Source: Shigella phage ESh36. From it: a stretch of DNA of 64,000 nt. The position numbers and the translations under genes were made by a program. Location: sequence record ON528746; one strand, written 5' to 3'. This document shows positions 1-64,000 of the stretch, one piece after another. Within the stretch, counting starts at the first letter, position 1, and every line of letters starts with the position of its first letter. A model generated the notes under the pieces. The model worked only from the letters and a program-made list of their open reading frames with translations, did no database searches and was not told the origin of the DNA.

Positions 1-61
1 ATATTAATTTCCTCTAATTATTTTCTACTCCAAGGCCGCATGAATACACACGGCCGATAAA

Positions 62-277
62 TTAATCGTCGCAGTCGACGCTCAATTCCCAGAACTCTTC
101 TACAGTATAAGTTTCAGTATCGTTTTCAATACAGAAACGTTCATTACTGTTATTTGCTAAAGTAGCATTAACTGTCATTTTATCGCTAGTGCTCTTAAGA
201 GGTGAAATACGAATTAACTGATCACCACTATCCAAGCAAAAAATTTCGCCAACTTTTACATCTTTAAAAATTTTCAT
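62..277 (-). CDS. hypothetical protein
   Basis: 71-codon minus-strand ORF in gene-dense block; no recognisable motif. Confidence 0.35.
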   Translation of the reverse strand: MKIFKDVKVGEIFCLDSGDQLIRISPLKSTSDKMTVNATLANNSNERFCIENDTETYTVEEFWELSVDCDD

Positions 278-417
278 AATTCACCTCAGGGAGTATAAAA
301 TCCAAATGCAGTTGTTGACCATCCCATCCAATACGGAAAATTTGCACCAACGTAAAACATGAAAATATAAAACCAAATGCTTAGTAAATTCATTATTTTA
401 CACCATTCCAAATTGTT

Positions 418-591
418 TCAACAACAGATTTTTAAGCCATTTTGATGAATGTCCATTCCGACAACCGCCATCAAATAAATTCCAACTACAACTGAACCTA
501 AGGCAAAAATCAGCATGAAAATGAATAAAGCCGGAAAAATATTATCGAAAAACCATTCAATAAATGTAAAAGCACTGCGTTTACGCTTCAT
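418..591 (-). CDS. small hydrophobic membrane protein
   Basis: Internal ATG at 591 preceded by GAGG; product mostly hydrophobic; track ORF 418..612 extends upstream. Confidence 0.35.
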   Translation of the reverse strand: MKRKRSAFTFIEWFFDNIFPALFIFMLIFALGSVVVGIYLMAVVGMDIHQNGLKICC

Positions 592-598
592 ATTTTCC

Positions 599-712
599 TC
601 ACATAAATCCAAAGTAAGCGTTTAATACATCAATCATTAAAACGATTGGGAATATACTCAAAACTACTAGTATTATAACTACATTCCATATAGCTTTAAC
701 AATCTTTTTCAT
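599..712 (-). CDS. small hydrophobic peptide
   Basis: ATG at 712 preceded by GGAGG and an early promoter; track ORF 599..847 reads through the promoter. Confidence 0.3.
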   Translation of the reverse strand: MKKIVKAIWNVVIILVVLSIFPIVLMIDVLNAYFGFM

Positions 713-740
713 TTTCTGTTCCTCCGTAGTTGATAGGGTA

Positions 741-770
741 ATAATACCACAGAGGAACAGTCTTGTAAAC
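741..770 (-). promoter_or_regulatory. T4-type early promoter (GTTTAC -35, 18-bp spacer, TATTAT -10)
   Basis: Minus strand reads GTTTACAAGACTGTTCCTCTGTGGTATTAT, followed by GGAGG and ATG at 712. Confidence 0.6.
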
Positions 771-955
771 AACTTTTTTAAAAATATTCGTAATAAATGT
801 GAATACCAATCACCACTGCCGAAACTTGTGCAACCCACCACGCACAAGCAATAAGCACAGAATTCAAAATTTTCATAATAACCTCATTACAAAAGTAAAT
901 GTTAAACAAATTAATGGAATACTAATTAACCAAACAAAACACCACCACAATGAAC

Positions 956-1219
956 TCATAGTTCAATCTCAGCGATTTTCATTTCATTACTATTAATAGC
1001 CGCTTTAAGACTATCTGAAAGAATTACATTCCAGTGGTCATTCATATGACCATTAACTAAGCGTGTAATTTCTTCGGGAGTGGAAAAATAAGGCGTATCA
1101 GACTCCCAATGCGATAGACCCAAGCGAGTATAAATCATACCTTCATCATCGCTAGAATATTCAACTGACACAAACTCATCAGTTATTTTATGTTTAGCGT
1201 AATAAAATTTAAATTTCAT
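956..1219 (-). CDS. hypothetical protein
   Basis: ATG at 1219 (MKFKFYY) preceded by GGAGG and an early promoter; track ORF 956..1279 includes promoter sequence. Confidence 0.45.
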   Translation of the reverse strand: MKFKFYYAKHKITDEFVSVEYSSDDEGMIYTRLGLSHWESDTPYFSTPEEITRLVNGHMNDHWNVILSDSLKAAINSNEMKIAEIEL

Positions 1220-1246
1220 TTTTGCTCCTCCGTAGCTGATAGTTAT

Positions 1247-1276
1247 ATAGTACCACATTCCTTGTGGTATGTAAAC
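1247..1276 (-). promoter_or_regulatory. T4-type early promoter
   Basis: GTTTAC, 18 bp, TACTAT on minus strand, upstream of ORF starting at 1219. Confidence 0.55.
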
Positions 1277-1292
1277 CATTTTGTGAAAATTT

Positions 1293-1850
1293 TTAAATGG
1301 AAAGATACCATCCGTTGTAGTTGCTTTTTCTTACAACCTTACGAAGGTCTTCTCTATCACCGATGAACTTCGGAGTATACTGGATGACACCTGGATGAAT
1401 TTCTTTAGTGTTGAATATAATTATACAGTCAGCGACCTGATGATTCAGAATGGGCCCTAGATTTATTCCAGAACCATATGGATACTCTCCGCTGCATCCT
1501 GTTGTTACAGAAATCCAACGCGAGTCAGTTTGATGTGTCTTAACTTCTACACGAAGCCCGCAATATCTTGGATGCGCTAATACATCCCATGCGTATGTAT
1601 ACGGGTCATTAACATCCTCTTGGCCTTTGTTAACATGCCCGCTTAGCCAATCTGCTACAAAAAACTCTGCGTACACCGCGATACGGCATCTTTCGATAAC
1701 TTCTGCTTTATCCTGATTAGGATTTTGTTTTAAAGAGTATCTTGCTGTATCAGCAATTTTGACCTTCATTTCACTAGTCAAGTCACTGTTCGATAGGGTA
1801 AATGTCGGAATCTGAAATAGTCTCTGTAAACCCGGATTCGTTTTCTGCAT
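1293..1850 (-). CDS. denB: endonuclease IV (DenB)-like
   Basis: 185-aa ORF; size and position downstream of rIIB match recalled T4 denB. Confidence 0.7.
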   Translation of the reverse strand: MQKTNPGLQRLFQIPTFTLSNSDLTSEMKVKIADTARYSLKQNPNQDKAEVIERCRIAVYAEFFVADWLSGHVNKGQEDVNDPYTYAWDVLAHPRYCGLRVEVKTHQTDSRWISVTTGCSGEYPYGSGINLGPILNHQVADCIIIFNTKEIHPGVIQYTPKFIGDREDLRKVVRKSNYNGWYLSI

Positions 1851-2112
1851 TTAGACTTTCCTTTTTACCGCTGAGATAAGCGTTATATACTTTAAGAGTG
1901 CCGTAATAAATTCGGTCATTTTCATCTAAAGACTCACGGTCAAGTTCATCGAGTTCCTTTTTATCCATGACTATAATATCATTGCAGTAAAGAAACCCAA
2001 GTTTTTCGTGACCAAACTCAAATTTATTGCAGTACACAATATTAGCATGATGATTTCCGTGCAGTTTAATCTCTTTTATGTCGGAATCACCGATATTCAT
2101 ACAATAAATCAT
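1783..2112 (-). CDS. hypothetical protein
   Basis: 109-codon ORF, start preceded by AAGGA; 3' end overlaps denB start by 68 nt in another frame. Confidence 0.35.
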   Translation of the reverse strand: MIYCMNIGDSDIKEIKLHGNHHANIVYCNKFEFGHEKLGFLYCNDIIVMDKKELDELDRESLDENDRIYYGTLKVYNAYLSGKKESLNAENESGFTETISDSDIYPIEQ

Positions 2113-2130
2113 AATTTTTCCTTAAAACAA

Positions 2131-2147
2131 AAGGGCCGAAGCCCCTT
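2131..2147 (-). terminator. UUCG-tetraloop hairpin followed by U-run
   Basis: mRNA strand GGGGC-UUCG-GCCC then UUUUGUUUU, just after stop of ORF 2151..2345. Confidence 0.5.
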
Positions 2148-2150
2148 ATT

Positions 2151-2345
2151 TTATTTGAATTGTGCAATTCTTTTTTCTAAACAATCTGCGTAAGATTTCA
2201 TTGAGATGAACTGTGAAAGCAGTAATTCTTGCTCAACTTCATTAATCGTTAGAAACTTTGTGCTTTCTAAAAATTTGCTCAGTGCATTAATTTTGAGCAT
2301 TAATTGATCGTATTCTTCTTTTACTCGTGCTTGATAACCTAACAT
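2151..2345 (-). CDS. hypothetical protein
   Basis: 64-aa ORF immediately downstream of rIIB; start context AAGGAAAAUUAUG. Confidence 0.5.
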   Translation of the reverse strand: MLGYQARVKEEYDQLMLKINALSKFLESTKFLTINEVEQELLLSQFISMKSYADCLEKRIAQFK

Positions 2346-2359
2346 AATTTTCCTTAGTT

Positions 2360-2375
2360 AAGGGCCGAAGCCCTT
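2360..2375 (-). other. UUCG-tetraloop RNA hairpin between rIIB stop and next gene
   Basis: mRNA AAGGGC-UUCG-GCCCUU overlapping rIIB stop codon. Confidence 0.5.
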
Positions 2376-3312
2376 ATTTAAATTGTTCTGTAACGTCTTC
2401 AACTACTTCGTATTGGCAGGTACGCATTTTAGCATCGTTGTAATCAATCGGAATTGATACTACATCACGCGGATGTACTTTAACTTTTACAACTCGGCTG
2501 GTTGAACTGCCAAAGTGACGAATATAAGATTTAGAACACACATGCAGACCGCGAGAACAAGTTTGTGTATCATCGTCATTCACACGAGTACGTGGCATTT
2601 TAACTACTTTACCCGGACTGTTATCAAAGGTGTTTGAGTGACAGTCAAAGTAGTTGTCACGAACTACTTTCCAAGCATAGAAGTAACCATCTTCGGTGAT
2701 TTCAATATCGTTTGCTACCAAGAAATCAAAGAGTCGAGATACCGCTTTTTGGCTTGGGTTTTCCAACAGATTTTCCAGGAACGGAAAATAAAATTCAAAG
2801 TTTTCACCTTTTTCCATCGAGTCAAGAATACGATCAACCAAACCAGATCGTAATTCGATATTTTGATAGAACAAGCTTCCACCTTCAATTCGAACATCAC
2901 CGGAAATATATTTTTCAACAGCGCGACGAACGTTAATTTTTTGCGCTGCTTCTTCCAATTTATCTGCAACAAGCAGATTAAGAATTTCTTGGAAGTTTGA
3001 ATGAGTATTAGGAGTTGCGTTATAAGTTACGCCGTCAACGGTAATTGAAATGAATTTTTTAGATGCATTCCAAATAATGTCAGATTTAGCAACTGGAGCA
3101 ATAACTGCATCGCTATTAACTTTAACTGTAATATCACCGCTAATAGTAACTTTAGAGCGTTTAGCTTCTTCAGCATTTTTCAAAACACGACGGATTGTGT
3201 CAACCGATACACCTTGCCAATCAGCCAATTCCTGTTGGGTGTAATTACCACTTGAATACAGCTTAACAATTTCAGCTTGTTCGTTTTTGGTCAGGCATTT
3301 AATATTGTACAT
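2374..3312 (-). CDS. rIIB: rIIB protein
   Basis: 312-aa ORF directly downstream of rIIA; size and position as in T4. Confidence 0.85.
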   Translation of the reverse strand: MYNIKCLTKNEQAEIVKLYSSGNYTQQELADWQGVSVDTIRRVLKNAEEAKRSKVTISGDITVKVNSDAVIAPVAKSDIIWNASKKFISITVDGVTYNATPNTHSNFQEILNLLVADKLEEAAQKINVRRAVEKYISGDVRIEGGSLFYQNIELRSGLVDRILDSMEKGENFEFYFPFLENLLENPSQKAVSRLFDFLVANDIEITEDGYFYAWKVVRDNYFDCHSNTFDNSPGKVVKMPRTRVNDDDTQTCSRGLHVCSKSYIRHFGSSTSRVVKVKVHPRDVVSIPIDYNDAKMRTCQYEVVEDVTEQFK

Positions 3313-3323
3313 AATTTTCCTTA

Positions 3324-5501
3324 TTAGGCCGCAAGGGCCTTCATAGTTTTAGCGATTTGGGAAACTTCATCATCACTTAAAGAGTTGCGATAACCGATGA
3401 AGTCGGAAACAATACGGAATTTCTTGGTAAACTCAGCAACCATTTTATCACTATTTTTTGAAGCATTACGTGATAATTCATCAAAGAGATTAGTTACTGT
3501 CCAGATATCATGACCAATGGTATCTTTTCCACCATTGAAATACACACCGCGTAATGAACTAACCATATTAGCGAGTCGTGTATATTCTTCAGAAACTTCA
3601 TCTGTACTGAAGTACTTCATCATAAAATCTAGTTCAGGATGCTTGATAATTTTATCAATATATCGTTGAGCTGAACTTGAATAACCTACATACTTATCAT
3701 AATCTACATCATCAAAAGCATCTACATATAAATCACGCAAAGCTTCAAAAATACATTGGCACTGACCGAGTTCTTTTACCTTTTTCTGTAAAAGCGGACG
3801 AATAACATAAAATTCATTAATGCCAATAAGATTAGCCATACGAATCAAAATATTCATAGATGGATGACAAAGTGATGTAGTACCATCCATAGAGAAAATA
3901 TCAGAACGATGCATATACGCTACATAACCAGTAATTTCATCTGCTTCTGACGTAAGTGTAAATAATTCCTCTTTTTCCCAACGCCCATCTTTAATTTCAA
4001 ACTTAAATGCTGTAGCAGCTTTAGGACGAGGAGCTTTACTTTTAACTGCCTTCGGAATATAACTTTTAACTAAAGCTTCAATTTCTGACAAATAATGAAT
4101 GTTAACTTCATCACTTTCAAACATTGCCATAATATCAGGGAGTAAATCAATCTGCGATTCTACTTCCGGATTAATAAACAAAAGACGCTCATTATGATGA
4201 ATATTCAAAGTGTTATTAAATTCACTATCATCTAACGCATGCGCTAATCCACGGACAATATTAACGCGATTTTTAATATTATCAATAACGATATTAATTT
4301 TTGTTGTATTAATACCGAACAGACGATAACTTGATGCAACGGCTGAAGTTTCATGACTTTGCTTAATGCGTTTCAGTCGAGGGTCAAGATTTACTTCATA
4401 CACAACTCCTGCATTGCATAGCTTACTATCTGGTTCAAACATGCTTTGCATCTTCTTATATGACAGATTTTTAGTCGTAAATTTGACTGAATTACTAATC
4501 ATATAATCTCGAGCAGAATATCCCATCTTCATCAATTCACGGTATGTATGACGAGGAGATGTAGATTCTTTAAATCGTTTTACATCTTCATTGAATGCCT
4601 TCTCACTAAGCTCTTTAACACGCTCAATAATATTTTTACGAGTACGATCATCTAATGAAAGAGCTTCGCGTGATGGAGCAATATCAAGTGAACCCATTGG
4701 AAACTTAATGTAATTCACTTCATTACGGATGCTTAACCAGTTACGGTCTCTAATAACACCATCAATAGGATAAACAATACCGCCGTAGATAGCATATAAT
4801 CCACCACGATCTGGCCAATATCTTTCTGGATTTACACCGTAATAGTCATCAAAATCCGGAAAATAATCAATTTCACGGTCAAGACCATTAATGATAGCCA
4901 AATCTTTGAATGGTCGCATGATATAAGAAACTTCATAAGCAAAGTTTCTAAAGTCTTTTTCTTCAACTGGAACTACGATTTCAATACCAGTTTTATCATC
5001 TGGACCCATTTCTTTTACGAATGTAGGTTTAATCTGTGGACCATCACCATCCATGTAAGCTACATAACCACGAATTTCACCTTTATGATATGAAGTAATA
5101 CTAAATGTATCAGTATAACTAAACGGAGATTTAGAACCTAAACCAAACCCGCCAATAAAGTCATTAGATTCAGCCTTAGATGAACTGAAGTATGAATTAT
5201 ACAGACCAGGAGAATTATCATCACCCTGAATATCAAAATCACTCATACCCGGACCAAAATCTCGACAAACAAATCGTGGATCTAAACGTCCAGGAACTTG
5301 TATGATAAATTTTTCAGGATTTCCATTGAGAGCATGGGCATCAATCATGTTGGTAATCAATTCACGGACTACTGCGCGAATTTTGTTTGTATACAAATCA
5401 GATGACAGAATTTTAAATACTTTAGGAGATGCTGTGATGCTAAATGCTTTTGATTTAGAACCATTACCAAGAATTGTTTCTTTTTCAGTGGTGATAATCA
5501 T
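3324..5501 (-). CDS. rIIA: rIIA protein
   Basis: 725-aa ORF beginning [27 protein letters not shown], matching recalled T4 rIIA N-terminus and length. Confidence 0.9.
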
Positions 5502-5511
5502 AATTTCCTCA

Positions 5512-5715
5512 TTAATTCATATTACGCTTAATAACTTCAGCAACTTCTAGTAGTTCATCTTTAGTTGCAGTGTCGGATTGAATTTTATCTCTAATATCCT
5601 TAAAGCGGTTTTTAAATTCTTCGGCTTCTCCCATATCGAAAAAGCGTTGAATGATTCTATATTCTCGATGAACTGCTTTATCAAAAAGTTCTAAATTTAC
5701 TTTATATGATTTCAT
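5512..5715 (-). CDS. rIIA.1-like small protein
   Basis: 67-aa ORF between gene 60 and rIIA, preceded by an early promoter. Confidence 0.6.
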
Positions 5716-5740
5716 TTCAATATCCTCATTTGCCCAATTA

Positions 5741-5770
5741 ATTATACCACATCCTTGTGGTAAAGTAAAC
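5741..5770 (-). promoter_or_regulatory. T4-type early promoter
   Basis: GTTTAC, 18 bp, TATAAT on minus strand; the -35 G is the last base of the gene 60 stop codon. Confidence 0.6.
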
Positions 5771-6302
5771 TACTGGCTCATCCATTCTTTACGAAGGTCA
5801 GCATTATCTCCCATGAGCATTTCAAAAAGCTCTTTCCAGTTCTCAGGAAGTTTAACAACATCATATACTGGATTTTGAATCATCTCACGATATTCAGATT
5901 TTTCCAAAGAGCCAAGTCCTTTAATATAACGGATGCTATGTTTAGGTAGAGCATCTTTGGCACTCTCATATTCAGCGACTGTATAAAACCATTCTTGTTT
6001 TTTACCGACCTGAGCGATGATTACAGGAGTTTTGACAAAGCGAATTCTTCCTTGTTCAAACAGTTCTGGCCAATTACTAAAAAATCCGAGCAGAGAAGGA
6101 TAAATAGAACCTAATCCAATAATCTCTTAATTATGAGGTATTTCTATAGATAGCCCGAAGGCTATCCATCGTGATCTGCGTCTGTCATAATAGCGACATT
6201 CGCATAGTTCATTGAAGAGGATTTAATAGAACGACGAACATTGTTCTGCAATTTATATTTTTTCATATCAACGCTAGAAGAATCAATTTTTACAAATTTC
6301 AT
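5770..6302 (-). CDS. 60: DNA topoisomerase II small subunit gp60, interrupted by 50-nt bypass; CDS = join(6165..6302, 5770..6114) on minus strand
   Basis: Codons 1-46 MKFVKIDSS...MTDADHDG end at take-off GGA, then UAG and a 50-nt gap with CUUCGG hairpin and landing GGA, then LGSIYPSLLGFF...EWMSQ in frame. Confidence 0.85.
6115..6164 (-). other. 50-nt translational bypass (hop) element of gene 60
   Basis: mRNA UAGCCUUCGGGCUAUCUAUAGAAAUACCUCAUAAUUAAGAGAUUAUUGGA between matched GGA codons. Confidence 0.85.
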
Positions 6303-7101
6303 TATACACCTCATAGAACTTTTCATCAGGAATCCAACCGCGTTTAAATTCATTAAATGCTCGGCCGAATAATTTTGAATTCACAGTTATATTATTAACT
6401 GATTTCCATTTAGCAACTCCCGTTCGTTTATAATGATCGGGGTCATATTTCGTGACGTACCATTCATATAAATTTGGTATTAATTTTACAGCCTCTGGAT
6501 TTGTCGCTGATTTATTATACCATGGTTTCGCCTTTTCAAGTTCAGCTGCTTTTGCAGTAGCAGCAACAGTATTTCCAATACCAACTAATTTTTCAGCTTT
6601 AATGCGTGGATCATTAACATGAAGACGAAAAACTTCGCCTTTTTCATTTTTAAAGCATGTCATGCCTTTAATTCCAGGAAGCTTAACACCTTTATTAACA
6701 CCGCACCATTCCTTTGGGTTAAATGATCCTTTAATTAATAAGGCGCATTTACCCGATTTAATACTTCTCATTAAAACTTTATCTTTCATAAAGTTTTTTG
6801 ACCATTCAGATACTGCTCTTTGATGGTAAATTCTAGCAATTTCATATAATTTACTAGAACGTAAATATTTTTCAGTGTTTAACATTCTATTCATCGCATA
6901 TGCCATTTCACGATTACGATGAATTTTATATAGTAGAAAATGTGCTAAAAAGTGTTCACGAAAAGTCAGTTTCACCAAATTTTCTTTATCATCAGAACCT
7001 CCCATTGATCTTGGAAGGATATGATGAATTTCACCCTTAAATTTAGAAACGCGGGTTTTACCCCGCACTATTAAGTCATTATAGATTTTTTCGTAATTCA
7101 C
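6283..7101 (-). CDS. mobA: HNH homing endonuclease (MobA-like)
   Basis: HNH motif EIHHILPRSMGGSDDKENLVKLTFREHFLAHF; lies between gene 39 and gene 60; apparent GTG start overlapping gene 39 end. Confidence 0.7.
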   Translation of the reverse strand: MNYEKIYNDLIVRGKTRVSKFKGEIHHILPRSMGGSDDKENLVKLTFREHFLAHFLLYKIHRNREMAYAMNRMLNTEKYLRSSKLYEIARIYHQRAVSEWSKNFMKDKVLMRSIKSGKCALLIKGSFNPKEWCGVNKGVKLPGIKGMTCFKNEKGEVFRLHVNDPRIKAEKLVGIGNTVAATAKAAELEKAKPWYNKSATNPEAVKLIPNLYEWYVTKYDPDHYKRTGVAKWKSVNNITVNSKLFGRAFNEFKRGWIPDEKFYEVYNEICKN

Positions 7102-8632
7102 CTACTGTTATCCATTTACCATTAATCTGTACTTCATCATTTTCATTTACGATAATTGTATCGCCATTTAGTTCGAAAGTAAACCACTCGCCATCTTCTT
7201 TTTCTTCAAACGCCTTTTCACCAAGAACTAATCCAGTGATTGCGCAAATATCAAATAATTCTTTGTTTTTAAGCATATCGGCATATGACATACCCCAACT
7301 GTTGAGAACTTTACCACGTAATGGATAACCGCCATGAAGTTCTTTATCACGAACATCAATAAGATATCCGATAGCAGAATCACCCTCAGTCAAGAAAAGA
7401 GTAGTGTCAGCGTCTTTACCGCAAAGATTCGCTTTAATATGTTTATGAACCTTAGCTTTAGAAGCCTTTTTAGCTGCTTTAGTTTCTGCTGCTTTTTCTG
7501 CCGCCAATTTACGAGCCAAGGCAGCTTCAATAATTGGCATCAAAATAGCTTCATTATTTAGAATAGCGCGTGAAATCTTTTTAGCATCAAGTTGAATATG
7601 ACTACGGATTTCACCAAATGGAGAAGTCAAACGCTCTTTAGTCTGAGAATCAAATCGCATGTTTTTCATATCACGAACAAACATAACGATAGTCAAACAT
7701 TCTTTAACGCGTGCTTTAGTTACATCAATTTTGAACTTGCGTTTGATTTGTGGAATAAGGTCTTCACAAATATCATCCATAACACAGTCAATGTGATGGC
7801 CACCATTCTTAGTATGAATGTTATTGACGTATGTTAATTGACGAAAACCATCCGGTGAACGACCAACCGCAATAGAACAATTTTCTTGTTCTTGAACGAT
7901 AGCATGTTCATCATACTGTCGTGCATATTTCTTAAAATTGCCCTGAACCTTTTTACCATTAAAGGTAAATTGAATATCAGGATAAACAACAGCAAGTGTC
8001 TGGAGACGATCTAGTGTAATGTCAAGATAAACCTGAGATAGCTCATTAGTTTCAAATGACATAAAATCAGGAATGAAAGTAACACGAGTTCCTTTCCATT
8101 TTCCAGGAATAGTTTCCCATGATTTATTTTCCATGCCATTTGAACAACGAACTACAATATTATTTTGACCGTCGCCAGTTTCACCGACAAACATCACAGA
8201 AAAAATGTTAGTTAAACTAGAACCAACACCGTTCATACCGCCAGTGACACGTTCTTTATCATCGCCAAAGTTACCACCTGCTTTTGGAATAGTCCATGCA
8301 GCAACAGGACCAGGAATTTCTTCACCGGTAGGTGTTTTAACCATTGCCTGTGGAATACCACGACCGTTATCTTCAACTGTTACTTGGTTGTTTTTGATAG
8401 TAACATTAATTTTATTTGCGAATTTAAACTTAGTACGAATACCTTCATCTACTGAGTTATCGATAATTTCATCAATAAGCTTAACAAGACCAGGTACATA
8501 CTGAACACTTTCCCATTTACCAAACAGAAAGCGCTCATGCATTTCATTAGCAGAAGAACCAATGTACATGCCGCTACGCTTTTTGATATGTTCAATATCG
8601 CTCAGAATTTTAATTTCATTCTTAATCATCAC
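7079..8632 (-). CDS. 39: DNA topoisomerase II large subunit (GyrB-like ATPase) gp39
   Basis: 517-aa ORF with GHKL ATPase motifs (IIDNSVDEG, GGMNGVGSS). Confidence 0.9.
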   Translation of the reverse strand: MMIKNEIKILSDIEHIKKRSGMYIGSSANEMHERFLFGKWESVQYVPGLVKLIDEIIDNSVDEGIRTKFKFANKINVTIKNNQVTVEDNGRGIPQAMVKTPTGEEIPGPVAAWTIPKAGGNFGDDKERVTGGMNGVGSSLTNIFSVMFVGETGDGQNNIVVRCSNGMENKSWETIPGKWKGTRVTFIPDFMSFETNELSQVYLDITLDRLQTLAVVYPDIQFTFNGKKVQGNFKKYARQYDEHAIVQEQENCSIAVGRSPDGFRQLTYVNNIHTKNGGHHIDCVMDDICEDLIPQIKRKFKIDVTKARVKECLTIVMFVRDMKNMRFDSQTKERLTSPFGEIRSHIQLDAKKISRAILNNEAILMPIIEAALARKLAAEKAAETKAAKKASKAKVHKHIKANLCGKDADTTLFLTEGDSAIGYLIDVRDKELHGGYPLRGKVLNSWGMSYADMLKNKELFDICAITGLVLGEKAFEEKEDGEWFTFELNGDTIIVNENDEVQINGKWITVGELRKNL

Positions 8633-8656
8633 TTATCCTCGTTTGGTTTCGGGAAT

Positions 8657-8681
8657 ATTATACTCCGGTAATCATAAAGCT
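8657..8681 (-). promoter_or_regulatory. candidate MotA-type middle promoter for gene 39
   Basis: TAGCTTTA box, 12 bp, TATAAT on minus strand. Confidence 0.4.
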
Positions 8682-8698
8682 AAAGGCCCGAAGGCCTT
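8682..8698 (-). terminator. UUCG-tetraloop hairpin
   Basis: mRNA AAAGGCC-UUCG-GGCCUUU right after stop of ORF 8699..8959. Confidence 0.45.
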
Positions 8699-8959
8699 TT
8701 ATTTAAAACGGATAGTCGAATCCTTGAAGAATAGACCAGAACATACGGTTCCTTCTACTTTCTGCCCGGTAGGTCCAATAGCACGAAATCCAGTATGTTG
8801 GAAATCATTTTCAGAGCAACCGAACCAGTTATATCCAGTGATTTCAATATTAGTAAAACCACTTGAAGACAAAACTTTGGTTGCATTATCAGCATCAGTA
8901 CATCCTGCTAAAGACACTGCTAATACTAATGCTGCGATAGAACGATTAACATATTTCAT
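8699..8959 (-). CDS. putative lipoprotein
   Basis: 86-aa ORF with signal peptide and lipobox-like LAGC. Confidence 0.5.
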   Translation of the reverse strand: MKYVNRSIAALVLAVSLAGCTDADNATKVLSSSGFTNIEITGYNWFGCSENDFQHTGFRAIGPTGQKVEGTVCSGLFFKDSTIRFK

Positions 8960-8961
8960 AA

Positions 8962-9138
8962 TTACCCTTTAAGCAAGTCGTAAAATCCACCATTCACATG
9001 CTTAGGAGCGGAAACTAACTGAATAGCAATCCGATGACAATCAGGACATACATCAGTATCTCTTTCAGAAATTTTCTTGATTTTTTCGTATTCTTTTGCG
9101 CAGTCTTTTGATTGACATTTATAATCATAAAGCGGCAT
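8962..9138 (-). CDS. zinc-ribbon small protein (two CxxC pairs)
   Basis: 58-codon ORF below track threshold: MPLYDYKCQSKDCAKEYE...VCPDCHR. Confidence 0.4.
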   Translation of the reverse strand: MPLYDYKCQSKDCAKEYEKIKKISERDTDVCPDCHRIAIQLVSAPKHVNGGFYDLLKG

Positions 9139-9140
9139 AA

Positions 9141-9560
9141 TTATTCCTTAAAGTGAGCTTTCAACATCTGATACAAGGACCATGCTTGTTCATTATTTTC
9201 AATAGTAACTTTCATGATCGGGAATTCTGTGAAATCTTCTATTTGTTCTTGCTCTTCCTGCTCTTGCTCTTCAGCTGCCTGATATGGATTTTCCACTTCA
9301 TCAAAGAACCCAGCTTCACTTTTTGAAAGCCAAATAAAGTCTTCATCCAAAACATCTTTACCAGAAGATAGTACTAAATTTCCAGTAGATGACAAAATTT
9401 TAATAGGACGCCCAAGAGCATCCACATCTAAAATTTTAAAAGGATGCATACCTAAACGGCGCGCATAGATTCCGTTATCAGTATGGTCTTTAATAAAATT
9501 TTCTTGAGCTTGTTTATTTTTAAATTGATACCATTTATTAACTTCAAATTTAATAGCCAT
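9141..9560 (-). CDS. hypothetical acidic protein (position of T4 goF)
   Basis: 139-aa ORF with [10 protein letters not shown] acidic run; assignment positional only. Confidence 0.35.
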
Positions 9561-9775
9561 TAATAAATTTCCTTCCAGTAAGTTGTACCGTCTTCAGTAA
9601 TTTCACGAAATACACCATAAATTGGCTGTTTATCACCGACTTTCTCATACACATAAACAGAAGTCAAGTGAGTAAACTTGCTAGTATGTTCCTTTTGAAC
9701 TACTACCAAATCTGGATCGAATAATACATCTTCAAATTCGTCATTAGTACAATTCTGAACAATTTTACGTTTCAT
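9560..9775 (-). CDS. cef: Cef-like small protein
   Basis: 71-aa ORF upstream of motB; size and position match recalled T4 cef. Confidence 0.5.
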
Positions 9776-9870
9776 TACAATTTCCTCATTAATTGAACAT
9801 TGGAGCGATGCATTTCAGAAGAGTATCAACACCTTTAGCGAATTTTCCATTTTATTCTCCAAGTTGTTTT

Positions 9871-9922
9871 CTATATCAGTAGTTGATATTGATATAGTAC
9901 CATAATCAACTACTGATGTATA
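9871..9922. repeat. inverted repeat (13-bp perfect arms, extended imperfect) in cef-motB intergenic
   Basis: atcagtagttgat ... atcaactactgat flanked by ctatat / atatag. Confidence 0.6.
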
Positions 9923-9947
9923 TAGTTTTATGAAAAAATTTTAAACT

Positions 9948-10436
9948 TTATGCATAGAGAGCTTTGCTGTAGTGTTTAATCCAACTTTCAGGAATGACTT
10001 TGTATGTTCCTAAAAATACCACGTTGTACAACTTAACGCCATCTTCTACCCACTGATCGGTAATGTATGCGCACATAGCACGAGTATAAACAGCCGCACC
10101 ATCATCTTTGATAAATTTAAATTCACAAGGAGCAATGAACTTAATAGCCTGACCGAGTTTCCACTTAAAGTCTACACCTACATGCGAAGTATCAATCGTT
10201 TCAATTCCTTTAGCAGGAACAGCTTTCAAAAACGCAGACTCAAGAAATTTCGCACGAACATAGCCAAACTGGGGTTTAGACTTTCCATCTTTAGGAATGA
10301 TACGCACTTTTACTTCAGAATCTTCATCTTTAACGCCGTGTTTAAGCTGAATGCTTACAATTTCGACCAATTTTCCTGCTGCTTTAGAACGGGATTTATC
10401 AGATACACGAGCAATTTCACCAATATTAATAATCAT
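9948..10436 (-). CDS. motB: MotB-like protein
   Basis: 162-aa ORF; size and position match T4 motB; preceded by early promoter. Confidence 0.6.
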   Translation of the reverse strand: MIINIGEIARVSDKSRSKAAGKLVEIVSIQLKHGVKDEDSEVKVRIIPKDGKSKPQFGYVRAKFLESAFLKAVPAKGIETIDTSHVGVDFKWKLGQAIKFIAPCEFKFIKDDGAAVYTRAMCAYITDQWVEDGVKLYNVVFLGTYKVIPESWIKHYSKALYA

Positions 10437-10480
10437 AGTTATCTCTCACTTGTTAAAAAGATTTTATACTCCACAGGACC

Positions 10481-10510
10481 ATTATACTCTGGTCCCAAGA
10501 GTTTGTAAAC
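10481..10510 (-). promoter_or_regulatory. T4-type early promoter
   Basis: GTTTAC, 18 bp, TATAAT on minus strand. Confidence 0.6.
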
Positions 10511-10512
10511 TA

Positions 10513-11052
10513 TTAATTCAAAATAGCTACCACTGCACTACGAGGTACTACACTAAAATCACCTGCATGAACAACGTTCAGAAGTTCAACACCATCTTCA
10601 ATCCACTGGTCTGTTACCCAACCACAGACCGAAATAAATGGGGTCTTGATAGCTACAGCACGAGTTAGAAGGTCAGTAGGATCGCATTCTTGGAAGAGGA
10701 TAAGCTCTGCTTCAAAGACTATAGTTTTAATTACTTCATCATTATCTAAGCGTTGTGCTCGAATCACATAAGCTTTATTCTTATCATGCCAATTACTTTT
10801 TGAAAAACTTTTAACCACAAACTCGCCTTCACCCAAAACACTGGTCAATGCTTTATAACCCAAACTTAGTTCAGTAGTTTTAATTTCAGTTTCAACCAGT
10901 TTGTAGGTTTTGCCGATTTCAATAGCGGTAGTCATAGTAGGTTCCTTAATTTCCAGTGGTTTAACAGGGCATACATAAGTGCTTACAACATCAAAATCAA
11001 TCAGTTTAGCTACCGGATTTGGTGTGTATTCAGGATTATAATTAAATTTCAT
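10513..11052 (-). CDS. hypothetical protein
   Basis: 179-aa ORF. Confidence 0.5.
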   Translation of the reverse strand: MKFNYNPEYTPNPVAKLIDFDVVSTYVCPVKPLEIKEPTMTTAIEIGKTYKLVETEIKTTELSLGYKALTSVLGEGEFVVKSFSKSNWHDKNKAYVIRAQRLDNDEVIKTIVFEAELILFQECDPTDLLTRAVAIKTPFISVCGWVTDQWIEDGVELLNVVHAGDFSVVPRSAVVAILN

Positions 11053-11054
11053 AA

Positions 11055-11555
11055 TTATCTCATTTCAATAAAATCTACGAGTTCAGCATGCGATTTGCGG
11101 AACATTACTTGGTGCCCGCCAATGATAACTTGGTCATTTGGCACTTCATATACAGCAAGATAAAATCCTTTAGAAGATAATTCTTCACGCTCTTCTCGTG
11201 TGAACCATCTCATCATATCATATTCACTAGCGAAAGCAAAATGATAAAGAGCTATAAACCATCCAGGAATATGATATTCTACTCCAACATAATCTTTCTT
11301 GAACTTAGTATTAATTACTATATTAGCGTTTTTAACTAATAGTTTATCTTCGTGTGGTAAAGGAATTCTTTTATTATCATCACTATGATGCATAAAATTA
11401 GGTCTACTATAACCTACACGTAATAGCCACTCTTCGCTCCATGAATCTATTATACTCCTGTATGGTGTTATTTGAACACAAAGATTTCGACGCATTGTTA
11501 TAGCATCTTCATAATCAAGAATGCTAAACGATGATTCAACACGATAAATTTTCAT
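11055..11555 (-). CDS. hypothetical protein
   Basis: Start at internal ATG 11555 (MKIYRVESS) with GAGGA and early promoter upstream. Confidence 0.5.
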   Translation of the reverse strand: MKIYRVESSFSILDYEDAITMRRNLCVQITPYRSIIDSWSEEWLLRVGYSRPNFMHHSDDNKRIPLPHEDKLLVKNANIVINTKFKKDYVGVEYHIPGWFIALYHFAFASEYDMMRWFTREEREELSSKGFYLAVYEVPNDQVIIGGHQVMFRKSHAELVDFIEMR

Positions 11556-11582
11556 TTTATTATCCTCAGTAGCTATGGTGTT

Positions 11583-11612
11583 ATAATACCACAACTAACC
11601 GAGGAAGTAAAC
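11583..11612 (-). promoter_or_regulatory. T4-type early promoter
   Basis: GTTTAC, 18 bp, TATTAT on minus strand. Confidence 0.55.
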
Positions 11613-11618
11613 AACTTT

Positions 11619-12302
11619 TTATCGTTTTGTTGGAAGAGATAGAGGATCGCACTCTTCCTCTGACGGAGCATCTTCAAGACCCATAGCATACCGCAAAGCA
11701 TACTTCATCATCAGGATGTCTTTCGCACAGTCATGAATAGAATCATGTGCAACGAATCCATCTAAAGTTCCCTTTGGAAGAGGACATGTAGTCATATCAC
11801 GAACAAGCAGAAGTGCTTCAATTCTGGTACGAATATCACGTTGATTCCAGAATTTACAAGGTTCTAACTTAAACGTATCAAGCTCATTCTCGGAAACGCC
11901 ATTAAGACGTTGAATATCGCGAATGAGATCAACTAAAATTGGAAAATCAAACGACATTCCACGGCACCAGCCTTGAGATTTCCAAGGATCGATGTTATGT
12001 GCATTGATGTAATCATTAAATTTTGCAATACCATCGATGGTGCTTACATCTTCATCTGATGGTGCAATATTTTTTCGAGCTTCTGGAGATTGGTTTTTCC
12101 ACCATTCGATAGTGCTTTTAGTAAAAAGACGATGTCCTTTTTGGCTTTTTAAATCAAACTTGATTTTAATGCCGCGTGAAACTAATTCATCAAACGTTTC
12201 AACTACTTCTGGATTAGGGTCAAAGGCAATAACAGCCAAATCAATAACAGCTGCCTTTTCACCGCTTCCCATTGTTTCAAAATCTATAATAAAATCAAAC
12301 AT
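11619..12302 (-). CDS. dexA: exonuclease A (DEDD family)
   Basis: 227-aa ORF, N-terminal DFETMG exonuclease motif; size matches T4 dexA. Confidence 0.8.
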   Translation of the reverse strand: MFDFIIDFETMGSGEKAAVIDLAVIAFDPNPEVVETFDELVSRGIKIKFDLKSQKGHRLFTKSTIEWWKNQSPEARKNIAPSDEDVSTIDGIAKFNDYINAHNIDPWKSQGWCRGMSFDFPILVDLIRDIQRLNGVSENELDTFKLEPCKFWNQRDIRTRIEALLLVRDMTTCPLPKGTLDGFVAHDSIHDCAKDILMMKYALRYAMGLEDAPSEEECDPLSLPTKR

Positions 12303-12577
12303 TAAATTTTCCTCGCTAAATCGCGAATTTGACCTACAGTATAATCTTGGATATAAACTTTATTAATAGGCTCATCAATAAATTTTGCCATAGATTCAAT
12401 ATCTTTTTGTATCTCTTCAAGACTGTATACTATCTTTAAAGCTTTTTCGCGAATAGTAACATTATCAGGTCCTGAATTTTCTTGGATGACAGCTTTAACA
12501 TTTGTCATAAGAGATTTAAACTGCTGCAAACTTAATTCAATCATTAATAACCGCCTTATAAAGATGGCTAATTTCAC
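12302..12577 (-). CDS. hypothetical small protein (paralog family member)
   Basis: 91-aa ORF; C-terminal pattern LEEIQKDI...YIQDYTVGQI shared with the next two ORFs. Confidence 0.5.
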   Translation of the reverse strand: MKLAIFIRRLLMIELSLQQFKSLMTNVKAVIQENSGPDNVTIREKALKIVYSLEEIQKDIESMAKFIDEPINKVYIQDYTVGQIRDLARKI

Positions 12578-12797
12578 CTAAAACATAATCACTGATTGTA
12601 ACAGTTTTCACTTCGCCGCAAAAGAATTCTAACGCAATCAAATCTCGTTCAATTTCTTCCAATTGAAGCATTAACTTGCCTGATTCAATTTTCACGTTTT
12701 TGCGATTTTTACTATAAGCTATTTCATAAATTTCGCTCACTTTATCTTGAAGCAGATAAAACTGGTCTTTAGTTATTTCCACGAATAGCTTCCTCAA
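12537..12797 (-). CDS. hypothetical small protein (paralog family member)
   Basis: 86-aa ORF; LEEIERDL...ISDYVLGEI motif. Confidence 0.5.
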   Translation of the reverse strand: MRKLFVEITKDQFYLLQDKVSEIYEIAYSKNRKNVKIESGKLMLQLEEIERDLIALEFFCGEVKTVTISDYVLGEISHLYKAVIND

Positions 12798-13029
12798 ATT
12801 TAATCAGCAGCTTACAGACACTTTCATCTAGCGTAATTACCGTGTCTGTATTACTGTGATATGATTGTTTTTCAATTCGTTTAATTGCTAGTATAGTATC
12901 ACTTATAAGATTAAGCTTATAAAGGAGCTCAGCTCCTGTTACCATAACACTGAGGTTATCTTGCTTATCAGTGTGCTTCTTTATACCATCTATTAGACGA
13001 TTTAAATATTTTGAATTGATGTTAATCAT
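12769..13029 (-). CDS. hypothetical small protein (paralog family member)
   Basis: 86-aa ORF, similar size and pattern. Confidence 0.45.
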   Translation of the reverse strand: MININSKYLNRLIDGIKKHTDKQDNLSVMVTGAELLYKLNLISDTILAIKRIEKQSYHSNTDTVITLDESVCKLLIKFEEAIRGNN

Positions 13030-13035
13030 ATATCC

Positions 13036-14355
13036 TCACACATAAAACACATCATAACGACCACGAGTGACACCAACATAAAGAAGCTGCTGAGCCAATT
13101 CAGCATCTGCATAATGAATACAAGGTGTGTAGATGAAAGCACGATCTACAGACATGCCCTGAGCTTTGTGGAATGTTGATGCAGGAAGTGCTTTCACTTT
13201 ACTAAACTGCGATTTAGCATCCCAAAAATCACTCCAAGGAGCTTTTCCACCTTTATTCCAATTTTTATACGTTTCTGCCGTTTTACCTAAAAATAAGTTA
13301 AACTTATACAGCTCTTCATCAGATGAAATTATTTTAATCTTTTCACGATAATATTCATCATCGCCGTAAGTTTCTACTGTTAAATCCCAATGACGAATTA
13401 GATATTCTCCAGAAACACCACGAGCTTTAACAAATGTTGATGTATACTCTGCTTCTATAATACGAACTAATTGTCCGTTATTAAAAATAATTTCTGACAC
13501 AGGCTTTCCATCAATTTTATATGTTTTAATTAATGGTTCCTGCATTACAATAATTTCACCAACGATAAAATCTTTATCAGTTTCAAAAATCTTTTTACGA
13601 ATAATGTTATTTAACTTGTCAACAGATTTATTCGTAAATGCCATTACGCGATTTTCAAACAAATCATCTAATGATTTTACGATTGAAAAATAATTTACCA
13701 TAAAATCGCGTAAAGCGGTATCACCAGTAAATCCACGTACTCCATGCCCGTCAACAACTTTATCATAAATCCACTTACCGTTGCGAACATCAGTAGCTAC
13801 ATCAATAATAGGAGCATTACTGCGTTTAACTTCAGTGAGTTCACACTGATAAAAATCTTTATGTGTAAAGAACGGACTGATATAAGCAGTGTTTTCTCCT
13901 GGGTCAACAGGTCTAATTTGCTTATTATCGCCTATTCCAATTATAGTACACCACGGCGGGATAGTTGAAAGCAGAATTTTAAATAGCTTTCTATCATACA
14001 TTGACACTTCGTCGCAGATTAATACTCTGCATTTAGCTAAATCCGGTACTTCTTTTTGTTCAAAAAGAACGTTTTCTTCATATGTTACCGGGTTAATTTT
14101 GAGAATACTGTGAATAGTACTCGCTTCTTTCCCTGACAGTTTAGAAAGAATCTTTTTAGCTGCATGAGTAGGAGCTGCTAAAATAATGCCAGTTTCGCCC
14201 GTAGATATTAAGGCTTCAATGATGAACTTAGTAAGAGTAGTCTTACCAGTACCAGCAGGTCCATTAATAGTTACATGATGTTTCTTTTCTTTAATAGCCC
14301 TCATAACGATGTTAAAGGCATTTTTCTGGCCTTCGGTCAAATCATCAAATGTCAT
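13036..14355 (-). CDS. dda: Dda DNA helicase (SF1)
   Basis: 439-aa ORF with Walker A GPAGTGKTT. Confidence 0.85.
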   Translation of the reverse strand: MTFDDLTEGQKNAFNIVMRAIKEKKHHVTINGPAGTGKTTLTKFIIEALISTGETGIILAAPTHAAKKILSKLSGKEASTIHSILKINPVTYEENVLFEQKEVPDLAKCRVLICDEVSMYDRKLFKILLSTIPPWCTIIGIGDNKQIRPVDPGENTAYISPFFTHKDFYQCELTEVKRSNAPIIDVATDVRNGKWIYDKVVDGHGVRGFTGDTALRDFMVNYFSIVKSLDDLFENRVMAFTNKSVDKLNNIIRKKIFETDKDFIVGEIIVMQEPLIKTYKIDGKPVSEIIFNNGQLVRIIEAEYTSTFVKARGVSGEYLIRHWDLTVETYGDDEYYREKIKIISSDEELYKFNLFLGKTAETYKNWNKGGKAPWSDFWDAKSQFSKVKALPASTFHKAQGMSVDRAFIYTPCIHYADAELAQQLLYVGVTRGRYDVFYV

Positions 14356-14663
14356 CGTAAATTCCCTGCAATTGGTATACTAACAATACGCCCAGTATCT
14401 AAAATTCGCCGATATAATCTTTGTGTGTCTACATCAGGCTTAACATGTTTAACTTCTATTTTATTAAACCAAAACTTGCGTGGAGTCTCAACTAATCTCG
14501 GAATTCCCATACCTAAAGCTAGTCGATACTGATCTTTAAGAGTGGTAAATACTTTATCAGCAATCTCCCTTTCAAAAAATACAGCAGGGCGGTGTTCATC
14601 AAGAGGAACAGGCACTGCAAATCCATCTTTGTCTCTATACACTATCGCATATACATAAAACAT
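14352..14663 (-). CDS. hypothetical protein (dda.1 position)
   Basis: 103-aa ORF overlapping dda start by 4 nt. Confidence 0.5.
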   Translation of the reverse strand: MFYVYAIVYRDKDGFAVPVPLDEHRPAVFFEREIADKVFTTLKDQYRLALGMGIPRLVETPRKFWFNKIEVKHVKPDVDTQRLYRRILDTGRIVSIPIAGNLR

Positions 14664-14664
14664 A

Positions 14665-15411
14665 TTATCCTCGGATAAGTTTAAAAATTGAACAATTTAG
14701 CGGGTATCCTCTTTTTAGTTTAAGTTTATCAATAAAAGACAAGTTTTGATACCGCTCTACACCTTGAATAATTTTATCACACATATCATATTGCATTTCT
14801 GCTTCTGACAACTTTTTCACAGTTTTCCAATCAGAGCCTTTAAGAAGAACGTTCAATTTAACAACTTCAGTGCCTTCTGCTATACGAGAACCATCAATAC
14901 GAGCTTTGAGTGCTACAATCGTTAGCTTAATGTCTGAGGTTTGTTTTGATTTAGAAAGCTGAGAAATGTGTTCAATTCGGTTTTCACGTTTTTTCTGTAT
15001 AGCTTTAATTTGATTATAAGTCTTTTTGATTTTAGCCCATTTCTTTTCATCTAAATTTAGTTTATGAACCTTTTTCGCAGATGAACGACCAATTCGCAAA
15101 GCAAATAAATCACGCTTTTCAATCAACTCTTCTAAAGTATAATCAGAACGAAATGTATTGTACTTTTTCTTTACTGCAATAACATTCCCTTTAATGTATC
15201 CAACGTTATTATCAAAACGTTCTAATGATAATTTCTCTCCTTCAATACGATTATCAAAAGGTTCTCCTGAGTAAGCGCAAACTTTCTGATCTAAAATGTT
15301 CTTAATGTAATTGAAGTCTAAGTTAAAATCTTTAGAACGTCTTTTAGCAGATGCCTGGGTATGCTCTAGACGACGTGTAATTTTACGAATTTGATTTTTA
15401 GACAGTTTCAT
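14665..15411 (-). CDS. srd: Srd-like protein
   Basis: 248-aa basic ORF between dda and modA; positional assignment. Confidence 0.5.
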   Translation of the reverse strand: MKLSKNQIRKITRRLEHTQASAKRRSKDFNLDFNYIKNILDQKVCAYSGEPFDNRIEGEKLSLERFDNNVGYIKGNVIAVKKKYNTFRSDYTLEELIEKRDLFALRIGRSSAKKVHKLNLDEKKWAKIKKTYNQIKAIQKKRENRIEHISQLSKSKQTSDIKLTIVALKARIDGSRIAEGTEVVKLNVLLKGSDWKTVKKLSEAEMQYDMCDKIIQGVERYQNLSFIDKLKLKRGYPLNCSIFKLIRG

Positions 15412-15441
15412 ATTTTTCTCACGGACGGGTTAACTACTTAT

Positions 15442-15471
15442 ACTATAACATTTTTACTTCAGCTTGTAAAC
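15442..15471 (-). promoter_or_regulatory. T4-type early promoter
   Basis: GTTTAC, 18 bp, TATAGT. Confidence 0.55.
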
Positions 15472-15527
15472 AACTTTATGAAAAATGCTTTAAAACTTTC
15501 ATGGTATAATGAATCTAAGTCCTTCCA

Positions 15528-16130
15528 TTATAGATTAAATCCTTCAAAATCAAGAGTATAGACAGTGTATGTTGAATACTTTTTATACTCATATCTATCC
15601 GCAATTCTAAATACACTTCCAGCCGGTATCATTACTTCTTGTTCATCTGAAACTAATTCCATATTACGATAGCGATGGCTATCTGGAAACTTAAAACTCG
15701 GACTATATTCTTTACAACGTAAAGCTTTTATAGCATACTCCTGGAAATTAAACACCATAGGAGCTTTGAATTCAAAAATAACTTGCGTGTTGTATTCTAA
15801 TCCAGAAGCAAAATGCAGAGCTATATTTTTATCATATGAAGCTGATACTACTTTATCAAATGTAATAATATCAATTCCTTGATTTAACACCTGCTTAGTC
15901 TCAACTGGAACACCTCTCCAAAGAGGTTTATCGTTTGGAACCAAACGAGATTTGATTATTTCATTTAACCAAGAATGATCGTCTGGCTTATTAGTAATAC
16001 AATGAATTAAAAGTTCAATTTCGGATAAATTAAATCCTTCAGAAAGTAATTCTTCACGAATAGAAGCACGCACCGATGCATCCATTGATTTGATTTTAAA
16101 ATCTTTTAATTGCATTGCTGAATATTTCAT
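15528..16130 (-). CDS. modA: ADP-ribosyltransferase ModA-like
   Basis: 200-aa ORF adjacent to a 207-aa paralog; sizes match T4 modA/modB. Confidence 0.65.
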   Translation of the reverse strand: MKYSAMQLKDFKIKSMDASVRASIREELLSEGFNLSEIELLIHCITNKPDDHSWLNEIIKSRLVPNDKPLWRGVPVETKQVLNQGIDIITFDKVVSASYDKNIALHFASGLEYNTQVIFEFKAPMVFNFQEYAIKALRCKEYSPSFKFPDSHRYRNMELVSDEQEVMIPAGSVFRIADRYEYKKYSTYTVYTLDFEGFNL

Positions 16131-16750
16131 TCAACTACCTCAATATCATACACTTTAAATGTTCCAAATGAATCGTGTAATTTTTCTTTTGAAATAGAAG
16201 TTATTTTATACTTTCCAATTGGAATCATCCATTCTTGTTCACGCACAATCATCATTAAGTTATCAGTACGTTCTGAATCTAATCCATCAGTATCTTCATA
16301 TGTATACTTAAACTCAGTATTAGGAGAAGAAAGTATAATATCACTGATATGGTCAGAATAATTAAAAGCTTTATCAGTTTTTAAGCGAAATATTATTTCA
16401 GTGGAATATTCAACATAAGAAAAACCACATGCTGTGTGCAAACTAGTAGTAAATGAATCTACTCTGTTCGTTGAAAACACTTCTCCAACTTGCAAATCTT
16501 TAATGAGTTCTTTTGTCGATTTTGATATACCACGATATAGCTGATAAGGCGATTTAGTTAAATGCTTTTTAATGATTTTATTCAACTGCCGATGAAGAGC
16601 TTCATTCTTTTTGGCTTCCATACATTGCCAAAGAACTGACTGTTCAAAGTCAGTAAATTTTTCACAGACCTTTTTATACATATCATATTGAAAATCGACA
16701 CTTTCAGCTTTTATAGATAACTGTTCAACATCTGCAAGATTAATAATCAT
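16127..16750 (-). CDS. modB: ADP-ribosyltransferase ModB-like
   Basis: 207-aa ORF preceded by early promoter. Confidence 0.65.
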   Translation of the reverse strand: MIINLADVEQLSIKAESVDFQYDMYKKVCEKFTDFEQSVLWQCMEAKKNEALHRQLNKIIKKHLTKSPYQLYRGISKSTKELIKDLQVGEVFSTNRVDSFTTSLHTACGFSYVEYSTEIIFRLKTDKAFNYSDHISDIILSSPNTEFKYTYEDTDGLDSERTDNLMMIVREQEWMIPIGKYKITSISKEKLHDSFGTFKVYDIEVVE

Positions 16751-16776
16751 GATAGCCTCCGTATACTTCAGAAGCT

Positions 16777-16806
16777 ATCATATCATTGTTAGGAAGGAAA
16801 GTAAAC
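16777..16806 (-). promoter_or_regulatory. T4-type early promoter
   Basis: GTTTAC, 18 bp, TATGAT. Confidence 0.5.
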
Positions 16807-16818
16807 AACTTTTTTGAA

Positions 16819-17001
16819 TTATTTTGCCCAGGGAGCCCAGGGCGGAGGGTCAAGATGGTATGAAGCTAGTTCTTCTAGAAGAGCATCTGGGGCTTCAATT
16901 CCATAATTCTGTAATACTATACGGTACTCTTTCTTATAATCACTAGAATCATTCTGGATATTCGTAGAATGATTATCTTCTAACATCTCAAATAAATCCA
17001 T
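16819..17001 (-). CDS. hypothetical protein
   Basis: 60-aa ORF. Confidence 0.4.
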   Translation of the reverse strand: MDLFEMLEDNHSTNIQNDSSDYKKEYRIVLQNYGIEAPDALLEELASYHLDPPPWAPWAK

Positions 17002-17009
17002 ATTAATTC

Positions 17010-17480
17010 CTAGCGATAAAAACCAAAATGACGATTAGCTTCAATAATCTTTCTTTCTTCTTCGGACATTCTCCAGCGTAGTCCAACATCAAAATGAGCC
17101 CAGACCATCTTAACAAATGCATTTATATCTTTAATATCTTCAATAATGAATGATTTACTTTTAGAAGGTTGACTCGCTAATTTAACTTTATCGTCTTCAA
17201 ACAGGTCAAAAAGACCATATTCATGGGCTCTTTTATAGCCTTTAATAGTTAAAGCTTCAGAAGAAGAAAAAGGTGAATCAGTATTCTGCAAAATATCTTC
17301 AGTATGCTTTATAATTAGAATAACATTTTCTGGATATTTTCTTTCTTTTATATCTTTAATTAAAATATCCGGATTTTCTGCTAAAGGAATAATTAATGAG
17401 CACTTTTTATCAAGTGCATTTACTGATTTACCTTCTTTAGACATAAATTCTATTGAATAATGTTTTGCTACTTCAATCAT
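17010..17480 (-). CDS. hypothetical protein
   Basis: 156-aa ORF. Confidence 0.5.
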
Positions 17481-17633
17481 GTGATTTCCTTTTGCCTACT
17501 AATGGGCCGTCAGGAATTTTGTTTTCCTGGATATATTTCTCATTTTCTTCCATCATTTTACTGCCAATTTTAAGAAGCAAATCCAGTGCTTCATTTGCTT
17601 TAGCCTTGGCCTCTTCTAGCGTCATATCTCTGT

Positions 17634-17837
17634 TCATGATTTATCCCCATAGATGTCTCTCATCAATTTAAGCGCTGAGCGTTCTAATTTCTTTTCTTTC
17701 TCAGCACTAATCATTGATTTCATCCATTCTTCCGATTCGTTCTGCATTTCTTTATTTGCTTGTTCAACCCAACCATCATCAATATACATTGAGTTTGGTC
17801 TATTGAACCATTCAAGAATCTTCTTGGGAGCTTTCAT
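17634..17837 (-). CDS. hypothetical protein
   Basis: 67-aa ORF. Confidence 0.4.
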
Positions 17838-18309
17838 TTATTTTACCTAAAACAATAGTAGGAGCATCATCAAATTCATGAATTTTTAGCAAATTTGGAT
17901 GTAAACTATTCCATACAGAAGAAATAAAGTATGATAAAGCATCTTCGTCCACAATTATAAATTTATTTCCTTTATCTATTTTCCAACTATATACTGAATC
18001 GTACGAATAAAAAGATAAAGGTTCATCATTATATTTTTCTGTGTTAACATTAATGTATTCAGATTTAGTAAATGCTTCAATTGCTCTAAACGGAATATTT
18101 GGTACAGTTTCAATAATACCAATCTTTTTAAGTTTTATTTCAGCATCTTCTGGAACTGGCATTGAAACGAAATTTTCTACGAGATACATAGGGTTACAAT
18201 AACCCTTATCAATCACTACGGCTACAGTAATTGGAACATCTTTAGCAAACGACATGCTATTACTGCTAATATACATTTCAAATAAAATCGCTTCCATAAT
18301 TTTCCTCAA
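17812..18309 (-). CDS. hypothetical protein
   Basis: 165-aa ORF. Confidence 0.5.
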
Positions 18310-18683
18310 TCACAAGATGTAGATGAACAACCAGAATCACAAGAACTTCCGCATGAATCACCTGCCCATACATGAACAGGAACATTAGTGTCATATGAAT
18401 CAGAACTAGACTGTGCATTAGATGATGTAGTAGGTGTTGACCAGCGCCAAGGATTTTTATAATATTCTTGGGCTTCTTCATAAGTCATAGTAACTGCTTC
18501 TACTGTTCCATCTCCCATATAAACATATTCAACTACAGTTAAAGGAAGGTAGTCATTTGAAATAGGAACTACACCTTCTCCGGGAGTTGTAGAGAAAAAA
18601 TCCGTAAAGAAACTTTTAAACCAATTAAAGATAAACATTACAAAAAGCCTCTTTGAAATTCGACTCTTTGAAATCCACCCCAA
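18306..18683 (-). CDS. hypothetical Cys-rich protein
   Basis: 125-aa ORF with C-terminal [15 protein letters not shown] cluster. Confidence 0.45.
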
Positions 18684-18850
18684 TCAGTGTATCGCATTTC
18701 AGCATTGAACTCGACTGAACCATCTGCATGCATCATGAATGAATGCGTGACGACATCACAATCCCAGCTTTTCATACCCCATTTATCAGAGATAGCTTTA
18801 TCAAGAACCTTCTGGAGGTCTTCATTTGGTTTAATCCAGCGATTTAACAT
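18638..18850 (-). CDS. hypothetical protein
   Basis: 70-aa ORF preceded by early promoter. Confidence 0.45.
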   Translation of the reverse strand: MLNRWIKPNEDLQKVLDKAISDKWGMKSWDCDVVTHSFMMHADGSVEFNAEMRYTDWGGFQRVEFQRGFL

Positions 18851-18876
18851 AGTGCTCTCCTCTATAAGATAATTTT

Positions 18877-18906
18877 ATTATACCACACTCATTTTGACAT
18901 GTAAAC
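18877..18906 (-). promoter_or_regulatory. T4-type early promoter
   Basis: GTTTAC, 18 bp, TATAAT. Confidence 0.6.
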
Positions 18907-18919
18907 CATAAAATGAAAA

Positions 18920-18941
18920 AAGGAATCCCGGAGGATTCCTT
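18920..18941 (-). terminator. hairpin terminator after soc
   Basis: mRNA AAGGAAUCC-UCCG-GGAUUCCUU followed by UUUUCAUUUU. Confidence 0.5.
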
Positions 18942-18947
18942 AAATTA

Positions 18948-19184
18948 TTAACCACCTATTTCTGTAGGGGTAAACATTGCAGCATTCTTAGTTTTCCAAT
19001 CAGCTGCATCAGAAACTACGGTAGAATATGCTGCCTTTTCAGAAGGAAAGATCTGATAATGAGAATCTGCGATACGATGCTCGTTAGAATAAATTTCAAA
19101 CGGAACAGAAACTTCCATACCTTTAACTTCTTTGCCTTCACCTGCTGGATGAGTAAAGGTCTTGATGTTAACGAAACCACCCAT
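18948..19184 (-). CDS. soc: small outer capsid protein Soc
   Basis: 78-aa ORF with YVNIKTF...HYQ.FPSEKAAYSTV pattern; diverged from recalled T4 Soc; late promoter upstream. Confidence 0.75.
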   Translation of the reverse strand: MGGFVNIKTFTHPAGEGKEVKGMEVSVPFEIYSNEHRIADSHYQIFPSEKAAYSTVVSDAADWKTKNAAMFTPTEIGG

Positions 19185-19215
19185 AATAAACTCCTTTATT
19201 GTTTAATTACAGGTG

Positions 19216-19223
19216 TATTTATA
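19216..19223 (-). promoter_or_regulatory. T4 late promoter TATAAATA
   Basis: Exact TATAAATA on minus strand about 30 nt upstream of soc ATG. Confidence 0.55.
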
Positions 19224-19226
19224 TCA

Positions 19227-19745
19227 TCAATAACCTCGGTCTTGACGAGCGAAGTTTTCAGCATTTTTCAGATAATAAAGTTTAAAGATTTCTTCAGCCG
19301 TAAGACCGAGACCTTGGAACATGTTCAGAACGAAATGAAGAATATCAATCATTTCGAATTTAATTTCCAACTGGTCTTGTGGAGATAAGTCAGTAATCAG
19401 AGTTTCACGACGTTCACCGTGTTGCGACTTCCAAGGCTTCCATACAGCAGATGCATCTTTTTCGCCATTGCTCATACCACCAAGAGAAGTCAGAAGTTCG
19501 CGGAATTCATCATCAATATAATCTTTCTGATTACGCAGCCAATCAACAACTTCACCTGCAGTAGCCAAATCATCAGGATGACGGTTATATTCAGGTTTAT
19601 CTTTAGCTAAACGAACCTGCAGAGATTTCTGCATATCAAGCATAACTTGCAACGGATCTTTTTCATCACCGAGAATATCCCAGTATTCATTTTGAGCTTT
19701 ATCAGCGCCTTCAATCAGTTGACTACATTCATTAAAGTAAGCCAT
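19227..19745 (-). CDS. 56: dCTPase/dUTPase (gp56)
   Basis: Start at internal ATG (MAYFNECSQ), about 172 aa; size and position match T4 gp56. Confidence 0.75.
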   Translation of the reverse strand: MAYFNECSQLIEGADKAQNEYWDILGDEKDPLQVMLDMQKSLQVRLAKDKPEYNRHPDDLATAGEVVDWLRNQKDYIDDEFRELLTSLGGMSNGEKDASAVWKPWKSQHGERRETLITDLSPQDQLEIKFEMIDILHFVLNMFQGLGLTAEEIFKLYYLKNAENFARQDRGY

Positions 19746-19779
19746 TATTTTTCCTTTCAATTCATGGGTTAGTAGATTA

Positions 19780-19803
19780 ATTATACAATAAATATATAAA
19801 GCA
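19780..19803 (-). promoter_or_regulatory. candidate MotA-type middle promoter for gene 56
   Basis: ATTGCTTTA box, 11 bp, TATAAT. Confidence 0.45.
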
Positions 19804-19816
19804 ATAAGGAGGACAT

Positions 19817-20017
19817 ATGGTACAAAAATTAATGGCACTTGTTAATGCCATAAAAGGTAATAAAAAACGTATAGCTTTTACTATTTCTGCTATGGTAGGA
19901 ATTTTACTCTGGAATTTTGTTTTATCACCAATTGCTATTGCTCATGGTGTTAATATTCCAGTAATTACTCTTGATACATTCGTAGATTTAGCATTTGCTT
20001 TAGTTGGGTTAATTTAA
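19817..20017 (+). CDS. possible small membrane protein (opposite strand)
   Basis: 66-codon ORF exactly filling the 56-61 intergenic gap, AAGGAGG before ATG; overlaps minus-strand promoter so uncertain. Confidence 0.25.
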   Translation: MVQKLMALVNAIKGNKKRIAFTISAMVGILLWNFVLSPIAIAHGVNIPVITLDTFVDLAFALVGLI

Positions 20018-21042
20018 ATCTTAGCATATTTAGATAACCGCATTTTAGCCATTAACCCCTGGGCAATATTATTTTTCATATATTCCATAATTTGTTCAGG
20101 GGTTGCACCTTCCTTTCTAATCATATCATTAACATCTTTTGATTTCCAGGGAGATTTATCCCAAAACATAACCCTTTCTCCTGCATCAACTAATTTAGTC
20201 ATTCGTTTAATAGTGTCAGGGTGACGAGGTTCATTATCTAAAACCCACACTCGTCTATCTTTAAATGGAACAACTTCTAGGTCTAATTGACCACCCGTAA
20301 TAGCTATACCATTTTCAATAAAAAGTGAATCTATAGGTCCTTCTAGAACATATACATCACCATCTTTAACTCGTTCGACTCCATATATTTTTGTTGCCTC
20401 AGGATAAGCTTTGATGGTGATATATTTTTGAGGAGCATCTTTCTTTAATGCACGTCCTTGAAAAGACTCAGCTTTTCCATTAGCATTATAAATTGGAATA
20501 ACAAGACGAGGCTCAGAAATTTCCTTTTTGTATGTTCCCGGTGCTATGCTATTAACCAATTTAGGCCATTCGGTTGTAAACCAAAGATATTTCCATTTAT
20601 CCTTTGGAATACAACGAGCTTTTACATATTTTATAATTGGATGGTCTTCCGCCAGTTTATCTAATCTAACACATGACGGAAGAGATTTAATTATTTTCTT
20701 CTCAGGTTGTTTAGGAAGTTCTTTAAGTTTTTCTACTGGACGACTTTTACCTTTTTCTTTTCTTATTTCAAAGATATACTCACGATATAAATCAGGTTCA
20801 AACTCCTTTAAATATATTCCGATTGGTGCATGATAGTTACAGTTATAACAATGAATATTTCCTTCATTATTATCACCATAATACCATCCACGGGCTTTAT
20901 TCTGGTCGGTTTTTGAATCTCCACACACTGGGCATCTAAACCGTAATTTAAAAGTTGAACTATTATTTACTTGTGTGAATTTAGGTAAATGAGCTAATGC
21001 ACGGTATGCAAACTCATTATCAATCCAAGGTATTGATGACAT
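20014..21042 (-). CDS. 61: DNA primase gp61
   Basis: 342-aa ORF with zinc-binding CPVCGD...CYNC and primase core; length equals T4 gp61. Confidence 0.9.
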   Translation of the reverse strand: MSSIPWIDNEFAYRALAHLPKFTQVNNSSTFKLRFRCPVCGDSKTDQNKARGWYYGDNNEGNIHCYNCNYHAPIGIYLKEFEPDLYREYIFEIRKEKGKSRPVEKLKELPKQPEKKIIKSLPSCVRLDKLAEDHPIIKYVKARCIPKDKWKYLWFTTEWPKLVNSIAPGTYKKEISEPRLVIPIYNANGKAESFQGRALKKDAPQKYITIKAYPEATKIYGVERVKDGDVYVLEGPIDSLFIENGIAITGGQLDLEVVPFKDRRVWVLDNEPRHPDTIKRMTKLVDAGERVMFWDKSPWKSKDVNDMIRKEGATPEQIMEYMKNNIAQGLMAKMRLSKYAKI

Positions 21043-21044
21043 TT

Positions 21045-21209
21045 TTACTCTTCTTTTTCTTTAGATTCCTCTTTTTTCTTTTTAGGAATCTGTTCAGGAC
21101 CTTTATTTACTACAGCGCCTGATGTTGTTCCAGTAGAGATATTTTCAGGACTACTACCTGAATCTCCAGCGACCATATCTTCTTTAATAAATTCTTTAAA
21201 TGTTTTCAT
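21045..21209 (-). CDS. hypothetical small acidic protein
   Basis: 54-codon ORF below track threshold; start codon lies inside the 46-bp repeat. Confidence 0.35.
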   Translation of the reverse strand: MKTFKEFIKEDMVAGDSGSSPENISTGTTSGAVVNKGPEQIPKKKKEESKEKEE

Positions 21210-21252
21210 ATTAACCTCTATTCATAAAAGCATTAAAAATTTGGTCATCAAT
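21207..21252. repeat. 46-bp direct repeat, copy A
   Basis: Identical to 21564..21609; spans a stop codon, GAGG SD and ATG of the next gene. Confidence 0.8.
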
Positions 21253-21566
21253 CGACGGAATAGCAACCTTTCGGCATCATTTAGCAAATCATTAATTTCA
21301 TCAGATAGCATAACACATGTGTCTTTATTTCCTGTAATTGTTACTGCACAATTACGAACGTTTTCTTTATCAAATTTTAGGTTAATATTTTCGTAGTGAA
21401 AATCCTTTAATGCCGAATATATCTTTAAAATGAAATTGTCTTTTACTACAATAAACCCAACCTCACTATTAAAACGTGGTTCATGGAAACTGTAATAAAC
21501 CTTTTCATCTATAAAATCGTATGAAATTTTTTCCATTTTTAAATATGAAAATTCAGAACTATACAT
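21222..21566 (-). CDS. hypothetical protein, paralog of half of adjacent 208-aa protein
   Basis: 114-aa ORF with GFIVVKDNFILKIY motif also found twice in ORF 21568..22194. Confidence 0.5.
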   Translation of the reverse strand: MYSSEFSYLKMEKISYDFIDEKVYYSFHEPRFNSEVGFIVVKDNFILKIYSALKDFHYENINLKFDKENVRNCAVTITGNKDTCVMLSDEINDLLNDAERLLFRRLMTKFLMLL

Positions 21567-21609
21567 ATTAACCTCTATTCATAAAAGCATTAAAAATTTG
21601 GTCATCAAT
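21564..21609. repeat. 46-bp direct repeat, copy B
   Basis: Identical to copy A, 357 bp away. Confidence 0.8.
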
Positions 21610-22194
21610 AGAAACATTTACTTTAGACTGTTTTTCGGATGGTAATTCATATCCACATATTACAATTTTGTGATCAATATCAAAATACACAGAAGCAATA
21701 TGATTAATGCTGCTTTCAGTAAAGTCTAAATCAACATCAATATCTTTTTGACCAAAGCCCAAAGGATAAATAATGCGAGTAATTCGATTATCTTTAACAA
21801 AGATTCCACCGACATACTCTGTACTGCGTTTAAAGTCTATACGCCGACGAAATGAAAAATATTCAGGCTCTTTATGAGCTCGGCTCATAGGGCACAACGA
21901 ATAACTAGAATAAGAGATGTCAAATCCTACGCCTTCAATATGAACTAAATTGTCATGATTAAACCAATTATAATCATATGCCAAGTCCATTAGATTGTCA
22001 TATGTGAAAGGCACCGGATTAACATCATTGGTCACAAGCATATAATTAGCAACTGCTATAATTTCATTATTTTTAACGAATACAAACCGTGATTGATGCG
22101 AATGACCTGGACCCGCGTTTTCACGATTAATGATATAACACTGGGCACCTTTATATTTGTATGTATCTTTGCACTTGTGCATTTGATAGAGCAT
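21568..22194 (-). CDS. hypothetical protein with internal duplicated motif
   Basis: 208-aa ORF; motifs FVFVKNNEIIAV and GGIFVKDNRITRIIY. Confidence 0.55.
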   Translation of the reverse strand: MLYQMHKCKDTYKYKGAQCYIINRENAGPGHSHQSRFVFVKNNEIIAVANYMLVTNDVNPVPFTYDNLMDLAYDYNWFNHDNLVHIEGVGFDISYSSYSLCPMSRAHKEPEYFSFRRRIDFKRSTEYVGGIFVKDNRITRIIYPLGFGQKDIDVDLDFTESSINHIASVYFDIDHKIVICGYELPSEKQSKVNVSIDDQIFNAFMNRG

Positions 22195-22487
22195 TATTCA
22201 CCTACCACTTCAGCGATGATATTTTTATTATTAAAGTTTTTATCGCAATACAGAACATAATTATACTGCATTACACCACCAGATTTAAGTTGTTTTTGCA
22301 CTTTAGCTTTCATTTCAGGACGATCGCGCTCAACGATATTCATAATATCTGCTTCAATTTGAGTTTCAACCTCAGTCTGATCCGCAGTCATAGACCATTC
22401 ACACAAATCTTTGTCATAACCCGCCATAGCAGGCTGAGCAGCGCAAGAAGATAAAGCAAAAATTGCAGCAAAGATAAATTTTTTCAT
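22194..22487 (-). CDS. sp: Spackle-like periplasmic protein
   Basis: 97-aa ORF with signal peptide; size and position match T4 sp. Confidence 0.6.
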   Translation of the reverse strand: MKKFIFAAIFALSSCAAQPAMAGYDKDLCEWSMTADQTEVETQIEADIMNIVERDRPEMKAKVQKQLKSGGVMQYNYVLYCDKNFNNKNIIAEVVGE

Positions 22488-22515
22488 GATAATCTCCTCA
22501 GTAGTTTATGTTTAT

Positions 22516-22545
22516 ATAGTATCTCAATTTCCAATAAAAGTAAAC
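22516..22545 (-). promoter_or_regulatory. T4-type early promoter
   Basis: GTTTAC, 18 bp, TACTAT. Confidence 0.55.
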
Positions 22546-22547
22546 AG

Positions 22548-22805
22548 TTATTTTAAAACTTTTGCGTAATCACATGTTACAAACTGTTTCTCTAGCTTAA
22601 CGATCTTACGAAAATACCTTTTACACTGACGAATCTGTCGCTTCGTAGGACGTACAGCAAACTTAATAAATTCCACTCGACCAGATGGAGGACTTTCTTC
22701 TGGTGGAATATCTAACACCAATTCCCACGTATCTGCAATAAGTGCTTTGAATTGAGTATTTTTCCTGATGTTATACGGTGTAGGTTTAAATAAAACAATA
22801 TGCAT
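22548..22805 (-). CDS. hypothetical protein
   Basis: 85-aa basic ORF. Confidence 0.45.
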   Translation of the reverse strand: MHIVLFKPTPYNIRKNTQFKALIADTWELVLDIPPEESPPSGRVEFIKFAVRPTKRQIRQCKRYFRKIVKLEKQFVTCDYAKVLK

Positions 22806-22806
22806 A

Positions 22807-22989
22807 TTATCCTCGGCAATCTACTTCACATACTTTCTTGTCATCAATGAAAGCTTTAACTAATGCTTTATTAACTTCAGCATATTGAGTAGTAGCCCAT
22901 TGAACGTCATCTTTCATCATTGTGATCTCTTTAGTAAACATGCTTTCATTCTTAAACCACCCCATAAAAACTACCTTTACCAATTCCAT
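22807..22989 (-). CDS. dmd: Dmd antitoxin-like protein
   Basis: 60-aa ORF just downstream of gene 41, preceded by early promoter; size and position as T4 dmd. Confidence 0.65.
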   Translation of the reverse strand: MELVKVVFMGWFKNESMFTKEITMMKDDVQWATTQYAEVNKALVKAFIDDKKVCEVDCRG

Positions 22990-23018
22990 AACAATCTCCC
23001 CATTTAACCAACAAGACT

Positions 23019-23048
23019 ACTATACCATAGTCTTGTCAGCTTGTAAAC
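23019..23048 (-). promoter_or_regulatory. T4-type early promoter
   Basis: GTTTAC, 18 bp, TATAGT; -35 overlaps the gene 41 stop codon (TAGTTTAC). Confidence 0.55.
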
Positions 23049-23671
23049 TAAAATTTTAATTCATTTGCCAAAGCATCTAACTGTGCTCGAGTGGATTCAT
23101 TTCTTTGATAGCGATTCTGCTCAGCCTGAATCTGTTGTGAACCTGCTACCTCACTCACTTCAGTTGGAGTAGAATCTTGTTCAATTTCTACCCATTTCTG
23201 ATTTCCTTTTTGAACACCCATCAAAAACTTATTCCATTTGTTCTTATCACCATATCGTGATTTGATTTGCTTAATGAGTTGTTGTTCAGCAGCTGCTAAC
23301 TCCTCAGTTTCAATGACTGCAAGCATAAAATCAGCTGTTGCTGGAAGTCCGGCACTGTTTTTAGTCAGTATACCGTTAGCATAGAAAAGCTGGTCCCCGG
23401 CAACAGAAATATCATACATCATGTCTTCTTCGAGTTCTTCAATTTTCAGAACTTCATCATTATAATCAAGTAATTTATCTGTTTTCTCATAAAGCTTAGC
23501 GTTATACTTTTCTGTCTGCATCAGAGCTTCAAAGATTTCTTCAGCGGAAGAATCATTACCGTTGATTGATGCATAATGATTAGCAATTGACCAACATCTT
23601 AAAGATGCTAGATACTCATCAAAATCCGTGTACTCTGCCGTCCCATCCAAATTATACACATTAGCAAGCAT
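23048..23671 (-). CDS. 41: helicase gp41 C-terminal fragment: split-intein C-half fused to C-extein
   Basis: KIEELEEDMMYDISVAGDQLFYANGILTKN (intein blocks F/G) immediately followed by SAGLPATADFMLAVIETEEL... helicase C-terminus; start of C-half uncertain. Confidence 0.75.
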   Translation of the reverse strand: MLANVYNLDGTAEYTDFDEYLASLRCWSIANHYASINGNDSSAEEIFEALMQTEKYNAKLYEKTDKLLDYNDEVLKIEELEEDMMYDISVAGDQLFYANGILTKNSAGLPATADFMLAVIETEELAAAEQQLIKQIKSRYGDKNKWNKFLMGVQKGNQKWVEIEQDSTPTEVSEVAGSQQIQAEQNRYQRNESTRAQLDALANELKF

Positions 23672-24659
23672 TTTTAATCACCTCTACCATTTCAGATAGT
23701 CTCATTGTATCATTGATTCTTACTAAAGCAAAACCATTCTTTTTCGCTATAAGCTCCTTCCTAAGATCTTTTCTTATCGCCTTAGTTTGGCTTATACCAT
23801 AAACATACCCTCGATACTCATGCTCATGACCTTTAATAACATGGAATGCTCTGCCGTCATATTCTATTAAAGTATTGCCTATTTTACCATCATAAAATAC
23901 GATAGAATTTTTTCTTCTAATAAACCATTCTCTATCGATCTTTATTGACAAAGCCGCTTCTATTTGGTTTAATATTCTATCACATTCTTTTGACGTACGG
24001 GTTCTTGGATTTTTAAAAAATGCTCTAGCTTGTTCTGCCTTTTTATCTTTATACACATGTTCCCAGCTATTTCCGTATTTGTATTTTAATTTATTTTTAA
24101 AATTTTCAACGGTTTTTAATGCGTGAGATTCTTTGGCTTCTTTGAGAGCTTGCTCGGGGTTATCAACTCCTTTGTTAGTCCAAAATTCCAATTCATACCA
24201 TTTTCTATTAGATTTGTGCCAATTTTTCTTAAGTGAAATTGAAATCTTTTTAGAAATTTCTTCAGATTTTTTGAATTTTGATTTTGTCAAAGGATTTGAA
24301 TTTCTAACTTTAGCACCTGAAATATAATTAGCATTCGCCTTCGACCATGCGTATTCAGCATAAGCTAAACCATATACTAAAACATTTCTATCGTATTGTG
24401 ATATTCCCGCAATAGAAATTTTGCCTCGTTTGAGGCATTGTTCTATCTCAGATTCTGTTGGCCAACAGCATAACCTAGCATAGTATTTTACTGTAGATTT
24501 TAAAAATATCGTTTTATCTAATTTTATGGATGCAAGATGTTCCTTTATTTTTATAATATTATATTCCTTTGGCTCATTAACAAGTTCATCTTTAAAATGT
24601 TTTAAAGAACAAAGGCGTTTCCATACGCCTTCAACAGAATAATCAGTTATTTGTCGCAA
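23661..24659 (-). CDS. free-standing homing endonuclease, EDxHD / Vsr-like (DUF559) family
   Basis: 332-aa ORF in a third frame between the gp41 halves; C-terminal FYDGKIGNTLIEYDGRAFHV...DLRKELIAKKNGFALVRIND; apparent TTG start. Confidence 0.65.
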   Translation of the reverse strand: MRQITDYSVEGVWKRLCSLKHFKDELVNEPKEYNIIKIKEHLASIKLDKTIFLKSTVKYYARLCCWPTESEIEQCLKRGKISIAGISQYDRNVLVYGLAYAEYAWSKANANYISGAKVRNSNPLTKSKFKKSEEISKKISISLKKNWHKSNRKWYELEFWTNKGVDNPEQALKEAKESHALKTVENFKNKLKYKYGNSWEHVYKDKKAEQARAFFKNPRTRTSKECDRILNQIEAALSIKIDREWFIRRKNSIVFYDGKIGNTLIEYDGRAFHVIKGHEHEYRGYVYGISQTKAIRKDLRKELIAKKNGFALVRINDTMRLSEMVEVIKNAC

Positions 24660-26028
24660 ATTTAGTACCTACCGTAATACCATTGGCAATAGACATTCTT
24701 CCACGGTCTGTTGGAAACTTATGCATATCCGAGCATATGATTGTTTTACCTGATTTAAGAGTAATTTTGTATTTTTTAGAACGCTTCGGATGAGAAACTT
24801 GGATGACAGGTCTGAATCCATCATATGATTCGACCATATCACCTACTTTAACTTCATTGATGAATTTTTCACCCTTTAAAGTTTTTACTACAGTAGATTT
24901 ATCTAAACATTCTGCAATATCACTCATGTTAACATCAGAAGAATCCCAAGCTTGTTTACCAACCTGCGCTGCAGTCCAAAGAACAGTTTCGGTTTCAACA
25001 GCCAGAGCACGCAATTCCTCTGCAATAGCTTTAACAGTTGTGTAACTATTTTCTGAATAAACTCTAATGCGGCAAGATTTACAAATACCTAGATAGTCGA
25101 CAATAATGATTGTTGGAACAAAATTCTTCTTGAGCTTTAATTCATTTAAAAGTGATCGAAATGTATTAGCGTCTGCTCCACCAGTAGGATATTGCTTAAC
25201 GATTAAACGACCAAGGGTAGATTTCTCACGCCATTTTTCCATTTTTCCTTTATATTCAGCGTAAGAAATATGTCCATCATCAATATCGTCAAGAGAAACA
25301 TCGAGCATATTAGCATCAATACGCTTAGCACAGACTTCTTCTGCCATTTCCATGGAAATGTAAAGAACATTATGTCCGAGCTGCAAATAATCTGCTGCCA
25401 ATGAACACAAACCTAATGACTTACCGACGTTAACACCAGCCATTAAAACGTTCAGTGTTCCTGTCTCAGCTCCGCCTTTAGTAATTTTGTTTAGAATTCT
25501 GAGTTTAAATGGAACCTTACGAGCTTTATTCATATAAGATAGCCAACGTGCTTCGTAGTCATCCATCCAATCATGACCAACGTAGCTATCAAATGAAATT
25601 GATAATGCTTGCCGCATAATGTCAGGAATAGCACCAACATCCGGCATTTTCTTATTTCGTTTTTCCGGAGGAAGTTCAGCATTGGTTTGAATTTCGATTA
25701 TTTTAGACGTAGCATTAAACATCGCCCTTTGCTGAACATATTTTTCTGTTTCTTTTATTAACCAGCTGTGGTCTTCTGGAGAATCAGCCAGTTTTGAAAT
25801 AAGTGTTTTTACACCAGAATATTCTGTTTCAGTAAATGAACTATTTTCTAATGCAACATTTAACGCATTAATAGATGGAACGCTATGATACTCATTAACA
25901 TGAGATTTAATTAATTTGAACGTATTTTTAGCTGGACCACTTTCAAAATATTCTGAATCCATATATGGCCAAACTTTTGAAAAATAAGCTTGATCAAATA
26001 TGAGATGAGAAAGAATAATTTCTACCAC
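24643..26028 (-). CDS. 41: helicase gp41 N-terminal fragment: N-extein (373 aa) fused to split-intein N-half (88 aa)
   Basis: DnaB-like helicase with Walker A GVNVGKS up to ...NMSDIAE, then CLDKSTVVKTLKGEKF...TIICSDMHKFPT (intein blocks A/B) and stop. Confidence 0.8.
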   Translation of the reverse strand: MVEIILSHLIFDQAYFSKVWPYMDSEYFESGPAKNTFKLIKSHVNEYHSVPSINALNVALENSSFTETEYSGVKTLISKLADSPEDHSWLIKETEKYVQQRAMFNATSKIIEIQTNAELPPEKRNKKMPDVGAIPDIMRQALSISFDSYVGHDWMDDYEARWLSYMNKARKVPFKLRILNKITKGGAETGTLNVLMAGVNVGKSLGLCSLAADYLQLGHNVLYISMEMAEEVCAKRIDANMLDVSLDDIDDGHISYAEYKGKMEKWREKSTLGRLIVKQYPTGGADANTFRSLLNELKLKKNFVPTIIIVDYLGICKSCRIRVYSENSYTTVKAIAEELRALAVETETVLWTAAQVGKQAWDSSDVNMSDIAECLDKSTVVKTLKGEKFINEVKVGDMVESYDGFRPVIQVSHPKRSKKYKITLKSGKTIICSDMHKFPTDRGRMSIANGITVGTKFATNN

Positions 26029-26037
26029 ACTTACTCC

Positions 26038-26382
26038 TTAAAAGAATTTAAACTTTTTCTTTGACCTTTTATTAAATGCATCTTGTAGTTGCATTGTAAT
26101 ACATTTTTCTACATGAGGAGCTAACTCAGCTTTTCTTTCTTGGTCAAGAACAGCAAAGTCCATTACAACCTTTCCATTAACCCAATCTAATTTTGTCACA
26201 TACACAATGTGTGTAGAACCATCTTCTAGTTTAATGACAATCTCCTGGATAACATTTTCCATGGCAGATTTAATTATCTTAAGAGACTCATTAAAAAGAC
26301 GTTCTTTTCTTTCTTCTTCCCCCTCCGAAGAGGGGGATTCGTCGATAATTTCTAGATCTAAATCTAAATCATCTTTATTCAT
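26038..26382 (-). CDS. 40: gp40 head assembly protein-like
   Basis: ORF between uvsX and gene 41; ATG start MNKDDLDLD (track ORF extends to GTG at 26400). Confidence 0.55.
   Translation of the reverse strand: MNKDDLDLDLEIIDESPSSEGEEERKERLFNESLKIIKSAMENVIQEIVIKLEDGSTHIVYVTKLDWVNGKVVMDFAVLDQERKAELAPHVEKCITMQLQDAFNKRSKKKFKFF
26319..26336 (-). other. UUCG-tetraloop hairpin inside gene 40 coding region
   Basis: mRNA CCCCCUC-UUCG-GAGGGGG, 7-bp G/C stem, encoding SSEGEE. Confidence 0.5.
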
Positions 26383-27550
26383 TAAATTCTTCCATATCAC
26401 TTAACTGTTCGAGGTCAGTTTCTAAATCAGCAGCTGATTTACTTTTACTTTCTGGAGATTTAAATTTTTCAACCTTTGAGTTAATTAATTCATCAACTTC
26501 AGCTTCAACAATTTCATTACTATCAATAGCACCTAACTGATAAGCACGTTTAATAGCATCTCGGAATGGTTGATGTTTAAATAAAGGACCCCAGAATGTA
26601 GTGCAGTTAGTATCTTTTGCACGCCAAGATTTTTCTTCGCGAACCATCTCGCCGGTTTCTTCGTCAAGAAATTCACGAGCATACCAACCATTTTTAGGTT
26701 TTACAACAAATCCTAATTCTAGAGCCATATCTAACAATCCAGAATAAGGATCGATACCACCGTCAAATTTAACATCAATAAAGAATTTACTTTTTTCTTT
26801 AACGGTACGAGATTTTTCTACATTTAGAACAAATTGATACCCCTGAAGATCAGAACCATCTTTAATCTGGCGTTTACCGATAATGAATACGGTATCAGCC
26901 GAATACATCGGTCCAGTACCACCTCCCATAACTGTTTTACTAAACATTTCTTGTGTTTCGTATGTATGGTTAATAGCAATACATGGAATATTTTTAGTAC
27001 TAAAATAGGGAGTTACGATACGAAATAAGCTTTTCATTGTTTTAGCTCTAGTCATATCACTAACAACTTTTTCATTTAAAGCATCTTCAGTTTCTTTCTT
27101 AGAAGCTAAGTTACCAAGTGAATCGATAAAAACGACTACCTTTTCGCCGCGTTCAATTGCATCCAATTGATTAACCATGTCAATACGTAATTGCTCAAGT
27201 GATTGAACCGGAGTATGAATTACTCGTTCTGGATCGACTCCCATAGACCGCAAATAAGCAGGAGTAATACCAAATTCACTATCATAAAACAAACATACTG
27301 CATCAGGATATTGACGCATGTAAGATGACACCATTGTTAATCCAAAGTTTGATTTAAATGATTTTGATGGACCTGCCAAAATTAACAGACCAGATTGCAT
27401 ACCACCAGTAATTTCACCAGAAAGTGCAATATTCATCATAGGAATTTTTGTTCGAACTACATCTTTTTCATTAAAGAATTTAGATGCTGTTAATTCTGCA
27501 GTCAATTTAGAAGTAGAAGCTTTAATCAAACGAGATTTTAAATCAGACAT
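26375..27550 (-). CDS. uvsX: UvsX recombinase (RecA-like)
   Basis: 391-aa ORF with Walker A GPSKSFKS. Confidence 0.9.
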   Translation of the reverse strand: MSDLKSRLIKASTSKLTAELTASKFFNEKDVVRTKIPMMNIALSGEITGGMQSGLLILAGPSKSFKSNFGLTMVSSYMRQYPDAVCLFYDSEFGITPAYLRSMGVDPERVIHTPVQSLEQLRIDMVNQLDAIERGEKVVVFIDSLGNLASKKETEDALNEKVVSDMTRAKTMKSLFRIVTPYFSTKNIPCIAINHTYETQEMFSKTVMGGGTGPMYSADTVFIIGKRQIKDGSDLQGYQFVLNVEKSRTVKEKSKFFIDVKFDGGIDPYSGLLDMALELGFVVKPKNGWYAREFLDEETGEMVREEKSWRAKDTNCTTFWGPLFKHQPFRDAIKRAYQLGAIDSNEIVEAEVDELINSKVEKFKSPESKSKSAADLETDLEQLSDMEEFNE

Positions 27551-27558
27551 ATAATACC

Positions 27559-28236
27559 TTATAGTAGTGTTCTTGTTCCACGAAATACTTCGAGCATTCT
27601 TGCATAAGATTTATTTGGAAATCCAGCTTCAATTGCTAATTTTTTAAGCTTAATAGCACCGGGTTTTCCAGAGTTTTCCCATATTTCTTTAATCTTTTCA
27701 ATGTTATCCCACATTATTGGGTCACGTTTATGTGATGGTTTATTTCTATTATAACCATATGGATTATTAAGCAAAGCTTCTTTTCGTTTTGCTTTAGTTT
27801 CTTCTGACTGCTTTTTGCCTAGCTGGGCTTTCCGGCAAACATCACTAAATCCAAGATGTTTTGGTTTTCCTTTTTGAGCTTTTGAAATTTTTTCTTTGGT
27901 TTCTGATGAAACTCTATAACCAATTCTTCTACCACCCTCTCCACCAATTTTTAAATTATAAGTCATAGGATCATTTACCACATCTATTGTTACTAATTCT
28001 CTTTCAGCATCACGGGCTGATTTAAAATCTTTATAAAACCCAAGAATGCTTAAATTAAAATTTTTCTTACCATACTTTTTCTTGGCTTGTGCTAATAAAG
28101 TTCCTGATCCCATATAACCATCATTTAAATCATCGGTTGAATGAGTTCCATAGTAAATTTTATTATTAACTAAATTAGTTATAACATAAGTATAATTATA
28201 TTTCTTTTCTTTATGTCTTTTCATGTCATTAATCAA
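27559..28236 (-). CDS. segA: GIY-YIG homing endonuclease SegA-like
   Basis: GIY-YIG motif YNYTYVITNLVNNKIYYGTHS; located between uvsX and the glycosyltransferase as T4 segA. Confidence 0.65.
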   Translation of the reverse strand: MINDMKRHKEKKYNYTYVITNLVNNKIYYGTHSTDDLNDGYMGSGTLLAQAKKKYGKKNFNLSILGFYKDFKSARDAERELVTIDVVNDPMTYNLKIGGEGGRRIGYRVSSETKEKISKAQKGKPKHLGFSDVCRKAQLGKKQSEETKAKRKEALLNNPYGYNRNKPSHKRDPIMWDNIEKIKEIWENSGKPGAIKLKKLAIEAGFPNKSYARMLEVFRGTRTLL

Positions 28237-29077
28237 CTGCTATTGGATGAATAGCATTAAACTTATGAAATGCTTCTGATTTTTCTTTGCGCGAAACACA
28301 CATGCGAAGAACCTTTAATGGTTCATCTTCTTCACCCAATGATTTTCGTTTTTCAATATTAGAAGTTTTCCAACGAGCTTGCTCTGGAAACTCTCTATTG
28401 ATTTGCTCAAGCGCTCTATTATGTTTAGAATTACTACGAATTGAACTACACCCGCCGGGAGCGTGTGATTTTCCAGATACAACTAGATATTTGAACAAGG
28501 CCAAATGCGGATAACCTTGATTAATTAAATTGAGAAATGCATACATATCTTCGCATAAATCAATTTTTCCATACCCAATTTGTTCTGTCGTAAGTTTTCC
28601 GAGGTCATACCATGTATTCGTAAATCCATATGAATTTTCACGATAATTACCCCAAGATGAAGTAATTTTAAAAATTGGTAGACGAGCATGACCGTGATAA
28701 TACCCGCAATCCATAGCATCTTCAACGTATTGAATCAATTCGTAGAATTGTTCACGGGTTAATTGATTAATTTTATCTACGCGCCGTTTATCGTCTCTCT
28801 TTCGTATTGAACTCATACGAATAGTAGTATCATCATCAATCATCCAGATTCGTTGACCTGCATACATATCAGTAATTGCTTTACGAGTACCGGCAATTCC
28901 ATTAACATCATCAGGAATAGTTACAATTTTAGCTCTAGACCCATAAGCATCATAATAAGCTTTTTCTTCGTGTTCACGCACTACAATATGTGGTTCATAA
29001 TCAGTCGGAAACATATCAAGGGCAGAAACTGCCCCTACACGTTGATAGCTTGGAATTACGAATTGAATCATTTCCAC
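28229..29077 (-). CDS. GT-A type glycosyltransferase (DxD) at the beta-gt locus
   Basis: 282-aa ORF with IPSYQR and MIDDD motifs; unlike the 351-aa GT-B beta-gt recalled for T4. Confidence 0.5.
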   Translation of the reverse strand: MEMIQFVIPSYQRVGAVSALDMFPTDYEPHIVVREHEEKAYYDAYGSRAKIVTIPDDVNGIAGTRKAITDMYAGQRIWMIDDDTTIRMSSIRKRDDKRRVDKINQLTREQFYELIQYVEDAMDCGYYHGHARLPIFKITSSWGNYRENSYGFTNTWYDLGKLTTEQIGYGKIDLCEDMYAFLNLINQGYPHLALFKYLVVSGKSHAPGGCSSIRSNSKHNRALEQINREFPEQARWKTSNIEKRKSLGEEDEPLKVLRMCVSRKEKSEAFHKFNAIHPIAVD

Positions 29078-29808
29078 TCACCGTTATAATCTTTTTTCAC
29101 AATATGAGTTTCGCCAGTATTCCACCAATGATCAACCAAGTAAAAATGACGAGAATATACATGAAGACTTCCAACATTCCATATAATAGAGCCTGCTTTA
29201 TACTGACGAGTTGAATCGCCTGCATTCAAATCAGATACTAATTTATCTAATACGTATTTTTGCCATGCATAATCATTACGGAATCCGAAGACCACGTCAT
29301 TTGAGCGCATGCTTACTACTGCATTGACTTTCTTATCACGAATCAGGTACTGTACTGTATTCGTACACATGAAATCTGACATACCATCTTTATTGTAGTC
29401 AAATTGCATGGATGGACGAGTATAAATCATGATACCACGTCGAGAATCAGGATTTTGACCAAGTTCAGCTAAACACATATCATACTGAGCATAGTTATCT
29501 TCTGACCAGATAGCCCAACCATAATTCGAGTTAATTTCGCCTTTAGAAGATGCTACCTGCTGCCAAATCTTCGGTGTTTCACCTGGAATATCTTTAACGA
29601 ACAAGCTCTTAGATTTATACCATTCAAGTTCACGCTGAATGTATTCATCATTAAGAGCGCCAAAAATAAACGGTTCATCTGCTACAAATGATGCGCCAAT
29701 AATTTCAATAGTTTTAACGCCAGTTTTATCAATTACGAAATCTTTTTCCTTTAATGCAAGCCCCAAATGAAGACGGATTTCTTCAACTGTCATAGAGTCA
29801 TTAATCAT
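29068..29808 (-). CDS. 42: dCMP hydroxymethylase gp42
   Basis: 246-aa thymidylate-synthase-fold ORF; size and position as T4 gp42. Confidence 0.85.
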   Translation of the reverse strand: MINDSMTVEEIRLHLGLALKEKDFVIDKTGVKTIEIIGASFVADEPFIFGALNDEYIQRELEWYKSKSLFVKDIPGETPKIWQQVASSKGEINSNYGWAIWSEDNYAQYDMCLAELGQNPDSRRGIMIYTRPSMQFDYNKDGMSDFMCTNTVQYLIRDKKVNAVVSMRSNDVVFGFRNDYAWQKYVLDKLVSDLNAGDSTRQYKAGSIIWNVGSLHVYSRHFYLVDHWWNTGETHIVKKDYNGEWK

Positions 29809-29961
29809 TTAAACCTCAATTGATGCATTCATATTTAATTTGTAACAGTAATAAACCCCACCCTATGATAAGAGTTGGAATCATAGCAGGAACTGTTACG
29901 CTATAGTATATACTTATTATAATCATCAAGATTAAAAGCAATACTGCTAAAATTTTGCTTT

Positions 29962-30213
29962 TCATTCCTTCTCTCTGATGATAATTACTTGATTTTGCTG
30001 TGCAGATTTTTTAGTTTCACCAGCAATTGACCAAATAAAGGTAATAAACCAACCAATAATTGACCAGTTAAACAGTAAAGATGTGAAAAAGATTCCTACT
30101 GTCGATTTTGACCCGCGCATCAAGGCGATGAACCACGGAAGCATGTATATAATAATAGCCAACACGCCTGAAACTAAAACCATAAAAATTGAACCTGCTA
30201 CTAAAGTTTCCAT
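29962..30213 (-). CDS. imm: immunity protein Imm (membrane)
   Basis: 83-aa two-TM ORF between genes 43 and 42. Confidence 0.65.
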   Translation of the reverse strand: METLVAGSIFMVLVSGVLAIIIYMLPWFIALMRGSKSTVGIFFTSLLFNWSIIGWFITFIWSIAGETKKSAQQNQVIIIREKE

Positions 30214-30220
30214 GTTTTCC

Positions 30221-30601
30221 TCACTTAGTCAAATTTTTTACACATGAATTATAAGAATTCACTACATACTCCATCGGAGCATTTTTACCAGTACGCCATT
30301 GGTAATTATTAGCCCAATTAGCCCAAAGTTCAGCACAGTAGTTTTCAATTTTTTCTTCGCGTGTAATTACATCTGAATTACGATATGCTTGAGCAGATTC
30401 ATCTGGACGAATAGCTTCGTCAAAATTCGCCTGCATTTGTTCTACTGTCTGTTTTGGAGCTTCTTTATAACATTTAACATTAGGATTATAAAATTTGCTT
30501 GAACAGTTTACAATTTTTCCTACATCAGACTGATTTACTACCGGTCCTTGAGCTACACAACCAGTAAGACCTAATGCAATAACCAAAATAGCGATTTTCA
30601 T
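30221..30601 (-). CDS. putative lipoprotein
   Basis: 126-aa ORF with signal peptide and LTGC lipobox. Confidence 0.5.
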   Translation of the reverse strand: MKIAILVIALGLTGCVAQGPVVNQSDVGKIVNCSSKFYNPNVKCYKEAPKQTVEQMQANFDEAIRPDESAQAYRNSDVITREEKIENYCAELWANWANNYQWRTGKNAPMEYVVNSYNSCVKNLTK

Positions 30602-30611
30602 AATAATTTCC

Positions 30612-30848
30612 TCAAATACAAGTAGTAATTACTCCAGTAGTGCTTATGCAGGTATTACCCATTTGCACACCTAAAGATCCATTTGTATTCACATGAAGAT
30701 TATCATCAATTTTAACTGATATTTTACCATTAGTGTGAATAACGGTGCTAGATTCAATCACAGGTTGAGTATCATTTTCAACACTAACAAATGGAACTGC
30801 TGCTAATGCAACTAAACAAACTGCTAAGCATCCCATAACAATTTTCAT
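30612..30848 (-). CDS. small secreted/membrane protein
   Basis: ATG at 30848 (MKIVMGCLAVCL) with GGAG SD and early promoter; track ORF extends through promoter. Confidence 0.45.
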   Translation of the reverse strand: MKIVMGCLAVCLVALAAVPFVSVENDTQPVIESSTVIHTNGKISVKIDDNLHVNTNGSLGVQMGNTCISTTGVITTCI

Positions 30849-30885
30849 TTCATTCTCCAAATCCGTATCAGTAGTTGATAGTTGT

Positions 30886-30915
30886 ATAGTACCACAGAGG
30901 AACAGTCTTGTAAAC
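30886..30915 (-). promoter_or_regulatory. T4-type early promoter
   Basis: GTTTAC, 18 bp, TACTAT; part of a repeated cassette. Confidence 0.6.
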
Positions 30916-31003
30916 CGTTTTGTGAAAAATTTTTTAATGAATTCCAAAGGTCCAGAATCATCTATTTTTCCTAAGTATAGATTTATATTACTTGTATGAA
31001 AAA

Positions 31004-31019
31004 GGGACCCGGAGGTCCC
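31004..31019 (-). terminator. hairpin terminator after gene 43
   Basis: mRNA GGGACC-UCCG-GGUCCC followed by UUUUUC. Confidence 0.5.
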
Positions 31020-31032
31020 TAGATTTATTCTA

Positions 31033-33729
31033 TCAGCCAAACAGGAAGTCTAACGAAGCTTTTTCTTCATAGTCCATACCAGCCGATTCACACATGCCCG
31101 CAAGCGGTTTAACAAACGATTTTTGGAACAAAGTTGAGTAGTCAATCCAAGATAGTACATCAGAACGAATTTCTTTTGGAAGTTCTGTGCCCGACGGCCA
31201 AGCAATGCACTTGTCACCAAATGGATTTCCTTCACGCAATGGAAGAACCATTACTTTATTTCCATCCAAAATTGGAGCTACACCCAGACCACTAACAGCT
31301 CGACGATAAGTTAGCACACCGCGAATATGGAACGGACATTTAAATCCTGGCCAACCTTTATCATCATATTTTGCTATATCGTTCGCAGTTTTTACTTCAG
31401 CAATAACTTTATAGTCAAGTTGACGATATTCTTTCTCGAAGTTCTTGTAGTATTCTTGGACAGACTCTTCACCTTCCTGAAGAATACGACGAATACTTTC
31501 TTCGAGAGCTTCTTGTACTGCTTTTGGTGTTGAACTCTGCTGAGTTTCCATACCCATGATTTTTAGATGCGGTTCAGCAAATCGCTTATCTTCCATATCA
31601 TAAACGTTCAGAGCATAACGTTTTTTCGCTTTCCAAAATCCACCAACACCCTTTGAACCAAGCGGAGGGCAAGAAATAGCTTCACGGTCCATATGCATCA
31701 GATGCTCGCGGTTATTCATATAGTCACATAACTCACGATATGCAACATCAATCATAGGTTCCATCTTTTTCTTACCGAACTGATTCATGAATTCAACTAA
31801 ATCATTTTGTTCTTTAAAGCGATCAAGACCTACTTTTTCAATAACTTTATCTACACAAACGTATACCGAATCAGTATCACCTGCTGCGATGAAATCTTCA
31901 CCATTAGTTCCACACACTTTATTTAGATATTCATTAATTTTGCGAGCAATCCACTGAATACCGACTTGACCGAAAATTGTGATAGCAGTAGCATTTCGCA
32001 AATCATAGTAACGGAAATGAATATTACCAAGAGCACCATAAAGACTGTTAATAAGAATTTTACGGTTCAACTGATTTGTGTTAGCAAGCGTAGCTGCTTT
32101 TTCACATTCTTCGATCAGACTATTAAGAACAGATTCAGTGTAATTCGATAATTCGTTTAAGAAATCATCACTGAACTTAACATATCGTTCAACTTCTGGT
32201 TTAGTTGAACAAGACCCTGCACCTTTCATAATAATCTTTTTAATAGCTTCGGCATTCATTTCTTCCGCGAACATTTTCTTTTTCCAATCTTTACGCTGGA
32301 AAAATACTTTAGCGATTTCCTTTGGAATGATACCTTCTTGGTGCTTATCATACATCCATCCATTCGGAGAGCAAGAATATTCATCACTTGGCTTAGGAGC
32401 TGTTCCTGCGATATATTCATGAATTGGATGAACTTTAAACTGCCCACGAATAGTCTCAGGACTAATGTTAACCTGACGAATAATGCTAGGATACAGAGAC
32501 GTCAAGTCAAAACTCATAATGTATCGACGAGCAATCGGTTTAGGTTCAAACACAAATGCACCTGGAAAACTCTGTTTAACGTGCGAACCTTGTTGAGGAA
32601 TAACCTTATGTTCACCTTTCAGTGAGTTAAAAATAATAGCATCCCAAGTTTTAATAGGACTCATTACACCAGAAAAAGGCATTTTAGCGTAATAAGACAT
32701 ACTTAAAACTAGATCGATAAACCCACGAATTTTATCAATTGCTTGAACTGATTCTACGTCAATGATGTTATAACTAATGTATCGTTGATGATTAGTCTCA
32801 CGAAGTTTATTAATAGGACCATCGTACGGCAATTTACCTTTTTTGGTTTCATGTTGAGCAACTGATTCCAAAGAGAACGATGGCAAATTAGTAAATGCGA
32901 ATTTCTTGTACAAATCTAAATAATCAAGAATAGATACGCCATCAATAGAATAAATTTCTTTGCTACCGTACATATTTTGAATTAGTTTAGATTTTACTCG
33001 ACCGATTGGAGAGAAGCGTTTCATACTACGTTCACCGAGAACCATTTTAACGCGATTCATGATATACGGAACGTCAAATCCCTCAATATTCCAACCAGTA
33101 AAAATAGCAGGTCGTTTCTGTTCCCAAAGATTGATATATTCCATGAGCATATCACGCTCATTATCGAATGGCATATAAATTACTCGGTCAAGAATTTCTT
33201 GAGGAACTTCATCACCACCTTCACAGTCAAGCTTAGCAGCTAACTTTGCATCCCATTTTGATACTGAACCGTACATTGAATTCAACAAATCAAAGACGTA
33301 AAAACGATCGTCAATTGAATCATAATGAGTGATAGCATCAATTTCATATTCAGCTTTCATTGGGTCAGGAAATTTATCACCAGTAACCTCAATGTCACAG
33401 TTAGCTACACGAACAAATTTTCGGTCATAAACAATTTCTGAACCATATGTATCACTGATATAAGCGAGTTTAAAATCGTTCATACCGAGAGCTTCGAGAC
33501 CAATGTCTTCCATTCGTTTCATCCAGTCTCGTGCATCTTTCATTGATGGAAATTTTTGAGGAGCGCAGTTTTTACCATAGATGTCTTTGTACTTTGACTC
33601 TTCCTTACAGTGCCTAAACATAGTCGGAAGATATTCTACTTCACGAGTACGTTCCTTTCCGTTTTCATCAATATAACGTTCAACAATGTTATTTCCGACT
33701 GTTTCAATAGAGATATAAAATTCTTTCAT
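31033..33729 (-). CDS. 43: DNA polymerase gp43 (family B)
   Basis: 898-aa ORF with exonuclease and polymerase motifs; length equals T4 gp43. Confidence 0.92.
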   Translation of the reverse strand: MKEFYISIETVGNNIVERYIDENGKERTREVEYLPTMFRHCKEESKYKDIYGKNCAPQKFPSMKDARDWMKRMEDIGLEALGMNDFKLAYISDTYGSEIVYDRKFVRVANCDIEVTGDKFPDPMKAEYEIDAITHYDSIDDRFYVFDLLNSMYGSVSKWDAKLAAKLDCEGGDEVPQEILDRVIYMPFDNERDMLMEYINLWEQKRPAIFTGWNIEGFDVPYIMNRVKMVLGERSMKRFSPIGRVKSKLIQNMYGSKEIYSIDGVSILDYLDLYKKFAFTNLPSFSLESVAQHETKKGKLPYDGPINKLRETNHQRYISYNIIDVESVQAIDKIRGFIDLVLSMSYYAKMPFSGVMSPIKTWDAIIFNSLKGEHKVIPQQGSHVKQSFPGAFVFEPKPIARRYIMSFDLTSLYPSIIRQVNISPETIRGQFKVHPIHEYIAGTAPKPSDEYSCSPNGWMYDKHQEGIIPKEIAKVFFQRKDWKKKMFAEEMNAEAIKKIIMKGAGSCSTKPEVERYVKFSDDFLNELSNYTESVLNSLIEECEKAATLANTNQLNRKILINSLYGALGNIHFRYYDLRNATAITIFGQVGIQWIARKINEYLNKVCGTNGEDFIAAGDTDSVYVCVDKVIEKVGLDRFKEQNDLVEFMNQFGKKKMEPMIDVAYRELCDYMNNREHLMHMDREAISCPPLGSKGVGGFWKAKKRYALNVYDMEDKRFAEPHLKIMGMETQQSSTPKAVQEALEESIRRILQEGEESVQEYYKNFEKEYRQLDYKVIAEVKTANDIAKYDDKGWPGFKCPFHIRGVLTYRRAVSGLGVAPILDGNKVMVLPLREGNPFGDKCIAWPSGTELPKEIRSDVLSWIDYSTLFQKSFVKPLAGMCESAGMDYEEKASLDFLFG

Positions 33730-33747
33730 AGATATTCCTTAGTTTAT

Positions 33748-33766
33748 AGCCCGAGTTATTAGGCTC
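33748..33766 (-). promoter_or_regulatory. gene 43 autogenous translational operator hairpin
   Basis: mRNA GAGCCUAAUAACUCGGGCU (loop AAUAACUC) just upstream of SD AAGGA and the gene 43 AUG. Confidence 0.7.
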
Positions 33767-33788
33767 TTGATATATTATACTCCAAATA

Positions 33789-33804
33789 AGGGGCCGAAGC
33801 CCCT
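33789..33804 (-). terminator. UUCG-tetraloop hairpin after regA
   Basis: mRNA AGGGGC-UUCG-GCCCCU. Confidence 0.45.
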
Positions 33805-33807
33805 TGC

Positions 33808-34176
33808 TTAATTACCAATCGTATATTTTGGAACGAGTTTCCATTCATGTTTTTGTTTAAAAGAAATAACTCGGAAGTTATTAGTTAAATCTTTCATAAA
33901 AGTTCTTTGACCAGGAGCGATTTCAATCAGTCCCCAATCTTCTAACAGCCATGCAATCGAATCACGACGAACTTCATCTTCTTCTGTCATTTCAACTTGG
34001 CGACCATCCATACGAAGCATTTCTTTAAAATGAACGATATAGTATAGTCCTTTTTTCTGAAGAATATGACAGGACTGATACAGAACTTTATCTTTATTAT
34101 TAGCAATTCCCATACGAGTCAAAGTTTCTTTTACTTTCAGAAAATCTTCAGGTTTTTTAAGAGTAATTTCAATCAT
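33808..34176 (-). CDS. regA: translational repressor RegA
   Basis: 122-aa ORF between genes 62 and 43. Confidence 0.8.
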   Translation of the reverse strand: MIEITLKKPEDFLKVKETLTRMGIANNKDKVLYQSCHILQKKGLYYIVHFKEMLRMDGRQVEMTEEDEVRRDSIAWLLEDWGLIEIAPGQRTFMKDLTNNFRVISFKQKHEWKLVPKYTIGN

Positions 34177-34177
34177 T

Positions 34178-34741
34178 TTACCATTCCAATGCTAGTTTTT
34201 TGAGTTGTTTCTGTTCTTTTACGTTCTTAGTCACTTCTTTCAAAAAATCATCCGTGACTAAACCTTTTAGTTCTTTTAATACTAAAGGAAGTTTTCCATT
34301 TTTAGTAAGAATTGATTTATAGTTAATTGCATCATTTGTATTAACTTGATACCGCTTAGCAAGTAACTTAATAATCAATACTTCAGTAGAATCTTCGACC
34401 AGTTTTGCCCATTTACTATATCTTTTACCCCGAGGAACAGCAGCCATCAGATAATTAAAATGGGCTTCATCGCTTAAACCTGATCCAATTAAATTCATAG
34501 CATATACAGCTGGCATGCATTCAGGAAATTGCGATAATGCATTCTCAACCATGTATTTTGAATAATCTTTTTGAGCAATAGAGCATTTAGTTTTATTATT
34601 AATAGCTCCAATTATTTCAAAAAACTCATTTTCAGCTTTTTCCTTAAAAGAATCAGCAGCAGATTGGACAGCTGTCCAATCTTTTGAATACCAAGCAACT
34701 TGATGCTCGTTTAATTGAATATCATCTTCAAATAAGCTCAT
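34178..34741 (-). CDS. 62: clamp loader small subunit gp62
   Basis: 187-aa ORF adjacent to gene 44. Confidence 0.8.
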
Positions 34742-34742
34742 A

Positions 34743-35702
34743 TCACTTCCACTGCATTTCGCATGCTAATTGAATGAAAAGATATGCTAAATGTAATTCC
34801 GTATTAGCCGCAATTCCATGATACTGGTTATTTTCACCAACAATTTCATACATACGAATAATACTTTGCGGAGTTACGCGTGTATAGATTTCTTCGGCAA
34901 GCTTACCAACGAACCACGAATAATCAGCTGCATATTTTGGTGCTAAAGCTCTGAGTTGTTTAACATCTTTATTTTTGAGAGACTCAAGAACATCATCAAT
35001 AGCACCACGATCGTTAGTAACCAGTGATAAAATACCAGCATCCAAAACACCTTTAGATGAATAACTATCGAGCTCACCAATAGTTTTACGAAAATCAGGA
35101 AAATTCTTTTTAACCAAAGCTGCTACAACTTTCATATCAGCTATAGCAATTCCTTCATGCTTACAGATTTCAGTCAACCGACGAATCATCTGCTTCATCA
35201 TTTCAATTTTATCTTCATCGGTCGGTTGACCGAACGTAATAACTCGGCAGCGTGACTGAAGCGGTTTAATAATACCATCAATATTGTTAGCAGTAATAAT
35301 AATACTGCAGTTTGAACTATAAGCTTCCATAAAGGAACGAAGATGCCGCTGAGACTCTGCTAATCCTGAACGGTCAAATTCATCAATAACAATTACTTTT
35401 TGACGACCATCAAATGAAGCTGCACTAGCAAAATTAGTCAAAGGACCACGAACGAAATCAATTTTACAATCTGACCCATTCACAAACATCATATCAGCAT
35501 TTACATCATGACACAATGCTTTTGCTACAGTTGTTTTACCTGTTCCTGGAGAAGGAGAATGAAGAATAATATGTGGAATTTTACCTTTACTTGTAATAGA
35601 TTTAAAGGTTTCTTTATCAAAGGCGGGAAGAATACATTCATCGATAGTAGATGGACGATATTTCTGTTCAAGAATGTGTTCTTTTTCATTTACAGTAATC
35701 AT
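34743..35702 (-). CDS. 44: clamp loader ATPase gp44
   Basis: AAA+ Walker A SPGTGKTT; start chosen at MITVNEK (319 aa). Confidence 0.85.
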
Positions 35703-35751
35703 AATTTCCTCATTCAAGTTTTAGTGTAAATTTAAGGGCCGAAGCCCTTTA

Positions 35752-36438
35752 TTAAAAATCGTGGGTAGAATCAGCTTCAAGAGCTACTACATAATTCGCG
35801 TGTTCACCTTCAAATTTAGCAGCACCTTGTTTACCTTTTGCCCAGAGCAGAAGTTTATAATTTCCTGGTTGCATTTTCATATTTGCCATATTGATAATGA
35901 AATTAAATGTATTTTCACCGTCATAATCACCAAGAGTCAAAGAATATTTAACACGGGTCAAAGCAGAATCTTCTACTTTATTAAAACCGTTAATTACGAT
36001 TTTACCTTCTTTTATTGTGATAGCAATTGTATCAATCTGCAGACCACGAGATACACGCAACAGTTGTTGAAGGTCTTCAGCTTTAATTTCAGTAACAACA
36101 GATGCTACCGGGAATGGAATTGGTTTATTAGGAGCCACTACTGTGCTCGGATCAGCTGCTGGCCAAAAAATTGTTGAACGAGCATCAGCAATTTTAATAT
36201 TTCCATCTTCTGACTGGGAAATTTCTGCATCGTCATTAACTAGGGACAGAATACCGAGAAAACCGTTCAAATCGTAAATTGCTACATCAAAATCAATAGT
36301 GTCAGAAATATTTGCTTCCGCATAAGTTGTACCATTAACTGCGCGAGTCATAATAAATTGACCAGATTTAAGCATAATACCAGAGTTAATAGTAGCGAAA
36401 TTTTTAAGCAGAGCAGTAGTATCTTTAGACAGTTTCAT
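35752..36438 (-). CDS. 45: sliding clamp gp45
   Basis: 228-aa ORF; size and position match T4 gp45. Confidence 0.85.
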   Translation of the reverse strand: MKLSKDTTALLKNFATINSGIMLKSGQFIMTRAVNGTTYAEANISDTIDFDVAIYDLNGFLGILSLVNDDAEISQSEDGNIKIADARSTIFWPAADPSTVVAPNKPIPFPVASVVTEIKAEDLQQLLRVSRGLQIDTIAITIKEGKIVINGFNKVEDSALTRVKYSLTLGDYDGENTFNFIINMANMKMQPGNYKLLLWAKGKQGAAKFEGEHANYVVALEADSTHDF

Positions 36439-36467
36439 GTAATTTCCTTCAATTCAAATGAGATTTA

Positions 36468-36492
36468 ATTTTATAACTAATTTAATAAAGCA
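36468..36492 (-). promoter_or_regulatory. candidate MotA-type middle promoter for gene 45
   Basis: ATTGCTTTA box, 12 bp, TAAAAT. Confidence 0.45.
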
Positions 36493-36493
36493 A

Positions 36494-36883
36494 TTAACGA
36501 TTAAAATCAGAAGCAATTGTTTCCGCAACAATTTGAGCAGCAACAATTAGACGTTCATCTGCATTACCGCAATAATCATCTTCAAGGCGTTCACCACATG
36601 AAGTCATAATAAATTTAGCACCAGCATTTAAAGATTCTGTCGTATGTTTGCGCATTAGTTCAATCCATTTATTACTTACTTCACGATCGATAGCTTCATA
36701 ATACGCATGACGAGCAGGTGCAGATTTAATTTTATTCTGAATAACTTCCATTGCGTTATCAGAAAGAGACAAAACCCATGCTCGACGAATTTTATTTTGG
36801 TTTTGTGGATTTGAATCAGAACGCACGTGTTTTGGCTGAATATCTTTTACATCAACAGTATAATTCACAGTAATTTTAGTCAT
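36494..36883 (-). CDS. rpbA: RNA polymerase binding protein RpbA
   Basis: 129-aa ORF between 46-side ORFs and gene 45. Confidence 0.6.
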
Positions 36884-36892
36884 AATACACCT

Positions 36893-37081
36893 TTAGTCAT
36901 AATAATCAGTAACAGTCCAAGCTTCATTTCTGTTGGACATTATTTTCGTATATTCTGCTTTAAATGCATTCTTAAGCATAGATTCAGTAACTATATGCTC
37001 TTCATTAGAAAAATTATTTCTCAGAATATATCGTTTTATTTCAGGAATAGTTAATAGATGCTGTCCAGTTGAATATTCCAT
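36893..37081 (-). CDS. hypothetical protein
   Basis: 62-aa ORF. Confidence 0.4.
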   Translation of the reverse strand: MEYSTGQHLLTIPEIKRYILRNNFSNEEHIVTESMLKNAFKAEYTKIMSNRNEAWTVTDYYD

Positions 37082-37136
37082 GTTTTTCCTCCATAGAGAT
37101 TATACTCTAATAAATTAAAGCATAATCTCTTATAAA

Positions 37137-38819
37137 TTAAACCATTACAGTAAATCGACCAACTTTCTTCATTTGAAGATGCTGACCATATGCTTGCGGG
37201 TCGTGGTCTCTATGTGAAATAACAAAAACATTAGTATTTTTTAAACTATCTAAAATAGTTGAAATAGCTTTTACACCTTCAACATCAGTTGCTGAATCAA
37301 AAACTTCATCGAGAATTAGTGTGTTTATTTTAACACCTGAAACTTTTTCAGCAATATCACGCCAAGTAAATAGAAGAGCAATATCAATTCGTGCTTTTTC
37401 GCCTTGACTGAATGAAGCATAACTAAAATCTTCACGACCACGGGATTTAATTGTCTCATTAAATTCTTCATCTAATGTAAACACATAATCCGCTTCCATT
37501 ATTTTAAGATAATGGTTAATCTGCTTATTAAATAATGGAATGTACTTTTTAATAATAGCACCTTTAATACCAGAATCTTTGAGCATATCAGTCAAAATTC
37601 CTCTGTGGTATTTTTCCATTACTAAATTAGTTTTTGTCTTAACAATTTTATCAAGTTCTTCTTGAAGCAGTGCTATTTCATCAGCATGGTCAATAAACTC
37701 GGATGATGCTTTTTCTATAGCTGCTTTAACTTTTTTAGCTTTATCTACAGTCGTGATTAGAGATTGCTTTTTATTGCGAATATCATTTGCCAACGTCTGT
37801 TGGGTTTTAATATTATCTCGGTATTCATCAACGAGAACTTTTAAATTATCACGATGTGTTGAAAGCTGTTCAAACGAATGCGTGCATTCAGAAACTTTAT
37901 CTTTAATTTTAGAAACAACTTTATCACCGGAACTTAATTGTGACAAACAGGTTGGACATAATCCACCTTCGTGATACATATTAATGACTTTATTATACGA
38001 GTCAATTTTTGATTTAATTAAAAATGCTTCTTGGCCGATTTTATTAAATGCATCAGTCGGGTCTTCATCCAAAACAATATTAACTAATCTTTCATTAGCT
38101 TCTTCTATTTCCGATTTTAGCGTTCTAGCTTCTTTTGCCAAATCATCATACATATTCTGTAGACGAGTAAGGTTATCACCAGTTAATTTTTTCTGGCGTT
38201 CAACGTTATCATTATATATTTTAATTTGTTGGATAATACTATCTTTTTTAACATCAAGCACTTGGTTTTGTGAATTTAATTCACGTATTAGTGCTTTATT
38301 AAGCTTATCCATTTCAGCTAATGTTCCTACCTCGAGCAGGTCTTCCACAAGCTTTCTTCGTGCAGGGGTCGACAAACCCATGAAAGGGGTATACCCTGCT
38401 GTACCAAGGACAACAATCTGCTTGAAACTGGCATATGACATTCCGATAAGCTGTTCAAATTCTGCTTGGAAATCTTTACTGCTGGCAGATTCATTAAGAC
38501 GTGTACCGTTAACGGTGATTTCGAAAACGTTTGGTTTTTGCCCTCTTTTGATATAGTACTTTTTCTCATCATATTCCATCCACAGTTCAACTAAAAGTTC
38601 TTTCTTATTTGTGCTGTTTATTAATTGACCTTTCTTTACATCACGAAATGGCTTGCCAAAAAGCCCAAATGTGATGGCTTCTAACATAGTAGACTTACCA
38701 CCACCATTTCGTCCAGTAATAAGAGTTTTTTGAACCTTATCTAGTTGAATGTCAATAGGATTTCCACCTACTGACATTATATTTTGATACCTAACTCGGT
38801 TTAGTTTAAAATTCTTCAC
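37137..38819 (-). CDS. 46: recombination nuclease subunit gp46 (SbcC/Rad50-like)
   Basis: 560-aa ORF with Walker A GRNGGGKST, coiled-coil middle, CPTC zinc hook. Confidence 0.85.
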   Translation of the reverse strand: MKNFKLNRVRYQNIMSVGGNPIDIQLDKVQKTLITGRNGGGKSTMLEAITFGLFGKPFRDVKKGQLINSTNKKELLVELWMEYDEKKYYIKRGQKPNVFEITVNGTRLNESASSKDFQAEFEQLIGMSYASFKQIVVLGTAGYTPFMGLSTPARRKLVEDLLEVGTLAEMDKLNKALIRELNSQNQVLDVKKDSIIQQIKIYNDNVERQKKLTGDNLTRLQNMYDDLAKEARTLKSEIEEANERLVNIVLDEDPTDAFNKIGQEAFLIKSKIDSYNKVINMYHEGGLCPTCLSQLSSGDKVVSKIKDKVSECTHSFEQLSTHRDNLKVLVDEYRDNIKTQQTLANDIRNKKQSLITTVDKAKKVKAAIEKASSEFIDHADEIALLQEELDKIVKTKTNLVMEKYHRGILTDMLKDSGIKGAIIKKYIPLFNKQINHYLKIMEADYVFTLDEEFNETIKSRGREDFSYASFSQGEKARIDIALLFTWRDIAEKVSGVKINTLILDEVFDSATDVEGVKAISTILDSLKNTNVFVISHRDHDPQAYGQHLQMKKVGRFTVMV

Positions 38820-39079
38820 AAAAGATTCCTTTTAATGTATCTTTTAGACCATTCTATCATATCATCATAATCTAAAAAGTATTCATCAAATTCAGCCATG
38901 CAAACAACACCTTGTGCTGATTTTGATGTGATATAAATTATTCCAACATATCTAGAATCTTCTTCGGTGTAATCAATATTTGCTATGAATTCATCGTTAA
39001 TGTCAAATGTCGAAAACTTCACAGTATGCATCCTTAATACAAGATACAGCCATATCTTGTAATGATTTAGGTGTGTCAT
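38816..39079 (-). CDS. hypothetical protein
   Basis: 87-aa ORF. Confidence 0.45.
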   Translation of the reverse strand: MTHLNHYKIWLYLVLRMHTVKFSTFDINDEFIANIDYTEEDSRYVGIIYITSKSAQGVVCMAEFDEYFLDYDDMIEWSKRYIKRNLL

Positions 39080-39266
39080 TATCTAAAATGTTGAAGTTAA
39101 AAGATACAGCCCAGTCAGTGCAGACCGTAACCTTTTTAATACAATTATCTTCAACCTCTAGCGGTTCAAACCAATATTCAATAATTTCTTTATGCCCAAT
39201 ATCATCTTTTACTTCGCATTCAAAATGCTGACTCATCATAACATTTTTAAATTCATCAAAAGTCAT
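39003..39266 (-). CDS. hypothetical protein
   Basis: 87-aa ORF. Confidence 0.45.
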   Translation of the reverse strand: MTFDEFKNVMMSQHFECEVKDDIGHKEIIEYWFEPLEVEDNCIKKVTVCTDWAVSFNFNILDNDTPKSLQDMAVSCIKDAYCEVFDI

Positions 39267-40282
39267 TGTGTTGCCTCTACATATAACTGATTTGCATATT
39301 GAATAAGTGCTTCGCGATCAGAATCAGTGATGTCTGGAATTGCATTAATGTATTCTTCCATCAATGTCTGAAGAGATTGAACTTCAACTTCTTCACTATC
39401 ATCTGACTCGACAGAGTTATCAATCTTTGACACAACTCGTAATGAATGCACAACTTTTTCTAGTTCAGATTCGAACTTCGTTAGATTTTTGTCTACTTCA
39501 GTTACTATAACACGTACTGATAGATTTGTAAAATCTTTATAGTCAATTTTTCCCTTAAATGGATATTGAATTCGACGATGCCAGGTAGTGTTGTTTGGAA
39601 TAAATTCCATTCGTTCTGTTTCTGTATCAAACATCCAGAACCCGCGAGGGTCATTCTCGTCACCTGCAGTTAGTGTCCATGGTGTCCCAATATATCTGAC
39701 ATTAGCAGCCTCAGAGATAGTATGGAAGTGACCAGACCACACCTCTTTATAAGTCTTAAGGAAATCAGGTTCAAGACCGTGAGATTTCATTCCTTTATAA
39801 AAATAAAATCCATTCAGTTCCCAGTGACCAACACAAAAAGAAGCAGATGAAGTTTTGATATGTTCAAGAATTTCACCAGTATTTTCTTCACACATCCAAG
39901 GAATTAAATCAATCAAACATCCGTCAAAATCTACTGTAGTAGGCTTATCATATACTTTAACATTAGGATATTTAGCCAAAAGCTCAGTAGAAGCATTTGG
40001 ATGCATTACATTTTTGTAGTGGAGATCGTGATTTCCTACAATAGTATGTAATGTGATTCCAGCGTCATCAAGCATTTGAACTATTTCACGGGCAAACTCC
40101 ATTGTTTTATGCGTGATCGCTTTTCGCACATCAAAAATATCACCATATTGAATCCATACCGTAATTCCATTTTTCTTAGAATATTCTATCGCTTGCTTAA
40201 TTCCATCAATTTGAATACCGCGAATCCACTCATCATCAGCTTTAACGCCTAAATGCCAATCACCCAAGTTTAGTATTTTCAT
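39263..40282 (-). CDS. 47: recombination nuclease subunit gp47 (SbcD/Mre11-like)
   Basis: 339-aa ORF with phosphoesterase motifs DWHLG, GNHD. Confidence 0.85.
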   Translation of the reverse strand: MKILNLGDWHLGVKADDEWIRGIQIDGIKQAIEYSKKNGITVWIQYGDIFDVRKAITHKTMEFAREIVQMLDDAGITLHTIVGNHDLHYKNVMHPNASTELLAKYPNVKVYDKPTTVDFDGCLIDLIPWMCEENTGEILEHIKTSSASFCVGHWELNGFYFYKGMKSHGLEPDFLKTYKEVWSGHFHTISEAANVRYIGTPWTLTAGDENDPRGFWMFDTETERMEFIPNNTTWHRRIQYPFKGKIDYKDFTNLSVRVIVTEVDKNLTKFESELEKVVHSLRVVSKIDNSVESDDSEEVEVQSLQTLMEEYINAIPDITDSDREALIQYANQLYVEATQ

Positions 40283-40392
40283 GATGTCTTTTCCATCCTA
40301 ATTTAGCTGCTTTTGAAACCAGTTCTTTAATTTTTCCTTTTGCCCATTCAGGACCAGGAGGTTCATGACATAACATTTGCTTAACTCCGTTA

Positions 40393-40884
40393 TTATACCA
40401 TTTTTTTACCTTTATTATGTGATGAAGCTTTAAATTTATTTGACCTTCCTTTTACATAACCTTCTGGAATATAAGGTAAAAAGGCAGATTTTCCTGTTAA
40501 TGGATCATGTGAATGTATATTTCCTTTACAATTATGAGAACCATATAATGGATGATTTTGTCCTTTATTATCTCTTCCAAATGAACCTTTTGGAGCAGCA
40601 TATGACATATTAAAGAATAATGGATTTTTAACTGCATCATGCAATCGTTGATAATATAACTCGCATTTAATAGCTTCTTCACGCGTATCAAATTCAGCTA
40701 AAATGCATGAATCAAATAAGTGAGGATTATCTGAAAGCTCTTTATTATAAATTTTCTTATACTTTTTAGATAAAACTGAACCATGATATCCAGCTAAATG
40801 CCTATCTAAAGACGTAGATCCAATATAAAAAGGAGGAAGTTTATCTCCACTATATATTGTTAAATAAGTTATATATTTTTTCAT
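40393..40884 (-). CDS. GIY-YIG nuclease-domain protein (Seg-like, possibly truncated)
   Basis: N-terminal YITYLTIYSGDKLPPFYIGSTS with downstream R and E positions; only 163 aa. Confidence 0.5.
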   Translation of the reverse strand: MKKYITYLTIYSGDKLPPFYIGSTSLDRHLAGYHGSVLSKKYKKIYNKELSDNPHLFDSCILAEFDTREEAIKCELYYQRLHDAVKNPLFFNMSYAAPKGSFGRDNKGQNHPLYGSHNCKGNIHSHDPLTGKSAFLPYIPEGYVKGRSNKFKASSHNKGKKMV

Positions 40885-41019
40885 ATATCAAGAACCGTCA
40901 TTGAAATGCAAAATAAAATTATTGAAATAAATCCATCTGGAGTGCTAAAGAACCCAATCCAACACGCTCTAGTGAATAGATAAAACGCTAGAAAAAGTAT
41001 CACATATCCAAGAAATATC

Positions 41020-41044
41020 ATTATATCAAACTCCGTATAAAGCT
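41020..41044 (-). promoter_or_regulatory. candidate middle-type promoter
   Basis: TAGCTTTA box, 12 bp, TATAAT; near-identical architecture to site at 8657..8681. Confidence 0.35.
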
Positions 41045-41061
41045 AAAGGGCCGAAGCCCTT
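41045..41061 (-). terminator. UUCG-tetraloop hairpin after alpha-gt
   Basis: mRNA AAAGGGC-UUCG-GCCCUUU. Confidence 0.45.
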
Positions 41062-42263
41062 TATTTTGTAATAATGTCAAATTGTTCTTTAAAGCAGAAG
41101 CTTGAATCTTGATGCTGATACAAAAATTCATAAGCTTTTTCGCGTTCGCGGTCATAAAGAGCTCGGTCAGATGACAGTTCTTTAATACGTTCAAATGTTG
41201 ATTCCATGTCATTTTCATCAAACCAAACGATACCGCTATCATGAGAAATTAACGGAGTATTATCAACACGAAATTTTAAATTTTCGCCAGTAGATTTCCA
41301 AAATACTGGAATTGTTCCGCATGCACCAAGCTCTAGATGAGTATATTCTAAAGAACGTTGTAGATATTTTTTATCTAATTTACTCAGCTGATAACCAAAT
41401 CCGGATTTACTCATGCGTTCAAGCATTTCACTATTTACATAACGGTCAAGAATTTGCGTTGGCAAATTAGGAGCAATTTTAATTTGGTCTACTTGATGAA
41501 GACGATAATACTCATATGGAATTCCTTTTTCTTTAATAGGAATGAACGCTGGAGAACGTTCCAGACCTTCCATAATAGTACTTAGTCCTGCAGGTTTAAG
41601 ATGTTTTTCGTGAAAATCAAACATCTGATAAAAACCTTTCCATGTAGTCGTACGACCAATCCAACGGTTGACATTCATATTAATTTCAGAAACATCTTTC
41701 CAGTATGTTGATCGAACCTTCGCAATATCCATAGGAGGCTGAAAGTTGTATACAGTCGGTGCTTCTTCAATATCATCAAACAGAGAAACTGTTTCTGGAT
41801 ACCATTCTTTCATCAAAACTTTATTAAAATCGCCATTATCAGAATGGCTAAAAATAACATCAGCTCGACGAACAGTTTCTTCTAATCCCAAATTTCGGCG
41901 CAAAGAAAGAGAAGAATGGTCATGTTGATAAACTACAACACGAACCGAAGGTTTAATGTTATCAATAATTTTTTTATAGTTATTAATAGTGTCTTCTTCG
42001 ACTGAAGTAGCAGGAACTGAATTGATAATTAGAATATCACAATCATTTACCAGCTTAAGTGTTTTATCGTATTCTTTTGCCAATAAAACCGGAATTGAAA
42101 ATGATTTATAATCATGCGCGCAATTACGAGTAAATGATTTATCTTTAGCATAAACCAAAGTTACTTCATGACCATTTTTAATAAACCAATCACGCTGCTC
42201 GAGAGAAAATTTAGTTACGCCGCAACCTTCAAGACCTCGAGCCATAAAAATGCATACTTTCAT
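41061..42263 (-). CDS. a-gt: DNA alpha-glucosyltransferase
   Basis: 400-aa ORF; size and position between genes 55 and 47 match T4 alpha-gt. Confidence 0.8.
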   Translation of the reverse strand: MKVCIFMARGLEGCGVTKFSLEQRDWFIKNGHEVTLVYAKDKSFTRNCAHDYKSFSIPVLLAKEYDKTLKLVNDCDILIINSVPATSVEEDTINNYKKIIDNIKPSVRVVVYQHDHSSLSLRRNLGLEETVRRADVIFSHSDNGDFNKVLMKEWYPETVSLFDDIEEAPTVYNFQPPMDIAKVRSTYWKDVSEINMNVNRWIGRTTTWKGFYQMFDFHEKHLKPAGLSTIMEGLERSPAFIPIKEKGIPYEYYRLHQVDQIKIAPNLPTQILDRYVNSEMLERMSKSGFGYQLSKLDKKYLQRSLEYTHLELGACGTIPVFWKSTGENLKFRVDNTPLISHDSGIVWFDENDMESTFERIKELSSDRALYDREREKAYEFLYQHQDSSFCFKEQFDIITK

Positions 42264-42287
42264 TTAATATCCTCATTGTTTTGGTTT

Positions 42288-42311
42288 ATTTTACCAAAAA
42301 TTTATAAAGCA
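42288..42311 (-). promoter_or_regulatory. candidate MotA-type middle promoter for alpha-gt
   Basis: TTGCTTTA box, 11 bp, TAAAAT, preceded by a UUCG hairpin. Confidence 0.4.
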
Positions 42312-42506
42312 ATATAGGAGCCGAAGCTCCTATCCGCATAATACACCATACAGAGGCTCATTAGAGCTTCTAAATTTTATACGTTTATGTGTTATAGTTC
42401 CTTCTGCTTTAGCTTTATCGTGAGCCTCTTTAAAGCGTCTCATCATTTCTACTTTAGAGGAACGAATTTTATTATAATCTATTTCAGAAGTCTGGGTGTT
42501 CATCTT

Positions 42507-42713
42507 TCACAGTTGCCACCATTTTTTGACTTGATAAGAATCAACCCACACTTTCATATTAGGGTCTGCTCTTACAATAGGAGGATTAACTTCTTTAATT
42601 GAACTATCATGGTATTCTTTTTCAGAAATTTTCACACAAAGATGACCATTCAAAGATTCAGTAAATCCTGCATTAATTTTAAGACGCTTGAATTTTACGT
42701 GTGTAAGCATCAA
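42507..42713 (-). CDS. hypothetical protein
   Basis: 68-aa ORF. Confidence 0.4.
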   Translation of the reverse strand: MMLTHVKFKRLKINAGFTESLNGHLCVKISEKEYHDSSIKEVNPPIVRADPNMKVWVDSYQVKKWWQL

Positions 42714-42996
42714 TCATATCCTCAATCTGCGATCTAGTAGTCTTCCAAAGAATACTAATGAGTTCATCGTTATATGGCTGTTTTAGAATATCCCGACTTT
42801 TCTTGATAGCATATTCGTATTGAGCAAAATTATTGTTTTCAGCTGCAATTTGAGCGTGTTTATAAAGACGGTTCAGTTCGCGTTTATTTTTAGACAATAA
42901 CTTATTTGCTTTTCTTTCTGCTTCAAGACGGTTCTTTTCTTCAATAGAAGAAATAAGCTTTTCCACTTCATCATTAATTTCGGGTTTATCAGTCAT
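42679..42996 (-). CDS. hypothetical protein
   Basis: 105-aa ORF. Confidence 0.45.
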   Translation of the reverse strand: MTDKPEINDEVEKLISSIEEKNRLEAERKANKLLSKNKRELNRLYKHAQIAAENNNFAQYEYAIKKSRDILKQPYNDELISILWKTTRSQIEDMIDAYTRKIQAS

Positions 42997-42997
42997 A

Positions 42998-43216
42998 TTA
43001 TTTCTCTAATATAATATAAAAATCATCATCTGTTAAATGATACCGATAGTTTAATTCTACACCATTAGATTTAAAAGCGGTATCATACGGATTTTCTGGA
43101 TCAATATCAATGTCAAGAGCTAAAACTTCCCTGAGATACATTTTAAGTAAATAGGGAATAGCTTCAACTTCAGGTATTTCTTCCAAGAATCCGGAGAGGT
43201 TAATCGTTAGCCTCAT
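42998..43216 (-). CDS. hypothetical protein
   Basis: 72-aa ORF. Confidence 0.45.
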
Positions 43217-43757
43217 ATAAAAAATCCAAACTAGGAGAATCGTCTACAACACTTTTCTTTTCAGCCCCCGGTGTTCTATAGGTTGATTCTTCGTAATGCG
43301 TCATTTTATCGTAGATGTCTTGAATAAAAGTTTCATCTACTAACGCAACCATATCGTCGTCACGACTGTCATAGACATTGTGAACGAAGTAACTATATTT
43401 CTTTGCAACTTCCTTACGTTCTTTTTTAATACGTTGGACGAATGCATTAAAACAAGCTTGAGTTATATATGCATGTGGGTTTTTATATTTCGTTTCATCA
43501 AAATTATGAAGCCCCTTAATAGAAGCTTCTATACCATCTGCAATCATTTCTTGTTTCCAGGATTGGGTGTATCCTGAAAAGTTGAAACGTTTAGATAAGC
43601 CTTCTGCAATAAGCATAATGGCTAATCCGATAGTATCATTCTGACGAACTACTTTATTTGGGTCTTTATTATTTGCTAATTCTGTTTTCCAATCAATAAT
43701 AGCTTGTAAAAGCTCTTTATTGTTTACGTAATTATATTTAGGCTTAGTTTCTGACAT
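43200..43757 (-). CDS. 55: late sigma factor gp55
   Basis: About 185-aa ORF (start [10 protein letters not shown]); size and position match T4 gp55. Confidence 0.8.
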
Positions 43758-43835
43758 TTTCACCTCTTAGCTCAATTCATAGATCTATTATATCATAATA
43801 TTTGAATATCTATCTTAAAGCATAGAGGATATCAG

Positions 43836-44105
43836 TTATCTAAGTAAACAGTATGCTTGGAACACTTTCTCCATCATCTTTTTAAATTCATGAATATCTA
43901 TATAATGACTAGTTAAATCAGCATGATATAAAAAGTCTAAAAACTTTTCATGTGTGCTAACATATTCGCTTTCATTTAATTCAGAAACATGGCTTTCCCA
44001 ATATCCAACACCAGTCTTATTTGGGAAAAATGAAATTTTCATGCATTGGTCAACATAGAAAATACCAAAATTTTCAATAGCAATAGAAATATTAATTAAT
44101 TTCAT
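43836..44105 (-). CDS. hypothetical protein
   Basis: 89-aa ORF. Confidence 0.45.
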   Translation of the reverse strand: MKLINISIAIENFGIFYVDQCMKISFFPNKTGVGYWESHVSELNESEYVSTHEKFLDFLYHADLTSHYIDIHEFKKMMEKVFQAYCLLR

Positions 44106-44323
44106 ACATTCATCAACTTAGCCGCTTCAAGAGCTGCATCTAGTGAATCAAACTGGTCAACGTATTCAATCAATTCGCCATAATTAGCGTATAACCACCA
44201 TTGGCTAAATTCATACTCAAGGATGAATCCATTTCCTTCAATTTGAGTTAAACCAATGCCATTTGTATTTACTTCATATCCGGCAAGACGTAAATCGTTA
44301 ATAAGAGCTTCGTTCATATTCAT
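44102..44323 (-). CDS. hypothetical protein
   Basis: 73-aa ORF. Confidence 0.45.
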   Translation of the reverse strand: MNMNEALINDLRLAGYEVNTNGIGLTQIEGNGFILEYEFSQWWLYANYGELIEYVDQFDSLDAALEAAKLMNV

Positions 44324-44646
44324 ACCTTAGCAATTTTCAGATCAGCAAATTTTTTCTTGCGTTGATTTTTCATACGACGAATAGTTTTATCGGAAATTTC
44401 ATGCTTTTGATAAGCTTTAGATTCTACGCCAAAAGCTTTAACATCAAATTCTGACAAGATATATTGAACCAACAATTCACGGACAGTATTGCGCCCAATC
44501 TTCTGATCATTCTGTTTCATCGTCTGATGAAGCTCTTTTTCCCATTTATCCAAAATTTGAGGAGTTACAATATCGCCTTTTTCTAGCAAAGAAACTACTT
44601 TATCATATGCGTAAGAATTGATGGCGTTTTTAATTTGAATAGTCAT
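44320..44646 (-). CDS. hypothetical protein
   Basis: 108-aa ORF. Confidence 0.45.
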   Translation of the reverse strand: MTIQIKNAINSYAYDKVVSLLEKGDIVTPQILDKWEKELHQTMKQNDQKIGRNTVRELLVQYILSEFDVKAFGVESKAYQKHEISDKTIRRMKNQRKKKFADLKIAKV

Positions 44647-44698
44647 ACATTATCCTCAATTGCGTTAAAATTTTATTATCCAAAAAGGGCCGAAGCCC

Positions 44699-44899
44699 TT
44701 AGCTAAACTGTTTGGCACCCTTCCAGCCTTCGTACATCATTGCGACTGATATTAATATTGCTCCTGCGCATTTTGAATATTTGTGATTCCAAAACCAGTT
44801 CAGAAAAACTTCGTCATCAATACCTTGGGCTATCATATTTTCAAAGAACTGACGACGAGCTTCAGCAATTCGTTGTGATAATTTAGATTCAGGATTCAT
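44699..44899 (-). CDS. hypothetical protein
   Basis: 66-aa ORF. Confidence 0.4.
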   Translation of the reverse strand: MNPESKLSQRIAEARRQFFENMIAQGIDDEVFLNWFWNHKYSKCAGAILISVAMMYEGWKGAKQFS

Positions 44900-45115
44900 T
44901 TAAATTTTCCAGTTACCATTTTCATCAATAAATTTAATCCAATCATTTACTGACCACTTGGTCGTATCGCCTTTTGGAGCAACATTTAAAGTGTATAATC
45001 CTTGTTTAAAAAGCATGCGTTTGATATTCATATTTTCCTCAGCTGTAACGATAGCACTCGTTTGATTTACGCTTAGCAACTCGTTGAGAAGTATTGTAAT
45101 CAAAATCATCGTCAA
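44900..45115 (-). CDS. hypothetical protein
   Basis: 71-aa ORF. Confidence 0.4.
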   Translation of the reverse strand: MTMILITILLNELLSVNQTSAIVTAEENMNIKRMLFKQGLYTLNVAPKGDTTKWSVNDWIKFIDENGNWKI

Positions 45116-45332
45116 TGTAAACTGATTTTTTCAACTTTCTTACTTCACCACGTAATTGGCGATTTAACTCATCTTTAACTTCTGAATCAATGCCTTTCAT
45201 TCTACGCCATTTATCAGAGCGAAAAATGTTTTCGACCATATCTTTATGACTTACACCATCAGGAGCTTTACGCTTTCCAAAATAGTCATAATCACGCACT
45301 TTTAAATCTTTACGACGATACGTTTTACCCAT
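45039..45332 (-). CDS. hypothetical basic protein
   Basis: ATG start MGKTYRR inside track ORF 45039..45377. Confidence 0.4.
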   Translation of the reverse strand: MGKTYRRKDLKVRDYDYFGKRKAPDGVSHKDMVENIFRSDKWRRMKGIDSEVKDELNRQLRGEVRKLKKSVYIDDDFDYNTSQRVAKRKSNECYRYS

Positions 45333-45531
45333 GGAGTTTAATTTCCTTAGCAACTGAACTAAATACAGCACGATCACAAATCAAGCGTTTATTCCATTTA
45401 AGTAAAGTATAGTGAACCTCAAAATCATCTACTGCTGTAACAATAACAATATGTCCGTTAACACGATAATACTGATCTCTTTTAATCTCTTTATCAACCA
45501 TATCAATTCCTCAAAGGCAATTCATGTGTTA

Positions 45532-45561
45532 ATAATACCACAGTTTGAACTTCTTGTAAAC
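45532..45561 (-). promoter_or_regulatory. T4-type early promoter
   Basis: GTTTAC, 18 bp, TATTAT. Confidence 0.55.
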
Positions 45562-45658
45562 AACTTTGTGAAAATTATTTTAGGGAATGATAAGAAGGGA
45601 ACGATAGTTAGAATGGTAATATACAGAATGTGAGAAAGAAAGGCCCAGAGGGCCCATC

Positions 45659-45967
45659 TTAGTCTTCTATGATATCTCTATCATATCCAAGTGAAATGAG
45701 AGTTTCTTTGAAGTGTTTAATGTTCTTTTGTCTAGAATCATTGATGAAAATGACTGGATAACGAATGTTAAGAGATGTGAATCCAGCGCGTTTAGCAAGA
45801 GATACAATCAGTGGACGATCATACTCAATCTTACCATTATTTGTAAGAACTTTATAGAAAGTAAAAGGAGCATTGAGCTCCTTTAGAAGTTTTGTAACTG
45901 ATTGACATCCAGGACAACGACCTACTTCATCTGGAATTCCATAGACTTCAATCTTGTTCTGTTTCAC
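45659..45967 (-). CDS. nrdH: glutaredoxin-like protein NrdH
   Basis: 102-aa ORF with CPGC redox motif. Confidence 0.7.
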   Translation of the reverse strand: MKQNKIEVYGIPDEVGRCPGCQSVTKLLKELNAPFTFYKVLTNNGKIEYDRPLIVSLAKRAGFTSLNIRYPVIFINDSRQKNIKHFKETLISLGYDRDIIED

Positions 45968-45969
45968 AA

Positions 45970-46182
45970 CTATTCCTTACTAAGAGCAGCATTCAGCTTA
46001 TTAGTAATTTTATCCAGACGCTCATTGAACTCGCTAGAAGACAGTCCTTTTTCTGGAGAAATCAAACTAATCACGAAAAATATAGCAATAAAAGGAATAA
46101 GGAAAATAGCTCCAACTGCCATAAACAGAAAGAATGTTACAGTTGTAAGAAAATCAGCTAAACCTTTGCGAAATTTATACAT
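45970..46182 (-). CDS. small membrane protein
   Basis: 70-aa ORF with central TM segment. Confidence 0.45.
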   Translation of the reverse strand: MYKFRKGLADFLTTVTFFLFMAVGAIFLIPFIAIFFVISLISPEKGLSSSEFNERLDKITNKLNAALSKE

Positions 46183-46297
46183 ATTTTACCCTTAATTGAT
46201 TAACCAAGCATTGATAAGCACTAAACTATATTGCGAATAAAATTCTGGACCAAAATGAAAAATCATATCATTTATAGTGTCCATAATATAATTCAAT

Positions 46298-46768
46298 TTA
46301 ATCATGTTTCCACACCCCATCGGTATTTGACCAAAGTCGCTGATTATCTGATCCTCGCCACAGCTTTTTAGTCGGAAGATTTTTCTCATACTTCCCATCA
46401 ATAATAACATCAACATATTTAAGCATTTCTAGTTGTTTAATATCCTCAAACTTATATCCTGTCCACAACCAAATGCTTTTATTTGGATAAAGATTTTTTA
46501 CTGTTTGAACAATGCAATGAATAACATCTCGGTTATCAGGATAGAGAGGGTCTCCTCCAGTTATAGTCAATCCTTCTATATAATCATTATTCAAACATTC
46601 AATTAATTGTTCCAGTGTTTCACCAGTGAATGGAACGCCATTTCTAGCATTCCATGTTGATTTATTATAACACCCTTCGCATTTATGCAAACAACCTGTG
46701 ACGAAAAGAACGACCCTGCATCCAGGGCCATTCACAAAATCACAAGGATAAAATCTATCATAATTCAT
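46298..46768 (-). CDS. nrdG: anaerobic ribonucleotide reductase activase NrdG (radical SAM)
   Basis: 156-aa ORF with cysteine cluster CLHKCEGC. Confidence 0.8.
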   Translation of the reverse strand: MNYDRFYPCDFVNGPGCRVVLFVTGCLHKCEGCYNKSTWNARNGVPFTGETLEQLIECLNNDYIEGLTITGGDPLYPDNRDVIHCIVQTVKNLYPNKSIWLWTGYKFEDIKQLEMLKYVDVIIDGKYEKNLPTKKLWRGSDNQRLWSNTDGVWKHD

Positions 46769-48582
46769 TGGTGTTTAACCCTACGCATGATTTCTTTATT
46801 TTTTCCAAGATTAAATCCGCGTTCGTTCGGATTTCCCAAATAACCACAAGTTCTTCTTATTGTGTTCATCTTTTTAGGATCAGTTTCTCCACAAATAGAA
46901 CAAACAAATCCGTTTTCAGTAGGAGTCATTTCATGAGTACTTCCACACGTAAAACATTTATCTACTGGCATATTAACACCAAAATAATCTAAATGTTGTG
47001 CAGCATAATCCCATACAGCCTCAAGACCTTTTAGGTTATTTTTCATATCAGGAAGTTCAACATAAGAAATGTGACCACCTGTCGCAATGAAATGATATGG
47101 TGCTTCGCGAGAAATCTTTTCAAACGGAGTGATATTTTCTTCTACTGAAACATGGAAACTGTTAGTGTACCATCCTTTATCAGTAACATCTTTTACACTT
47201 CCATATTTTTCAGTATCAAGTTTACAGAAGCGATAACAAAGGTTTTCAGCAGGTGTAGAATACAAACTAAAAGCAAAACCGGTTCTTTCAGTCCACTGCT
47301 TAAGACGAGCATTCATTTTAGTTAAAATTTCCTGTCCAATATCACGACCGACAAGAATATTCAATTCGTGAATACCAATGTATCCCAAAGACACTGAACT
47401 TCTACCGTTTTTAAATAACTCAATTATGTCGTCATCAGGTTTAAGACGAACCCCGAATGCACCTTCTTGGTAAAGAATAGGAGCAACAGTCGCTTTAACT
47501 CCTTTTAAGGAACTAATTCTACACATCAAAGCTTCAAAGCATAAATCCATTCGCTCATTGAACAATTCGGCAAATTTTTGTTCATTGAACTGTGTTCCAA
47601 TATAAGAATCTAACGCAATGCGAGGAAGATTCAGTGTTACAACACCAAGATTATTACGTCCATCAAGAATTTCATTACCAGTCGAATCTTTCCATACGCT
47701 TAAGAAACTACGGCAACCCATTGGAGAAACAGGAATAGATGAACCAGTGATAGCTTTATTGTTCTTAGCTGAAATAATATCAGGATACATTCTTTTGCTT
47801 GCACACTCTAGAGCAAGCTGCTTAATATCATAGTTCGGATCATCTTTATAAAGATTAACACCTTCTTCAACGAACATAACAAGCTTAGGGAAAATAGGAG
47901 TTATCCCATCGCGACCAAGACCTTTAATACGATTTTTCAGAATTGCTTTCTGAATCATTCGTTCAGTCCAGTCAGTTCCCGTACCAAATGTAATTGTTAC
48001 AAAAGGCGTTTGTCCGTTTGAACTAAAAAGAGTATTTACTTCATATTCATAAGCTTGGAATGCATCGTATACGTCTTTTTCTGTTTTAGATTGAGCATAA
48101 TTCAACGCATCAGCGATTTGCCATTTTTCTGCGTCCTCAATATGTTTTGCGTAGGTACGTTTAACATAAGGAGAAAGTACTTTATCTACATTCGCAAAGG
48201 TCGTTCCGCCATATTGATGGGAAGCAACCTGTGCAGTAATTTGTGCCATAATTGCAGTAGCAACGCCAATTGATTTAGGAGTTTCAATCTGTGCATTACC
48301 GAGCTTAAATCCGTTCTCAAGCATTCCTTTTAAATCTACTAAACAGCAATTAGTAAATGGAAGAGCAGGGGAATAATCAATATCATGGAAATGAATAATT
48401 CCGCTTTCATGCGCTTTCATAATAAAAGACGGGACCATATTTTTGGCAATGTGTTTAGACACAATACCAGCCATAAGGTCCCGTTGAGTTGGAAAAACAC
48501 GAGAATCTTTATTAGCATTCTCGTTTAAAAGGTCTTTATTAGTTTTATGAATCAATCCTTCAATTTCTTTTTCAATTGTCAT
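46765..48582 (-). CDS. nrdD: anaerobic ribonucleotide reductase NrdD (uninterrupted)
   Basis: 605-aa continuous ORF with C-terminal glycyl-radical region RRTCGY and Zn-ribbon CxxC pairs. Confidence 0.85.
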   Translation of the reverse strand: MTIEKEIEGLIHKTNKDLLNENANKDSRVFPTQRDLMAGIVSKHIAKNMVPSFIMKAHESGIIHFHDIDYSPALPFTNCCLVDLKGMLENGFKLGNAQIETPKSIGVATAIMAQITAQVASHQYGGTTFANVDKVLSPYVKRTYAKHIEDAEKWQIADALNYAQSKTEKDVYDAFQAYEYEVNTLFSSNGQTPFVTITFGTGTDWTERMIQKAILKNRIKGLGRDGITPIFPKLVMFVEEGVNLYKDDPNYDIKQLALECASKRMYPDIISAKNNKAITGSSIPVSPMGCRSFLSVWKDSTGNEILDGRNNLGVVTLNLPRIALDSYIGTQFNEQKFAELFNERMDLCFEALMCRISSLKGVKATVAPILYQEGAFGVRLKPDDDIIELFKNGRSSVSLGYIGIHELNILVGRDIGQEILTKMNARLKQWTERTGFAFSLYSTPAENLCYRFCKLDTEKYGSVKDVTDKGWYTNSFHVSVEENITPFEKISREAPYHFIATGGHISYVELPDMKNNLKGLEAVWDYAAQHLDYFGVNMPVDKCFTCGSTHEMTPTENGFVCSICGETDPKKMNTIRRTCGYLGNPNERGFNLGKNKEIMRRVKHQ

Positions 48583-49052
48583 TTTAAACTCTTTCTAAGC
48601 TGCTTCTTAAATGAAGCTATTAATTGTGTTTTAGTGTCAGATTCATTATATTCAAATCCTCTTTGAAGCATCTCAGCCATCATTTCCTCTTTTCCTAAAC
48701 GAGAAAATTCCTTTGATTTATCTCCAACGAAGTTAGGGTGAATATTATTTTGGGTGTAATCGGATTTTAAATAAGTAAGTAAATTTTCTAACCATTCAAG
48801 ATAATCAACACCTTGTCCCTTTAAGCCAGAACGATTAAATTTGTGTTTCATTTGACCTTCTGCAGCATTGCAGAGATTACAGAGCAATCCACGTACCTTT
48901 CCAGCTTTCGGTCCATTTAATTCATGGTCATGGTCAAGATGATTAGCTTGAACATCAGGATTTAATTCTCGTTGGCAAATTAAGCATTTACCGTTTTGTG
49001 CATTATAAAATTTCTGTTTTTCTTCTTTATATAATTTGCCAGTCAATAACAT
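48579..49052 (-). CDS. 49: endonuclease VII (Holliday junction resolvase) gp49
   Basis: 157-aa ORF with zinc-binding CLICQ...CNLCN. Confidence 0.8.
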   Translation of the reverse strand: MLLTGKLYKEEKQKFYNAQNGKCLICQRELNPDVQANHLDHDHELNGPKAGKVRGLLCNLCNAAEGQMKHKFNRSGLKGQGVDYLEWLENLLTYLKSDYTQNNIHPNFVGDKSKEFSRLGKEEMMAEMLQRGFEYNESDTKTQLIASFKKQLRKSLK

Positions 49053-49100
49053 AATAAACCCTTACCTTAAATAGATAAGGGTATTTATTATTTTCAAGTA

Positions 49101-49547
49101 TTAAAACGCTCGGTCAGAAAAAGAAATTTGAGTTTCAAGCCATTCAATATATTCTGCCGCAGCTTGCATTAAATTTCCTTCATAGCCATCGTTGTTTTCT
49201 TGTGCAGCTAATTTAGCTAATGCATATGAAATGCGTTCACCTTGAAAAGCGGCTTTAGGTTTATGAATAGCTTGATCAACTCGTTCTACAACTTCTTCAA
49301 TTTCGCCATTTTCTACTGATTCAGTGTTCCACAAGCACCAATACGTAATTGGCTTATCGTAAATGTTAATAACCTTTCCGCCAGAAAGTTCAATTTCAAT
49401 AATTCCAGTATCAGGTTCTATATCATCTTCGCATTCTTTTGCAAGTTCACGAACTTTAAAGACAGTACCTGCACTAAGTTCCGGCCAGTAATTACATAGC
49501 CCTTTATCAGCACGATTAATTCTAAACCACTTATCTACTGCAATCAT
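49101..49547 (-). CDS. hypothetical protein (position of T4 pin)
   Basis: ATG with GGAG SD inside track ORF 49101..49565; positional assignment only. Confidence 0.35.
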   Translation of the reverse strand: MIAVDKWFRINRADKGLCNYWPELSAGTVFKVRELAKECEDDIEPDTGIIEIELSGGKVINIYDKPITYWCLWNTESVENGEIEEVVERVDQAIHKPKAAFQGERISYALAKLAAQENNDGYEGNLMQAAAEYIEWLETQISFSDRAF

Positions 49548-49587
49548 ATCCCATCTCCATATCAATTAAGTCATTTATCGTTGGTTC

Positions 49588-49617
49588 ATTATATACTGTT
49601 TCTTCATCAGTGTAAAC
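49588..49617 (-). promoter_or_regulatory. T4-type early promoter
   Basis: GTTTAC, 18 bp, TATAAT. Confidence 0.55.
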
Positions 49618-49670
49618 CGGTTCTTCCGGCTCTGGCTCTACAGTTTCCCATCTAGCCGCCCACCAAGGTT

Positions 49671-50018
49671 TTATAGCGTAATCCATTCTCGTATTGTCTG
49701 AGTTACTACACGTTCACGAGGTTCGACTAATTCAACAGTCGGAACTGCATAATACCAATCAGAATGGTAAGAACCTGAGCGAGATTCATTTACGGAAACA
49801 TGCACATTATGTTTTGGACTAAAATAAACACACTGACGATATTGGCATTTGCCGTCTTGCACCCAGTCTTCTATTTCGACAGGTTTAAGATAATCCGAAA
49901 AATCGAAATCATAGTTTTCTGAAAATGCATCATGGTCTTCGATGATTTCACTCAGAACTGCATCAACATCGTAAATCATATTTACCCCAATTTGACCATA
50001 CAATCGCCGTATTTCCAT
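49671..50018 (-). CDS. hypothetical protein
   Basis: 115-aa ORF. Confidence 0.45.
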   Translation of the reverse strand: MEIRRLYGQIGVNMIYDVDAVLSEIIEDHDAFSENYDFDFSDYLKPVEIEDWVQDGKCQYRQCVYFSPKHNVHVSVNESRSGSYHSDWYYAVPTVELVEPRERVVTQTIREWITL

Positions 50019-50197
50019 TTAGAAATAGACTTTTCACCATTAGAATAATAAACTTCGAGTTTAGCGCGGCCATTTTTAATTTGAATAACCTTTGCTGTCA
50101 TCAAAGTTCCATACCCATAATAAACTGCAACCTCATCACCCACATATACCGCGCTTCCGCGGTAGTCATGGATATAATCAGTTCCTTCGAGCATCAT
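49982..50197 (-). CDS. hypothetical protein
   Basis: 71-aa ORF. Confidence 0.4.
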   Translation of the reverse strand: MMLEGTDYIHDYRGSAVYVGDEVAVYYGYGTLMTAKVIQIKNGRAKLEVYYSNGEKSISKWKYGDCMVKLG

Positions 50198-50457
50198 TTA
50201 AAGTATTCCCGCAATTGGTCAAATCCACCAATATGACTTCCATCAGGAGCAAATACCTGAGGCATCGTCAATCCAATTTGAGTATCACGACCCAGTTTCG
50301 TCAGAAGCTCAGCGATTTTCTCATCATCAAAAACACCTTTTTCCGGCATAATGTTGATAAATTCAAACGGCTGTTTCTTCACAGTCAAAAGACGTTTTGC
50401 ATTATCGCAATACACACATTTGTGGATGTTGCTATCATAACCATATACTTTAAACAT
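50194..50457 (-). CDS. nrdC: thioredoxin/glutaredoxin NrdC
   Basis: 87-aa ORF with CVYC active site. Confidence 0.8.
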   Translation of the reverse strand: MFKVYGYDSNIHKCVYCDNAKRLLTVKKQPFEFINIMPEKGVFDDEKIAELLTKLGRDTQIGLTMPQVFAPDGSHIGGFDQLREYFK

Positions 50458-50458
50458 A

Positions 50459-50716
50459 TTATTCCTTAATTCCTAGTACTTGTTTAAAAGTCTCGTCGTA
50501 ATCAAGACTTTGGCCCGTTTGTTCTTTATGTTTGTATATAATATCACTTACTTCTGATAGCATATTTTTATATGAACGAGTTAAAGCAGATTTAAGCACG
50601 CTGTATCTATCAGGAAATTTACCATGTTCATTATAATAAGCTATTGCTAATTCACGGACTGCTTTTTCAGCAATCTCCATATATTCTTTACGCTTTTTCA
50701 TTTTCTTCTCGGTCAA
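50459..50716 (-). CDS. hypothetical protein
   Basis: 85-aa ORF. Confidence 0.45.
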
Positions 50717-51002
50717 ATCGGTGTTTACAATGACGACATTTATAACGAAGATTACTAGTCTGCCAATGAACTAATTGAACCTGTTCAGTTCCACATTCAG
50801 GGCAATTAGGAACGTTTTTAGAAGCCCTTTCGCGACGTTCAACCATGACCATTACAGAATCCCAATTAATAGGGCTGCTATAATCATCACAACCGTGAAT
50901 CTTTCCACGCATTTCCAGATCGTCTTCTTCACCAGCCATAATAATTTTAATTAGACTAGAATTACTTGAAGCTGCAATGTCTTCTAATAGACGCTTTTTC
51001 AT
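50688..51002 (-). CDS. zinc-finger small protein
   Basis: 104-aa ORF with CPEC...CRHC. Confidence 0.45.
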
Positions 51003-51925
51003 TTCAATACCTCAATAGCATTGCGTAAACCATTTGCTTTGGCGGTTAAAGCCTTAAGAACTTTAGTATGCTCTTCAATTTGTTTTTCAACTTCAATCAA
51101 ACGAGCATTGAGATATTCGCGTTCTTCTTTCATAGTATCATTTCCATGATTGGATTTTGGTGTAGGTTTAAATTCACTAGGGTCCTTTAATTTAATAACA
51201 AATTTAGTTTCAAACAGTGAAAGACCATAATTCGTATTATCATCAAAGGATTTGACTACATCCATATCAGATAATAACACGCGCAAATTATAAGCCAAAG
51301 AACTAATAGTTTCATTGTGTTTATTAGCTTCGCGTGGTTTCATATACGGAAGATTTTTATATATTTCATGCGGAGCACAAACAATAATTGACAATTCAAA
51401 TTGCCCATTCTGGGACGATGGAGTGAATTTAGCCGTAACCCAGTCTTTTACATTCACATTAATAGTACGGTTATCACCATGACAAAACAGTCTACGAGAA
51501 TGCTTAAAAAGCATATTCACGTTATTATTGAATTCGTGTGAAAATTCACTAGCAAATTTTTCTTTACTATCTTTAGAAAACCATTCTTCTAAATAAGTTC
51601 TTTTCACGTCGTTAATAATATTAAATGTAACAACACTAGCATTTGATACATTAGTCTCAATGTAGCTTGGATACATAAATTTTTTAACATTATTAACAGC
51701 TATCACAGAAGATAGTAATCGGGAACGTTTGAACCACTCGAGCAAAGAACCAAGAGAATGTGAATACGCATTTTGTGTATCTTTACAAATATGGTTTTCC
51801 CATCCAATATAGTCTAAAAAATCACGAAGAATATTATTGATTACTGCTCTGTGTCCGATCTGATAATTACGGTGTTTAGTAATAAGACTGTCAAAATAAT
51901 CAATATAATGTTTACGAGTTTTCAT
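50999..51925 (-). CDS. coiled-coil protein, tandem paralog 1 of 4
   Basis: 308-aa ORF; RSRLLS and LFKHSRRLFCHGDNRTI motifs plus C-terminal coiled coil. Confidence 0.5.
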   Translation of the reverse strand: MKTRKHYIDYFDSLITKHRNYQIGHRAVINNILRDFLDYIGWENHICKDTQNAYSHSLGSLLEWFKRSRLLSSVIAVNNVKKFMYPSYIETNVSNASVVTFNIINDVKRTYLEEWFSKDSKEKFASEFSHEFNNNVNMLFKHSRRLFCHGDNRTINVNVKDWVTAKFTPSSQNGQFELSIIVCAPHEIYKNLPYMKPREANKHNETISSLAYNLRVLLSDMDVVKSFDDNTNYGLSLFETKFVIKLKDPSEFKPTPKSNHGNDTMKEEREYLNARLIEVEKQIEEHTKVLKALTAKANGLRNAIEVLK

Positions 51926-51977
51926 GTTCTTCTCACTTGGTTAATGATTTATACTCCGAGCCATCCTTGGCTTTAAA

Positions 51978-52979
51978 TTACTTAATTAACTGTAAAGCTT
52001 GTTCCAAACGATCAAGGCGATTAACAGATTCTTCCCAAATCCTTTTAGCACTTTCATATTCTTTTTCTGCTTTATTTTTAATTTCTAAAGCTTCTTTATA
52101 AGCTTTTTCTAGTGCAATAACTTCTGGACGAATTTCTATTGGCTCAGGAGAATCATCGAGCCAATCCATCAATTCTTCAAGTGTGGTTTCTTCTTTAGGA
52201 GCATTCACAATTTCTTCACATTTCTTCTGATGAATTTCTTTATCTGTTAGTGAATAAGTACATTTCACTTCACGAAGACTAACTACAATTTTATATCCTT
52301 CCCAACCGCATATATTCTTAAAAGGATATGTATGAATATTTTCTACTGTTTCCATACAAAGTAGTGCAGTCTCTAATTGACGAGTTATATCGCTAGCAAT
52401 TGAGAAAAATTTATTGATGTTCTTTTGATTAGCTTCTGGTGTAAAAAATTCATAATTCACAAAAATAGCTGCTTTATTTTTATCAAGTTCATATTCTTTT
52501 ATGATAATCATATCAGAAGCCCAAGGATGAATTTGACGATAATCGCCATAACATAATTTAGAAGCTGATTTTAGAATCTGTCCTTTGAAAAGTCTGAAAT
52601 TACTGATCCAACGACGAGTAAAAATATTCTCAGGGTCTTCTTTATTATTAAGATGATATGAATTAACATCACCGAACCAATTATATCCTACTACATCTTT
52701 AGTTCGTTTAATTTCTTTCCCAAATTTACCAAGAATATCTTGGTTAACTAAATATGAAAGAAGACGAGACCCTTTAAAGGTTTCCTTAATATCATCTTTA
52801 TATTCGCGACTAGAAATTTTATGAACTTCATGAATAAATTTGCTGGAAGAAACAATACTTGCATCAGTATTATTGAGCCATTGATTGATAATGGAAATAA
52901 CGCTATTCTGACTAGACACAGGTTTAACTTTATCATCAATAACGCTATTGAATGATTTGATATATTCGTTACGAGTCAT
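51978..52979 (-). CDS. coiled-coil protein, tandem paralog 2 of 4
   Basis: Start at MTRNEYIK with early promoter upstream; GSRLLS and FRLFKGQIL...CYGDYRQI motifs. Confidence 0.5.
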   Translation of the reverse strand: MTRNEYIKSFNSVIDDKVKPVSSQNSVISIINQWLNNTDASIVSSSKFIHEVHKISSREYKDDIKETFKGSRLLSYLVNQDILGKFGKEIKRTKDVVGYNWFGDVNSYHLNNKEDPENIFTRRWISNFRLFKGQILKSASKLCYGDYRQIHPWASDMIIIKEYELDKNKAAIFVNYEFFTPEANQKNINKFFSIASDITRQLETALLCMETVENIHTYPFKNICGWEGYKIVVSLREVKCTYSLTDKEIHQKKCEEIVNAPKEETTLEELMDWLDDSPEPIEIRPEVIALEKAYKEALEIKNKAEKEYESAKRIWEESVNRLDRLEQALQLIK

Positions 52980-53007
52980 ATTAATCTCCTCAGTAGAAAG
53001 TAAGAAC

Positions 53008-53037
53008 ATTATACCACATCCTTGTGGCAAAGTAAAC
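53008..53037 (-). promoter_or_regulatory. T4-type early promoter
   Basis: GTTTAC, 18 bp, TATAAT; -35 overlaps upstream stop codon. Confidence 0.6.
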
Positions 53038-54059
53038 TAGTTTAGTGCATTTAGTGCATTGTTCAGTTTAGAACGTTGCTTTGTCAGATTTTGAACCCTT
53101 GACTGAGCTTGTTCTAACACCTTTTCAGTTTCTAGCACTTCATTGGTCGCTTTAACGAGTTCATCATCTACTGCCTTAAGAGACTTCTCAATCGCGTCAG
53201 CGTGCCATTTTTCTACAGGTTTAAAATTTGAATTTTCAGTAGGAAGAAAACTCACTTTATTAAGTTTACATGCATCTATATTGCTTGAGCTATACATCCA
53301 AAATTTAGGATCGTTTGATGAGTAATTGGATAAATTTAAGATATCTTGCACTTCCTGCTTTTTCTCTTGCGGGACTTCGTCCTTTCTCAAAAAATCGTAT
53401 TTAAATGAAACGAACATATCAAGTTCATATGTTGTTGTGTCTAATTTAAATCGTTCGAAATGCTGTGAAATCTTAGACTGAACAGTGGCAACAACATCCA
53501 TATACTTAAATGCTTCTGTCAACTGCGATTTAAGGCATTCGCAAATTGAAAGAGAATTTTTTGTATTAGGTTTAAAGCTAATTCGCGCAGTTCTGTTATT
53601 TTCTTTTAATGGTCTTACTTCCATCTGAAGAGTATAACCATCAAATTTCAGGTTCTTTAAGTTAATGTCAGAACCTTTTAATCGACTAGCAGTCGACAAA
53701 ATTTGCTTTAATTGTCTACGGAACAGAGCAATAAATCTCCATTCAATACGATAATGATTTGGATTGAAAAATCCAGATGATAAATCGACCTTACTTTGAC
53801 CAACACCTTGAACAAATAGAGGATTTTTATAATCAATAGTTTTACAGAAATCGGTGAGCTGTTCACGAGCAGTCATTTGAGTAATATACCCAGCTTCATT
53901 AAAATTACGCACCCATTCACTGCTGTTCAGATGTTTAAAGGCGTGAATGGAACAATTAACTTTATCAGGGTCTAAATTATTTTCACACAAAAATGTCATA
54001 ACATTACGAGTATCGCTGGCAGTACGAACCATATCTTCAATTTGAGAACGAGTTTTCAT
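53037..54059 (-). CDS. coiled-coil protein, tandem paralog 3 of 4
   Basis: 340-aa ORF; FIALFRRQLKQIL motif and C-terminal coiled coil. Confidence 0.5.
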   Translation of the reverse strand: MKTRSQIEDMVRTASDTRNVMTFLCENNLDPDKVNCSIHAFKHLNSSEWVRNFNEAGYITQMTAREQLTDFCKTIDYKNPLFVQGVGQSKVDLSSGFFNPNHYRIEWRFIALFRRQLKQILSTASRLKGSDINLKNLKFDGYTLQMEVRPLKENNRTARISFKPNTKNSLSICECLKSQLTEAFKYMDVVATVQSKISQHFERFKLDTTTYELDMFVSFKYDFLRKDEVPQEKKQEVQDILNLSNYSSNDPKFWMYSSSNIDACKLNKVSFLPTENSNFKPVEKWHADAIEKSLKAVDDELVKATNEVLETEKVLEQAQSRVQNLTKQRSKLNNALNALN

Positions 54060-54067
54060 GGTATTCC

Positions 54068-54976
54068 TTAAGATTTAAGTAAATCGACAATTTTAATTAA
54101 CTTTTCACGCTCAGATTTAGCTTTACTACTCAGTCCAGATAGTCTGAAAATTTCATCATCATATTGTTGAATAGAAATATTCAGCTCTTCAATTTGCTTA
54201 TTAAAATAATCAATTTGTTCAGAATGTTTTTCGTTACTACGAACTGGTGCAGGTTTTGTAGGCAATTTAGTTGAACTGGATTCATCCGGGCGATAAATTA
54301 AAATACAACTTGAACCAATCGGACATTTAGCACCAGACACATATTCTAATGTTCCGGCTTCTTTTAAAACTTCAAAAGCTAAACAGAGATGATGCCCCAT
54401 ATTGACATAATCTGTAGAGTGAGCTCTGATGTAATAATCATCTCCGCGAATACTAAATTTAAAGCATTTAAGGTCTTCTGTATTATTGGTCTTAAAAATC
54501 ATTTGTTTATCTAGACCTTTAGCTAATCGAGCGCCCAATGCTAATAATCGTCGTTGATTTTCCCACAAATCCGCAATCATTTGGTCAAATGATAATTTCG
54601 GCATTAGTCGACCATAAAGGTCATATCCTTTATTATAATTACGAAGGATTTCACTCGCGTTAATACGAGACAACGCTCCAATTTTATTAAGGGCTTTCAT
54701 AATGCGATTAGATAAAAGCATTCCAGACCCGTTTGTTCGTTGTAAATGTTTTTCTAATCCAAATCCAATATCAACTTTAAACTTATCTAAAATTTCAGCA
54801 TGAACATCTCTGTCAATAACATTCAAATCCAAAGTTGGGTTAAATCTATGAAAAAATTTATCTGGCTCTCCACGACGAAGTACAGTCCATTCATTTGATT
54901 TTTTATTAACTAAAGATTTAATTACTGCATTGACATTATTAATTACTACTGACATATTTTCCTCACTCAATTTCAA
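54068..54976 (-). CDS. coiled-coil protein, tandem paralog 4 of 4
   Basis: 302-aa ORF, similar architecture. Confidence 0.45.
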   Translation of the reverse strand: MKLSEENMSVVINNVNAVIKSLVNKKSNEWTVLRRGEPDKFFHRFNPTLDLNVIDRDVHAEILDKFKVDIGFGLEKHLQRTNGSGMLLSNRIMKALNKIGALSRINASEILRNYNKGYDLYGRLMPKLSFDQMIADLWENQRRLLALGARLAKGLDKQMIFKTNNTEDLKCFKFSIRGDDYYIRAHSTDYVNMGHHLCLAFEVLKEAGTLEYVSGAKCPIGSSCILIYRPDESSSTKLPTKPAPVRSNEKHSEQIDYFNKQIEELNISIQQYDDEIFRLSGLSSKAKSEREKLIKIVDLLKS

Positions 54977-55370
54977 TTTTACTAAATATACAGAATAAGA
55001 TGGAACAGACTATATAAGCACCACACACAGATTGAACTAATACCATTCCAAAGAACCAAACAATATTATCAAACAATGTCTGTTTTACGTCGAAAGGACG
55101 TAAACTTACAGTAATATTATCACCTTTTTCTATTGAAGAATACATCTCTGGGGAAATATATTCACTAAATCTATAACCGTCTTTTAGTTCATATACGGCA
55201 ATAAACGATAAACTAGACCCTTTTCCTTGTGTTCCTGTAATGGTATTAACTACAGTAACATCATAATCTTTATAATGCATATAATCATTAATTGCGTAAT
55301 AACCATATGCAACTACTACACATAAACAACATATCAATAAATTCAATCTTTTAATTATCAACCGTTTCAT
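54963..55370 (-). CDS. membrane protein
   Basis: 135-aa ORF with N- and C-terminal TM segments. Confidence 0.45.
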   Translation of the reverse strand: MKRLIIKRLNLLICCLCVVVAYGYYAINDYMHYKDYDVTVVNTITGTQGKGSSLSFIAVYELKDGYRFSEYISPEMYSSIEKGDNITVSLRPFDVKQTLFDNIVWFFGMVLVQSVCGAYIVCSILFCIFSKIEIE

Positions 55371-55399
55371 AATAATCTCAATTAAAAGGGCTTAGAACC

Positions 55400-55423
55400 A
55401 TTATACCATCCTTGGTATAAAGC
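55400..55423 (-). promoter_or_regulatory. candidate middle-type promoter
   Basis: GCTTTA box, 12 bp, TATAAT. Confidence 0.3.
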
Positions 55424-55425
55424 GG

Positions 55426-55953
55426 TTATGCGAGTACCGTCTTTAACCGTTCTTCAAACTTCCGAAGAGTATTTTGGCGTTCAGCTCTTTGCTTTTTGTA
55501 AGTTTCAATACGCTCTGAAATGAGAGTGTATCGTTCATTTACCGATTCTTTCATAAAATCAGGAATTTCACGAGAAGCTTTAATCTCGTCAAATTTATCA
55601 ATAACAGCTTGTTCTTCAGCAATTAAGTTATCATACATTAAAATATCTTTCTTGATGAACTCAATATCTTCTTGAGTTACACGAGATAATTTAGATGCTT
55701 TATCCTTTTTGTACTGTTCGTTAGTATCACGAGACCAGTGTAATGTACGATTTTTATTCGTATTCTTGTAAATTTCTACAATACCAATCTCATCAATAAT
55801 AACGATCCAATTCCAACGGGATTTGTAAATTTGTCCTCCATCAACAGTGATTTCACCTCCGATTGAGATGTCATTAAAGAACTTGCTTTGTGCTTCAGAT
55901 TTAAATTTACCATCGTTGTAATTTACCAAGTTGAAAATATCTTTAGCGTTCAT
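55426..55953 (-). CDS. hypothetical protein
   Basis: 175-aa ORF preceded by early promoter. Confidence 0.5.
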   Translation of the reverse strand: MNAKDIFNLVNYNDGKFKSEAQSKFFNDISIGGEITVDGGQIYKSRWNWIVIIDEIGIVEIYKNTNKNRTLHWSRDTNEQYKKDKASKLSRVTQEDIEFIKKDILMYDNLIAEEQAVIDKFDEIKASREIPDFMKESVNERYTLISERIETYKKQRAERQNTLRKFEERLKTVLA

Positions 55954-55981
55954 TTTCTGTTCCTCCGTAGTTGATAGTTGT

Positions 55982-56011
55982 ATAGTACCACAGAGGAACA
56001 GTCTTGTAAAC
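55982..56011 (-). promoter_or_regulatory. T4-type early promoter
   Basis: GTTTAC, 18 bp, TACTAT; repeated cassette copy. Confidence 0.6.
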
Positions 56012-56013
56012 CA

Positions 56014-56328
56014 CTAAAAGAAACTTCTTTCACAATTTTTTCCACTGAACCAGGCGCTCACTGCTTTCTTAGTCTCAGGAGCAGTGTTATCCATAAACCA
56101 TTCAAAGGCAGCCTTTTTATGATTCTGGAGGGCTTCTCGGGCTTTAATCTGCTCACGGTCTATTAACACTAACATATGAGCCTTTCTTGTCACCATGGGC
56201 TTCTTATGATTTTTTGAATACTCCCAGTCATTTGTCCATCGCATTGTCGTTGCGAACTTAAATACTGCTTCTTTAATTTTAGTTTCGTAAATTTCACGAG
56301 CCTTTGAGTATAACATCATTACCTCCAT
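56014..56328 (-). CDS. hypothetical protein
   Basis: 104-aa ORF. Confidence 0.45.
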   Translation of the reverse strand: MEVMMLYSKAREIYETKIKEAVFKFATTMRWTNDWEYSKNHKKPMVTRKAHMLVLIDREQIKAREALQNHKKAAFEWFMDNTAPETKKAVSAWFSGKNCERSFF

Positions 56329-56417
56329 TCACCAGTTTAATTCTAGTCATCTTTTTAATGGCAATCCATATAATCTATTTCTGAACTGCCTTTTTGTCAT
56401 AGAAGTCCTCTTATGAA

Positions 56418-57386
56418 TTATTTCAGAAGAGTAACCTCAGCAATTTCTTCCCAACCGTTTTTGTCGGTCATAATAAAGTCAGCAAGATAAAGAGCAGTAC
56501 GCAGTGAAACATTGCGTAAACGATTAACATTAACTTTCATCCATGATAATGCTTTATAAGTTTCTTCATCAGAAAGACCGCGCTTTTGCATCATGTCAGT
56601 TGAAAGAATAACATCTTCAACCCTGACCATAATTTCTTCATTAGTGTGAACACCCAAATCTAAATAAACTGAGCGGGACACTAATGCTTGTAAATGTGGA
56701 GCAAGTTTAGTACCACGGTCTAATTCGCGGTCAATGTCAACGTTTGTGATAAAAACAATCGTTCCTTTAAATTCAAACTCACGCTCAATGCCTTTTTCTT
56801 CTAAGTAAGAAGATGCAGTGCTCCAGCAGACTTTACGGGTCTCTCCGGTGTCCAGAGCGGCTTTTAGAAGATTAAGAATGTCCATATCAGAGAAAACATC
56901 CACATCATCAATCAAAAGGACAGAATTCTCTTCACGATTATTCCAGAGCTGTTCATAAAGACCAATACCAGAGATTTTACCGTTAATGCTTTTATATTCA
57001 ATGTATCCCTTATCATTTGCTTTATTCAAAGCTTTATCTAAAGAATACGTTTTACCAATACCCGCCGCACCAGAGATAATTAATGAACGAATGTTTCCGT
57101 TAATAATACCATTCGTCATCATTCCCATAACATTAAATCTTTTATTAATGCGGGTTTTCATATCTTCATATGATTCTTTAACTTCTTCAACTTTTACACC
57201 ATCATATGAAATGTCTGATTTGTAAACCCAAACACCGCGACGCTTACCGTCAATTTCAACAAAAACTTTACCATCTCCTTGTGCATCTACCGGAGCATTA
57301 TCTGGGAACCATTCACCTAAGAGCTCAAAAGTTCCAGAGATTTCTTTACCGAAGTAGATACCCTTATTGATAGTTACAGTTTTCAT
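56418..57386 (-). CDS. P-loop NTPase (Walker A/B ATPase)
   Basis: Walker A GAAGIGKT and Walker B VLLIDDVD; ATG start MKTVTINK with GGAG SD. Confidence 0.55.
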   Translation of the reverse strand: MKTVTINKGIYFGKEISGTFELLGEWFPDNAPVDAQGDGKVFVEIDGKRRGVWVYKSDISYDGVKVEEVKESYEDMKTRINKRFNVMGMMTNGIINGNIRSLIISGAAGIGKTYSLDKALNKANDKGYIEYKSINGKISGIGLYEQLWNNREENSVLLIDDVDVFSDMDILNLLKAALDTGETRKVCWSTASSYLEEKGIEREFEFKGTIVFITNVDIDRELDRGTKLAPHLQALVSRSVYLDLGVHTNEEIMVRVEDVILSTDMMQKRGLSDEETYKALSWMKVNVNRLRNVSLRTALYLADFIMTDKNGWEEIAEVTLLK

Positions 57387-57422
57387 TTTATTCTCCAATC
57401 TCACATTTGTTTTGATAGGGTA

Positions 57423-57452
57423 ATAGTATCACACTACTACCCTTCTGTAAAC
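57423..57452 (-). promoter_or_regulatory. T4-type early promoter
   Basis: GTTTAC, 18 bp, TACTAT. Confidence 0.55.
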
Positions 57453-57455
57453 AAT

Positions 57456-57719
57456 TTATTTTAACGTTCGCCAAATTTTTACTGCTTCACGGCGAGATAC
57501 TTCTACAGCTCCAAGTTCTATAGCTTTTTGGCGTCGGCGAGCGTGTAAGTCATAATGTTTAATGCGTTTATCTTGAAACCAAGAACGTTTCATTCCTATT
57601 GCTTCTGCCATTTCATGAAGCTCTTCAATATCTCCATCAGTGAACATATGACAATTTTTAGTTGGATGACCGCGAAGTTTCCATCCATGATTCATTAAAA
57701 CATCTACGTAAACTGTCAT
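57456..57719 (-). CDS. hypothetical protein
   Basis: 87-aa ORF. Confidence 0.45.
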   Translation of the reverse strand: MTVYVDVLMNHGWKLRGHPTKNCHMFTDGDIEELHEMAEAIGMKRSWFQDKRIKHYDLHARRRQKAIELGAVEVSRREAVKIWRTLK

Positions 57720-57865
57720 TGATTCTTCTCCAAATAAGTTTCGATAATTTTCTGAGCGAGATAAACCGCGTTATCTTCAGTTGCGTCTTCTAAGAAACTT
57801 TCAAAACACTCTGAAATTTCTTCTGTGTCAATCAACTTTTTTACTTCAATTGGTGTAATTTTCAT
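57716..57865 (-). CDS. hypothetical small acidic protein
   Basis: ATG at 57865 (MKITPIEV) with GGAG SD and early promoter. Confidence 0.4.
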   Translation of the reverse strand: MKITPIEVKKLIDTEEISECFESFLEDATEDNAVYLAQKIIETYLEKNQ

Positions 57866-57899
57866 TTTATTCTCCAAATCCGTATCAGTTGATAGTTGT

Positions 57900-57929
57900 A
57901 TAGTACCATAAAGCTTTATGCTTGTAAAC
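57900..57929 (-). promoter_or_regulatory. T4-type early promoter
   Basis: GTTTAC, 18 bp, TACTAT; repeated cassette copy. Confidence 0.6.
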
Positions 57930-57955
57930 CACTTTGTGAAAAATTTTTGAAATAA

Positions 57956-57973
57956 AAAAGGAGCCCGAAGGCT
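57956..57973 (-). terminator. UUCG-tetraloop hairpin terminator
   Basis: mRNA GGAGCC-UUCG-GGCUCC followed by UUUUUU. Confidence 0.5.
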
Positions 57974-57978
57974 CCCTA

Positions 57979-58989
57979 TCATTTATAATAACTTCGGTGG
58001 TTTTCAAGATAAACCCTCTCAAGGAAGTCATCCCAAAAACCCATGTCTACTTTTTGCTGCATACCGTTCTTAGAAGCTTCAGTAGATGCTGCTTCTACTT
58101 GATCGACCACATCTTCCAAAAACTCTTGAACCGTTTTAAATGGATGCTTACCCAACTTCACGTCGAGAATAAAGGGAGCATCTTGGAGTGGATAAATCAA
58201 GTCGCCAGTTTTGTAAATTTCCAATAGTTGAAGTCCACCACGACAAGCATGGCTCAGAGCTTTCCAGTCAATGCCTTCGTTGGCTTCGGCTTTACGAGCA
58301 CGTTCACCGTATTCAGCATCTAATTTGTTCAGTGACTGCTTAAGCTCAATAAGAGAAAGCGTTGTCTGATATTTACGACCCAACACAGTGTAGAACGTTT
58401 GTGGACCTGTTTTCTCATGATTATGGAATACCCATTCACAGAATTCGTTCTCTGGAAGACGATGCTTAATATCTTCAACTTTAGTACGACGCTGCTTAAT
58501 GGAACCGTCTTCTTGGTAATCAATCCACTGCTCAGGGATTTGATTAACTACTTTCAATACATCACGTAATGCAGCCAAACGAGAACCCTTAACGCCGTAT
58601 TTAGAAGCTTGCTTGCGAACATATCCTAAATAGGATTTCATGTTAGTCGTATAAAAACGAGAACGGTTGTCTTGAATAAACTTCCACACATCAGGCAAAT
58701 CAGATTTAACCACTAGTTCAGGTGGAGTGTGAAGCATATCTAATGCTACAGTTTCACCATCTGCTGCTAATTTAAAGAAATATTTAAGACTGTATAGTTC
58801 ATGGTCAATATCATCTTTAGTGTTTTTAGATGATGTGTTGTTAGTATTTTTACTCATGTGCTCTTTAACATTTCCAATAAGAATATCGCGAGCAGGAGGA
58901 ACAAAGATTTCTTTAAAATCTACATCAGATTCTGGAGTAGAAGTTCCATAAAGATGACTACCAAAATAAGACTTAACTACAGTTTTCAT
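57979..58989 (-). CDS. nucleotidyltransferase-fold protein (Pol beta superfamily motif)
   Basis: N-terminal YFGSHLYGTSTPESDVDFKEIFV resembles the GS-x9-DxD NTase signature. Confidence 0.5.
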   Translation of the reverse strand: MKTVVKSYFGSHLYGTSTPESDVDFKEIFVPPARDILIGNVKEHMSKNTNNTSSKNTKDDIDHELYSLKYFFKLAADGETVALDMLHTPPELVVKSDLPDVWKFIQDNRSRFYTTNMKSYLGYVRKQASKYGVKGSRLAALRDVLKVVNQIPEQWIDYQEDGSIKQRRTKVEDIKHRLPENEFCEWVFHNHEKTGPQTFYTVLGRKYQTTLSLIELKQSLNKLDAEYGERARKAEANEGIDWKALSHACRGGLQLLEIYKTGDLIYPLQDAPFILDVKLGKHPFKTVQEFLEDVVDQVEAASTEASKNGMQQKVDMGFWDDFLERVYLENHRSYYK

Positions 58990-59462
58990 TATTCAGCCTT
59001 ATATTCAATAACAGGACATACTTTAGCTTTACGAGCTTTTAAAAATTCAACGATAATCGATTTCTTGGGTTGAATAGGAGGTAAACCTTTATACGCCCTA
59101 TCAATATTTTCTATGTGTAAAGCATAATCCTTTTTCCATTTATAATCTTTATATTTTTCATACAAATGCGCAGGAATAACAAATGAACCGATAATAAGTA
59201 AAACAACCAAAAGCGCAAGTATAAATGCTGATGGAAGAAGAGTCCATAAACTACCGAAAATAAGCCAACGTTGTAGGCTTTCTGCACAAATAATTGTTAG
59301 ACCTGCGAGTATAGTACATCCGAAAAAAGAAACGAAAAATGTAGGGATAACAATAGACCAAAAGTATGCACACAGTGTCTTAGGTCGTTTCCATTCATCG
59401 TTAAACAGTTTGAATAATTTATAGTGCCAAGAGTTTTCATTAATAATCATAATTATAATCAT
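58989..59462 (-). CDS. membrane protein
   Basis: 157-aa ORF with several hydrophobic segments. Confidence 0.45.
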   Translation of the reverse strand: MIIIMIINENSWHYKLFKLFNDEWKRPKTLCAYFWSIVIPTFFVSFFGCTILAGLTIICAESLQRWLIFGSLWTLLPSAFILALLVVLLIIGSFVIPAHLYEKYKDYKWKKDYALHIENIDRAYKGLPPIQPKKSIIVEFLKARKAKVCPVIEYKAE

Positions 59463-59980
59463 CCTTTCATTGAAGGTGTAACAGTTGTTAAATACTTAAT
59501 CATAGCCTCAGCTTCTGATTTTGATAATGAAATTTCTTCATTGTTTTGACGAATAGAAATAAAATCCGGATGACGGTCACCACCAGCTTTTAAAACACAC
59601 ATATAAGTATCAGTTTCATCTTCAATATTTGAAATGATTGAAGCAGTTCCACATGAATGCGGTTTTTGATAAATCAATACAGCTTTTCTTCCGCCATTTG
59701 ACTGTTCATAAACTTTTAACACATCAAACAAATCGCTTCTTTTATCAATAGCTAAGATGTTGTTTTCATCTTCAATATTAAATCCTTCGGATACTTCATA
59801 AAGTGTCACCCATAAATCACCAATATCAATAACAGCGTTCACTTTTCCATGACTTTCAAGAGCATTACAAATTTTCTTAATTTCATCATAACTCATTTTA
59901 ATAATATCATCTCCTTGAATAAGGAAGATGTCATTTTTAAATTCAACACGAATTAAACCACTTCCACTTGAAATAAACAT
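59459..59980 (-). CDS. hypothetical protein (paralog pair member)
   Basis: 173-aa ORF; C-terminus SKSEAEAMIKYLTTVTPSM similar to next ORF. Confidence 0.45.
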   Translation of the reverse strand: MFISSGSGLIRVEFKNDIFLIQGDDIIKMSYDEIKKICNALESHGKVNAVIDIGDLWVTLYEVSEGFNIEDENNILAIDKRSDLFDVLKVYEQSNGGRKAVLIYQKPHSCGTASIISNIEDETDTYMCVLKAGGDRHPDFISIRQNNEEISLSKSEAEAMIKYLTTVTPSMKG

Positions 59981-59986
59981 ATTTCC

Positions 59987-60541
59987 TCACTTTGAAATCA
60001 TAATTGGAATGACAGAATCGAGATAAGTCTTTAGCGCAATAGCTTCGTCTTTGGTAAATGTGACAATATACGATCGAAAATCATCAATTTGACGAATAGT
60101 TAAGACATCACCATCTTCATAGCATTTTGAAACATTTAAAATAGTTTCATCATTCTGATTACAGGAGTTAGTAATAATAGCATTACATTTTTTAAACCAT
60201 TTTAAATTATGTTTTCTTTTAGTAGAATCATAAAAATATTTAATGTTAGTTATAAAATTATCCCAATTATTAATTGATAAGCACATTGACTCGCTTTTAA
60301 TATTAAATCCTGGGCATGAAGAATAAAAATTAATTTTATGCTCATCATTAATGCTTACAATTTTATCAGTGTAAGCATATTCAATTTGGGTTAAACGAAC
60401 AATTTCACTAAACGTAAAATATAACATATCGTCTTCTTGCGTCAAACGATACATGTTATTTACTTTTTCTATAGCCAATTCACCAAAAAGCGGACTAACT
60501 TCTAATACTAATCGTTTCATATTAATCCTTTTTATTGGCAC
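59987..60541 (-). CDS. hypothetical protein (paralog pair member)
   Basis: 184-aa ORF; C-terminus TKDEAIALKTYLDSVIPIM. Confidence 0.45.
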   Translation of the reverse strand: MPIKRINMKRLVLEVSPLFGELAIEKVNNMYRLTQEDDMLYFTFSEIVRLTQIEYAYTDKIVSINDEHKINFYSSCPGFNIKSESMCLSINNWDNFITNIKYFYDSTKRKHNLKWFKKCNAIITNSCNQNDETILNVSKCYEDGDVLTIRQIDDFRSYIVTFTKDEAIALKTYLDSVIPIMISK

Positions 60542-60800
60542 GAATTTGTTCTAAAATTTTAGAGTATTCCTTTGTATCAGATTTACGTACAATCGATACA
60601 CTATACGGCATACTATCGGTGTCTTTTATAAAGCGTTCCAAATGACATTCTAATAAAATTTCTGGATTATAAATCGTGTACATCAAATTACCTGTTGCTC
60701 CACGATATTGACAGACTTCTACTGATTGAACACCATTCCATAATTTTGTTAAGACCAAATCACCTACTTCTAATTTAGGAAAGCCCATGTTATTCACCAA
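60522..60800 (-). CDS. hypothetical protein
   Basis: 92-aa ORF. Confidence 0.45.
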   Translation of the reverse strand: MVNNMGFPKLEVGDLVLTKLWNGVQSVEVCQYRGATGNLMYTIYNPEILLECHLERFIKDTDSMPYSVSIVRKSDTKEYSKILEQIRANKKD

Positions 60801-60975
60801 TTAAAGTTTCAATATAAGAATCAAGATTTACTTTAGCTTCTTCCATAAGAGTTTTGTATTTAATCTTGTTAGCATGTCCGGAGAAAGCTGATTCATCAAT
60901 AACTGTTGCTGTATGAACAGCTTTGCTATATGTTTCAATTAATTCTTTTAATTTAAAAGCCTGCTCACTTGTCAT
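60790..60975 (-). CDS. small helical protein (small-paralog family)
   Basis: 61-aa ORF beginning MTSEQAFKLKELIE. Confidence 0.4.
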   Translation of the reverse strand: MTSEQAFKLKELIETYSKAVHTATVIDESAFSGHANKIKYKTLMEEAKVNLDSYIETLIGE

Positions 60976-61107
60976 TACATACTCCTTTGAATAATATCAA
61001 TAATGTTGTTCACCAGATTATAAGTAAACATTGGGTAATTATATTGAATCATCACATACACAACAAACAAAACTTTCATTCTCTTCTCCTTGGCAGTTGA
61101 CAAGATT

Positions 61108-61137
61108 ACTATACCATAACCTTGCCAACTTGTAAAC
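61108..61137 (-). promoter_or_regulatory. T4-type early promoter
   Basis: GTTTAC, 18 bp, TATAGT. Confidence 0.55.
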
Positions 61138-61139
61138 CA

Positions 61140-61313
61140 TTAAATGACGTTTTCAATAAAATTCTGAAGCTTTGTGTGAGCATCAACCATGATTTTCATT
61201 TCTTCTTTTGCGAAAGCTGTACCTCTTTCACGAGAAGAACATTCATAGTCAGAAACTGCATTAGCATATTCTTCAATTAGCTTCATTAAAAACATCTGCT
61301 TTTCAGTTTTCAT
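61140..61313 (-). CDS. small helical protein (small-paralog family)
   Basis: 57-codon ORF below threshold: MKTEKQMFLMKLIEEYANAV. Confidence 0.35.
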   Translation of the reverse strand: MKTEKQMFLMKLIEEYANAVSDYECSSRERGTAFAKEEMKIMVDAHTKLQNFIENVI

Positions 61314-61497
61314 TATTCCACCTAATCATTTCAAGATATTGAACTAACTTAGCTTTAGATTTATCCAAATCCTTTTTAGCTGCTTCTATACCATCGTATG
61401 AATATCCTTCACAATGCTCAACTGCTAATTGATATGAATCTATTTCAATATCACGTGCTAATTTAATGATTTTTTCAAACTGTTCGCGTGTTAGCAT
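61303..61497 (-). CDS. small helical protein (small-paralog family)
   Basis: 64-aa ORF: MLTREQFEKIIKLARDI. Confidence 0.4.
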   Translation of the reverse strand: MLTREQFEKIIKLARDIEIDSYQLAVEHCEGYSYDGIEAAKKDLDKSKAKLVQYLEMIRWNNEN

Positions 61498-61499
61498 AC

Positions 61500-61739
61500 T
61501 TACACTCTCGTATTATGATCGATAATTTCATCAAGAAACATATCTAACGCTTCTATAGCATTATCCACTTTAGTTTCAAAGTCTTTAATGCCTTTATTCG
61601 AAATACCCGATGAATACCAAGCAAAGTCAATCAGCTCTTCATCTGCTTTACGAATTGAAGCCACTAATTCCTTGATTTTATCTGCTTGCTCTATACTAAT
61701 CATTATTCCACCACATATGACAGAGAGAATATTGCACAC
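61500..61739 (-). CDS. small helical protein (small-paralog family)
   Basis: 79-aa ORF containing [16 protein letters not shown]. Confidence 0.4.
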
Positions 61740-61879
61740 GCCATGTGAATTGCAACTTCATCACACATATCATAACGTTTCTTAAGAAGTTCTACAAGTT
61801 CTTCACTAGTGACTTCATCCATGTCGACGAAAAAATCACCATTAATGATGACATAGCGATTAAGTGCTTCAATTTTCAT
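61703..61879 (-). CDS. hypothetical small protein
   Basis: ATG at 61879 (MKIEALNRY) with GAGGAG SD and early promoter. Confidence 0.4.
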
Positions 61880-61907
61880 GATGTTCTCCTCTTTATCCGA
61901 TGGTTGT

Positions 61908-61937
61908 ATAGTACCACAGCTCAAACGTAAAGTAAAC
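61908..61937 (-). promoter_or_regulatory. T4-type early promoter
   Basis: GTTTAC, 18 bp, TACTAT. Confidence 0.55.
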
Positions 61938-61945
61938 CGGTAAAA

Positions 61946-61963
61946 TGAAAAAAGTCTCCCGAA
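61946..61963 (-). terminator. UUCG-tetraloop hairpin terminator
   Basis: mRNA GUCUCC-UUCG-GGAGAC followed by UUUUUU. Confidence 0.5.
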
Positions 61964-61974
61964 GGAGACTAACG

Positions 61975-62361
61975 TTATTCGAGGGAAAGAAGATACTTAC
62001 TCTGGTAAAACATTCCAGTAATATCATCTATCGTGCTTTGGATGGCTGGAGGCATTTCTTTATAAATGCTGTTAGATTGGTCTAGTATGCGATCAATCAT
62101 TTTAATTGTGTCGGTAGGAAGTTTACTAGCATCTGGAATTGAAGGTGTGTATTTTCTACCAGAATACCCCAAATATTGCTCACCAAATTTATCAATCAAA
62201 TCTGGCAACTCGGAGAAAATAAAATCGTATGCTTTGTGTCTAGCATAACTTTTAGTTTCAAAATGCGCAGAATGAAAATAAGCTTGTGCAGCCATTAATA
62301 AACCTAAGTATTCATCTGCCTTTGAAGGTTTTCCACTTTGTGAAAAGTCGCTGAATTTCAT
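61975..62361 (-). CDS. hypothetical protein (rI.1 position)
   Basis: 128-aa ORF immediately downstream of rI. Confidence 0.45.
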
Positions 62362-62651
62362 TCAGTCTCCAATTTAATGTTCATAATTCTAGCGTATGAT
62401 TGTGCCATCTCCGCGCCTCGCTCTATACATTCAAAATCGGAAGAGCACGGGTCATTTTTATAAGTCGTTCGCATAAAACTATAGAACTGTTCAGATGATT
62501 CTACGCTTTTATTTTCAAAAAGCATATAAACGTGTCTAATACCAGATTCCATAAATTTATCAAAATGAGGATCGACATTCGCTTCAATTGGTGGAGATAA
62601 AGCAAACGCTAATCCTAGCATGGCAAATAGTGCCGTTGCTTTTAAGGCCAT
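62358..62651 (-). CDS. rI: lysis inhibition regulator RI (periplasmic antiholin)
   Basis: 97-aa ORF with N-terminal signal/SAR-like segment MALKATALFAMLGLAFALS; size and position next to tk match T4 rI. Confidence 0.7.
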   Translation of the reverse strand: MALKATALFAMLGLAFALSPPIEANVDPHFDKFMESGIRHVYMLFENKSVESSEQFYSFMRTTYKNDPCSSDFECIERGAEMAQSYARIMNIKLETE

Positions 62652-62663
62652 AAAGGCCTCCTA

Positions 62664-62876
62664 TCATTTTTGTCCTGTATTTACTTTATGCCGATGCACG
62701 GCCTTAACTTTATCAAGGTATTTTTCAAAATTTCGCAATCTAGTATAGTCTGCCGGAGATTGGTTGAGTGATACTTCTCGACGCAAAGCTGAAATGATAT
62801 TTCCAACTTCCCTACGAATTTCATCTAATTGAAGAACAGTAAGATTGCGAAGTTGCTTTTCAGTTAATTGTAGCAT
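62664..62876 (-). CDS. hypothetical protein (rI.-1 position)
   Basis: 70-aa ORF preceded by a late promoter. Confidence 0.45.
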
Positions 62877-62901
62877 ATATACCCCTTTAGTTAGATAAAC
62901 C

Positions 62902-62909
62902 TATTTATA
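62902..62909 (-). promoter_or_regulatory. T4 late promoter TATAAATA
   Basis: Exact TATAAATA on minus strand about 25 nt upstream of ATG at 62876. Confidence 0.5.
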
Positions 62910-62918
62910 ACTTTTGCA

Positions 62919-63500
62919 CTAACCGAGCTTTTTAGTTAATTCATTCCAATGTTTTCTACACAAAGAAACATAAATTTCATCACCAATACAGATTTGATTA
63001 CCTTCTTTAACTGGTGTTCCATCTTCCATTAATCGAGCTGTCATAATAGCTTTTTTACCACAATGACAAACTGCCTTTAGTTCAATAAGTTTATCTGCAA
63101 TCGCCAAAAGTTCTTTAGAACCTTCAAACAATTTTCCAGCGAAATCAGTCCTTAGCCCATAAGCCATAACAGGAACATTATATGTATCAACAATTCGACT
63201 TAATTGATGCACCTGTTCAGTTTTTAAAAACTGAGCTTCATCTACAAATACACAATGAATATCTTTTTGTGCTTCAGCCCATTTATAGAACTCAAAAATA
63301 TCCATATCATCCGTAATAATATTCGCTTCCTGCTTAATTCCAATGCGAGAAACGACTTCACAGACAGAATCGCGAGTATCAATAGCAGGCTTAAGAACTA
63401 ATACACTCATTCCGCGTTCTTTATAATTATGTGCAGCAGTCAAAAGAGAAGCAGATTTTCCAGCATTCATTGCTGCGTAAGTAAAAATTAAACTCGCCAT
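62919..63500 (-). CDS. tk: thymidine kinase
   Basis: 193-aa ORF with P-loop AAMNAGKS and C-terminal zinc ribbon. Confidence 0.9.
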   Translation of the reverse strand: MASLIFTYAAMNAGKSASLLTAAHNYKERGMSVLVLKPAIDTRDSVCEVVSRIGIKQEANIITDDMDIFEFYKWAEAQKDIHCVFVDEAQFLKTEQVHQLSRIVDTYNVPVMAYGLRTDFAGKLFEGSKELLAIADKLIELKAVCHCGKKAIMTARLMEDGTPVKEGNQICIGDEIYVSLCRKHWNELTKKLG

Positions 63501-63509
63501 ATCACCTTC

Positions 63510-63695
63510 TTAAAGCATATTCACATAAGCTATTAATTCGTTTTCTTTCTTATCAAACCGATCAGCAAATTCTTCCTGCTGTTCAGGAGATAGCGGGCCG
63601 TATTCATCATAAAAGGTGTTTGCTTCTGTATGCTCATCTAGAAGTTCATGGATAAGCTCAAACAATTTATCTTTTTGTTCTTTACTCAGACTCAT
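63510..63695 (-). CDS. hypothetical protein
   Basis: 61-aa acidic ORF upstream of tk. Confidence 0.45.
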   Translation of the reverse strand: MSLSKEQKDKLFELIHELLDEHTEANTFYDEYGPLSPEQQEEFADRFDKKENELIAYVNML

Positions 63696-64000
63696 GTATT
63701 AATTTCCAGGAGTTTTAAAATAATTCGCTTTTGCTTAAATATTTCCATGGTTAAATGACCAGTATCTTTTTGACCGATTCCAATGGCAAAACCTTTATTG
63801 ACAGCGAGTTCAATTAAATTATCAAGCTCACGTAACACTTCATATTGTAACTCAAAACTATTCATTTTGGTTTACCTTCTTTAACGAAATCAGGATAAGG
63901 ATAAAATCCTGAATAAAATCCTTCACCTTTATGATTGATGCATCCTTTATTAGAACAATAGCACCAATAATCGAAATCACAAGCCATTTCATCATTACAT

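Follow-up and report, generated by a model that had tools for sequence, protein, structure and literature searches.

Repeated T4-type early promoter cassettes in Shigella phage ESh36 and their probable exchange by homology-driven recombination

Introduction

What is the segment that precedes a small early gene at position 30,848 of the Shigella phage ESh36 sequence, and do its many relatives along the same strand represent promoters only or also sites at which genes are exchanged? An earlier note on this DNA had read them as early promoter cassettes and as likely substrates for homologous recombination that shuffles the small accessory genes they flank. We analysed the 64,000-nt stretch of record ON528746 that contains the site (hereafter the window) and compared it with six complete genomes of relatives, T4, pSs-1, Lutter (NC_054924), NIC06P2, ESh34 and CJY920.

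The window is the early/middle gene arm of a Tequatrovirus, spanning ndd to tk, and is collinear with T4 (NC_000866) at about 95% DNA identity. T4 166039-168903 (ndd.1 to rIIB) corresponds to window positions 1-3312, and T4 1 to ~60344 (rIIA to tk) to position 3313 onward. All genes in the window lie on the minus strand, and the G+C content is 31-37%. A 3-kb stretch around the site matched 558 phage records, 481 of them at 95-99% identity, with Escherichia and Shigella Tequatroviruses as the best matches.

The early promoters of T4 are a documented class (PMC2988021, PMC6024815). They are UP/-35/TGn/-10 promoters for the host sigma-70 polymerase (PMC2988021) and carry GTTTAC at -36 to -31 (PMC1524935). 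A composite of early promoter, stem-loop, Shine-Dalgarno sequence (SD) and ATG has been named PeSL, for promoter-early stem-loop (PMC2839356, PMC4122927); for T4/PST, the consensus reads TTTACW-N17-TAYWAT, preceded by an AT-rich region and followed by SD and ATG (PMC4122927). PeSL-mediated modular shuffling has been described, the T4 and PST pair included (PMC2839356, PMC4122927), and mini-circles arising from crossover between two PeSLs were demonstrated in RB49/phi1 (PMC2839356). Neither the promoter class nor the idea of shuffling is new (T4 early promoters; PeSLs, PMC2839356, PMC4122927).

Results

A dispersed family of T4-type early promoters

The pattern GTTTAC-N18-TAnnnT matched the window 21 times, with 21/21 matches on the minus (coding) strand, versus 0.74 expected from shuffles of the window (sd 0.89, maximum 4); at least 19 such minus-strand sites had been claimed. 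A relaxed scan of the plus strand returned one site with exact GTTTAC. A generic sigma-70 scan of the window gave 84 sites versus 87.1 in shuffles and thus no excess, with the cassettes at the top of its ranked list, so only the T4-specific motif is informative. An Rfam scan of the whole window found no family at gathering score.

The copies share a common architecture (Table 1). An extended -10 element (TGn) stands directly before the -10 hexamer in 16 of the 21, and SD and ATG follow 19-38 nt past the predicted start in 18. P45122 is a nineteenth copy with SD-ATG, so the SD and start codon of the next gene form the 3′ end of the cassette in 19/21 copies, and GGAG lies within the SD in 13 of these 19 leaders. 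Mean A+T of the 24 nt upstream of the -35 is 0.72 versus a background of 0.66 (sd 0.09); an A/T-rich upstream consensus, AAAAAnTTTTCAnAAAnTG, is clear in one subfamily only. The copy at the site itself, 30886-30915 with its leader to ATG 30848, proved to be as the earlier note had described it. P7184, P45122 and P49617 are atypical. P7184 and P49617 have neither TGn nor a nearby SD-ATG, the region upstream of P49617 is GC-rich, and one or two of the atypical sites may be chance matches. A putative degenerate cassette at 9874-9945 contains a perfect 13-bp inverted repeat (ATCAGTAGTTGAT/ATCAACTACTGAT) around TACTAT; NIC06P2 and CJY920 carry a 200-bp insert about 25 nt downstream of it.

Table 1. 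Predicted early promoter cassettes of the window and associated features.
Feature	Position	Strand	Description
P770 cassette	710..810	(-)	promoter 741-770, leader, ATG 712, 37-aa ORF at the ndd.4 position (599-712); spacer pairs with SD, 15-bp hairpin
P1276 cassette	1217..1316	(-)	promoter 1247-1276, ATG 1219, ORF MKFKFYYAK
P5770 cassette	5713..5810	(-)	upstream of rIIA.1; spacer 94% identical to that of P53037
P7184 atypical 30-mer	7155..7184	(-)	no TGn, no nearby SD-ATG
Degenerate cassette (putative, read from sequence)	9874..9945	(-)	-35 ATATAC; repeat family D4
P10510 cassette	10434..10550	(-)	upstream of motB; leader 38 nt; GGACC/GGTCC hairpin over -10
P11612 cassette	11553..11652	(-)	upstream of motB.2; 17-bp hairpin, spacer with leader and SD
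P15471 cassette	15409..15511	(-)	upstream of srd
P16806 cassette	16748..16846	(-)	upstream of modB; -10 TATGATAGC pairs with SD..ATG GGAGGCTATCATG
P18906 cassette	18848..18946	(-)	upstream of mrh.2
P18906 terminator hairpin	18920-18941		ends 13 nt before GTTTAC
P22545 cassette	22485..22585	(-)	upstream of sp
P23048 cassette	22987..23088	(-)	upstream of dmd; 15-bp hairpin over -10; P61137 paralogue
P30915 cassette (site under study)	30846..30955	(-)	promoter 30886-30915, leader 31 nt with GGAGAATGAAA, ATG 30848
78-aa ORF of P30915	30612-30848		inserted ahead of imm.1
Terminator hairpin	31003..31020	(-)	AGGGACCTCCGGGTCCCT and T-run; after gene 43, 87 nt upstream of P30915
P45122 cassette	45029..45162	(-)	no TGn; leader 55 nt; ATG 45031; 43-aa ORF
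P45561 cassette	45499..45601	(-)	upstream of 55.6 homologue
P49617 atypical 30-mer	49588..49617	(-)	inside coding sequence; upstream region 38% A+T, no TGn
P53037 cassette	52977..53077	(-)	upstream of nrdC.4
P56011 cassette	55951..56051	(-)	upstream of nrdC.8; 15-bp hairpin, spacer CTGTTCCTCTGTGGT with ACTACGGAGGAACAG
P57452 cassette	57384..57492	(-)	upstream of nrdC.10; leader end = RegB-consensus GGAGAATAAAA; 12-bp hairpin over -10
P57929 cassette	57863..57990	(-)	terminator hairpin 57958-57977; 49-aa ORF 57716-57865; DUF4031 ORF 57456-57719
P61137 cassette	61077..61177	(-)	upstream of ORF at the mobD.2 position
P61937 cassette	61877..61990	(-)	terminator hairpin 61953-61970; upstream of mobD.5 homologue

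The cassettes are concentrated in the accessory regions of the window, and the longest gaps between them (23048-30915 and 30915-45122) cover the replication gene blocks. They lie upstream of orthologues of the T4 early genes rIIA.1, motB, motB.2, srd, modB, mrh.2, sp and dmd, and also head the imm.1 region, 55.6, nrdC.4, nrdC.8, nrdC.10, mobD.2 and mobD.5. Lutter has 18 annotated 30-mer 'promoter' features; 15 of them show this signature at orthologous sites, and its counterpart of P30915, ahead of the imm.1 region, is identical in sequence. The cassettes resemble T4 early promoters (Pe) in the GTTTAC -35, the canonical 17-bp spacer, TGn, TAnnnT, the position before orthologous early genes and, in one subfamily, an A/T-rich upstream consensus. 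They differ in nothing of substance, except that a few head ORFs missing from T4. These are a 78-aa ORF ahead of imm.1, two ORFs ahead of nrdC.10 (49 aa and DUF4031) and, ahead of ndd.6, the ORF MKFKFYYAK, which is part of a window insert (988-1229).

T4 architecture, early-gene positions and the 15 orthologous sites annotated in Lutter all point to the early-promoter reading that the earlier note had proposed, and it is on T4 orthology and consensus that promoter function is predicted. We consider it probable, at roughly 0.87, that the repeats are sigma-70-dependent T4-type early promoters with leader, SD and ATG whose copies exchange by homology-driven recombination. By analogy with T4, host RNA polymerase would fire them in the first minute of infection through the A/T-rich upstream element, GTTTAC at -35, TGn and TAnnnT at -10, and the transcript would start about 7 nt past the -10, typically at ...CT-A-TCAAC.

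Start codons of small early genes

The cassettes also bear on gene calling. Three ORF calls (599..847, 30612..31040 and 57716..57982) had been suspected of misreading cassette sequence as protein, and each indeed has an SD-preceded ATG in frame, at 712, 30848 and 57865, which gives products of 37, 78 and 49 aa, respectively. The Lutter homologue of the second is annotated as 237 nt, the length from ATG 30848. The cassettes supply reliable start codons for very small early ORFs, which mechanical ORF calling extends upstream by 39-64 codons, and they mark transcription units within the accessory regions.

Identity between copies exceeds consensus in a subset

Several copies had been called almost identical over 50-70 bp. 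This is correct for P770/P56011 (61/67 identical, 91%), P30915/P56011 (a 46-nt exact run; 48/49) and P30915/P57929 (83/98, 85%) and does not extend to the others. P1276 has 76-91% identity over 44-92 nt to the others, P57929 and P57452 share a 19-nt exact run across SD-ATG, and the longest exact run of P61937 with any other copy is 17 nt. A 39-mer, CAACTATCAACTACTGATACGGATTTGGAGAATGAAATG, said to follow the -10 often, occurs once in the window even when three mismatches are allowed.

Over all 21 copies, mean pairwise identity is 43% from -25 to +50 and 38% in the spacers. Such low identity outside the hexamers, with most copies sharing consensus positions only, is what would be expected if the copies were alike only through selection for strong promoters and a ribosome-binding-site (RBS) consensus, with no exchange between them. 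Yet the spacers, which are free of consensus, are identical at 18/18 positions in P770, P30915 and P56011 and at 17/18 in P5770 and P53037. A functional need for identical spacers at all of the first three sites is unlikely, since P30915 has no anti-SD pairing partner for its spacer. Paralogues moreover covary within genomes, against orthology. In the window, in pSs-1 and in ESh34, P770 and P30915 have one and the same spacer; T4 has a different variant, again common to both, and NIC06P2 shows a mixture, a pattern that requires ectopic exchange. P30915 is itself a chimera: its spacer and core are those of P56011 (the 46-nt run), its upstream region and leader are of the P57929 type, and its flanks are 85% identical to P57929. 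With these chimeric cassettes and the 19-bp junction repeat described below, convergence by selection alone is contradicted for the near-identical copies and appears highly improbable.

Small genes inserted behind and between cassettes

Under the preferred reading, exchange between copies, the exact runs of 17-46 nt that they share, including the -10/start-site core TGGTACTATACAACTATCAACT and the SD-ATG module TTGGAGAATAAAATGAAAA, would be the points of contact. T4 recombination acts on short homologies (cited in PMC2839356), and, as the comparison shows, because runs of this length are shared, homology-driven recombination occasionally joins one copy to another, within a phage or between phages. 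Crossovers insert, delete or re-head small accessory ORFs, and gene conversion homogenises cassette spacers.

Comparison of the relatives supplied cases of this kind. In T4, pSs-1 and ESh34, the P57929 promoter and leader sit directly on nrdC.10. The window and NIC06P2 have an extra 460 bp that contains the 49-aa ORF, the DUF4031 ORF (domain match E=1e-21) and a second cassette, P57452. P57929 and P57452 bracket this insert (57398-57859), and a 19-bp copy of the SD-ATG module, TTGGAGAATAAAATGAAAA, is repeated on either side of it. At 30601-30835, 988-1229 and 44910-45026, the first ATG downstream of the promoter is precisely where an extra ORF begins, and the repeats measure 8-14 nt; the 43-aa ORF of P45122 is absent from CJY920, with the junction at ATGAAT. 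Together with 5779-5806, these four intervals are small-ORF indel or replacement events that adjoin cassettes, and CJY920 has an 886-bp insert at the P5770 site. NIC06P2 and IMG/VR contigs join the same promoter and ORF by different leaders. The window provides clean cases in which a small accessory gene has been slotted in immediately after an early promoter already in place, or between a pair of copies, as well as cases in which promoter copies separated by 25-55 kb have undergone gene conversion.

Cassettes take part in shuffling without excess over other gene boundaries

A breakpoint census was made in the six complete relatives, which replaced IMG/VR loci whose coverage was too patchy (20 loci hit). 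Of the 45 distinct indels or replacements recorded, 9 touch cassettes of the window versus 3.7 under random placement (p=0.011). Against a gene-junction null, no cassette enrichment was seen in these six genomes: cassettes head 17/123 gene starts (13.8%), and 4/40 boundary-associated events fall at cassette-bearing starts.

These proportions are what one would obtain if the cassettes were promoters and not special recombination substrates, with indels arising at any gene boundary from short homologies such as ATGAAA(A/T) start regions, from hairpins or from homing endonucleases, and hitting cassettes proportionately. In the same direction, at three of the four junctions resolved precisely, 8-14 nt around ATGAAAAT or ATGAAT served instead of promoter sequence, about 10 events in the six relatives are homing-endonuclease or intron insertions, and Comeau 2014 also invokes non-PeSL short-homology events (PMC4122927). 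However, the 19-bp SD-ATG repeat at 57398/57859 joins two cassettes, spacers homogenised across 25-55 kb and swapped leaders presuppose exchange from cassette to cassette, crossover mini-circles between PeSLs were shown in RB49/phi1 (PMC2839356), and six genomes are a small sample. We therefore regard proportionate, boundary-driven indels as a serious contender whose chances fall somewhat short of even.

The cassettes take part in shuffling, and a driving role is unsupported by the six-genome sample. Exchange between copies is established by junction repeats, chimeric cassettes, swapped leaders and concerted spacers, which bears out the view of them as recombination substrates, with no excess over gene boundaries. 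The published shuffling idea is tempered to this extent, as most indels in the region are not at cassettes.

We also considered whether the cassettes form a small mobile element, MITE-like or integron-cassette-like, with a site-specific mechanism of its own. The copies are dispersed, some genes lie between two of them, and a dedicated recombinase was raised as a possibility by the PeSL authors (PMC2839356). No terminal inverted repeats or target-site duplications are common to the copies, no integrase or transposase was seen beside them, and all are co-oriented with transcription. The crossover point varies between the -10/start core, the SD-ATG module and the ATG, as homology-driven exchange predicts. 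Lacking shared ends and a fixed crossover point, MITE or integron-like mobility was rejected; we give it hardly any credence.

Stem-loops and the PeSL class

The window cassette consensus equals the published T4/PST PeSL consensus. Arbiol et al. 2010 distinguished five stem-loop positions, including between the promoter boxes and over the -10, and marked G-T pairs (PMC2839356). In the window, 9/18 cassettes have hairpins with z-scores of -3.1 to -6.4 versus shuffled promoter segments. A terminator hairpin is located directly upstream (within 30 nt) of 3 cassettes and 79-87 nt away from 2 more; at the counterpart of the hairpin upstream of P30915, a terminator is annotated in Lutter. In 37 cassette families from other T4-like contigs, the minimum free energy was -11.0 versus -8.0 with swapped spacers (p=0.003), and the stems contained 27 G-T pairs versus 3 A-C mismatches. 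A stem-loop is present in many copies, either upstream as a terminator or spanning the spacer and -10, and in a minority it pairs the spacer with the RBS of the cassette's own gene.

The likeness to PeSLs covers stem-loops upstream, inside the spacer or over the -10 with G-T pairs included, copies that flank variable small ORFs, and crossovers between the -10 and SD/ATG. By contrast, a terminator-type upstream stem-loop is present in only 3-5 of the 21 window copies, and the six-genome sample shows indels at window cassettes no more often than at other gene boundaries. Promoter-spanning hairpins were rejected as a new feature, given the stem-loops between or overlapping the -35 and -10 boxes in Arbiol 2010 (PMC2839356).

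A promoter spacer as candidate anti-Shine-Dalgarno strand

In four cassettes (P770, P56011, P11612 and P16806), the hairpin joins the promoter spacer (or the -10) as its 5′ arm to the SD as its 3′ arm. Folding predicts that the RBS is unpaired with a probability of 0.21-0.39 on read-through RNA, versus 0.66-0.83 on RNA started at the cassette promoter itself. These spacer-RBS hairpins have no U-tract; promoter-overlapping stem-loops are read in the PeSL papers as terminators or attenuators (PMC2839356, PMC4122927). Orthologous promoters keep the pairing with other arms: TTCCTCGGTTAGTTGTGG/ACCATAGCTACTGAGGA becomes TTCTCCTCATG/CATGAGGAGAA at motB.2, and CTGTTCCTCTGTGGT/ACTACGGAGGAACAG becomes ATCTCCAGTAG/CTACTGGAGGT at nrdC.8. 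In a MAFFT alignment of the motB.2 promoter orthologues, the arms were out of register between lineages, and individual folds were used instead. Spacer-SD/ATG complementarity with differing arms also occurs in distant-lineage loci (L144-L149, L157 and L158).

Natural spacers form a stronger duplex with the RBS than shuffled ones do across 80 cassette families (mean z -0.65, p=0.001), and 13/80 families reach z<-2 versus 5 in a reversed-RBS control. Within the window, a promoter-versus-leader permutation gave p=0.036, which rose to 0.25 after paralogues were collapsed, and RBS masking as a general property of the cassettes was dropped on this result.

For the subset formed by P770, P56011, P11612 and P16806, and for about every sixth to tenth family of T4-like phages, we tentatively suggest from the folding models, with more doubt than confidence, that the spacer may act as an anti-SD strand, so that the first gene would be translatable only from transcripts of its own early promoter. 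RBS-sequestering hairpins are known from the T4 genes e, soc, 49 and I-TevI (reviewed in PMC3014915). In these, as in the four cassettes, the 5′ arm lies upstream of the start of the proximal promoter, and the RBS is free only on proximal-promoter transcripts. There, however, the proximal promoters are late and keep a late protein silent on early read-through RNA, whereas in the window the proximal promoter is early, the 5′ arm is the promoter's own spacer, and the masking is predicted only. In the reviews consulted, the cases of RBS masking (e, soc, 49 and I-TevI) all concern late promoters. A text search of the accessible literature returned no report of RBS masking at early promoters; a promoter-embedded anti-SD conserved with different sequences in distant lineages is possibly new.

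The RegB endoribonuclease has the consensus GG*AGRAYARAA (PMC3014915). P57452 and P57929 match its 11 nt exactly and P30915 and P61137 with one mismatch, whereas most window leaders match the GGAG core only. By analogy with T4, GGAG leaders would be RegB targets. If masking is real, GGAG on upstream read-through RNA would be hidden from both ribosomes and RegB, expression would be tied strictly to the immediate-early window, and long transcripts would be protected at masked sites. A promoter-embedded anti-RBS would then be a simple built-in immediate-early restriction and a design rule for phage engineering; it is the only element here that could change understanding.

Other features of the window

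The replicative helicase gene 41 (23048-26028, minus strand) is fractured by a split intein at 23357-24909. The N-extein and IntN portion has the intein's starting Cys codon at 24909-24907 (CLDKSTVVKTLKGEKF..., 88 aa, then a stop), IntC ends at ...DISVAGDQLFYANGILTKN|S at 23357, and a free-standing 332-aa ORF (23661-24659) lies between the halves in another frame. Both halves have their match in gp41-1, a split intein of solved structure (PDB 6QAZ, E=3.5e-25). Gene 41 is intact in 6/6 relatives; among 50,697 phage records, megablast found the intein insert absent and tblastn found no match to the 332-aa ORF. The metagenomic 'fractured genes' of Dassa et al. 2009 resemble this arrangement (PMC2677866).

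Hairpins of the GGGC(UUCG)GCCC type occur on the minus strand at 2131-2147, 2360-2376, 8682-8697, 33789-33803, 35734-35750, 41046-41062 and 44685-44700 and make up repeat families D6, D8 and D10. We take them to be the classical T4 intercistronic CUUCGG tetraloop hairpins. Two of them lie at or within ~70 nt of indel breakpoints in relatives (33808 and 2060).

A 357-bp direct duplication at 21207-21612, single-copy in T4, has 49-nt ends that are 98% identical (family D13) and creates an extra 114-aa ORF (21222-21566), for which a Pfam search gave no match. The topoisomerase large-subunit gene is split by a T4-type insertion at 6105-7212 in the gene 60 / mobA / 39 arrangement. This insertion is common to T4 and absent from pSs-1, Lutter, NIC06P2 and ESh34; P7184 lies 28 nt inside its upstream edge. 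The translational bypass region of gene 60 is presumably at ~6115-6164, from alignment to T4 2803-2852. Finally, a 595-bp insert at 40282-40878, relative to T4, pSs-1, NIC06P2 and CJY920, contains a 163-aa ORF (40393-40884) whose GIY-YIG domain barely reaches the Pfam threshold and which is probably a seg-type homing endonuclease.

Follow-up and report, generated by a model that had tools for sequence, protein, structure and literature searches.

Four consecutive ORFs at positions 50999-54976 of a 64,000-nucleotide stretch of Shigella phage ESh36 (ON528746; hereafter the window) raise two questions: whether they descend from one gene, and whether they serve the phage against host defences. Both had been proposed in a preliminary description of this DNA. 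The window belongs to Tequatrovirus, whose genomes it matches at about 95% DNA identity, and the four ORFs are indeed consecutive, all on the minus strand. Judged from sequence, they are orthologues of T4 nrdC.3, nrdC.4, nrdC.5 and nrdC.6, names that were taken from RB32 and T4 annotations.

The nrdC.3 orthologue (50999..51925, minus strand) encodes 308 aa from the ATG at 51925, and the nrdC.4 orthologue (51978..52979, minus strand), its paralogue, encodes 333 aa from the ATG at 52979. Both gave full-length profile matches to phrog_1435 (E 5e-101 and 9e-162), with 92.5% and 87.7% aa identity to T4, respectively; the Pfam label of this nrdC.3/4 family, Phage_T4_Y04OP (PF26897), was seen only on the relatives P0056 and P0213. 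The nrdC.5 orthologue (53037..54059, minus strand; 340 aa, ATG at 54059) has nrdC.6 and nrdC.4 as its neighbours, an arrangement shared with T4 and RB32, and is equal in length and 90.6% identical in aa sequence to T4 NrdC.5. Its residues 1-340 matched positions 1-307 of the 307-position profile of Pfam DUF7235 (PF23882; E 1.7e-113, 379.6 bits, cut-off 30), and it was the only one of the four to match that family above the gathering score. The nrdC.6 orthologue (54068..54955, minus strand; 295 aa from the ATG at 54955) is the best conserved, with 97.3% aa identity to T4 and a full-length profile match to phrog_2257 (E 4e-151); its Pfam label, Phage_T4_Y05B (PF26899), was found on all 109 of its relatives. 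The lengths first listed for nrdC.3 and nrdC.5 hold, while those of nrdC.4 and nrdC.6 are reduced from 350 to 333 aa and from 302 to 295 aa.

The shorter form of nrdC.4 agrees with the T4 annotation, likewise 333 aa; its ATG has the ribosome-binding site GAGGAG, and the phrog_1435 match begins at residue 18 of the 350-aa ORF. The upstream ATG is overlapped by the -10 element of a conserved, predicted T4-early-type promoter for nrdC.4 (53008..53036, minus strand), which consists of TTTACT, a 17-nt spacer and TG-TATAAT, and which scored 10 of 12 in a consensus scan, with an extended -10. This promoter is kept in three genera where the flanking proteins are just 45-50% identical. Upstream of nrdC.3 (51926..51977, minus strand) lies a putative, degenerate copy of the early-promoter cassette, ATTTAA...CCAAGGATGG...GGAGTATAAA, followed by a ribosome-binding site. 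It aligns with the nrdC.4 cassette and with the one preceding the only nrdC.3/4-type gene of Mosig-, Gapriver- and Dhakavirus; as read from the sequences, the promoter cassette was duplicated together with the gene.

Whether all four genes are related was addressed by the all-against-all comparison that the preliminary description had called for. Direct BLASTP was marginal, with E values of 0.001 for nrdC.3-nrdC.4, 0.013 for nrdC.4-nrdC.5 and 0.008 for nrdC.5-nrdC.6 (21 aa only), and gave no match for the remaining pairs among the four. By hhalign, nrdC.3 and nrdC.4 matched with 96% probability (E 3e-9). With shallow profiles, a first hhalign comparison placed nrdC.3/4 against nrdC.5 at 61-77% and gave 3-34% for nrdC.6, values that are suggestive only. 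Later comparisons used enriched family profiles and were decisive: nrdC.3/4 matched nrdC.5 with 96.7% probability (E 4e-10, 222 columns), and a hub family X, whose members are relatives that occur as single copies in other T4-like phages, was matched by nrdC.5 (98.4%, E 5e-15), nrdC.6 (99.2%, E 7e-20) and nrdC.3/4 (95.7%). Against the Klebsiella-phage member, nrdC.3/4 reached 97.6%. Because direct profile comparisons with nrdC.6 were weak (13% against nrdC.5, 2.5% against nrdC.3/4), its membership was assigned by transitivity through X. The matches are co-linear and nearly full length, and a BLAST graph built at E<1e-5 with a minimum of 150 aa connects nrdC.3, nrdC.4 and nrdC.6.

The marginal or negative pairwise BLAST results and the weak direct comparisons with nrdC.6 might be taken to mean that helical, coiled-coil-like sequences resemble one another by chance or composition and not by common descent. 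We consider this very improbable, as the profile matches extend over the globular N-terminal and central regions, beyond the C-terminal helices (for example nrdC.3/4 residues 57-224 against X 86-221, and nrdC.6 residues 83-294 against X 88-339); 32 hhalign controls with reversed or unrelated sequences never fell below P 0.028; a co-linear alignment of 23 sequences has four motif blocks in common, in the same order; and the genes share a syntenic slot and a duplicated promoter. By co-linear profile-profile similarity, direct or via intermediates, nrdC.3, nrdC.4, nrdC.5 and nrdC.6 are thus one superfamily, so the proposed tandem paralogy of all four was upheld, and the lack of detectable similarity named beforehand as evidence to the contrary was not what we saw. 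The family is tiny, comprising 36 clusters among 1.84 billion proteins, and all members with a traced source come from T4-like phages, where the family occupies one syntenic slot in 1-4 copies. PHROGs and Pfam already hold nrdC.3 and nrdC.4 together but keep separate accessions for nrdC.3/4, nrdC.6 and DUF7235.

The short motifs quoted earlier were found, RSRLLS at aa 67 and GSRLLS at aa 70, as were the two MKTR starts (nrdC.3 and nrdC.5; nrdC.4 starts with MTR). A helix-turn-strand motif of the LFKHSRRLFCHGDNRTI type occurs in all four proteins, the nrdC.6 version being QRRLLALGARLAKGLDKQMIFKT. This core motif, a basic helix, a G-D/N-R turn and a strand, forms one aligned column block, encoded on the minus strand at 51449..51517 (nrdC.3), 52527-52598 (nrdC.4), 53643-53735 (nrdC.5) and 54488-54568 (nrdC.6); it is nearly invariant in nrdC.5 across Tequatrovirus, and over the whole superfamily one Arg only is near-invariant. 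A C-terminal module of about 55-60 aa, with P-x-P, helices and the end L..A...LK, is encoded at 51002..51166, 51981-52148, 53040-53222 and 54071-54256 of the same strand, in the same gene order; its Pro and its L-K end vary little or not at all between families.

AF2 modelled nrdC.6 with pLDDT 76 and pTM 0.63, and placed helices 245-271 and 277-294 as an intramolecular hairpin. The nrdC.5 model (26 sequences) was poor overall, and it was left out of fold searches on account of its pLDDT of 43; its order of secondary-structure elements resembles that of nrdC.6, and its C-terminal helices 282-339 (pLDDT 70-89) are the sole confident part. The C-terminal coiled coil of the preliminary description stands as a confidently predicted helical region. 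In a crude heptad test, nrdC.6 alone outscored all 200 shuffles, the scores of the other three being reached by 11, 7 and 19 of 200 shuffles. Because the heptad test was significant for nrdC.6 alone, we call an oligomeric coiled coil at the C-terminus plausible.

A helical module ...QR.KL..A...LK that closes all four proteins, and that in nrdC.5 coincides with the only confidently modelled part, together with adjacent, co-oriented genes whose junctions are 8 nt or overlapping, would also suit a hetero-oligomeric complex of all four held together by related C-terminal helices, with the anti-Dsr1 activity discussed below as one output. We hold this to be quite unlikely, given that plasmid-borne nrdC.5 by itself sufficed to rescue a T4 deletion mutant (PMC9391042), that in related phages the slot is filled by one, two or three copies, and that the modelled C-terminal helices of nrdC.6 pair within one chain.

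Foldseek searches with the nrdC.6 model returned full-length matches to two adjacent genes beside nrdC in Acinetobacter phage Acj61 and to proteins of five further T4-like phages (E 9e-7 to 7e-4, Acj61 included). Single Acj61 sequences gave no significant match to the family profiles, and the relationship is one that Foldseek and synteny, and these only, suggest. PDB sequence and fold searches found no solved-structure relative for the family, and searches of Pfam, NCBIfam and PADLOC found no family besides DUFs and no enzyme signature.

For function, the strongest evidence comes from T4. When T4 nrdC.5 was expressed, a T4 deletion mutant could again infect Dsr1-carrying cells (Srikant et al. 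2022, PMC9391042), and the gene is dispensable on laboratory E. coli, being required only when Dsr1 is present (PMC9391042). Dsr1 is triggered by the phage major capsid protein (PMC12803255). The window gene is a syntenic orthologue, 90.6% identical to the T4 gene used in that experiment. The anti-defence role proposed for the array is thus supported and, for this one member in its T4 form, borne out by experiment. The variable positions of nrdC.5 cluster in aa 1-60 and aa 180-280 and surround an invariant core, which suggests a possible seat of specificity in the variable segments. As 32 of 340 residues differ from T4, mostly in these segments, the specificity of the window NrdC.5 might differ from that of the T4 allele.

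The likeliest route is a direct block of Dsr1 by nrdC.5. Alternatively, Dsr1 could be defeated indirectly, by masking or delaying its trigger, by binding nucleic acid or by altering host physiology, the paralogues then being general host-takeover factors. The N-terminal parts are basic (pI ~9) in three of the four proteins, with a conserved Arg-rich helix, and according to a 2026 paper Dsr1 "remains poorly characterized", so there is room for such a route; we nonetheless think it unlikely, because nrdC.5 is needed only against Dsr1, has no nucleic-acid-binding or enzymatic domain recognisable by Pfam or NCBIfam, and in fold searches showed no likeness to any solved protein nor, among the PDB or BFVD matches listed, to a capsid protein. 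Mimicry was considered separately: capsid-protein mimicry was set aside since the PDB or BFVD matches listed contain no capsid protein, and DNA mimicry since none of the proteins is acidic, each being basic or neutral.

With the T4 counterpart of nrdC.5 switching off Dsr1, the other three paralogues are good candidates for similar jobs, and we infer an anti-defence role for them. A literature and UniProt name search found no functional study of nrdC.3, nrdC.4 or nrdC.6; in the searchable literature nrdC.3 and nrdC.6 were never named, and nrdC.4 appeared in a genome announcement only. This absence of a reported phenotype, along with natural losses and breaks (a fusion in P0056, a split gene in SP18, a truncated gene in DCP80), would fit an anti-defence role confined to nrdC.5, its paralogues having an unrelated function or none of importance. 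Several observations make this doubtful. Of 502 matching phage records, 461 keep 80% or more of the array, and dN/dS values of 0.20, 0.21 and 0.11 for nrdC.3, nrdC.4 and nrdC.6 indicate purifying selection. No other member is as widespread and as conserved as the nrdC.6 type. The three genes also share their island with nrdC.5, pin and gp49.2, the latter two about 1 kb from the array; Gp49.2 is an OLD inhibitor (PMC13096335), and the window carries its gene with 96% identity. Against an anti-defence role of nrdC.6 speaks its high conservation within Tequatrovirus, where 489 of 741 matching records lie at 95-99% identity, unlike what a typical arms-race gene would show. Selection on all four genes is purifying yet relaxed, with dN/dS of 0.11-0.31 compared to 0.00-0.06 for endoVII, nrdC and nrdC.8-.10.

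Taken together, we believe, with somewhat better than even confidence, that the four genes are tandem duplicates of one T4-like-phage gene and encode early, non-enzymatic anti-defence proteins, nrdC.5 acting against Dsr1 and the others against other targets. One ancestral gene gave rise to the four by tandem duplication, followed by divergence, and each product would be an early protein of the cytoplasm, non-enzymatic, with a helical domain at its N-terminus, then a small beta-alpha-beta domain and a variable linker, and finally the conserved C-terminal helical module. Dsr1 is a SIR2 NADase with a TPR sensor for the major capsid protein, and nrdC.5 would neutralise it, most likely by binding, so that it is off before late capsid protein appears; nrdC.3, nrdC.4 and nrdC.6 would most likely counter other defence proteins or other variants of Dsr1/Avs7-type sensors. 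To this reading our analysis contributes the paralogy, the orthology to T4 nrdC.5, the early-type promoters, the purifying selection and the lack of an enzyme signature. A bolder version, which we rate as improbable, is that the array forms a sensor-blocker toolkit, each paralogue tuned to another member of a large family of defence proteins with the capsid-sensing TPR sensor (Dsr1, Avs7 and relatives with nuclease or kinase effectors), and that copy number (1-4) tracks the range of host sensors.

Capsid protein is the cue for Dsr1 and for the related Avs7 sensors, and the T4 escape has been known only as a gene name, nrdC.5. Three adjacent paralogues under selection provide three specific genes that may carry new anti-defence functions, in a family that grows and shrinks in one genomic slot across T4-like phages and whose fold has no solved relative; they are also relevant to host-range prediction for T4-like therapeutic phages. 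As the genes have long been known, the new content is modest, and the gain from the four-way paralogy and from the promoter copy duplicated with its gene is incremental.

Compared to T4 NrdC.5 (DUF7235), the window gene is an orthologue with the same length, neighbours and Pfam family, differing by substitutions only, and the other three are direct orthologues of T4 NrdC.3, NrdC.4 and NrdC.6, the superfamily link with DUF7235 being what is new here. NAD+ reconstitution pathways (NARP1/2/3) offer no parallel, as no NAD-salvage enzyme domain was found with Pfam or NCBIfam. A conceptual analogue is DSAD1 of an SPbeta-phage, which reportedly blocks DSR2, a SIR2 NADase that responds to a late structural protein, by binding its sensor region; the targets differ, DSR2 in one case and Dsr1, with its TPR sensor for capsid protein, in the other, as does the host range. 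PDB sequence and fold searches revealed no similarity to DSAD1, returning no DSR2 or DSAD1 entry from library copies that may lack such entries. The T-even anti-defence islands (dmd-tifA-adfA against TA systems, Gp49.2 against OLD, and pin) likewise consist of small, early accessory genes that are directed at one host system each and dispensable in laboratory strains; what sets the array apart is that its four members are paralogues of one another, with no relationship to the other island genes compared here.

The 3,978-base stretch that holds the array (50999-54976) shares ~95% identity with numerous Tequatrovirus (T4-like) genomes, and at least 80% of it is present in 461 of 502 matching phage records. 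Using the annotations of RB32 and T4, its four minus-strand ORFs were named nrdC.3, nrdC.4, nrdC.5 and nrdC.6; they are flanked by nrdC.2 and nrdC.7, and endonuclease VII, pin, 49.x and nrdC lie upstream of the array. The ORF starts of the preliminary description were retained for nrdC.3 (308 aa) and nrdC.5 (340 aa), while those of nrdC.4 (333 aa) and nrdC.6 (295 aa) were moved to the ATGs at 52979 and 54955, respectively. The new nrdC.4 start has a GAGGAG ribosome-binding site just upstream, and the upstream ATG used in some annotations is overlapped by the -10 box of a predicted T4-early-type promoter (53036-53008, minus strand; TTTACT, 17 nt, TG-TATAAT). Between nrdC.9 and nrdC.10, RB32 additionally has a gene for a seg-like homing endonuclease (9404-10123 of its compared locus, L001) that neither the window nor T4 contains.

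Pairwise BLASTP similarity among the four proteins was marginal, with matches between nrdC.3 and nrdC.4 (E 0.001, 206 aa), nrdC.4 and nrdC.5 (E 0.013, 140 aa), and nrdC.5 and nrdC.6 (E 0.008, just 21 aa), and no BLASTP match for the remaining pairs. PHROGs places nrdC.3 and nrdC.4 together in phrog_1435 and nrdC.5 and nrdC.6 in two further families, and Pfam likewise has three families, DUF7235 (nrdC.5) and two whose labels, Phage_T4_Y04OP and Phage_T4_Y05B, were read on relatives; the paralogy of nrdC.3 and nrdC.4 is thus already in both databases. Profiles were built from orthologues taken from Mosigvirus, Gaprivervirus and Dhakavirus genomes and from protein searches. A combined four-family profile matched only 36 clusters at E ≤0.001 among 1.84 billion representative proteins, including X, a hub family of single-copy relatives in other T4-like phages (seven metagenomic proteins), a Klebsiella-phage protein (P0193) and a protein of Escherichia phage EcS1 (P0195). 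With the enriched profiles, hhalign linked nrdC.3/4 to nrdC.5 (96.7% probability, E 4e-10, 222 columns), to X (95.7%, E 9e-9) and to P0193 (97.6%, E 3e-12), and X to both nrdC.5 (98.4%, E 5e-15) and nrdC.6 (99.2%, E 7e-20). These matches were co-linear and spanned the globular parts as well as the C-terminal helices, and 32 controls with reversed profiles or unrelated neighbouring proteins gave P of at least 0.028. Direct hhalign comparison of nrdC.6 stayed weak, at 13% with nrdC.5 and 2.5% with nrdC.3/4, so that nrdC.6 is joined to the others transitively, through X. A BLAST graph (E <1e-5, at least 150 aligned residues) also joined nrdC.3, nrdC.4 and nrdC.6. The paralogous array proposed in the preliminary description, marginal by all-against-all BLASTP, is therefore clear from enriched-profile comparison, with nrdC.6 included by way of X. 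Members of this superfamily were traced to T4-like phages only, and we found no record in which all four proteins, with their three Pfam families, are linked as one superfamily.

An alignment of 23 sequences showed four blocks in a constant order, and every motif quoted in the preliminary description was found in the array proteins. Block 1 (S...A...L..FG helix) corresponds to its 'RLLS' motif and block 2 (basic helix, G-x-D/N-R turn, strand) to its 'LFKHSRRLFCHGDNRTI' motif, followed by a Q...AL helix (block 3) and a Pro with a ~55-aa helical module ending QR.KL..A...LK (block 4). The AF2 model of nrdC.6 was usable (pLDDT 76, pTM 0.63). In this model, helices span 3-146 and residues 165-221 form a beta-beta-alpha-beta-beta unit; after a disordered linker, 245-294 fold as a helical hairpin. 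In BFVD it gave full-length matches to seven proteins of 304-335 aa (E 9e-7 to 7e-4) from six T4-like phages of Acinetobacter, Enterobacter, Yersinia and Klebsiella, two of them being Acj61 neighbours that adjoin nrdC. The nrdC.5 model (pLDDT 43) was confident only in the C-terminal helix 282-339, and its low-confidence order of predicted elements resembles that of nrdC.6.

The intergenic DNA upstream of nrdC.3 (51926-51977, minus strand) aligns with the promoter cassette of nrdC.4, and also with the cassette that precedes the only nrdC.3/4-type gene of three other genera (loci L003-L006), which indicates that the duplicated unit was a promoter together with its gene. The cassette layout, GTTTAC...CCAAGGATGG...GGAGTATAAT...GAGGAG...ATG, is conserved before nrdC.4 and its other-genus counterparts, and the -35 and -10 boxes have decayed in the nrdC.3 copy. 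Within the cassette, CCAAGGATGG forms a conserved spacer element. This alignment is independent evidence for gene duplication, and no record of a duplicated promoter cassette was found.

The shared syntenic slot holds four copies in Tequatrovirus, three in Mosig-, Gapriver- and Dhakavirus and two in Acj61; a metagenomic T4-like phage, the Klebsiella F48 group and EcS1 each have a single copy. We found no record that the copy number at this fixed position ranges from one to four. The products of the four genes might assemble into one hetero-oligomeric complex, which, set beside the slots holding one, two or three copies, we consider quite improbable. Several atypical arrays were observed. For example, P0056, a protein from a 167-kb phage contig, is a natural chimera in which the middle of nrdC.5 (~aa 146-265) is joined to the C-terminal half of nrdC.3 at '...KFNKV|NMLFKH...', indicating a deletion that removed the C-terminus of nrdC.5, the whole of nrdC.4 and the N-terminus of nrdC.3, and that apparently occurred at a short stretch of similarity between nrdC.5 and nrdC.3. 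The nrdC.5-type gene of Shigella phage SP18 (L008 5956-6860) is present as two ORFs, and the nrdC.4-type gene of Escherichia phage DCP80 (L007 6920-7663; 141-kb record) is truncated and adjoins head genes; either certain genomes have lost or disrupted array members, or both cases are artefacts of assembly or rearrangement. In Shigella phage Sf25, the nrdC.6-family protein (P0075) has 378 aa compared to the usual ~296 aa and the nrdC.4 match lies in two pieces across ~1.25 kb, which suggests an insertion or rearrangement. Acj61, with its two-copy array, also carries nicotinamide phosphoribosyltransferase and ribose-phosphate pyrophosphokinase genes side by side (L009 1229-3938), a pair of the type that rebuilds NAD+ to counter NAD-depleting defences.

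Relative to T4, dN/dS was 0.20 for nrdC.3, 0.21 for nrdC.4, 0.31 for nrdC.5 and 0.11 for nrdC.6, compared to 0.00-0.06 for endoVII, nrdC, nrdC.8, nrdC.9 and nrdC.10, which indicates that all four genes are functional and evolve faster than those neighbours. Within Tequatrovirus, aa 60-180 of nrdC.5 are almost invariant and aa 1-60 and 180-280 variable; nrdC.4 and nrdC.5 alleles lie mostly in the 80-90% identity band, and nrdC.6 alleles in that of 95-99%. The neighbourhood maximum, 0.41, belonged to nrdC.7 (54963-55370, minus strand, 135 aa), which matched DUF7209 without significance (E 0.11) and whose equivalents elsewhere among phages carry the annotation putative membrane protein.

The four genes are long-known T4 ORFs, one of which has a published anti-defence phenotype. 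An evolved T4 clone carrying compensatory deletions was unable to plate on either ECOR17 or MG1655 with the ECOR17 dsr1 gene, and expression of T4 nrdC.5 restored infection by a deletion mutant on Dsr1-carrying cells (Srikant et al., eLife 2022, PMC9391042); nrdC.5 of the window is the orthologue of that T4 gene. Dsr1 is a SIR2 NADase defence that 'remains poorly characterized' according to a 2026 paper. The E. coli protein is reported to have a TPR sensor in common with Avs7 and to respond to a phage major capsid protein as its trigger (2026 preprint, PMC12803255). Nearby, the window encodes Gp49.2 (49671-50018, minus strand; 96% identity to the T4 protein), whose T6 counterpart inhibits OLD defence (PMC13096335, 2026), and the RB32 and T4 annotations place pin, a Lon inhibitor, at the equivalent position. 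With the anti-Dsr1 orthologue, these genes indicate that the stretch behaves as an anti-defence island. T4 gene 49.3 is apparently replaced in the window by a 71-aa ORF (49982-50197), as in RB32.

Judged by their homology and context, nrdC.3, nrdC.4 and nrdC.6 probably act against other defence proteins; that these three, functional as they appear, have no defence role seems unlikely to us. No enzyme or defence-system signature was found in the four proteins with Pfam, NCBIfam or PADLOC, they are not acidic, and a single Arg is the only near-invariant residue across the superfamily. We propose that they would be early, non-catalytic binding proteins, in which the conserved core and C-terminal helices may serve as a scaffold, possibly an oligomerisation module, and the variable segments may determine target specificity. 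NrdC.5 would then be there before the late capsid protein and hold Dsr1 inactive. The plating phenotype would also follow if NrdC.5 acted on Dsr1 indirectly, to which we assign a low probability; most likely NrdC.5 keeps Dsr1 inactive, most simply through binding, by analogy with DSAD1, the SPbeta-phage inhibitor of the DSR2 sirtuin defence, which serves as the model for this proposal.

Follow-up and report, generated by a model that had tools for sequence, protein, structure and literature searches.

Organization of the nrdC.11–nrdC.10 locus

The analyzed window is a stretch of 64,000 nucleotides from the genome of Shigella phage ESh36 (ON528746). The region containing the genes under study shows about 97% nucleotide identity to Tequatrovirus genomes and, judged by sequence, the source of the window is a T4-like phage of this genus. 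A preliminary description placed a Walker A/B ATPase and a 336-aa protein between positions 56418 and 58989, and both ORFs were found there on the minus strand. Orthologues from this region are annotated as NrdC.10 and NrdC.11 in related genomes. The 336-aa ORF has 98.5% protein identity with NrdC.11 of the phage T4 (NP_049709) and the ATPase ORF has 99% identity with T4 NrdC.10 (NP_049708); by these identities, the two ORFs are the well-known T4 early genes nrdC.11 and nrdC.10.

The gene nrdC.11 (57979–58989, minus strand) encodes a 336-aa nucleotidyltransferase of the RlaP family (PF10127) with a Pol-beta fold, as indicated by the ORF itself, the identity to T4 and the matches with Pfam and phrog_388. 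Its ATG overlaps the stop codon of a context gene (58989–59462, minus strand) that encodes a predicted membrane protein of 157 aa (phrog_944). A homologue of this membrane protein was found near the nucleotidyltransferase in 32 of the 78 viral loci analyzed. Directly after the nrdC.11 stop codon there is a terminator-like hairpin, GGGAGCC-TTCG-GGCTCC followed by a T-run (57958–57977, minus strand), which is identical base for base in T4. Next comes a promoter-like site of the T4 early type (TTTACA-17-TACTAT, with TG; 57900–57928, minus strand), located ahead of a 49-aa ORF; the T4 counterpart of this site serves nrdC.10. A second early-type site with the same elements (TTTACA-17-TACTAT, with TG; 57423–57451, minus strand) is predicted to serve nrdC.10 in the window phage.

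The two small genes that had been reported between the ATPase and the 336-aa protein are also on the minus strand. The first encodes a 49-aa protein (57716–57865; phrog_6888, E = 1.5e-30 over residues 40–88 of the over-extended ORF); its orthologue in NC_054914 is annotated with 49 aa and T4 has no counterpart. The ORF list gives this protein 88 aa, which is an over-extension, since the terminator and the promoter fall inside the longer reading frame. The second gene (57456–57719) encodes an 87-aa DUF4031 protein (PF13223, Pfam E = 1.1e-21). It is absent from T4 and present in 327 phage records, where its position varies from phage to phage. A search of the protein against PDB sequences gave nothing significant, and a single incidental mention of DUF4031 was found in the literature. 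A 19-bp direct repeat, TTGGAGAATAAAATGAAAA, containing the ribosome-binding site and the start codon, is located at 57380–57398 with a second copy at 57859–57877 (minus strand) and bounds a segment of 479 bp. By this sequence arrangement, the two intervening genes are a mobile, promoter-flanked cassette.

The ATPase ORF is listed as 56418–57404 (minus strand), with 328 aa read from a GTG codon. Translation of nrdC.10 almost certainly starts from the ATG codon at 57386, because this codon is preceded by GGAG and annotated orthologues agree with it; the gene then occupies 56418–57386 and encodes an AAA+ ATPase of 322 aa, as supported by the T4 identity, phrog_1250, the motifs and the structural model.

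A comparison with T4 indicated that the neighborhood, nrdC.1–nrdC.11 followed by the rI–tk region, and its orientation are common to both genomes, as are the terminator, promoter and ribosome-binding site after nrdC.11. The 479-bp cassette with the 49-aa ORF and the DUF4031 gene is located between nrdC.11 and nrdC.10 in the window only, and the slot of the 157-aa membrane-protein gene is occupied in T4 by the homing endonuclease gene mobD. Note that viable genome-reduced T4 mutants had lost the fragment nrdC.11–mobD.3 (PMC9825161).

Analysis of the NrdC.11 protein

The N-terminus of the 336-aa protein had been noted as resembling the Pol-beta superfamily, and profile and structure searches bore this out. 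The score of NrdC.11 for the Pfam RlaP family (PF10127) was 44.0 bits (gathering score 23, E = 2.8e-11), well beyond the level of chance, with an alignment limited to residues 7–134, which correspond to positions 24–142 of the 249-position model. In addition, a match with phrog_388, annotated as nucleotidyltransferase, was obtained with E = 1e-135.

Conservation was assessed in a set of 127 homologues with 27–88% identity. The nucleotidyltransferase signature GS...DxD (G10, S11, D22 and D24) lies within GSHLYGTSTPESDVDF, residues 10–25 (58915–58962, minus strand); S11, D22 and D24 did not vary in this set, and G10 was conserved in more than 90% of the sequences. D60 and D62 of the motif KDDIDHE (58798–58818, minus strand) were also invariant. 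In the C-terminal domain, the motif YGERARKAE...GIDWKALSHACR (58240–58311, minus strand) was conserved, with R230, K243, H247 and R250 invariant. By analogy with the description of PfRlaP (10.64898/2025.12.29.696909), this motif may bind RNA or NTP in the cleft.

As the first list of NrdC.11 homologues was too close (at least 77% identity), the diversity needed for structure prediction came from distant phage homologues gathered in a profile. The resulting AlphaFold model (pLDDT 90.5) consists of an alpha/beta nucleotidyltransferase core, a beta-rich insert at approximately residues 154–208 and a helical C-terminal domain with a long terminal helix (residues 316–335). The crystal structure of PfRlaP contains an N-terminal nucleotidyltransferase domain and a C-terminal helical domain, the final helix of which is packed back on the first (10.64898/2025.12.29.696909). 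In the model, D60 and D62 are located at the start of strand 61–67, and the same core holds strand 23–30 with the D22xD24 pair. This placement suggests that D60/D62 probably supply the third catalytic carboxylate. D84 (in ALDMLH) was considered for this role and rejected, because it is in a helix of the model, whereas the invariant D60/D62 are on a core strand.

A Foldseek search of the NrdC.11 model against a PDB copy without the PfRlaP crystal structure found nothing at E ≤ 0.001. The best-ranked matches were all Pol-beta nucleotidyltransferases and were weak (best E = 0.009, TM 0.24–0.29); with such low TM-scores they support the fold of NrdC.11, not any specific relative. A search of PDB sequences with the protein revealed nothing significant, and the only matches of the family profile, to the arch region of MTR4, were non-significant (E = 0.22). 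Thus, the searches proposed in the preliminary description found both a nucleotidyltransferase fold and conserved catalytic acidic residues.

Analysis of the NrdC.10 protein

The Walker A motif GAAGIGKT of NrdC.10 occupies residues 106–113 (57048–57071) and the Walker B motif VLLIDDVD occupies residues 156–163 (56898–56921). In a set of 55 homologues with 55–89% identity, both motifs were invariant or nearly so: S105, G106, A107, G109, G111 and K112 of SGAAGIGKT and D160 and D161 of VLLIDDVD did not change. The model (pLDDT 90.0) contains an N-terminal beta domain (residues 1–61), a long helix (73–96), an AAA+ core (approximately 100–245) and a helical lid (249–320). Its PDB matches at E ≤ 0.001 numbered 165, and those listed were AAA+ proteins, including dynein AAA modules, ORC/Cdc6, RFC, Hda, NSF, RuvB and PspF/NtrC. 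Motif conservation and these fold matches confirm the initial assignment of a Walker A/B ATPase; NrdC.10 is a genuine AAA+ ATPase.

At the sequence level, NrdC.10 matched phrog_1250 with E = 7e-167, and there were weak hints of Hda and clamp-loader PHROGs. The Pfam matches (nSTAND3, AAA_16, AAA_22, AAA_14 and AAA) were all under the gathering scores, and the NCBIfam Hda model scored 15 bits with a cut-off of 195. PDB sequence searches with the protein or the family profile gave nothing significant, and Foldseek against viral models found only uncharacterized phage AAA+ proteins. Because the sequence scores are below the cut-offs and the fold matches are spread over many clades, NrdC.10 was not assigned to any AAA+ clade.

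Genomic context of the homologues

To characterize the neighborhoods outside phages, 80 bacterial and archaeal loci with full-length NrdC.11 homologues (33–53% identity) were analyzed. An RNA-repair gene was located within 6 kb in 16 of these loci, with RtcB in 11, Ro60/TROVE in 7, Pnkp ligase in 4 and Hen1 in 4; many of these genes directly adjoin the nucleotidyltransferase gene on the same strand. The fetched flanks of the remaining 64 loci contained none of the RNA-repair genes. The repair-linked bacterial nucleotidyltransferases exceed the Pfam RlaP threshold, and their identity to NrdC.11 was 39% for RtcB-linked proteins (over residues 1–331) and 37% for Pnkp/Hen1-linked proteins (over residues 1–327). 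It follows that the genes of bacterial members of the NrdC.11 subfamily, like those of the Pseudomonas RlaP, have RtcB and further RNA-repair genes as neighbors, and that membership of RtcB, Pnkp/Hen1 and Ro60 operons extends beyond the Pseudomonas cluster to this subfamily.

Among phages, the orthologue of the Sinorhizobium phage phiM19 is flanked on both sides by annotated RNA ligase genes. The closest sequenced relative of the window phage encodes pseT, rnlA and stp; its pseT and rnlA are approximately 80 kb from nrdC.11, and in this phage lineage neither of them adjoins nrdC.11.

The pairing of the two genes was evaluated in 78 phage loci with the nucleotidyltransferase, where the ATPase was sought within 10 kb. 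The same order and orientation, nucleotidyltransferase and then ATPase, were found in 36 of them, from Tequatrovirus to Acinetobacter T4-like phages, with spacers of 112–2,290 bp; the other 42 had no ATPase within this distance. The ATPase was found in none of the 80 bacterial loci. In the Vibrio phage D491s the two genes are about 68 kb apart. At least 137 Klebsiella phage records contain the nucleotidyltransferase without the ATPase and at least 62 Vibrio phage records contain the ATPase without the nucleotidyltransferase, and relatives of the ATPase occur in unrelated phages such as the Roseobacter phage RDJL Phi 1.

Possible functions of NrdC.11 and NrdC.10

The identity and the domain assignments of both genes are already known: the AAA and nucleotidyltransferase domain matches of the T4 genes were published in 2006 (PMC1524935), the RlaP family was named and its role in RNA repair was predicted in 2016 and 2021, and bacterial RlaP homologues were biochemically characterized in late 2025, with T4 NrdC.11 noted as a member of the family (10.64898/2025.12.29.696909). 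The present analysis makes modest additions, namely the bacterial repair operons of the subfamily, the lack of a conserved partnership with the ATPase, and the assignment of the intervening genes to a mobile cassette.

The characterized enzymes PfRlaP and PaRlaP attach one or two NMPs to an RNA 3'-OH, prefer Mn2+ over Mg2+ and prefer a cleaved-tRNA mimic as substrate, in which the broken anticodon-loop end is favored over the acceptor end; in addition, RlaP raises the aminoacylation of a repaired tRNA missing one nucleotide (10.64898/2025.12.29.696909). The nuclease RloC, described in 2008, excises the wobble nucleotide, and resistance of this lesion to T4 repair was expected (PMC2610378); it was later predicted that RlaP restores the nucleotides removed by RloC ahead of ligation (PMC7824862). 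Taken together with the gene context, these data allow us to assume, with a probability of roughly 0.6, that NrdC.11 is an RlaP-family Pol-beta nucleotidyltransferase that most likely extends the 3'-OH end of broken RNA by one or two nucleotides for tRNA repair, and that nrdC.10 encodes a separate, stand-alone ATPase. The chemistry of nucleotide addition is taken from the preprint on the homologues, and from it we infer the activity of NrdC.11 itself. In the proposed pathway, the enzyme would act preferentially on the 5' half of tRNAs broken within their anticodon loop. Pnk (PseT) would heal the ends by removing the 3' phosphate and phosphorylating the 5' end, NrdC.11 would then add one or two untemplated nucleotides, and RNA ligase 1 would seal the break. 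With this added step, at least some tRNAs that lack a nucleotide after the attack of an excising anticodon nuclease, for example RloC, could be rebuilt. An inferred anti-defence role of NrdC.11 has already been put forward as a hypothesis in the literature. The suggestion of an RNA-repair function in the preliminary description is thus favored by RlaP membership and by the RtcB, Pnkp/Hen1 and Ro60 neighbors in bacteria; its other suggestion, nucleotide signaling, found no CD-NTase or defence match.

A different action on RNA can be considered, in which NrdC.11 works on intact 3' ends, either restoring tRNA CCA ends that host nucleases have trimmed or tailing host or phage RNAs and altering their stability. 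RlaP does label full-length species of tRNA and rRNA size with little NTP specificity, but it preferred the anticodon-loop break to the acceptor end (10.64898/2025.12.29.696909). There are weak fold matches to the terminal uridylyltransferases TUT7 and Cid1, and nrdC.11 has no ligase linkage in T4-like phages; however, no CCA-adding or poly(A) polymerase family was among the Pfam matches of NrdC.11, the class II tRNA nucleotidyltransferase and PolyA_pol head-domain models being absent up to E = 0.1. T4 moreover relies on the host CCA-adding enzyme for maturing some of its tRNAs, which also counts against such a function. Bacterial members of the subfamily adjoin the ligases RtcB and Pnkp, which suggests a subsequent ligation step. 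On balance, action on intact ends is unlikely. It is much less probable still that NrdC.11 produces a signaling or decoy nucleotide or oligonucleotide, in the manner of CD-NTases or of Hailong HalB, whose oligodeoxyadenylate product keeps a defence channel closed, and thereby manipulates a host immune pathway. Signaling was among the functions initially suggested, HalB (9dbj) was the top PDB fold match (probability 1.0, E = 0.009) and RlaP can use dATP, but RlaP requires an RNA 3'-OH acceptor and halts after one or two additions (10.64898/2025.12.29.696909). The HalB match spans no more than about 150 residues with TM 0.26/0.38 and 13–15% identity, a level common to all Pol-beta nucleotidyltransferases. 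Searches of NrdC.11 against CD-NTase, cGAS-like and defence or counter-defence profiles in Pfam, NCBIfam and PADLOC gave no match, the PADLOC models did not match the ATPase or the cassette genes either, and the bacterial neighbors are RNA-repair genes, not effector genes. Nucleotidylation of proteins or small molecules, as by MNT-type antitoxins or aminoglycoside nucleotidyltransferases, can be given just as little weight. The model matches kanamycin, spectinomycin and lincosamide nucleotidyltransferases and an MNT antitoxin in fold, and the NCBIfam MntA model gave a very weak hit (E = 0.062), but the latter scores 13 bits with a cut-off of 60 and no HEPN match was found in the neighboring ORFs scanned, which does not correspond to an MNT/HEPN (type VII) toxin–antitoxin system. 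Furthermore, E. coli proteins and DNA remained unlabeled in the presence of RlaP (10.64898/2025.12.29.696909), and both family and gene context indicate RNA.

As to the ATPase, it was considered that NrdC.10 and NrdC.11 could be a two-component module, in which the AAA+ ATPase remodels or delivers an RNA or RNP substrate or regulates the nucleotidyltransferase. The order and orientation shared by nearly half of the phage loci, the spacers in the paired loci and the early-type promoters at both genes are consistent with this, but T4-like genomes are broadly syntenic, so that little can be concluded from a gene order common to the subfamily. Against a module are the terminator-like hairpin and separate promoter between the genes, present in T4 too, the use of the spacer as an insertion hotspot for cassettes, and the distribution of each gene without the other described above. 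Such a module is quite improbable, and the arrangement of terminator and promoters, together with the distribution data, led to the rejection of an nrdC.11–nrdC.10 operon. Rather than being functionally paired, the two genes appear to be linked by position only. The pairing implied in the preliminary description is not borne out, given the separate promoter-like sites, the hairpin, the mobile cassettes and the wide occurrence of the genes apart. Thus, nrdC.11 and nrdC.10 are best regarded as putative independently transcribed early accessory genes, nrdC.10 being a stand-alone AAA+ ATPase whose adjacency to nrdC.11 would come from T4-type synteny.

A bolder and highly speculative proposal, to which we attach only a slight chance, is that NrdC.11 supplies the third enzyme missing from T4 tRNA repair, replacing the nucleotide cut out by RloC-type nucleases so that Pnk and Rnl1 rebuild the tRNA, and that NrdC.10 is its partner in Tevenvirinae and, for instance, releases the damaged end of the tRNA from the nuclease or the ribosome. 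If this were true, it would be a phage-specific, ATP-driven RNA-repair module without a counterpart in bacterial RlaP operons.

Comparison with known systems

NrdC.10 has the Walker A and Walker B motifs and the AAA+ core plus lid in common with RFC, ORC/Cdc6, Hda, RuvB, NtrC/PspF, NSF and dynein AAA modules, whereas its N-terminal beta domain (residues 1–61) is unique in comparison with those clades. NrdC.11 shares with Hailong HalB and the kanamycin nucleotidyltransferase ANT(4') the minimal Pol-beta fold and a DxD motif near residue 20; however, the identity is 8–15% with TM 0.24–0.38, and the C-terminal domains, substrates and gene contexts are unlike.

The characterized Pseudomonas RlaP enzymes and NrdC.11 have in common PF10127 and, judging by the NrdC.11 model, probably an N-terminal Pol-beta core with conserved aspartates and a C-terminal helical domain. 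They are assigned to different SSN clusters, 1a for the characterized enzymes and 5 for NrdC.11 (10.64898/2025.12.29.696909). In contrast to the Pseudomonas proteins, NrdC.11 is longer (336 aa versus the 249-position Pfam model), contains the beta-rich insert, is encoded by a phage and has no adjoining ligase gene.

The tRNA repair pathway of T4, in which Pnk/PseT and RNA ligase 1 counter PrrC, belongs to the lineage that T4 shares with the window phage. The 3'-OH product of RlaP fits a 5'-phosphate ligase (10.64898/2025.12.29.696909). Compared with this pathway, NrdC.11 could provide a putative extra step of nucleotide restoration, which would be needed only for base-removing lesions such as those produced by RloC.

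Identification of the two genes and their neighbours

All long ORFs of the window are carried by the minus strand, and its GC content is about 34%. At the nucleotide level, the region containing the ATPase and nucleotidyltransferase genes was ~97% identical to many genomes of T4-like phages (Tequatrovirus). The record of the RefSeq relative NC_054914 names the orthologous ORFs NrdC.10 and NrdC.11 and annotates NrdC.11 as a nucleotidyltransferase. The same two genes are present in T4 (NC_000866), with a protein identity of 99% for NrdC.10 and 98.5% for NrdC.11. All features named in the preliminary description were found, namely the ATPase ORF (56,418–57,404, minus strand, GTG start) with its Walker motifs, the 336-aa ORF of nrdC.11 (57,979–58,989, minus strand) with GSHLYGTSTPESDVDF at residues 10–25, and two small genes between them, one for a DUF4031 protein of 87 aa (Pfam E = 1e-21) and one for a 49-aa product. 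The Walker A (GAAGIGKT, residues 106–113) and Walker B (VLLIDDVD, residues 156–163) motifs of NrdC.10 were conserved in 55 homologues with 55–89% identity.

Two start positions were rejected as over-extensions produced by mechanical ORF calling through promoter and terminator sequence: the GTG at 57,404 for nrdC.10 (57,386–57,404) and an 88-aa form of the 49-aa ORF (57,866–57,982). For nrdC.10, the ATG at 57,386 (minus strand), which is preceded by GGAG, was preferred; the resulting protein of 322 aa agrees with T4 and with the annotation of the orthologues.

Neither the two genes nor their domain assignments are new: an AAA match for nrdC.10 and a COG3541 nucleotidyltransferase match for nrdC.11 were reported in 2006 (PMC1524935). 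Viable genome-reduced T4 mutants had lost the fragment nrdC.11–mobD.3 (PMC9825161). In the window, the position of the T4 homing endonuclease gene mobD is occupied by a gene for a 157-aa predicted membrane protein (phrog_944; 58,989–59,462, minus strand). Its stop codon overlaps the start codon of nrdC.11, which suggests translational coupling of the two genes. A homologue of this protein accompanies the nucleotidyltransferase in 32 of the 78 phage loci, a frequency close to that of the ATPase.

In T4-like phages without an adjacent ATPase, e.g., Slopekvirus, a gene for a bifunctional NMN adenylyltransferase/Nudix protein was located a few kb from the nucleotidyltransferase (13 viral loci). 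The two most similar 'bacterial' loci (52–53% identity) also have this neighbour and, since it is common to both groups, may be phage sequences binned into bacterial assemblies.

Family and structure of NrdC.11 and NrdC.10

NrdC.11 scored 44 bits with the Pfam family RlaP (PF10127; gathering score 23, E = 2.8e-11), the match covering residues 7–134 only, and it also matched PHROG 388 'nucleotidyltransferase'. The full-length family is large, with 2493 clusters at 90% identity and, at E ≤ 0.001, 3705 representatives at 50% identity. In an alignment of 127 homologues (27–88% identity), S11, S21, D22, D24, D60, D62, Y131, R230, K243, H247, A248, R250, P267 and G280 were invariant, while G10, D84 and others were more than 90% conserved. 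The AlphaFold model built from this alignment (pLDDT 90.5) consists of an N-terminal alpha/beta core and a helical C-terminal domain with a long final helix. A Foldseek search of the PDB with the model did not return a strong match (best E = 0.009), and the leading matches were all Pol-beta-fold nucleotidyltransferases, namely Hailong HalB, the kanamycin, spectinomycin and lincosamide nucleotidyltransferases, 3c18, Tam41, TUT7, Cid1 and an MNT antitoxin. The nucleotidyltransferase assignment therefore stands, because both the fold and the conserved aspartates are present.

A beta-rich insert (residues ~154–208; 58,366–58,530, minus strand) sits within the helical domain and may be an RNA-binding subdomain. 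The family profile gave a non-significant match (E = 0.22) to MTR4, an RNA helicase, in its arch region. Some bacterial homologues have a shorter insert, with a 14-residue gap at locus L124.

In the NrdC.10 model (pLDDT 90.0), a beta domain at the N-terminus is followed by a long helix and then by the AAA+ core with its helical lid. Every sequence-family score of this protein was below threshold, and the model gave 165 PDB matches at E ≤ 0.001, including dynein AAA modules, ORC/Cdc6, RFC, Hda, NSF/Sec18, RuvB, NtrC/PspF and CbbQ. From these model matches, NrdC.10 is certainly an AAA+ protein, but their spread does not allow its assignment to a clade. The structurally closest viral models were those of uncharacterised phage proteins, one of them from Roseobacter phage RDJL Phi 1.

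Spacer between nrdC.11 and nrdC.10

The stop codon of nrdC.11 is immediately followed by a terminator-like hairpin (57,958–57,977, minus strand), behind which come a promoter-like site of the T4 early type (TTTACA-17-TACTAT; 57,928–57,900, minus strand), an RBS and an ATG. In T4, this ATG starts nrdC.10, whereas in the window a 479-bp cassette, absent from T4, is inserted right behind it. Direct repeats of 19 bp, TTGGAGAATAAAATGAAAA (57,859–57,877 and 57,380–57,398, minus strand), which include the RBS and start codon, border the cassette (57,380–57,877, minus strand). The cassette holds the 49-aa ORF, the DUF4031 gene and a duplicate of the early-type promoter and RBS that now serves nrdC.10. 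Among the 78 phage loci, the DUF4031 cassette was located either in this spacer or ~2 kb past the ATPase gene; in other T4-like phages, its identity was 94–99% in the former position and 73–78% in the latter. It resembles the shuffling of promoter-flanked modules described for T4-type phages. For the DUF4031 protein (57,456–57,719, minus strand), there is no relative of solved structure and hardly any literature. DUF4031 was found in 327 phage records, most of them from T4-like phages of Klebsiella and Escherichia; distant copies occur in phages of Acidovorax and Bordetella.

A third early-promoter-like motif (TTTACA-17-TACTAT, with TG) is located ahead of nrdC.8 (55,982–56,010, minus strand). 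With the motif repeated in this way, the nrdC.8–nrdC.11 stretch looks like a series of early transcription units of one gene each.

Genomic context of the nucleotidyltransferase

The co-occurrence of the two genes was judged from genus-level counts and the 78 phage loci. Within 10-kb flanks, the ATPase gene was found downstream of the nucleotidyltransferase gene in 36 loci, with spacers of 112–2290 bp, and was absent in 42; none of the 80 bacterial and archaeal loci contained an NrdC.10-like gene. In Vibrio phage D491s, both genes are present ~68 kb apart. The genus counts (286 nucleotidyltransferase and 149 ATPase records for Klebsiella phages, 59 and 121 for Vibrio phages) indicated that each gene occurs without the other. 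The implied pairing was thus not supported: given this distribution and the hairpin and promoter in the spacer, T4-type synteny is the best reading of the adjacency.

When one genome of each prokaryotic species was scanned, 196 relatives of NrdC.11 were found, and 80 loci (33–53% identity, essentially full length) were examined by clustering the ORFs within 4 kb and naming recurrent clusters by Pfam. The recurrent neighbours included RtcB ligase, Ro60/TROVE-vWA, the Pnkp ligase domain and Hen1. According to tblastn, at least one RNA-repair neighbour was present in the fetched flanks of 16 of the 80 loci (RtcB in 11, Ro60 in 7, Pnkp ligase in 4, Hen1 in 4), and at several loci, e.g., L138, L158 and L166, the gene directly adjoined the nucleotidyltransferase on the same strand. 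By our own estimate, well below one such neighbour would be expected by chance for a single-copy gene across 80 twelve-kilobase windows. The nucleotidyltransferases beside RNA-repair genes exceed the Pfam RlaP threshold and align with NrdC.11 of the window over residues 1–331 (39% identity, E = 1e-73) and 1–327 (37%, E = 6e-70). In Sinorhizobium phage phiM19, the NrdC.11 orthologue is flanked on both sides by annotated RNA ligase genes. This independent gene-context evidence supports the assignment of the NrdC.11 subfamily to RNA repair. The interpretation in the preliminary description was thus partly supported: RNA repair was retained, nucleotide signalling and the link to the ATPase were not.

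Possible function of NrdC.11

RlaP owes its name to an association with RNA ligases; it was described as the commonest enzyme of this kind in jumbo phages and was predicted to put back, before ligation, nucleotides lost to RloC-type nucleases (PMC7824862). RloC cuts out the wobble nucleotide, and T4 Pnk and Rnl1 are expected to fail in repairing this damage (PMC2610378). In a December 2025 preprint (10.64898/2025.12.29.696909), which also presents an RlaP crystal structure and lists T4 NrdC.11 among family members of unknown function, two Pseudomonas RlaP enzymes added 1–2 NMP (or dNMP) to RNA 3'-OH ends, with Mn2+ better than Mg2+. In a cleaved-tRNA mimic they preferred the broken anticodon-loop end, and they increased the aminoacylation of a repaired tRNA that had lost one nucleotide.

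By analogy with these homologues, from which the chemistry is taken, NrdC.11 most likely adds nucleotides to broken RNA for tRNA repair. Other readings were considered. NrdC.11 could form a two-gene module with the ATPase, act on intact RNA 3' ends in CCA mending or tailing, synthesise a signal or decoy oligonucleotide, or nucleotidylate a protein or small molecule; the Pseudomonas enzymes were inactive on DNA or protein (10.64898/2025.12.29.696909). Nothing beyond general fold resemblance or a gene order shared in one phage subfamily speaks for any of these four readings.

In the tRNA-repair reading, NrdC.11 would be made early and would add 1–2 untemplated nucleotides to the 3'-OH of broken RNA; its partners in a T4-like phage would be Pnk (PseT) and RNA ligase 1. 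In the closest relative, the genes for both, and stp as well, lie ~80 kb from nrdC.11, and the 3'-OH product of RlaP suits a 5'-phosphate ligase (10.64898/2025.12.29.696909). The outcome would be a partial rescue of a tRNA pool hit by a nucleotide-excising anticodon nuclease. The present analysis established the family membership, conserved residues and fold of NrdC.11, as well as the RNA-repair context of its subfamily; for this phage, we infer both the activity of NrdC.11 and its anti-defence role.
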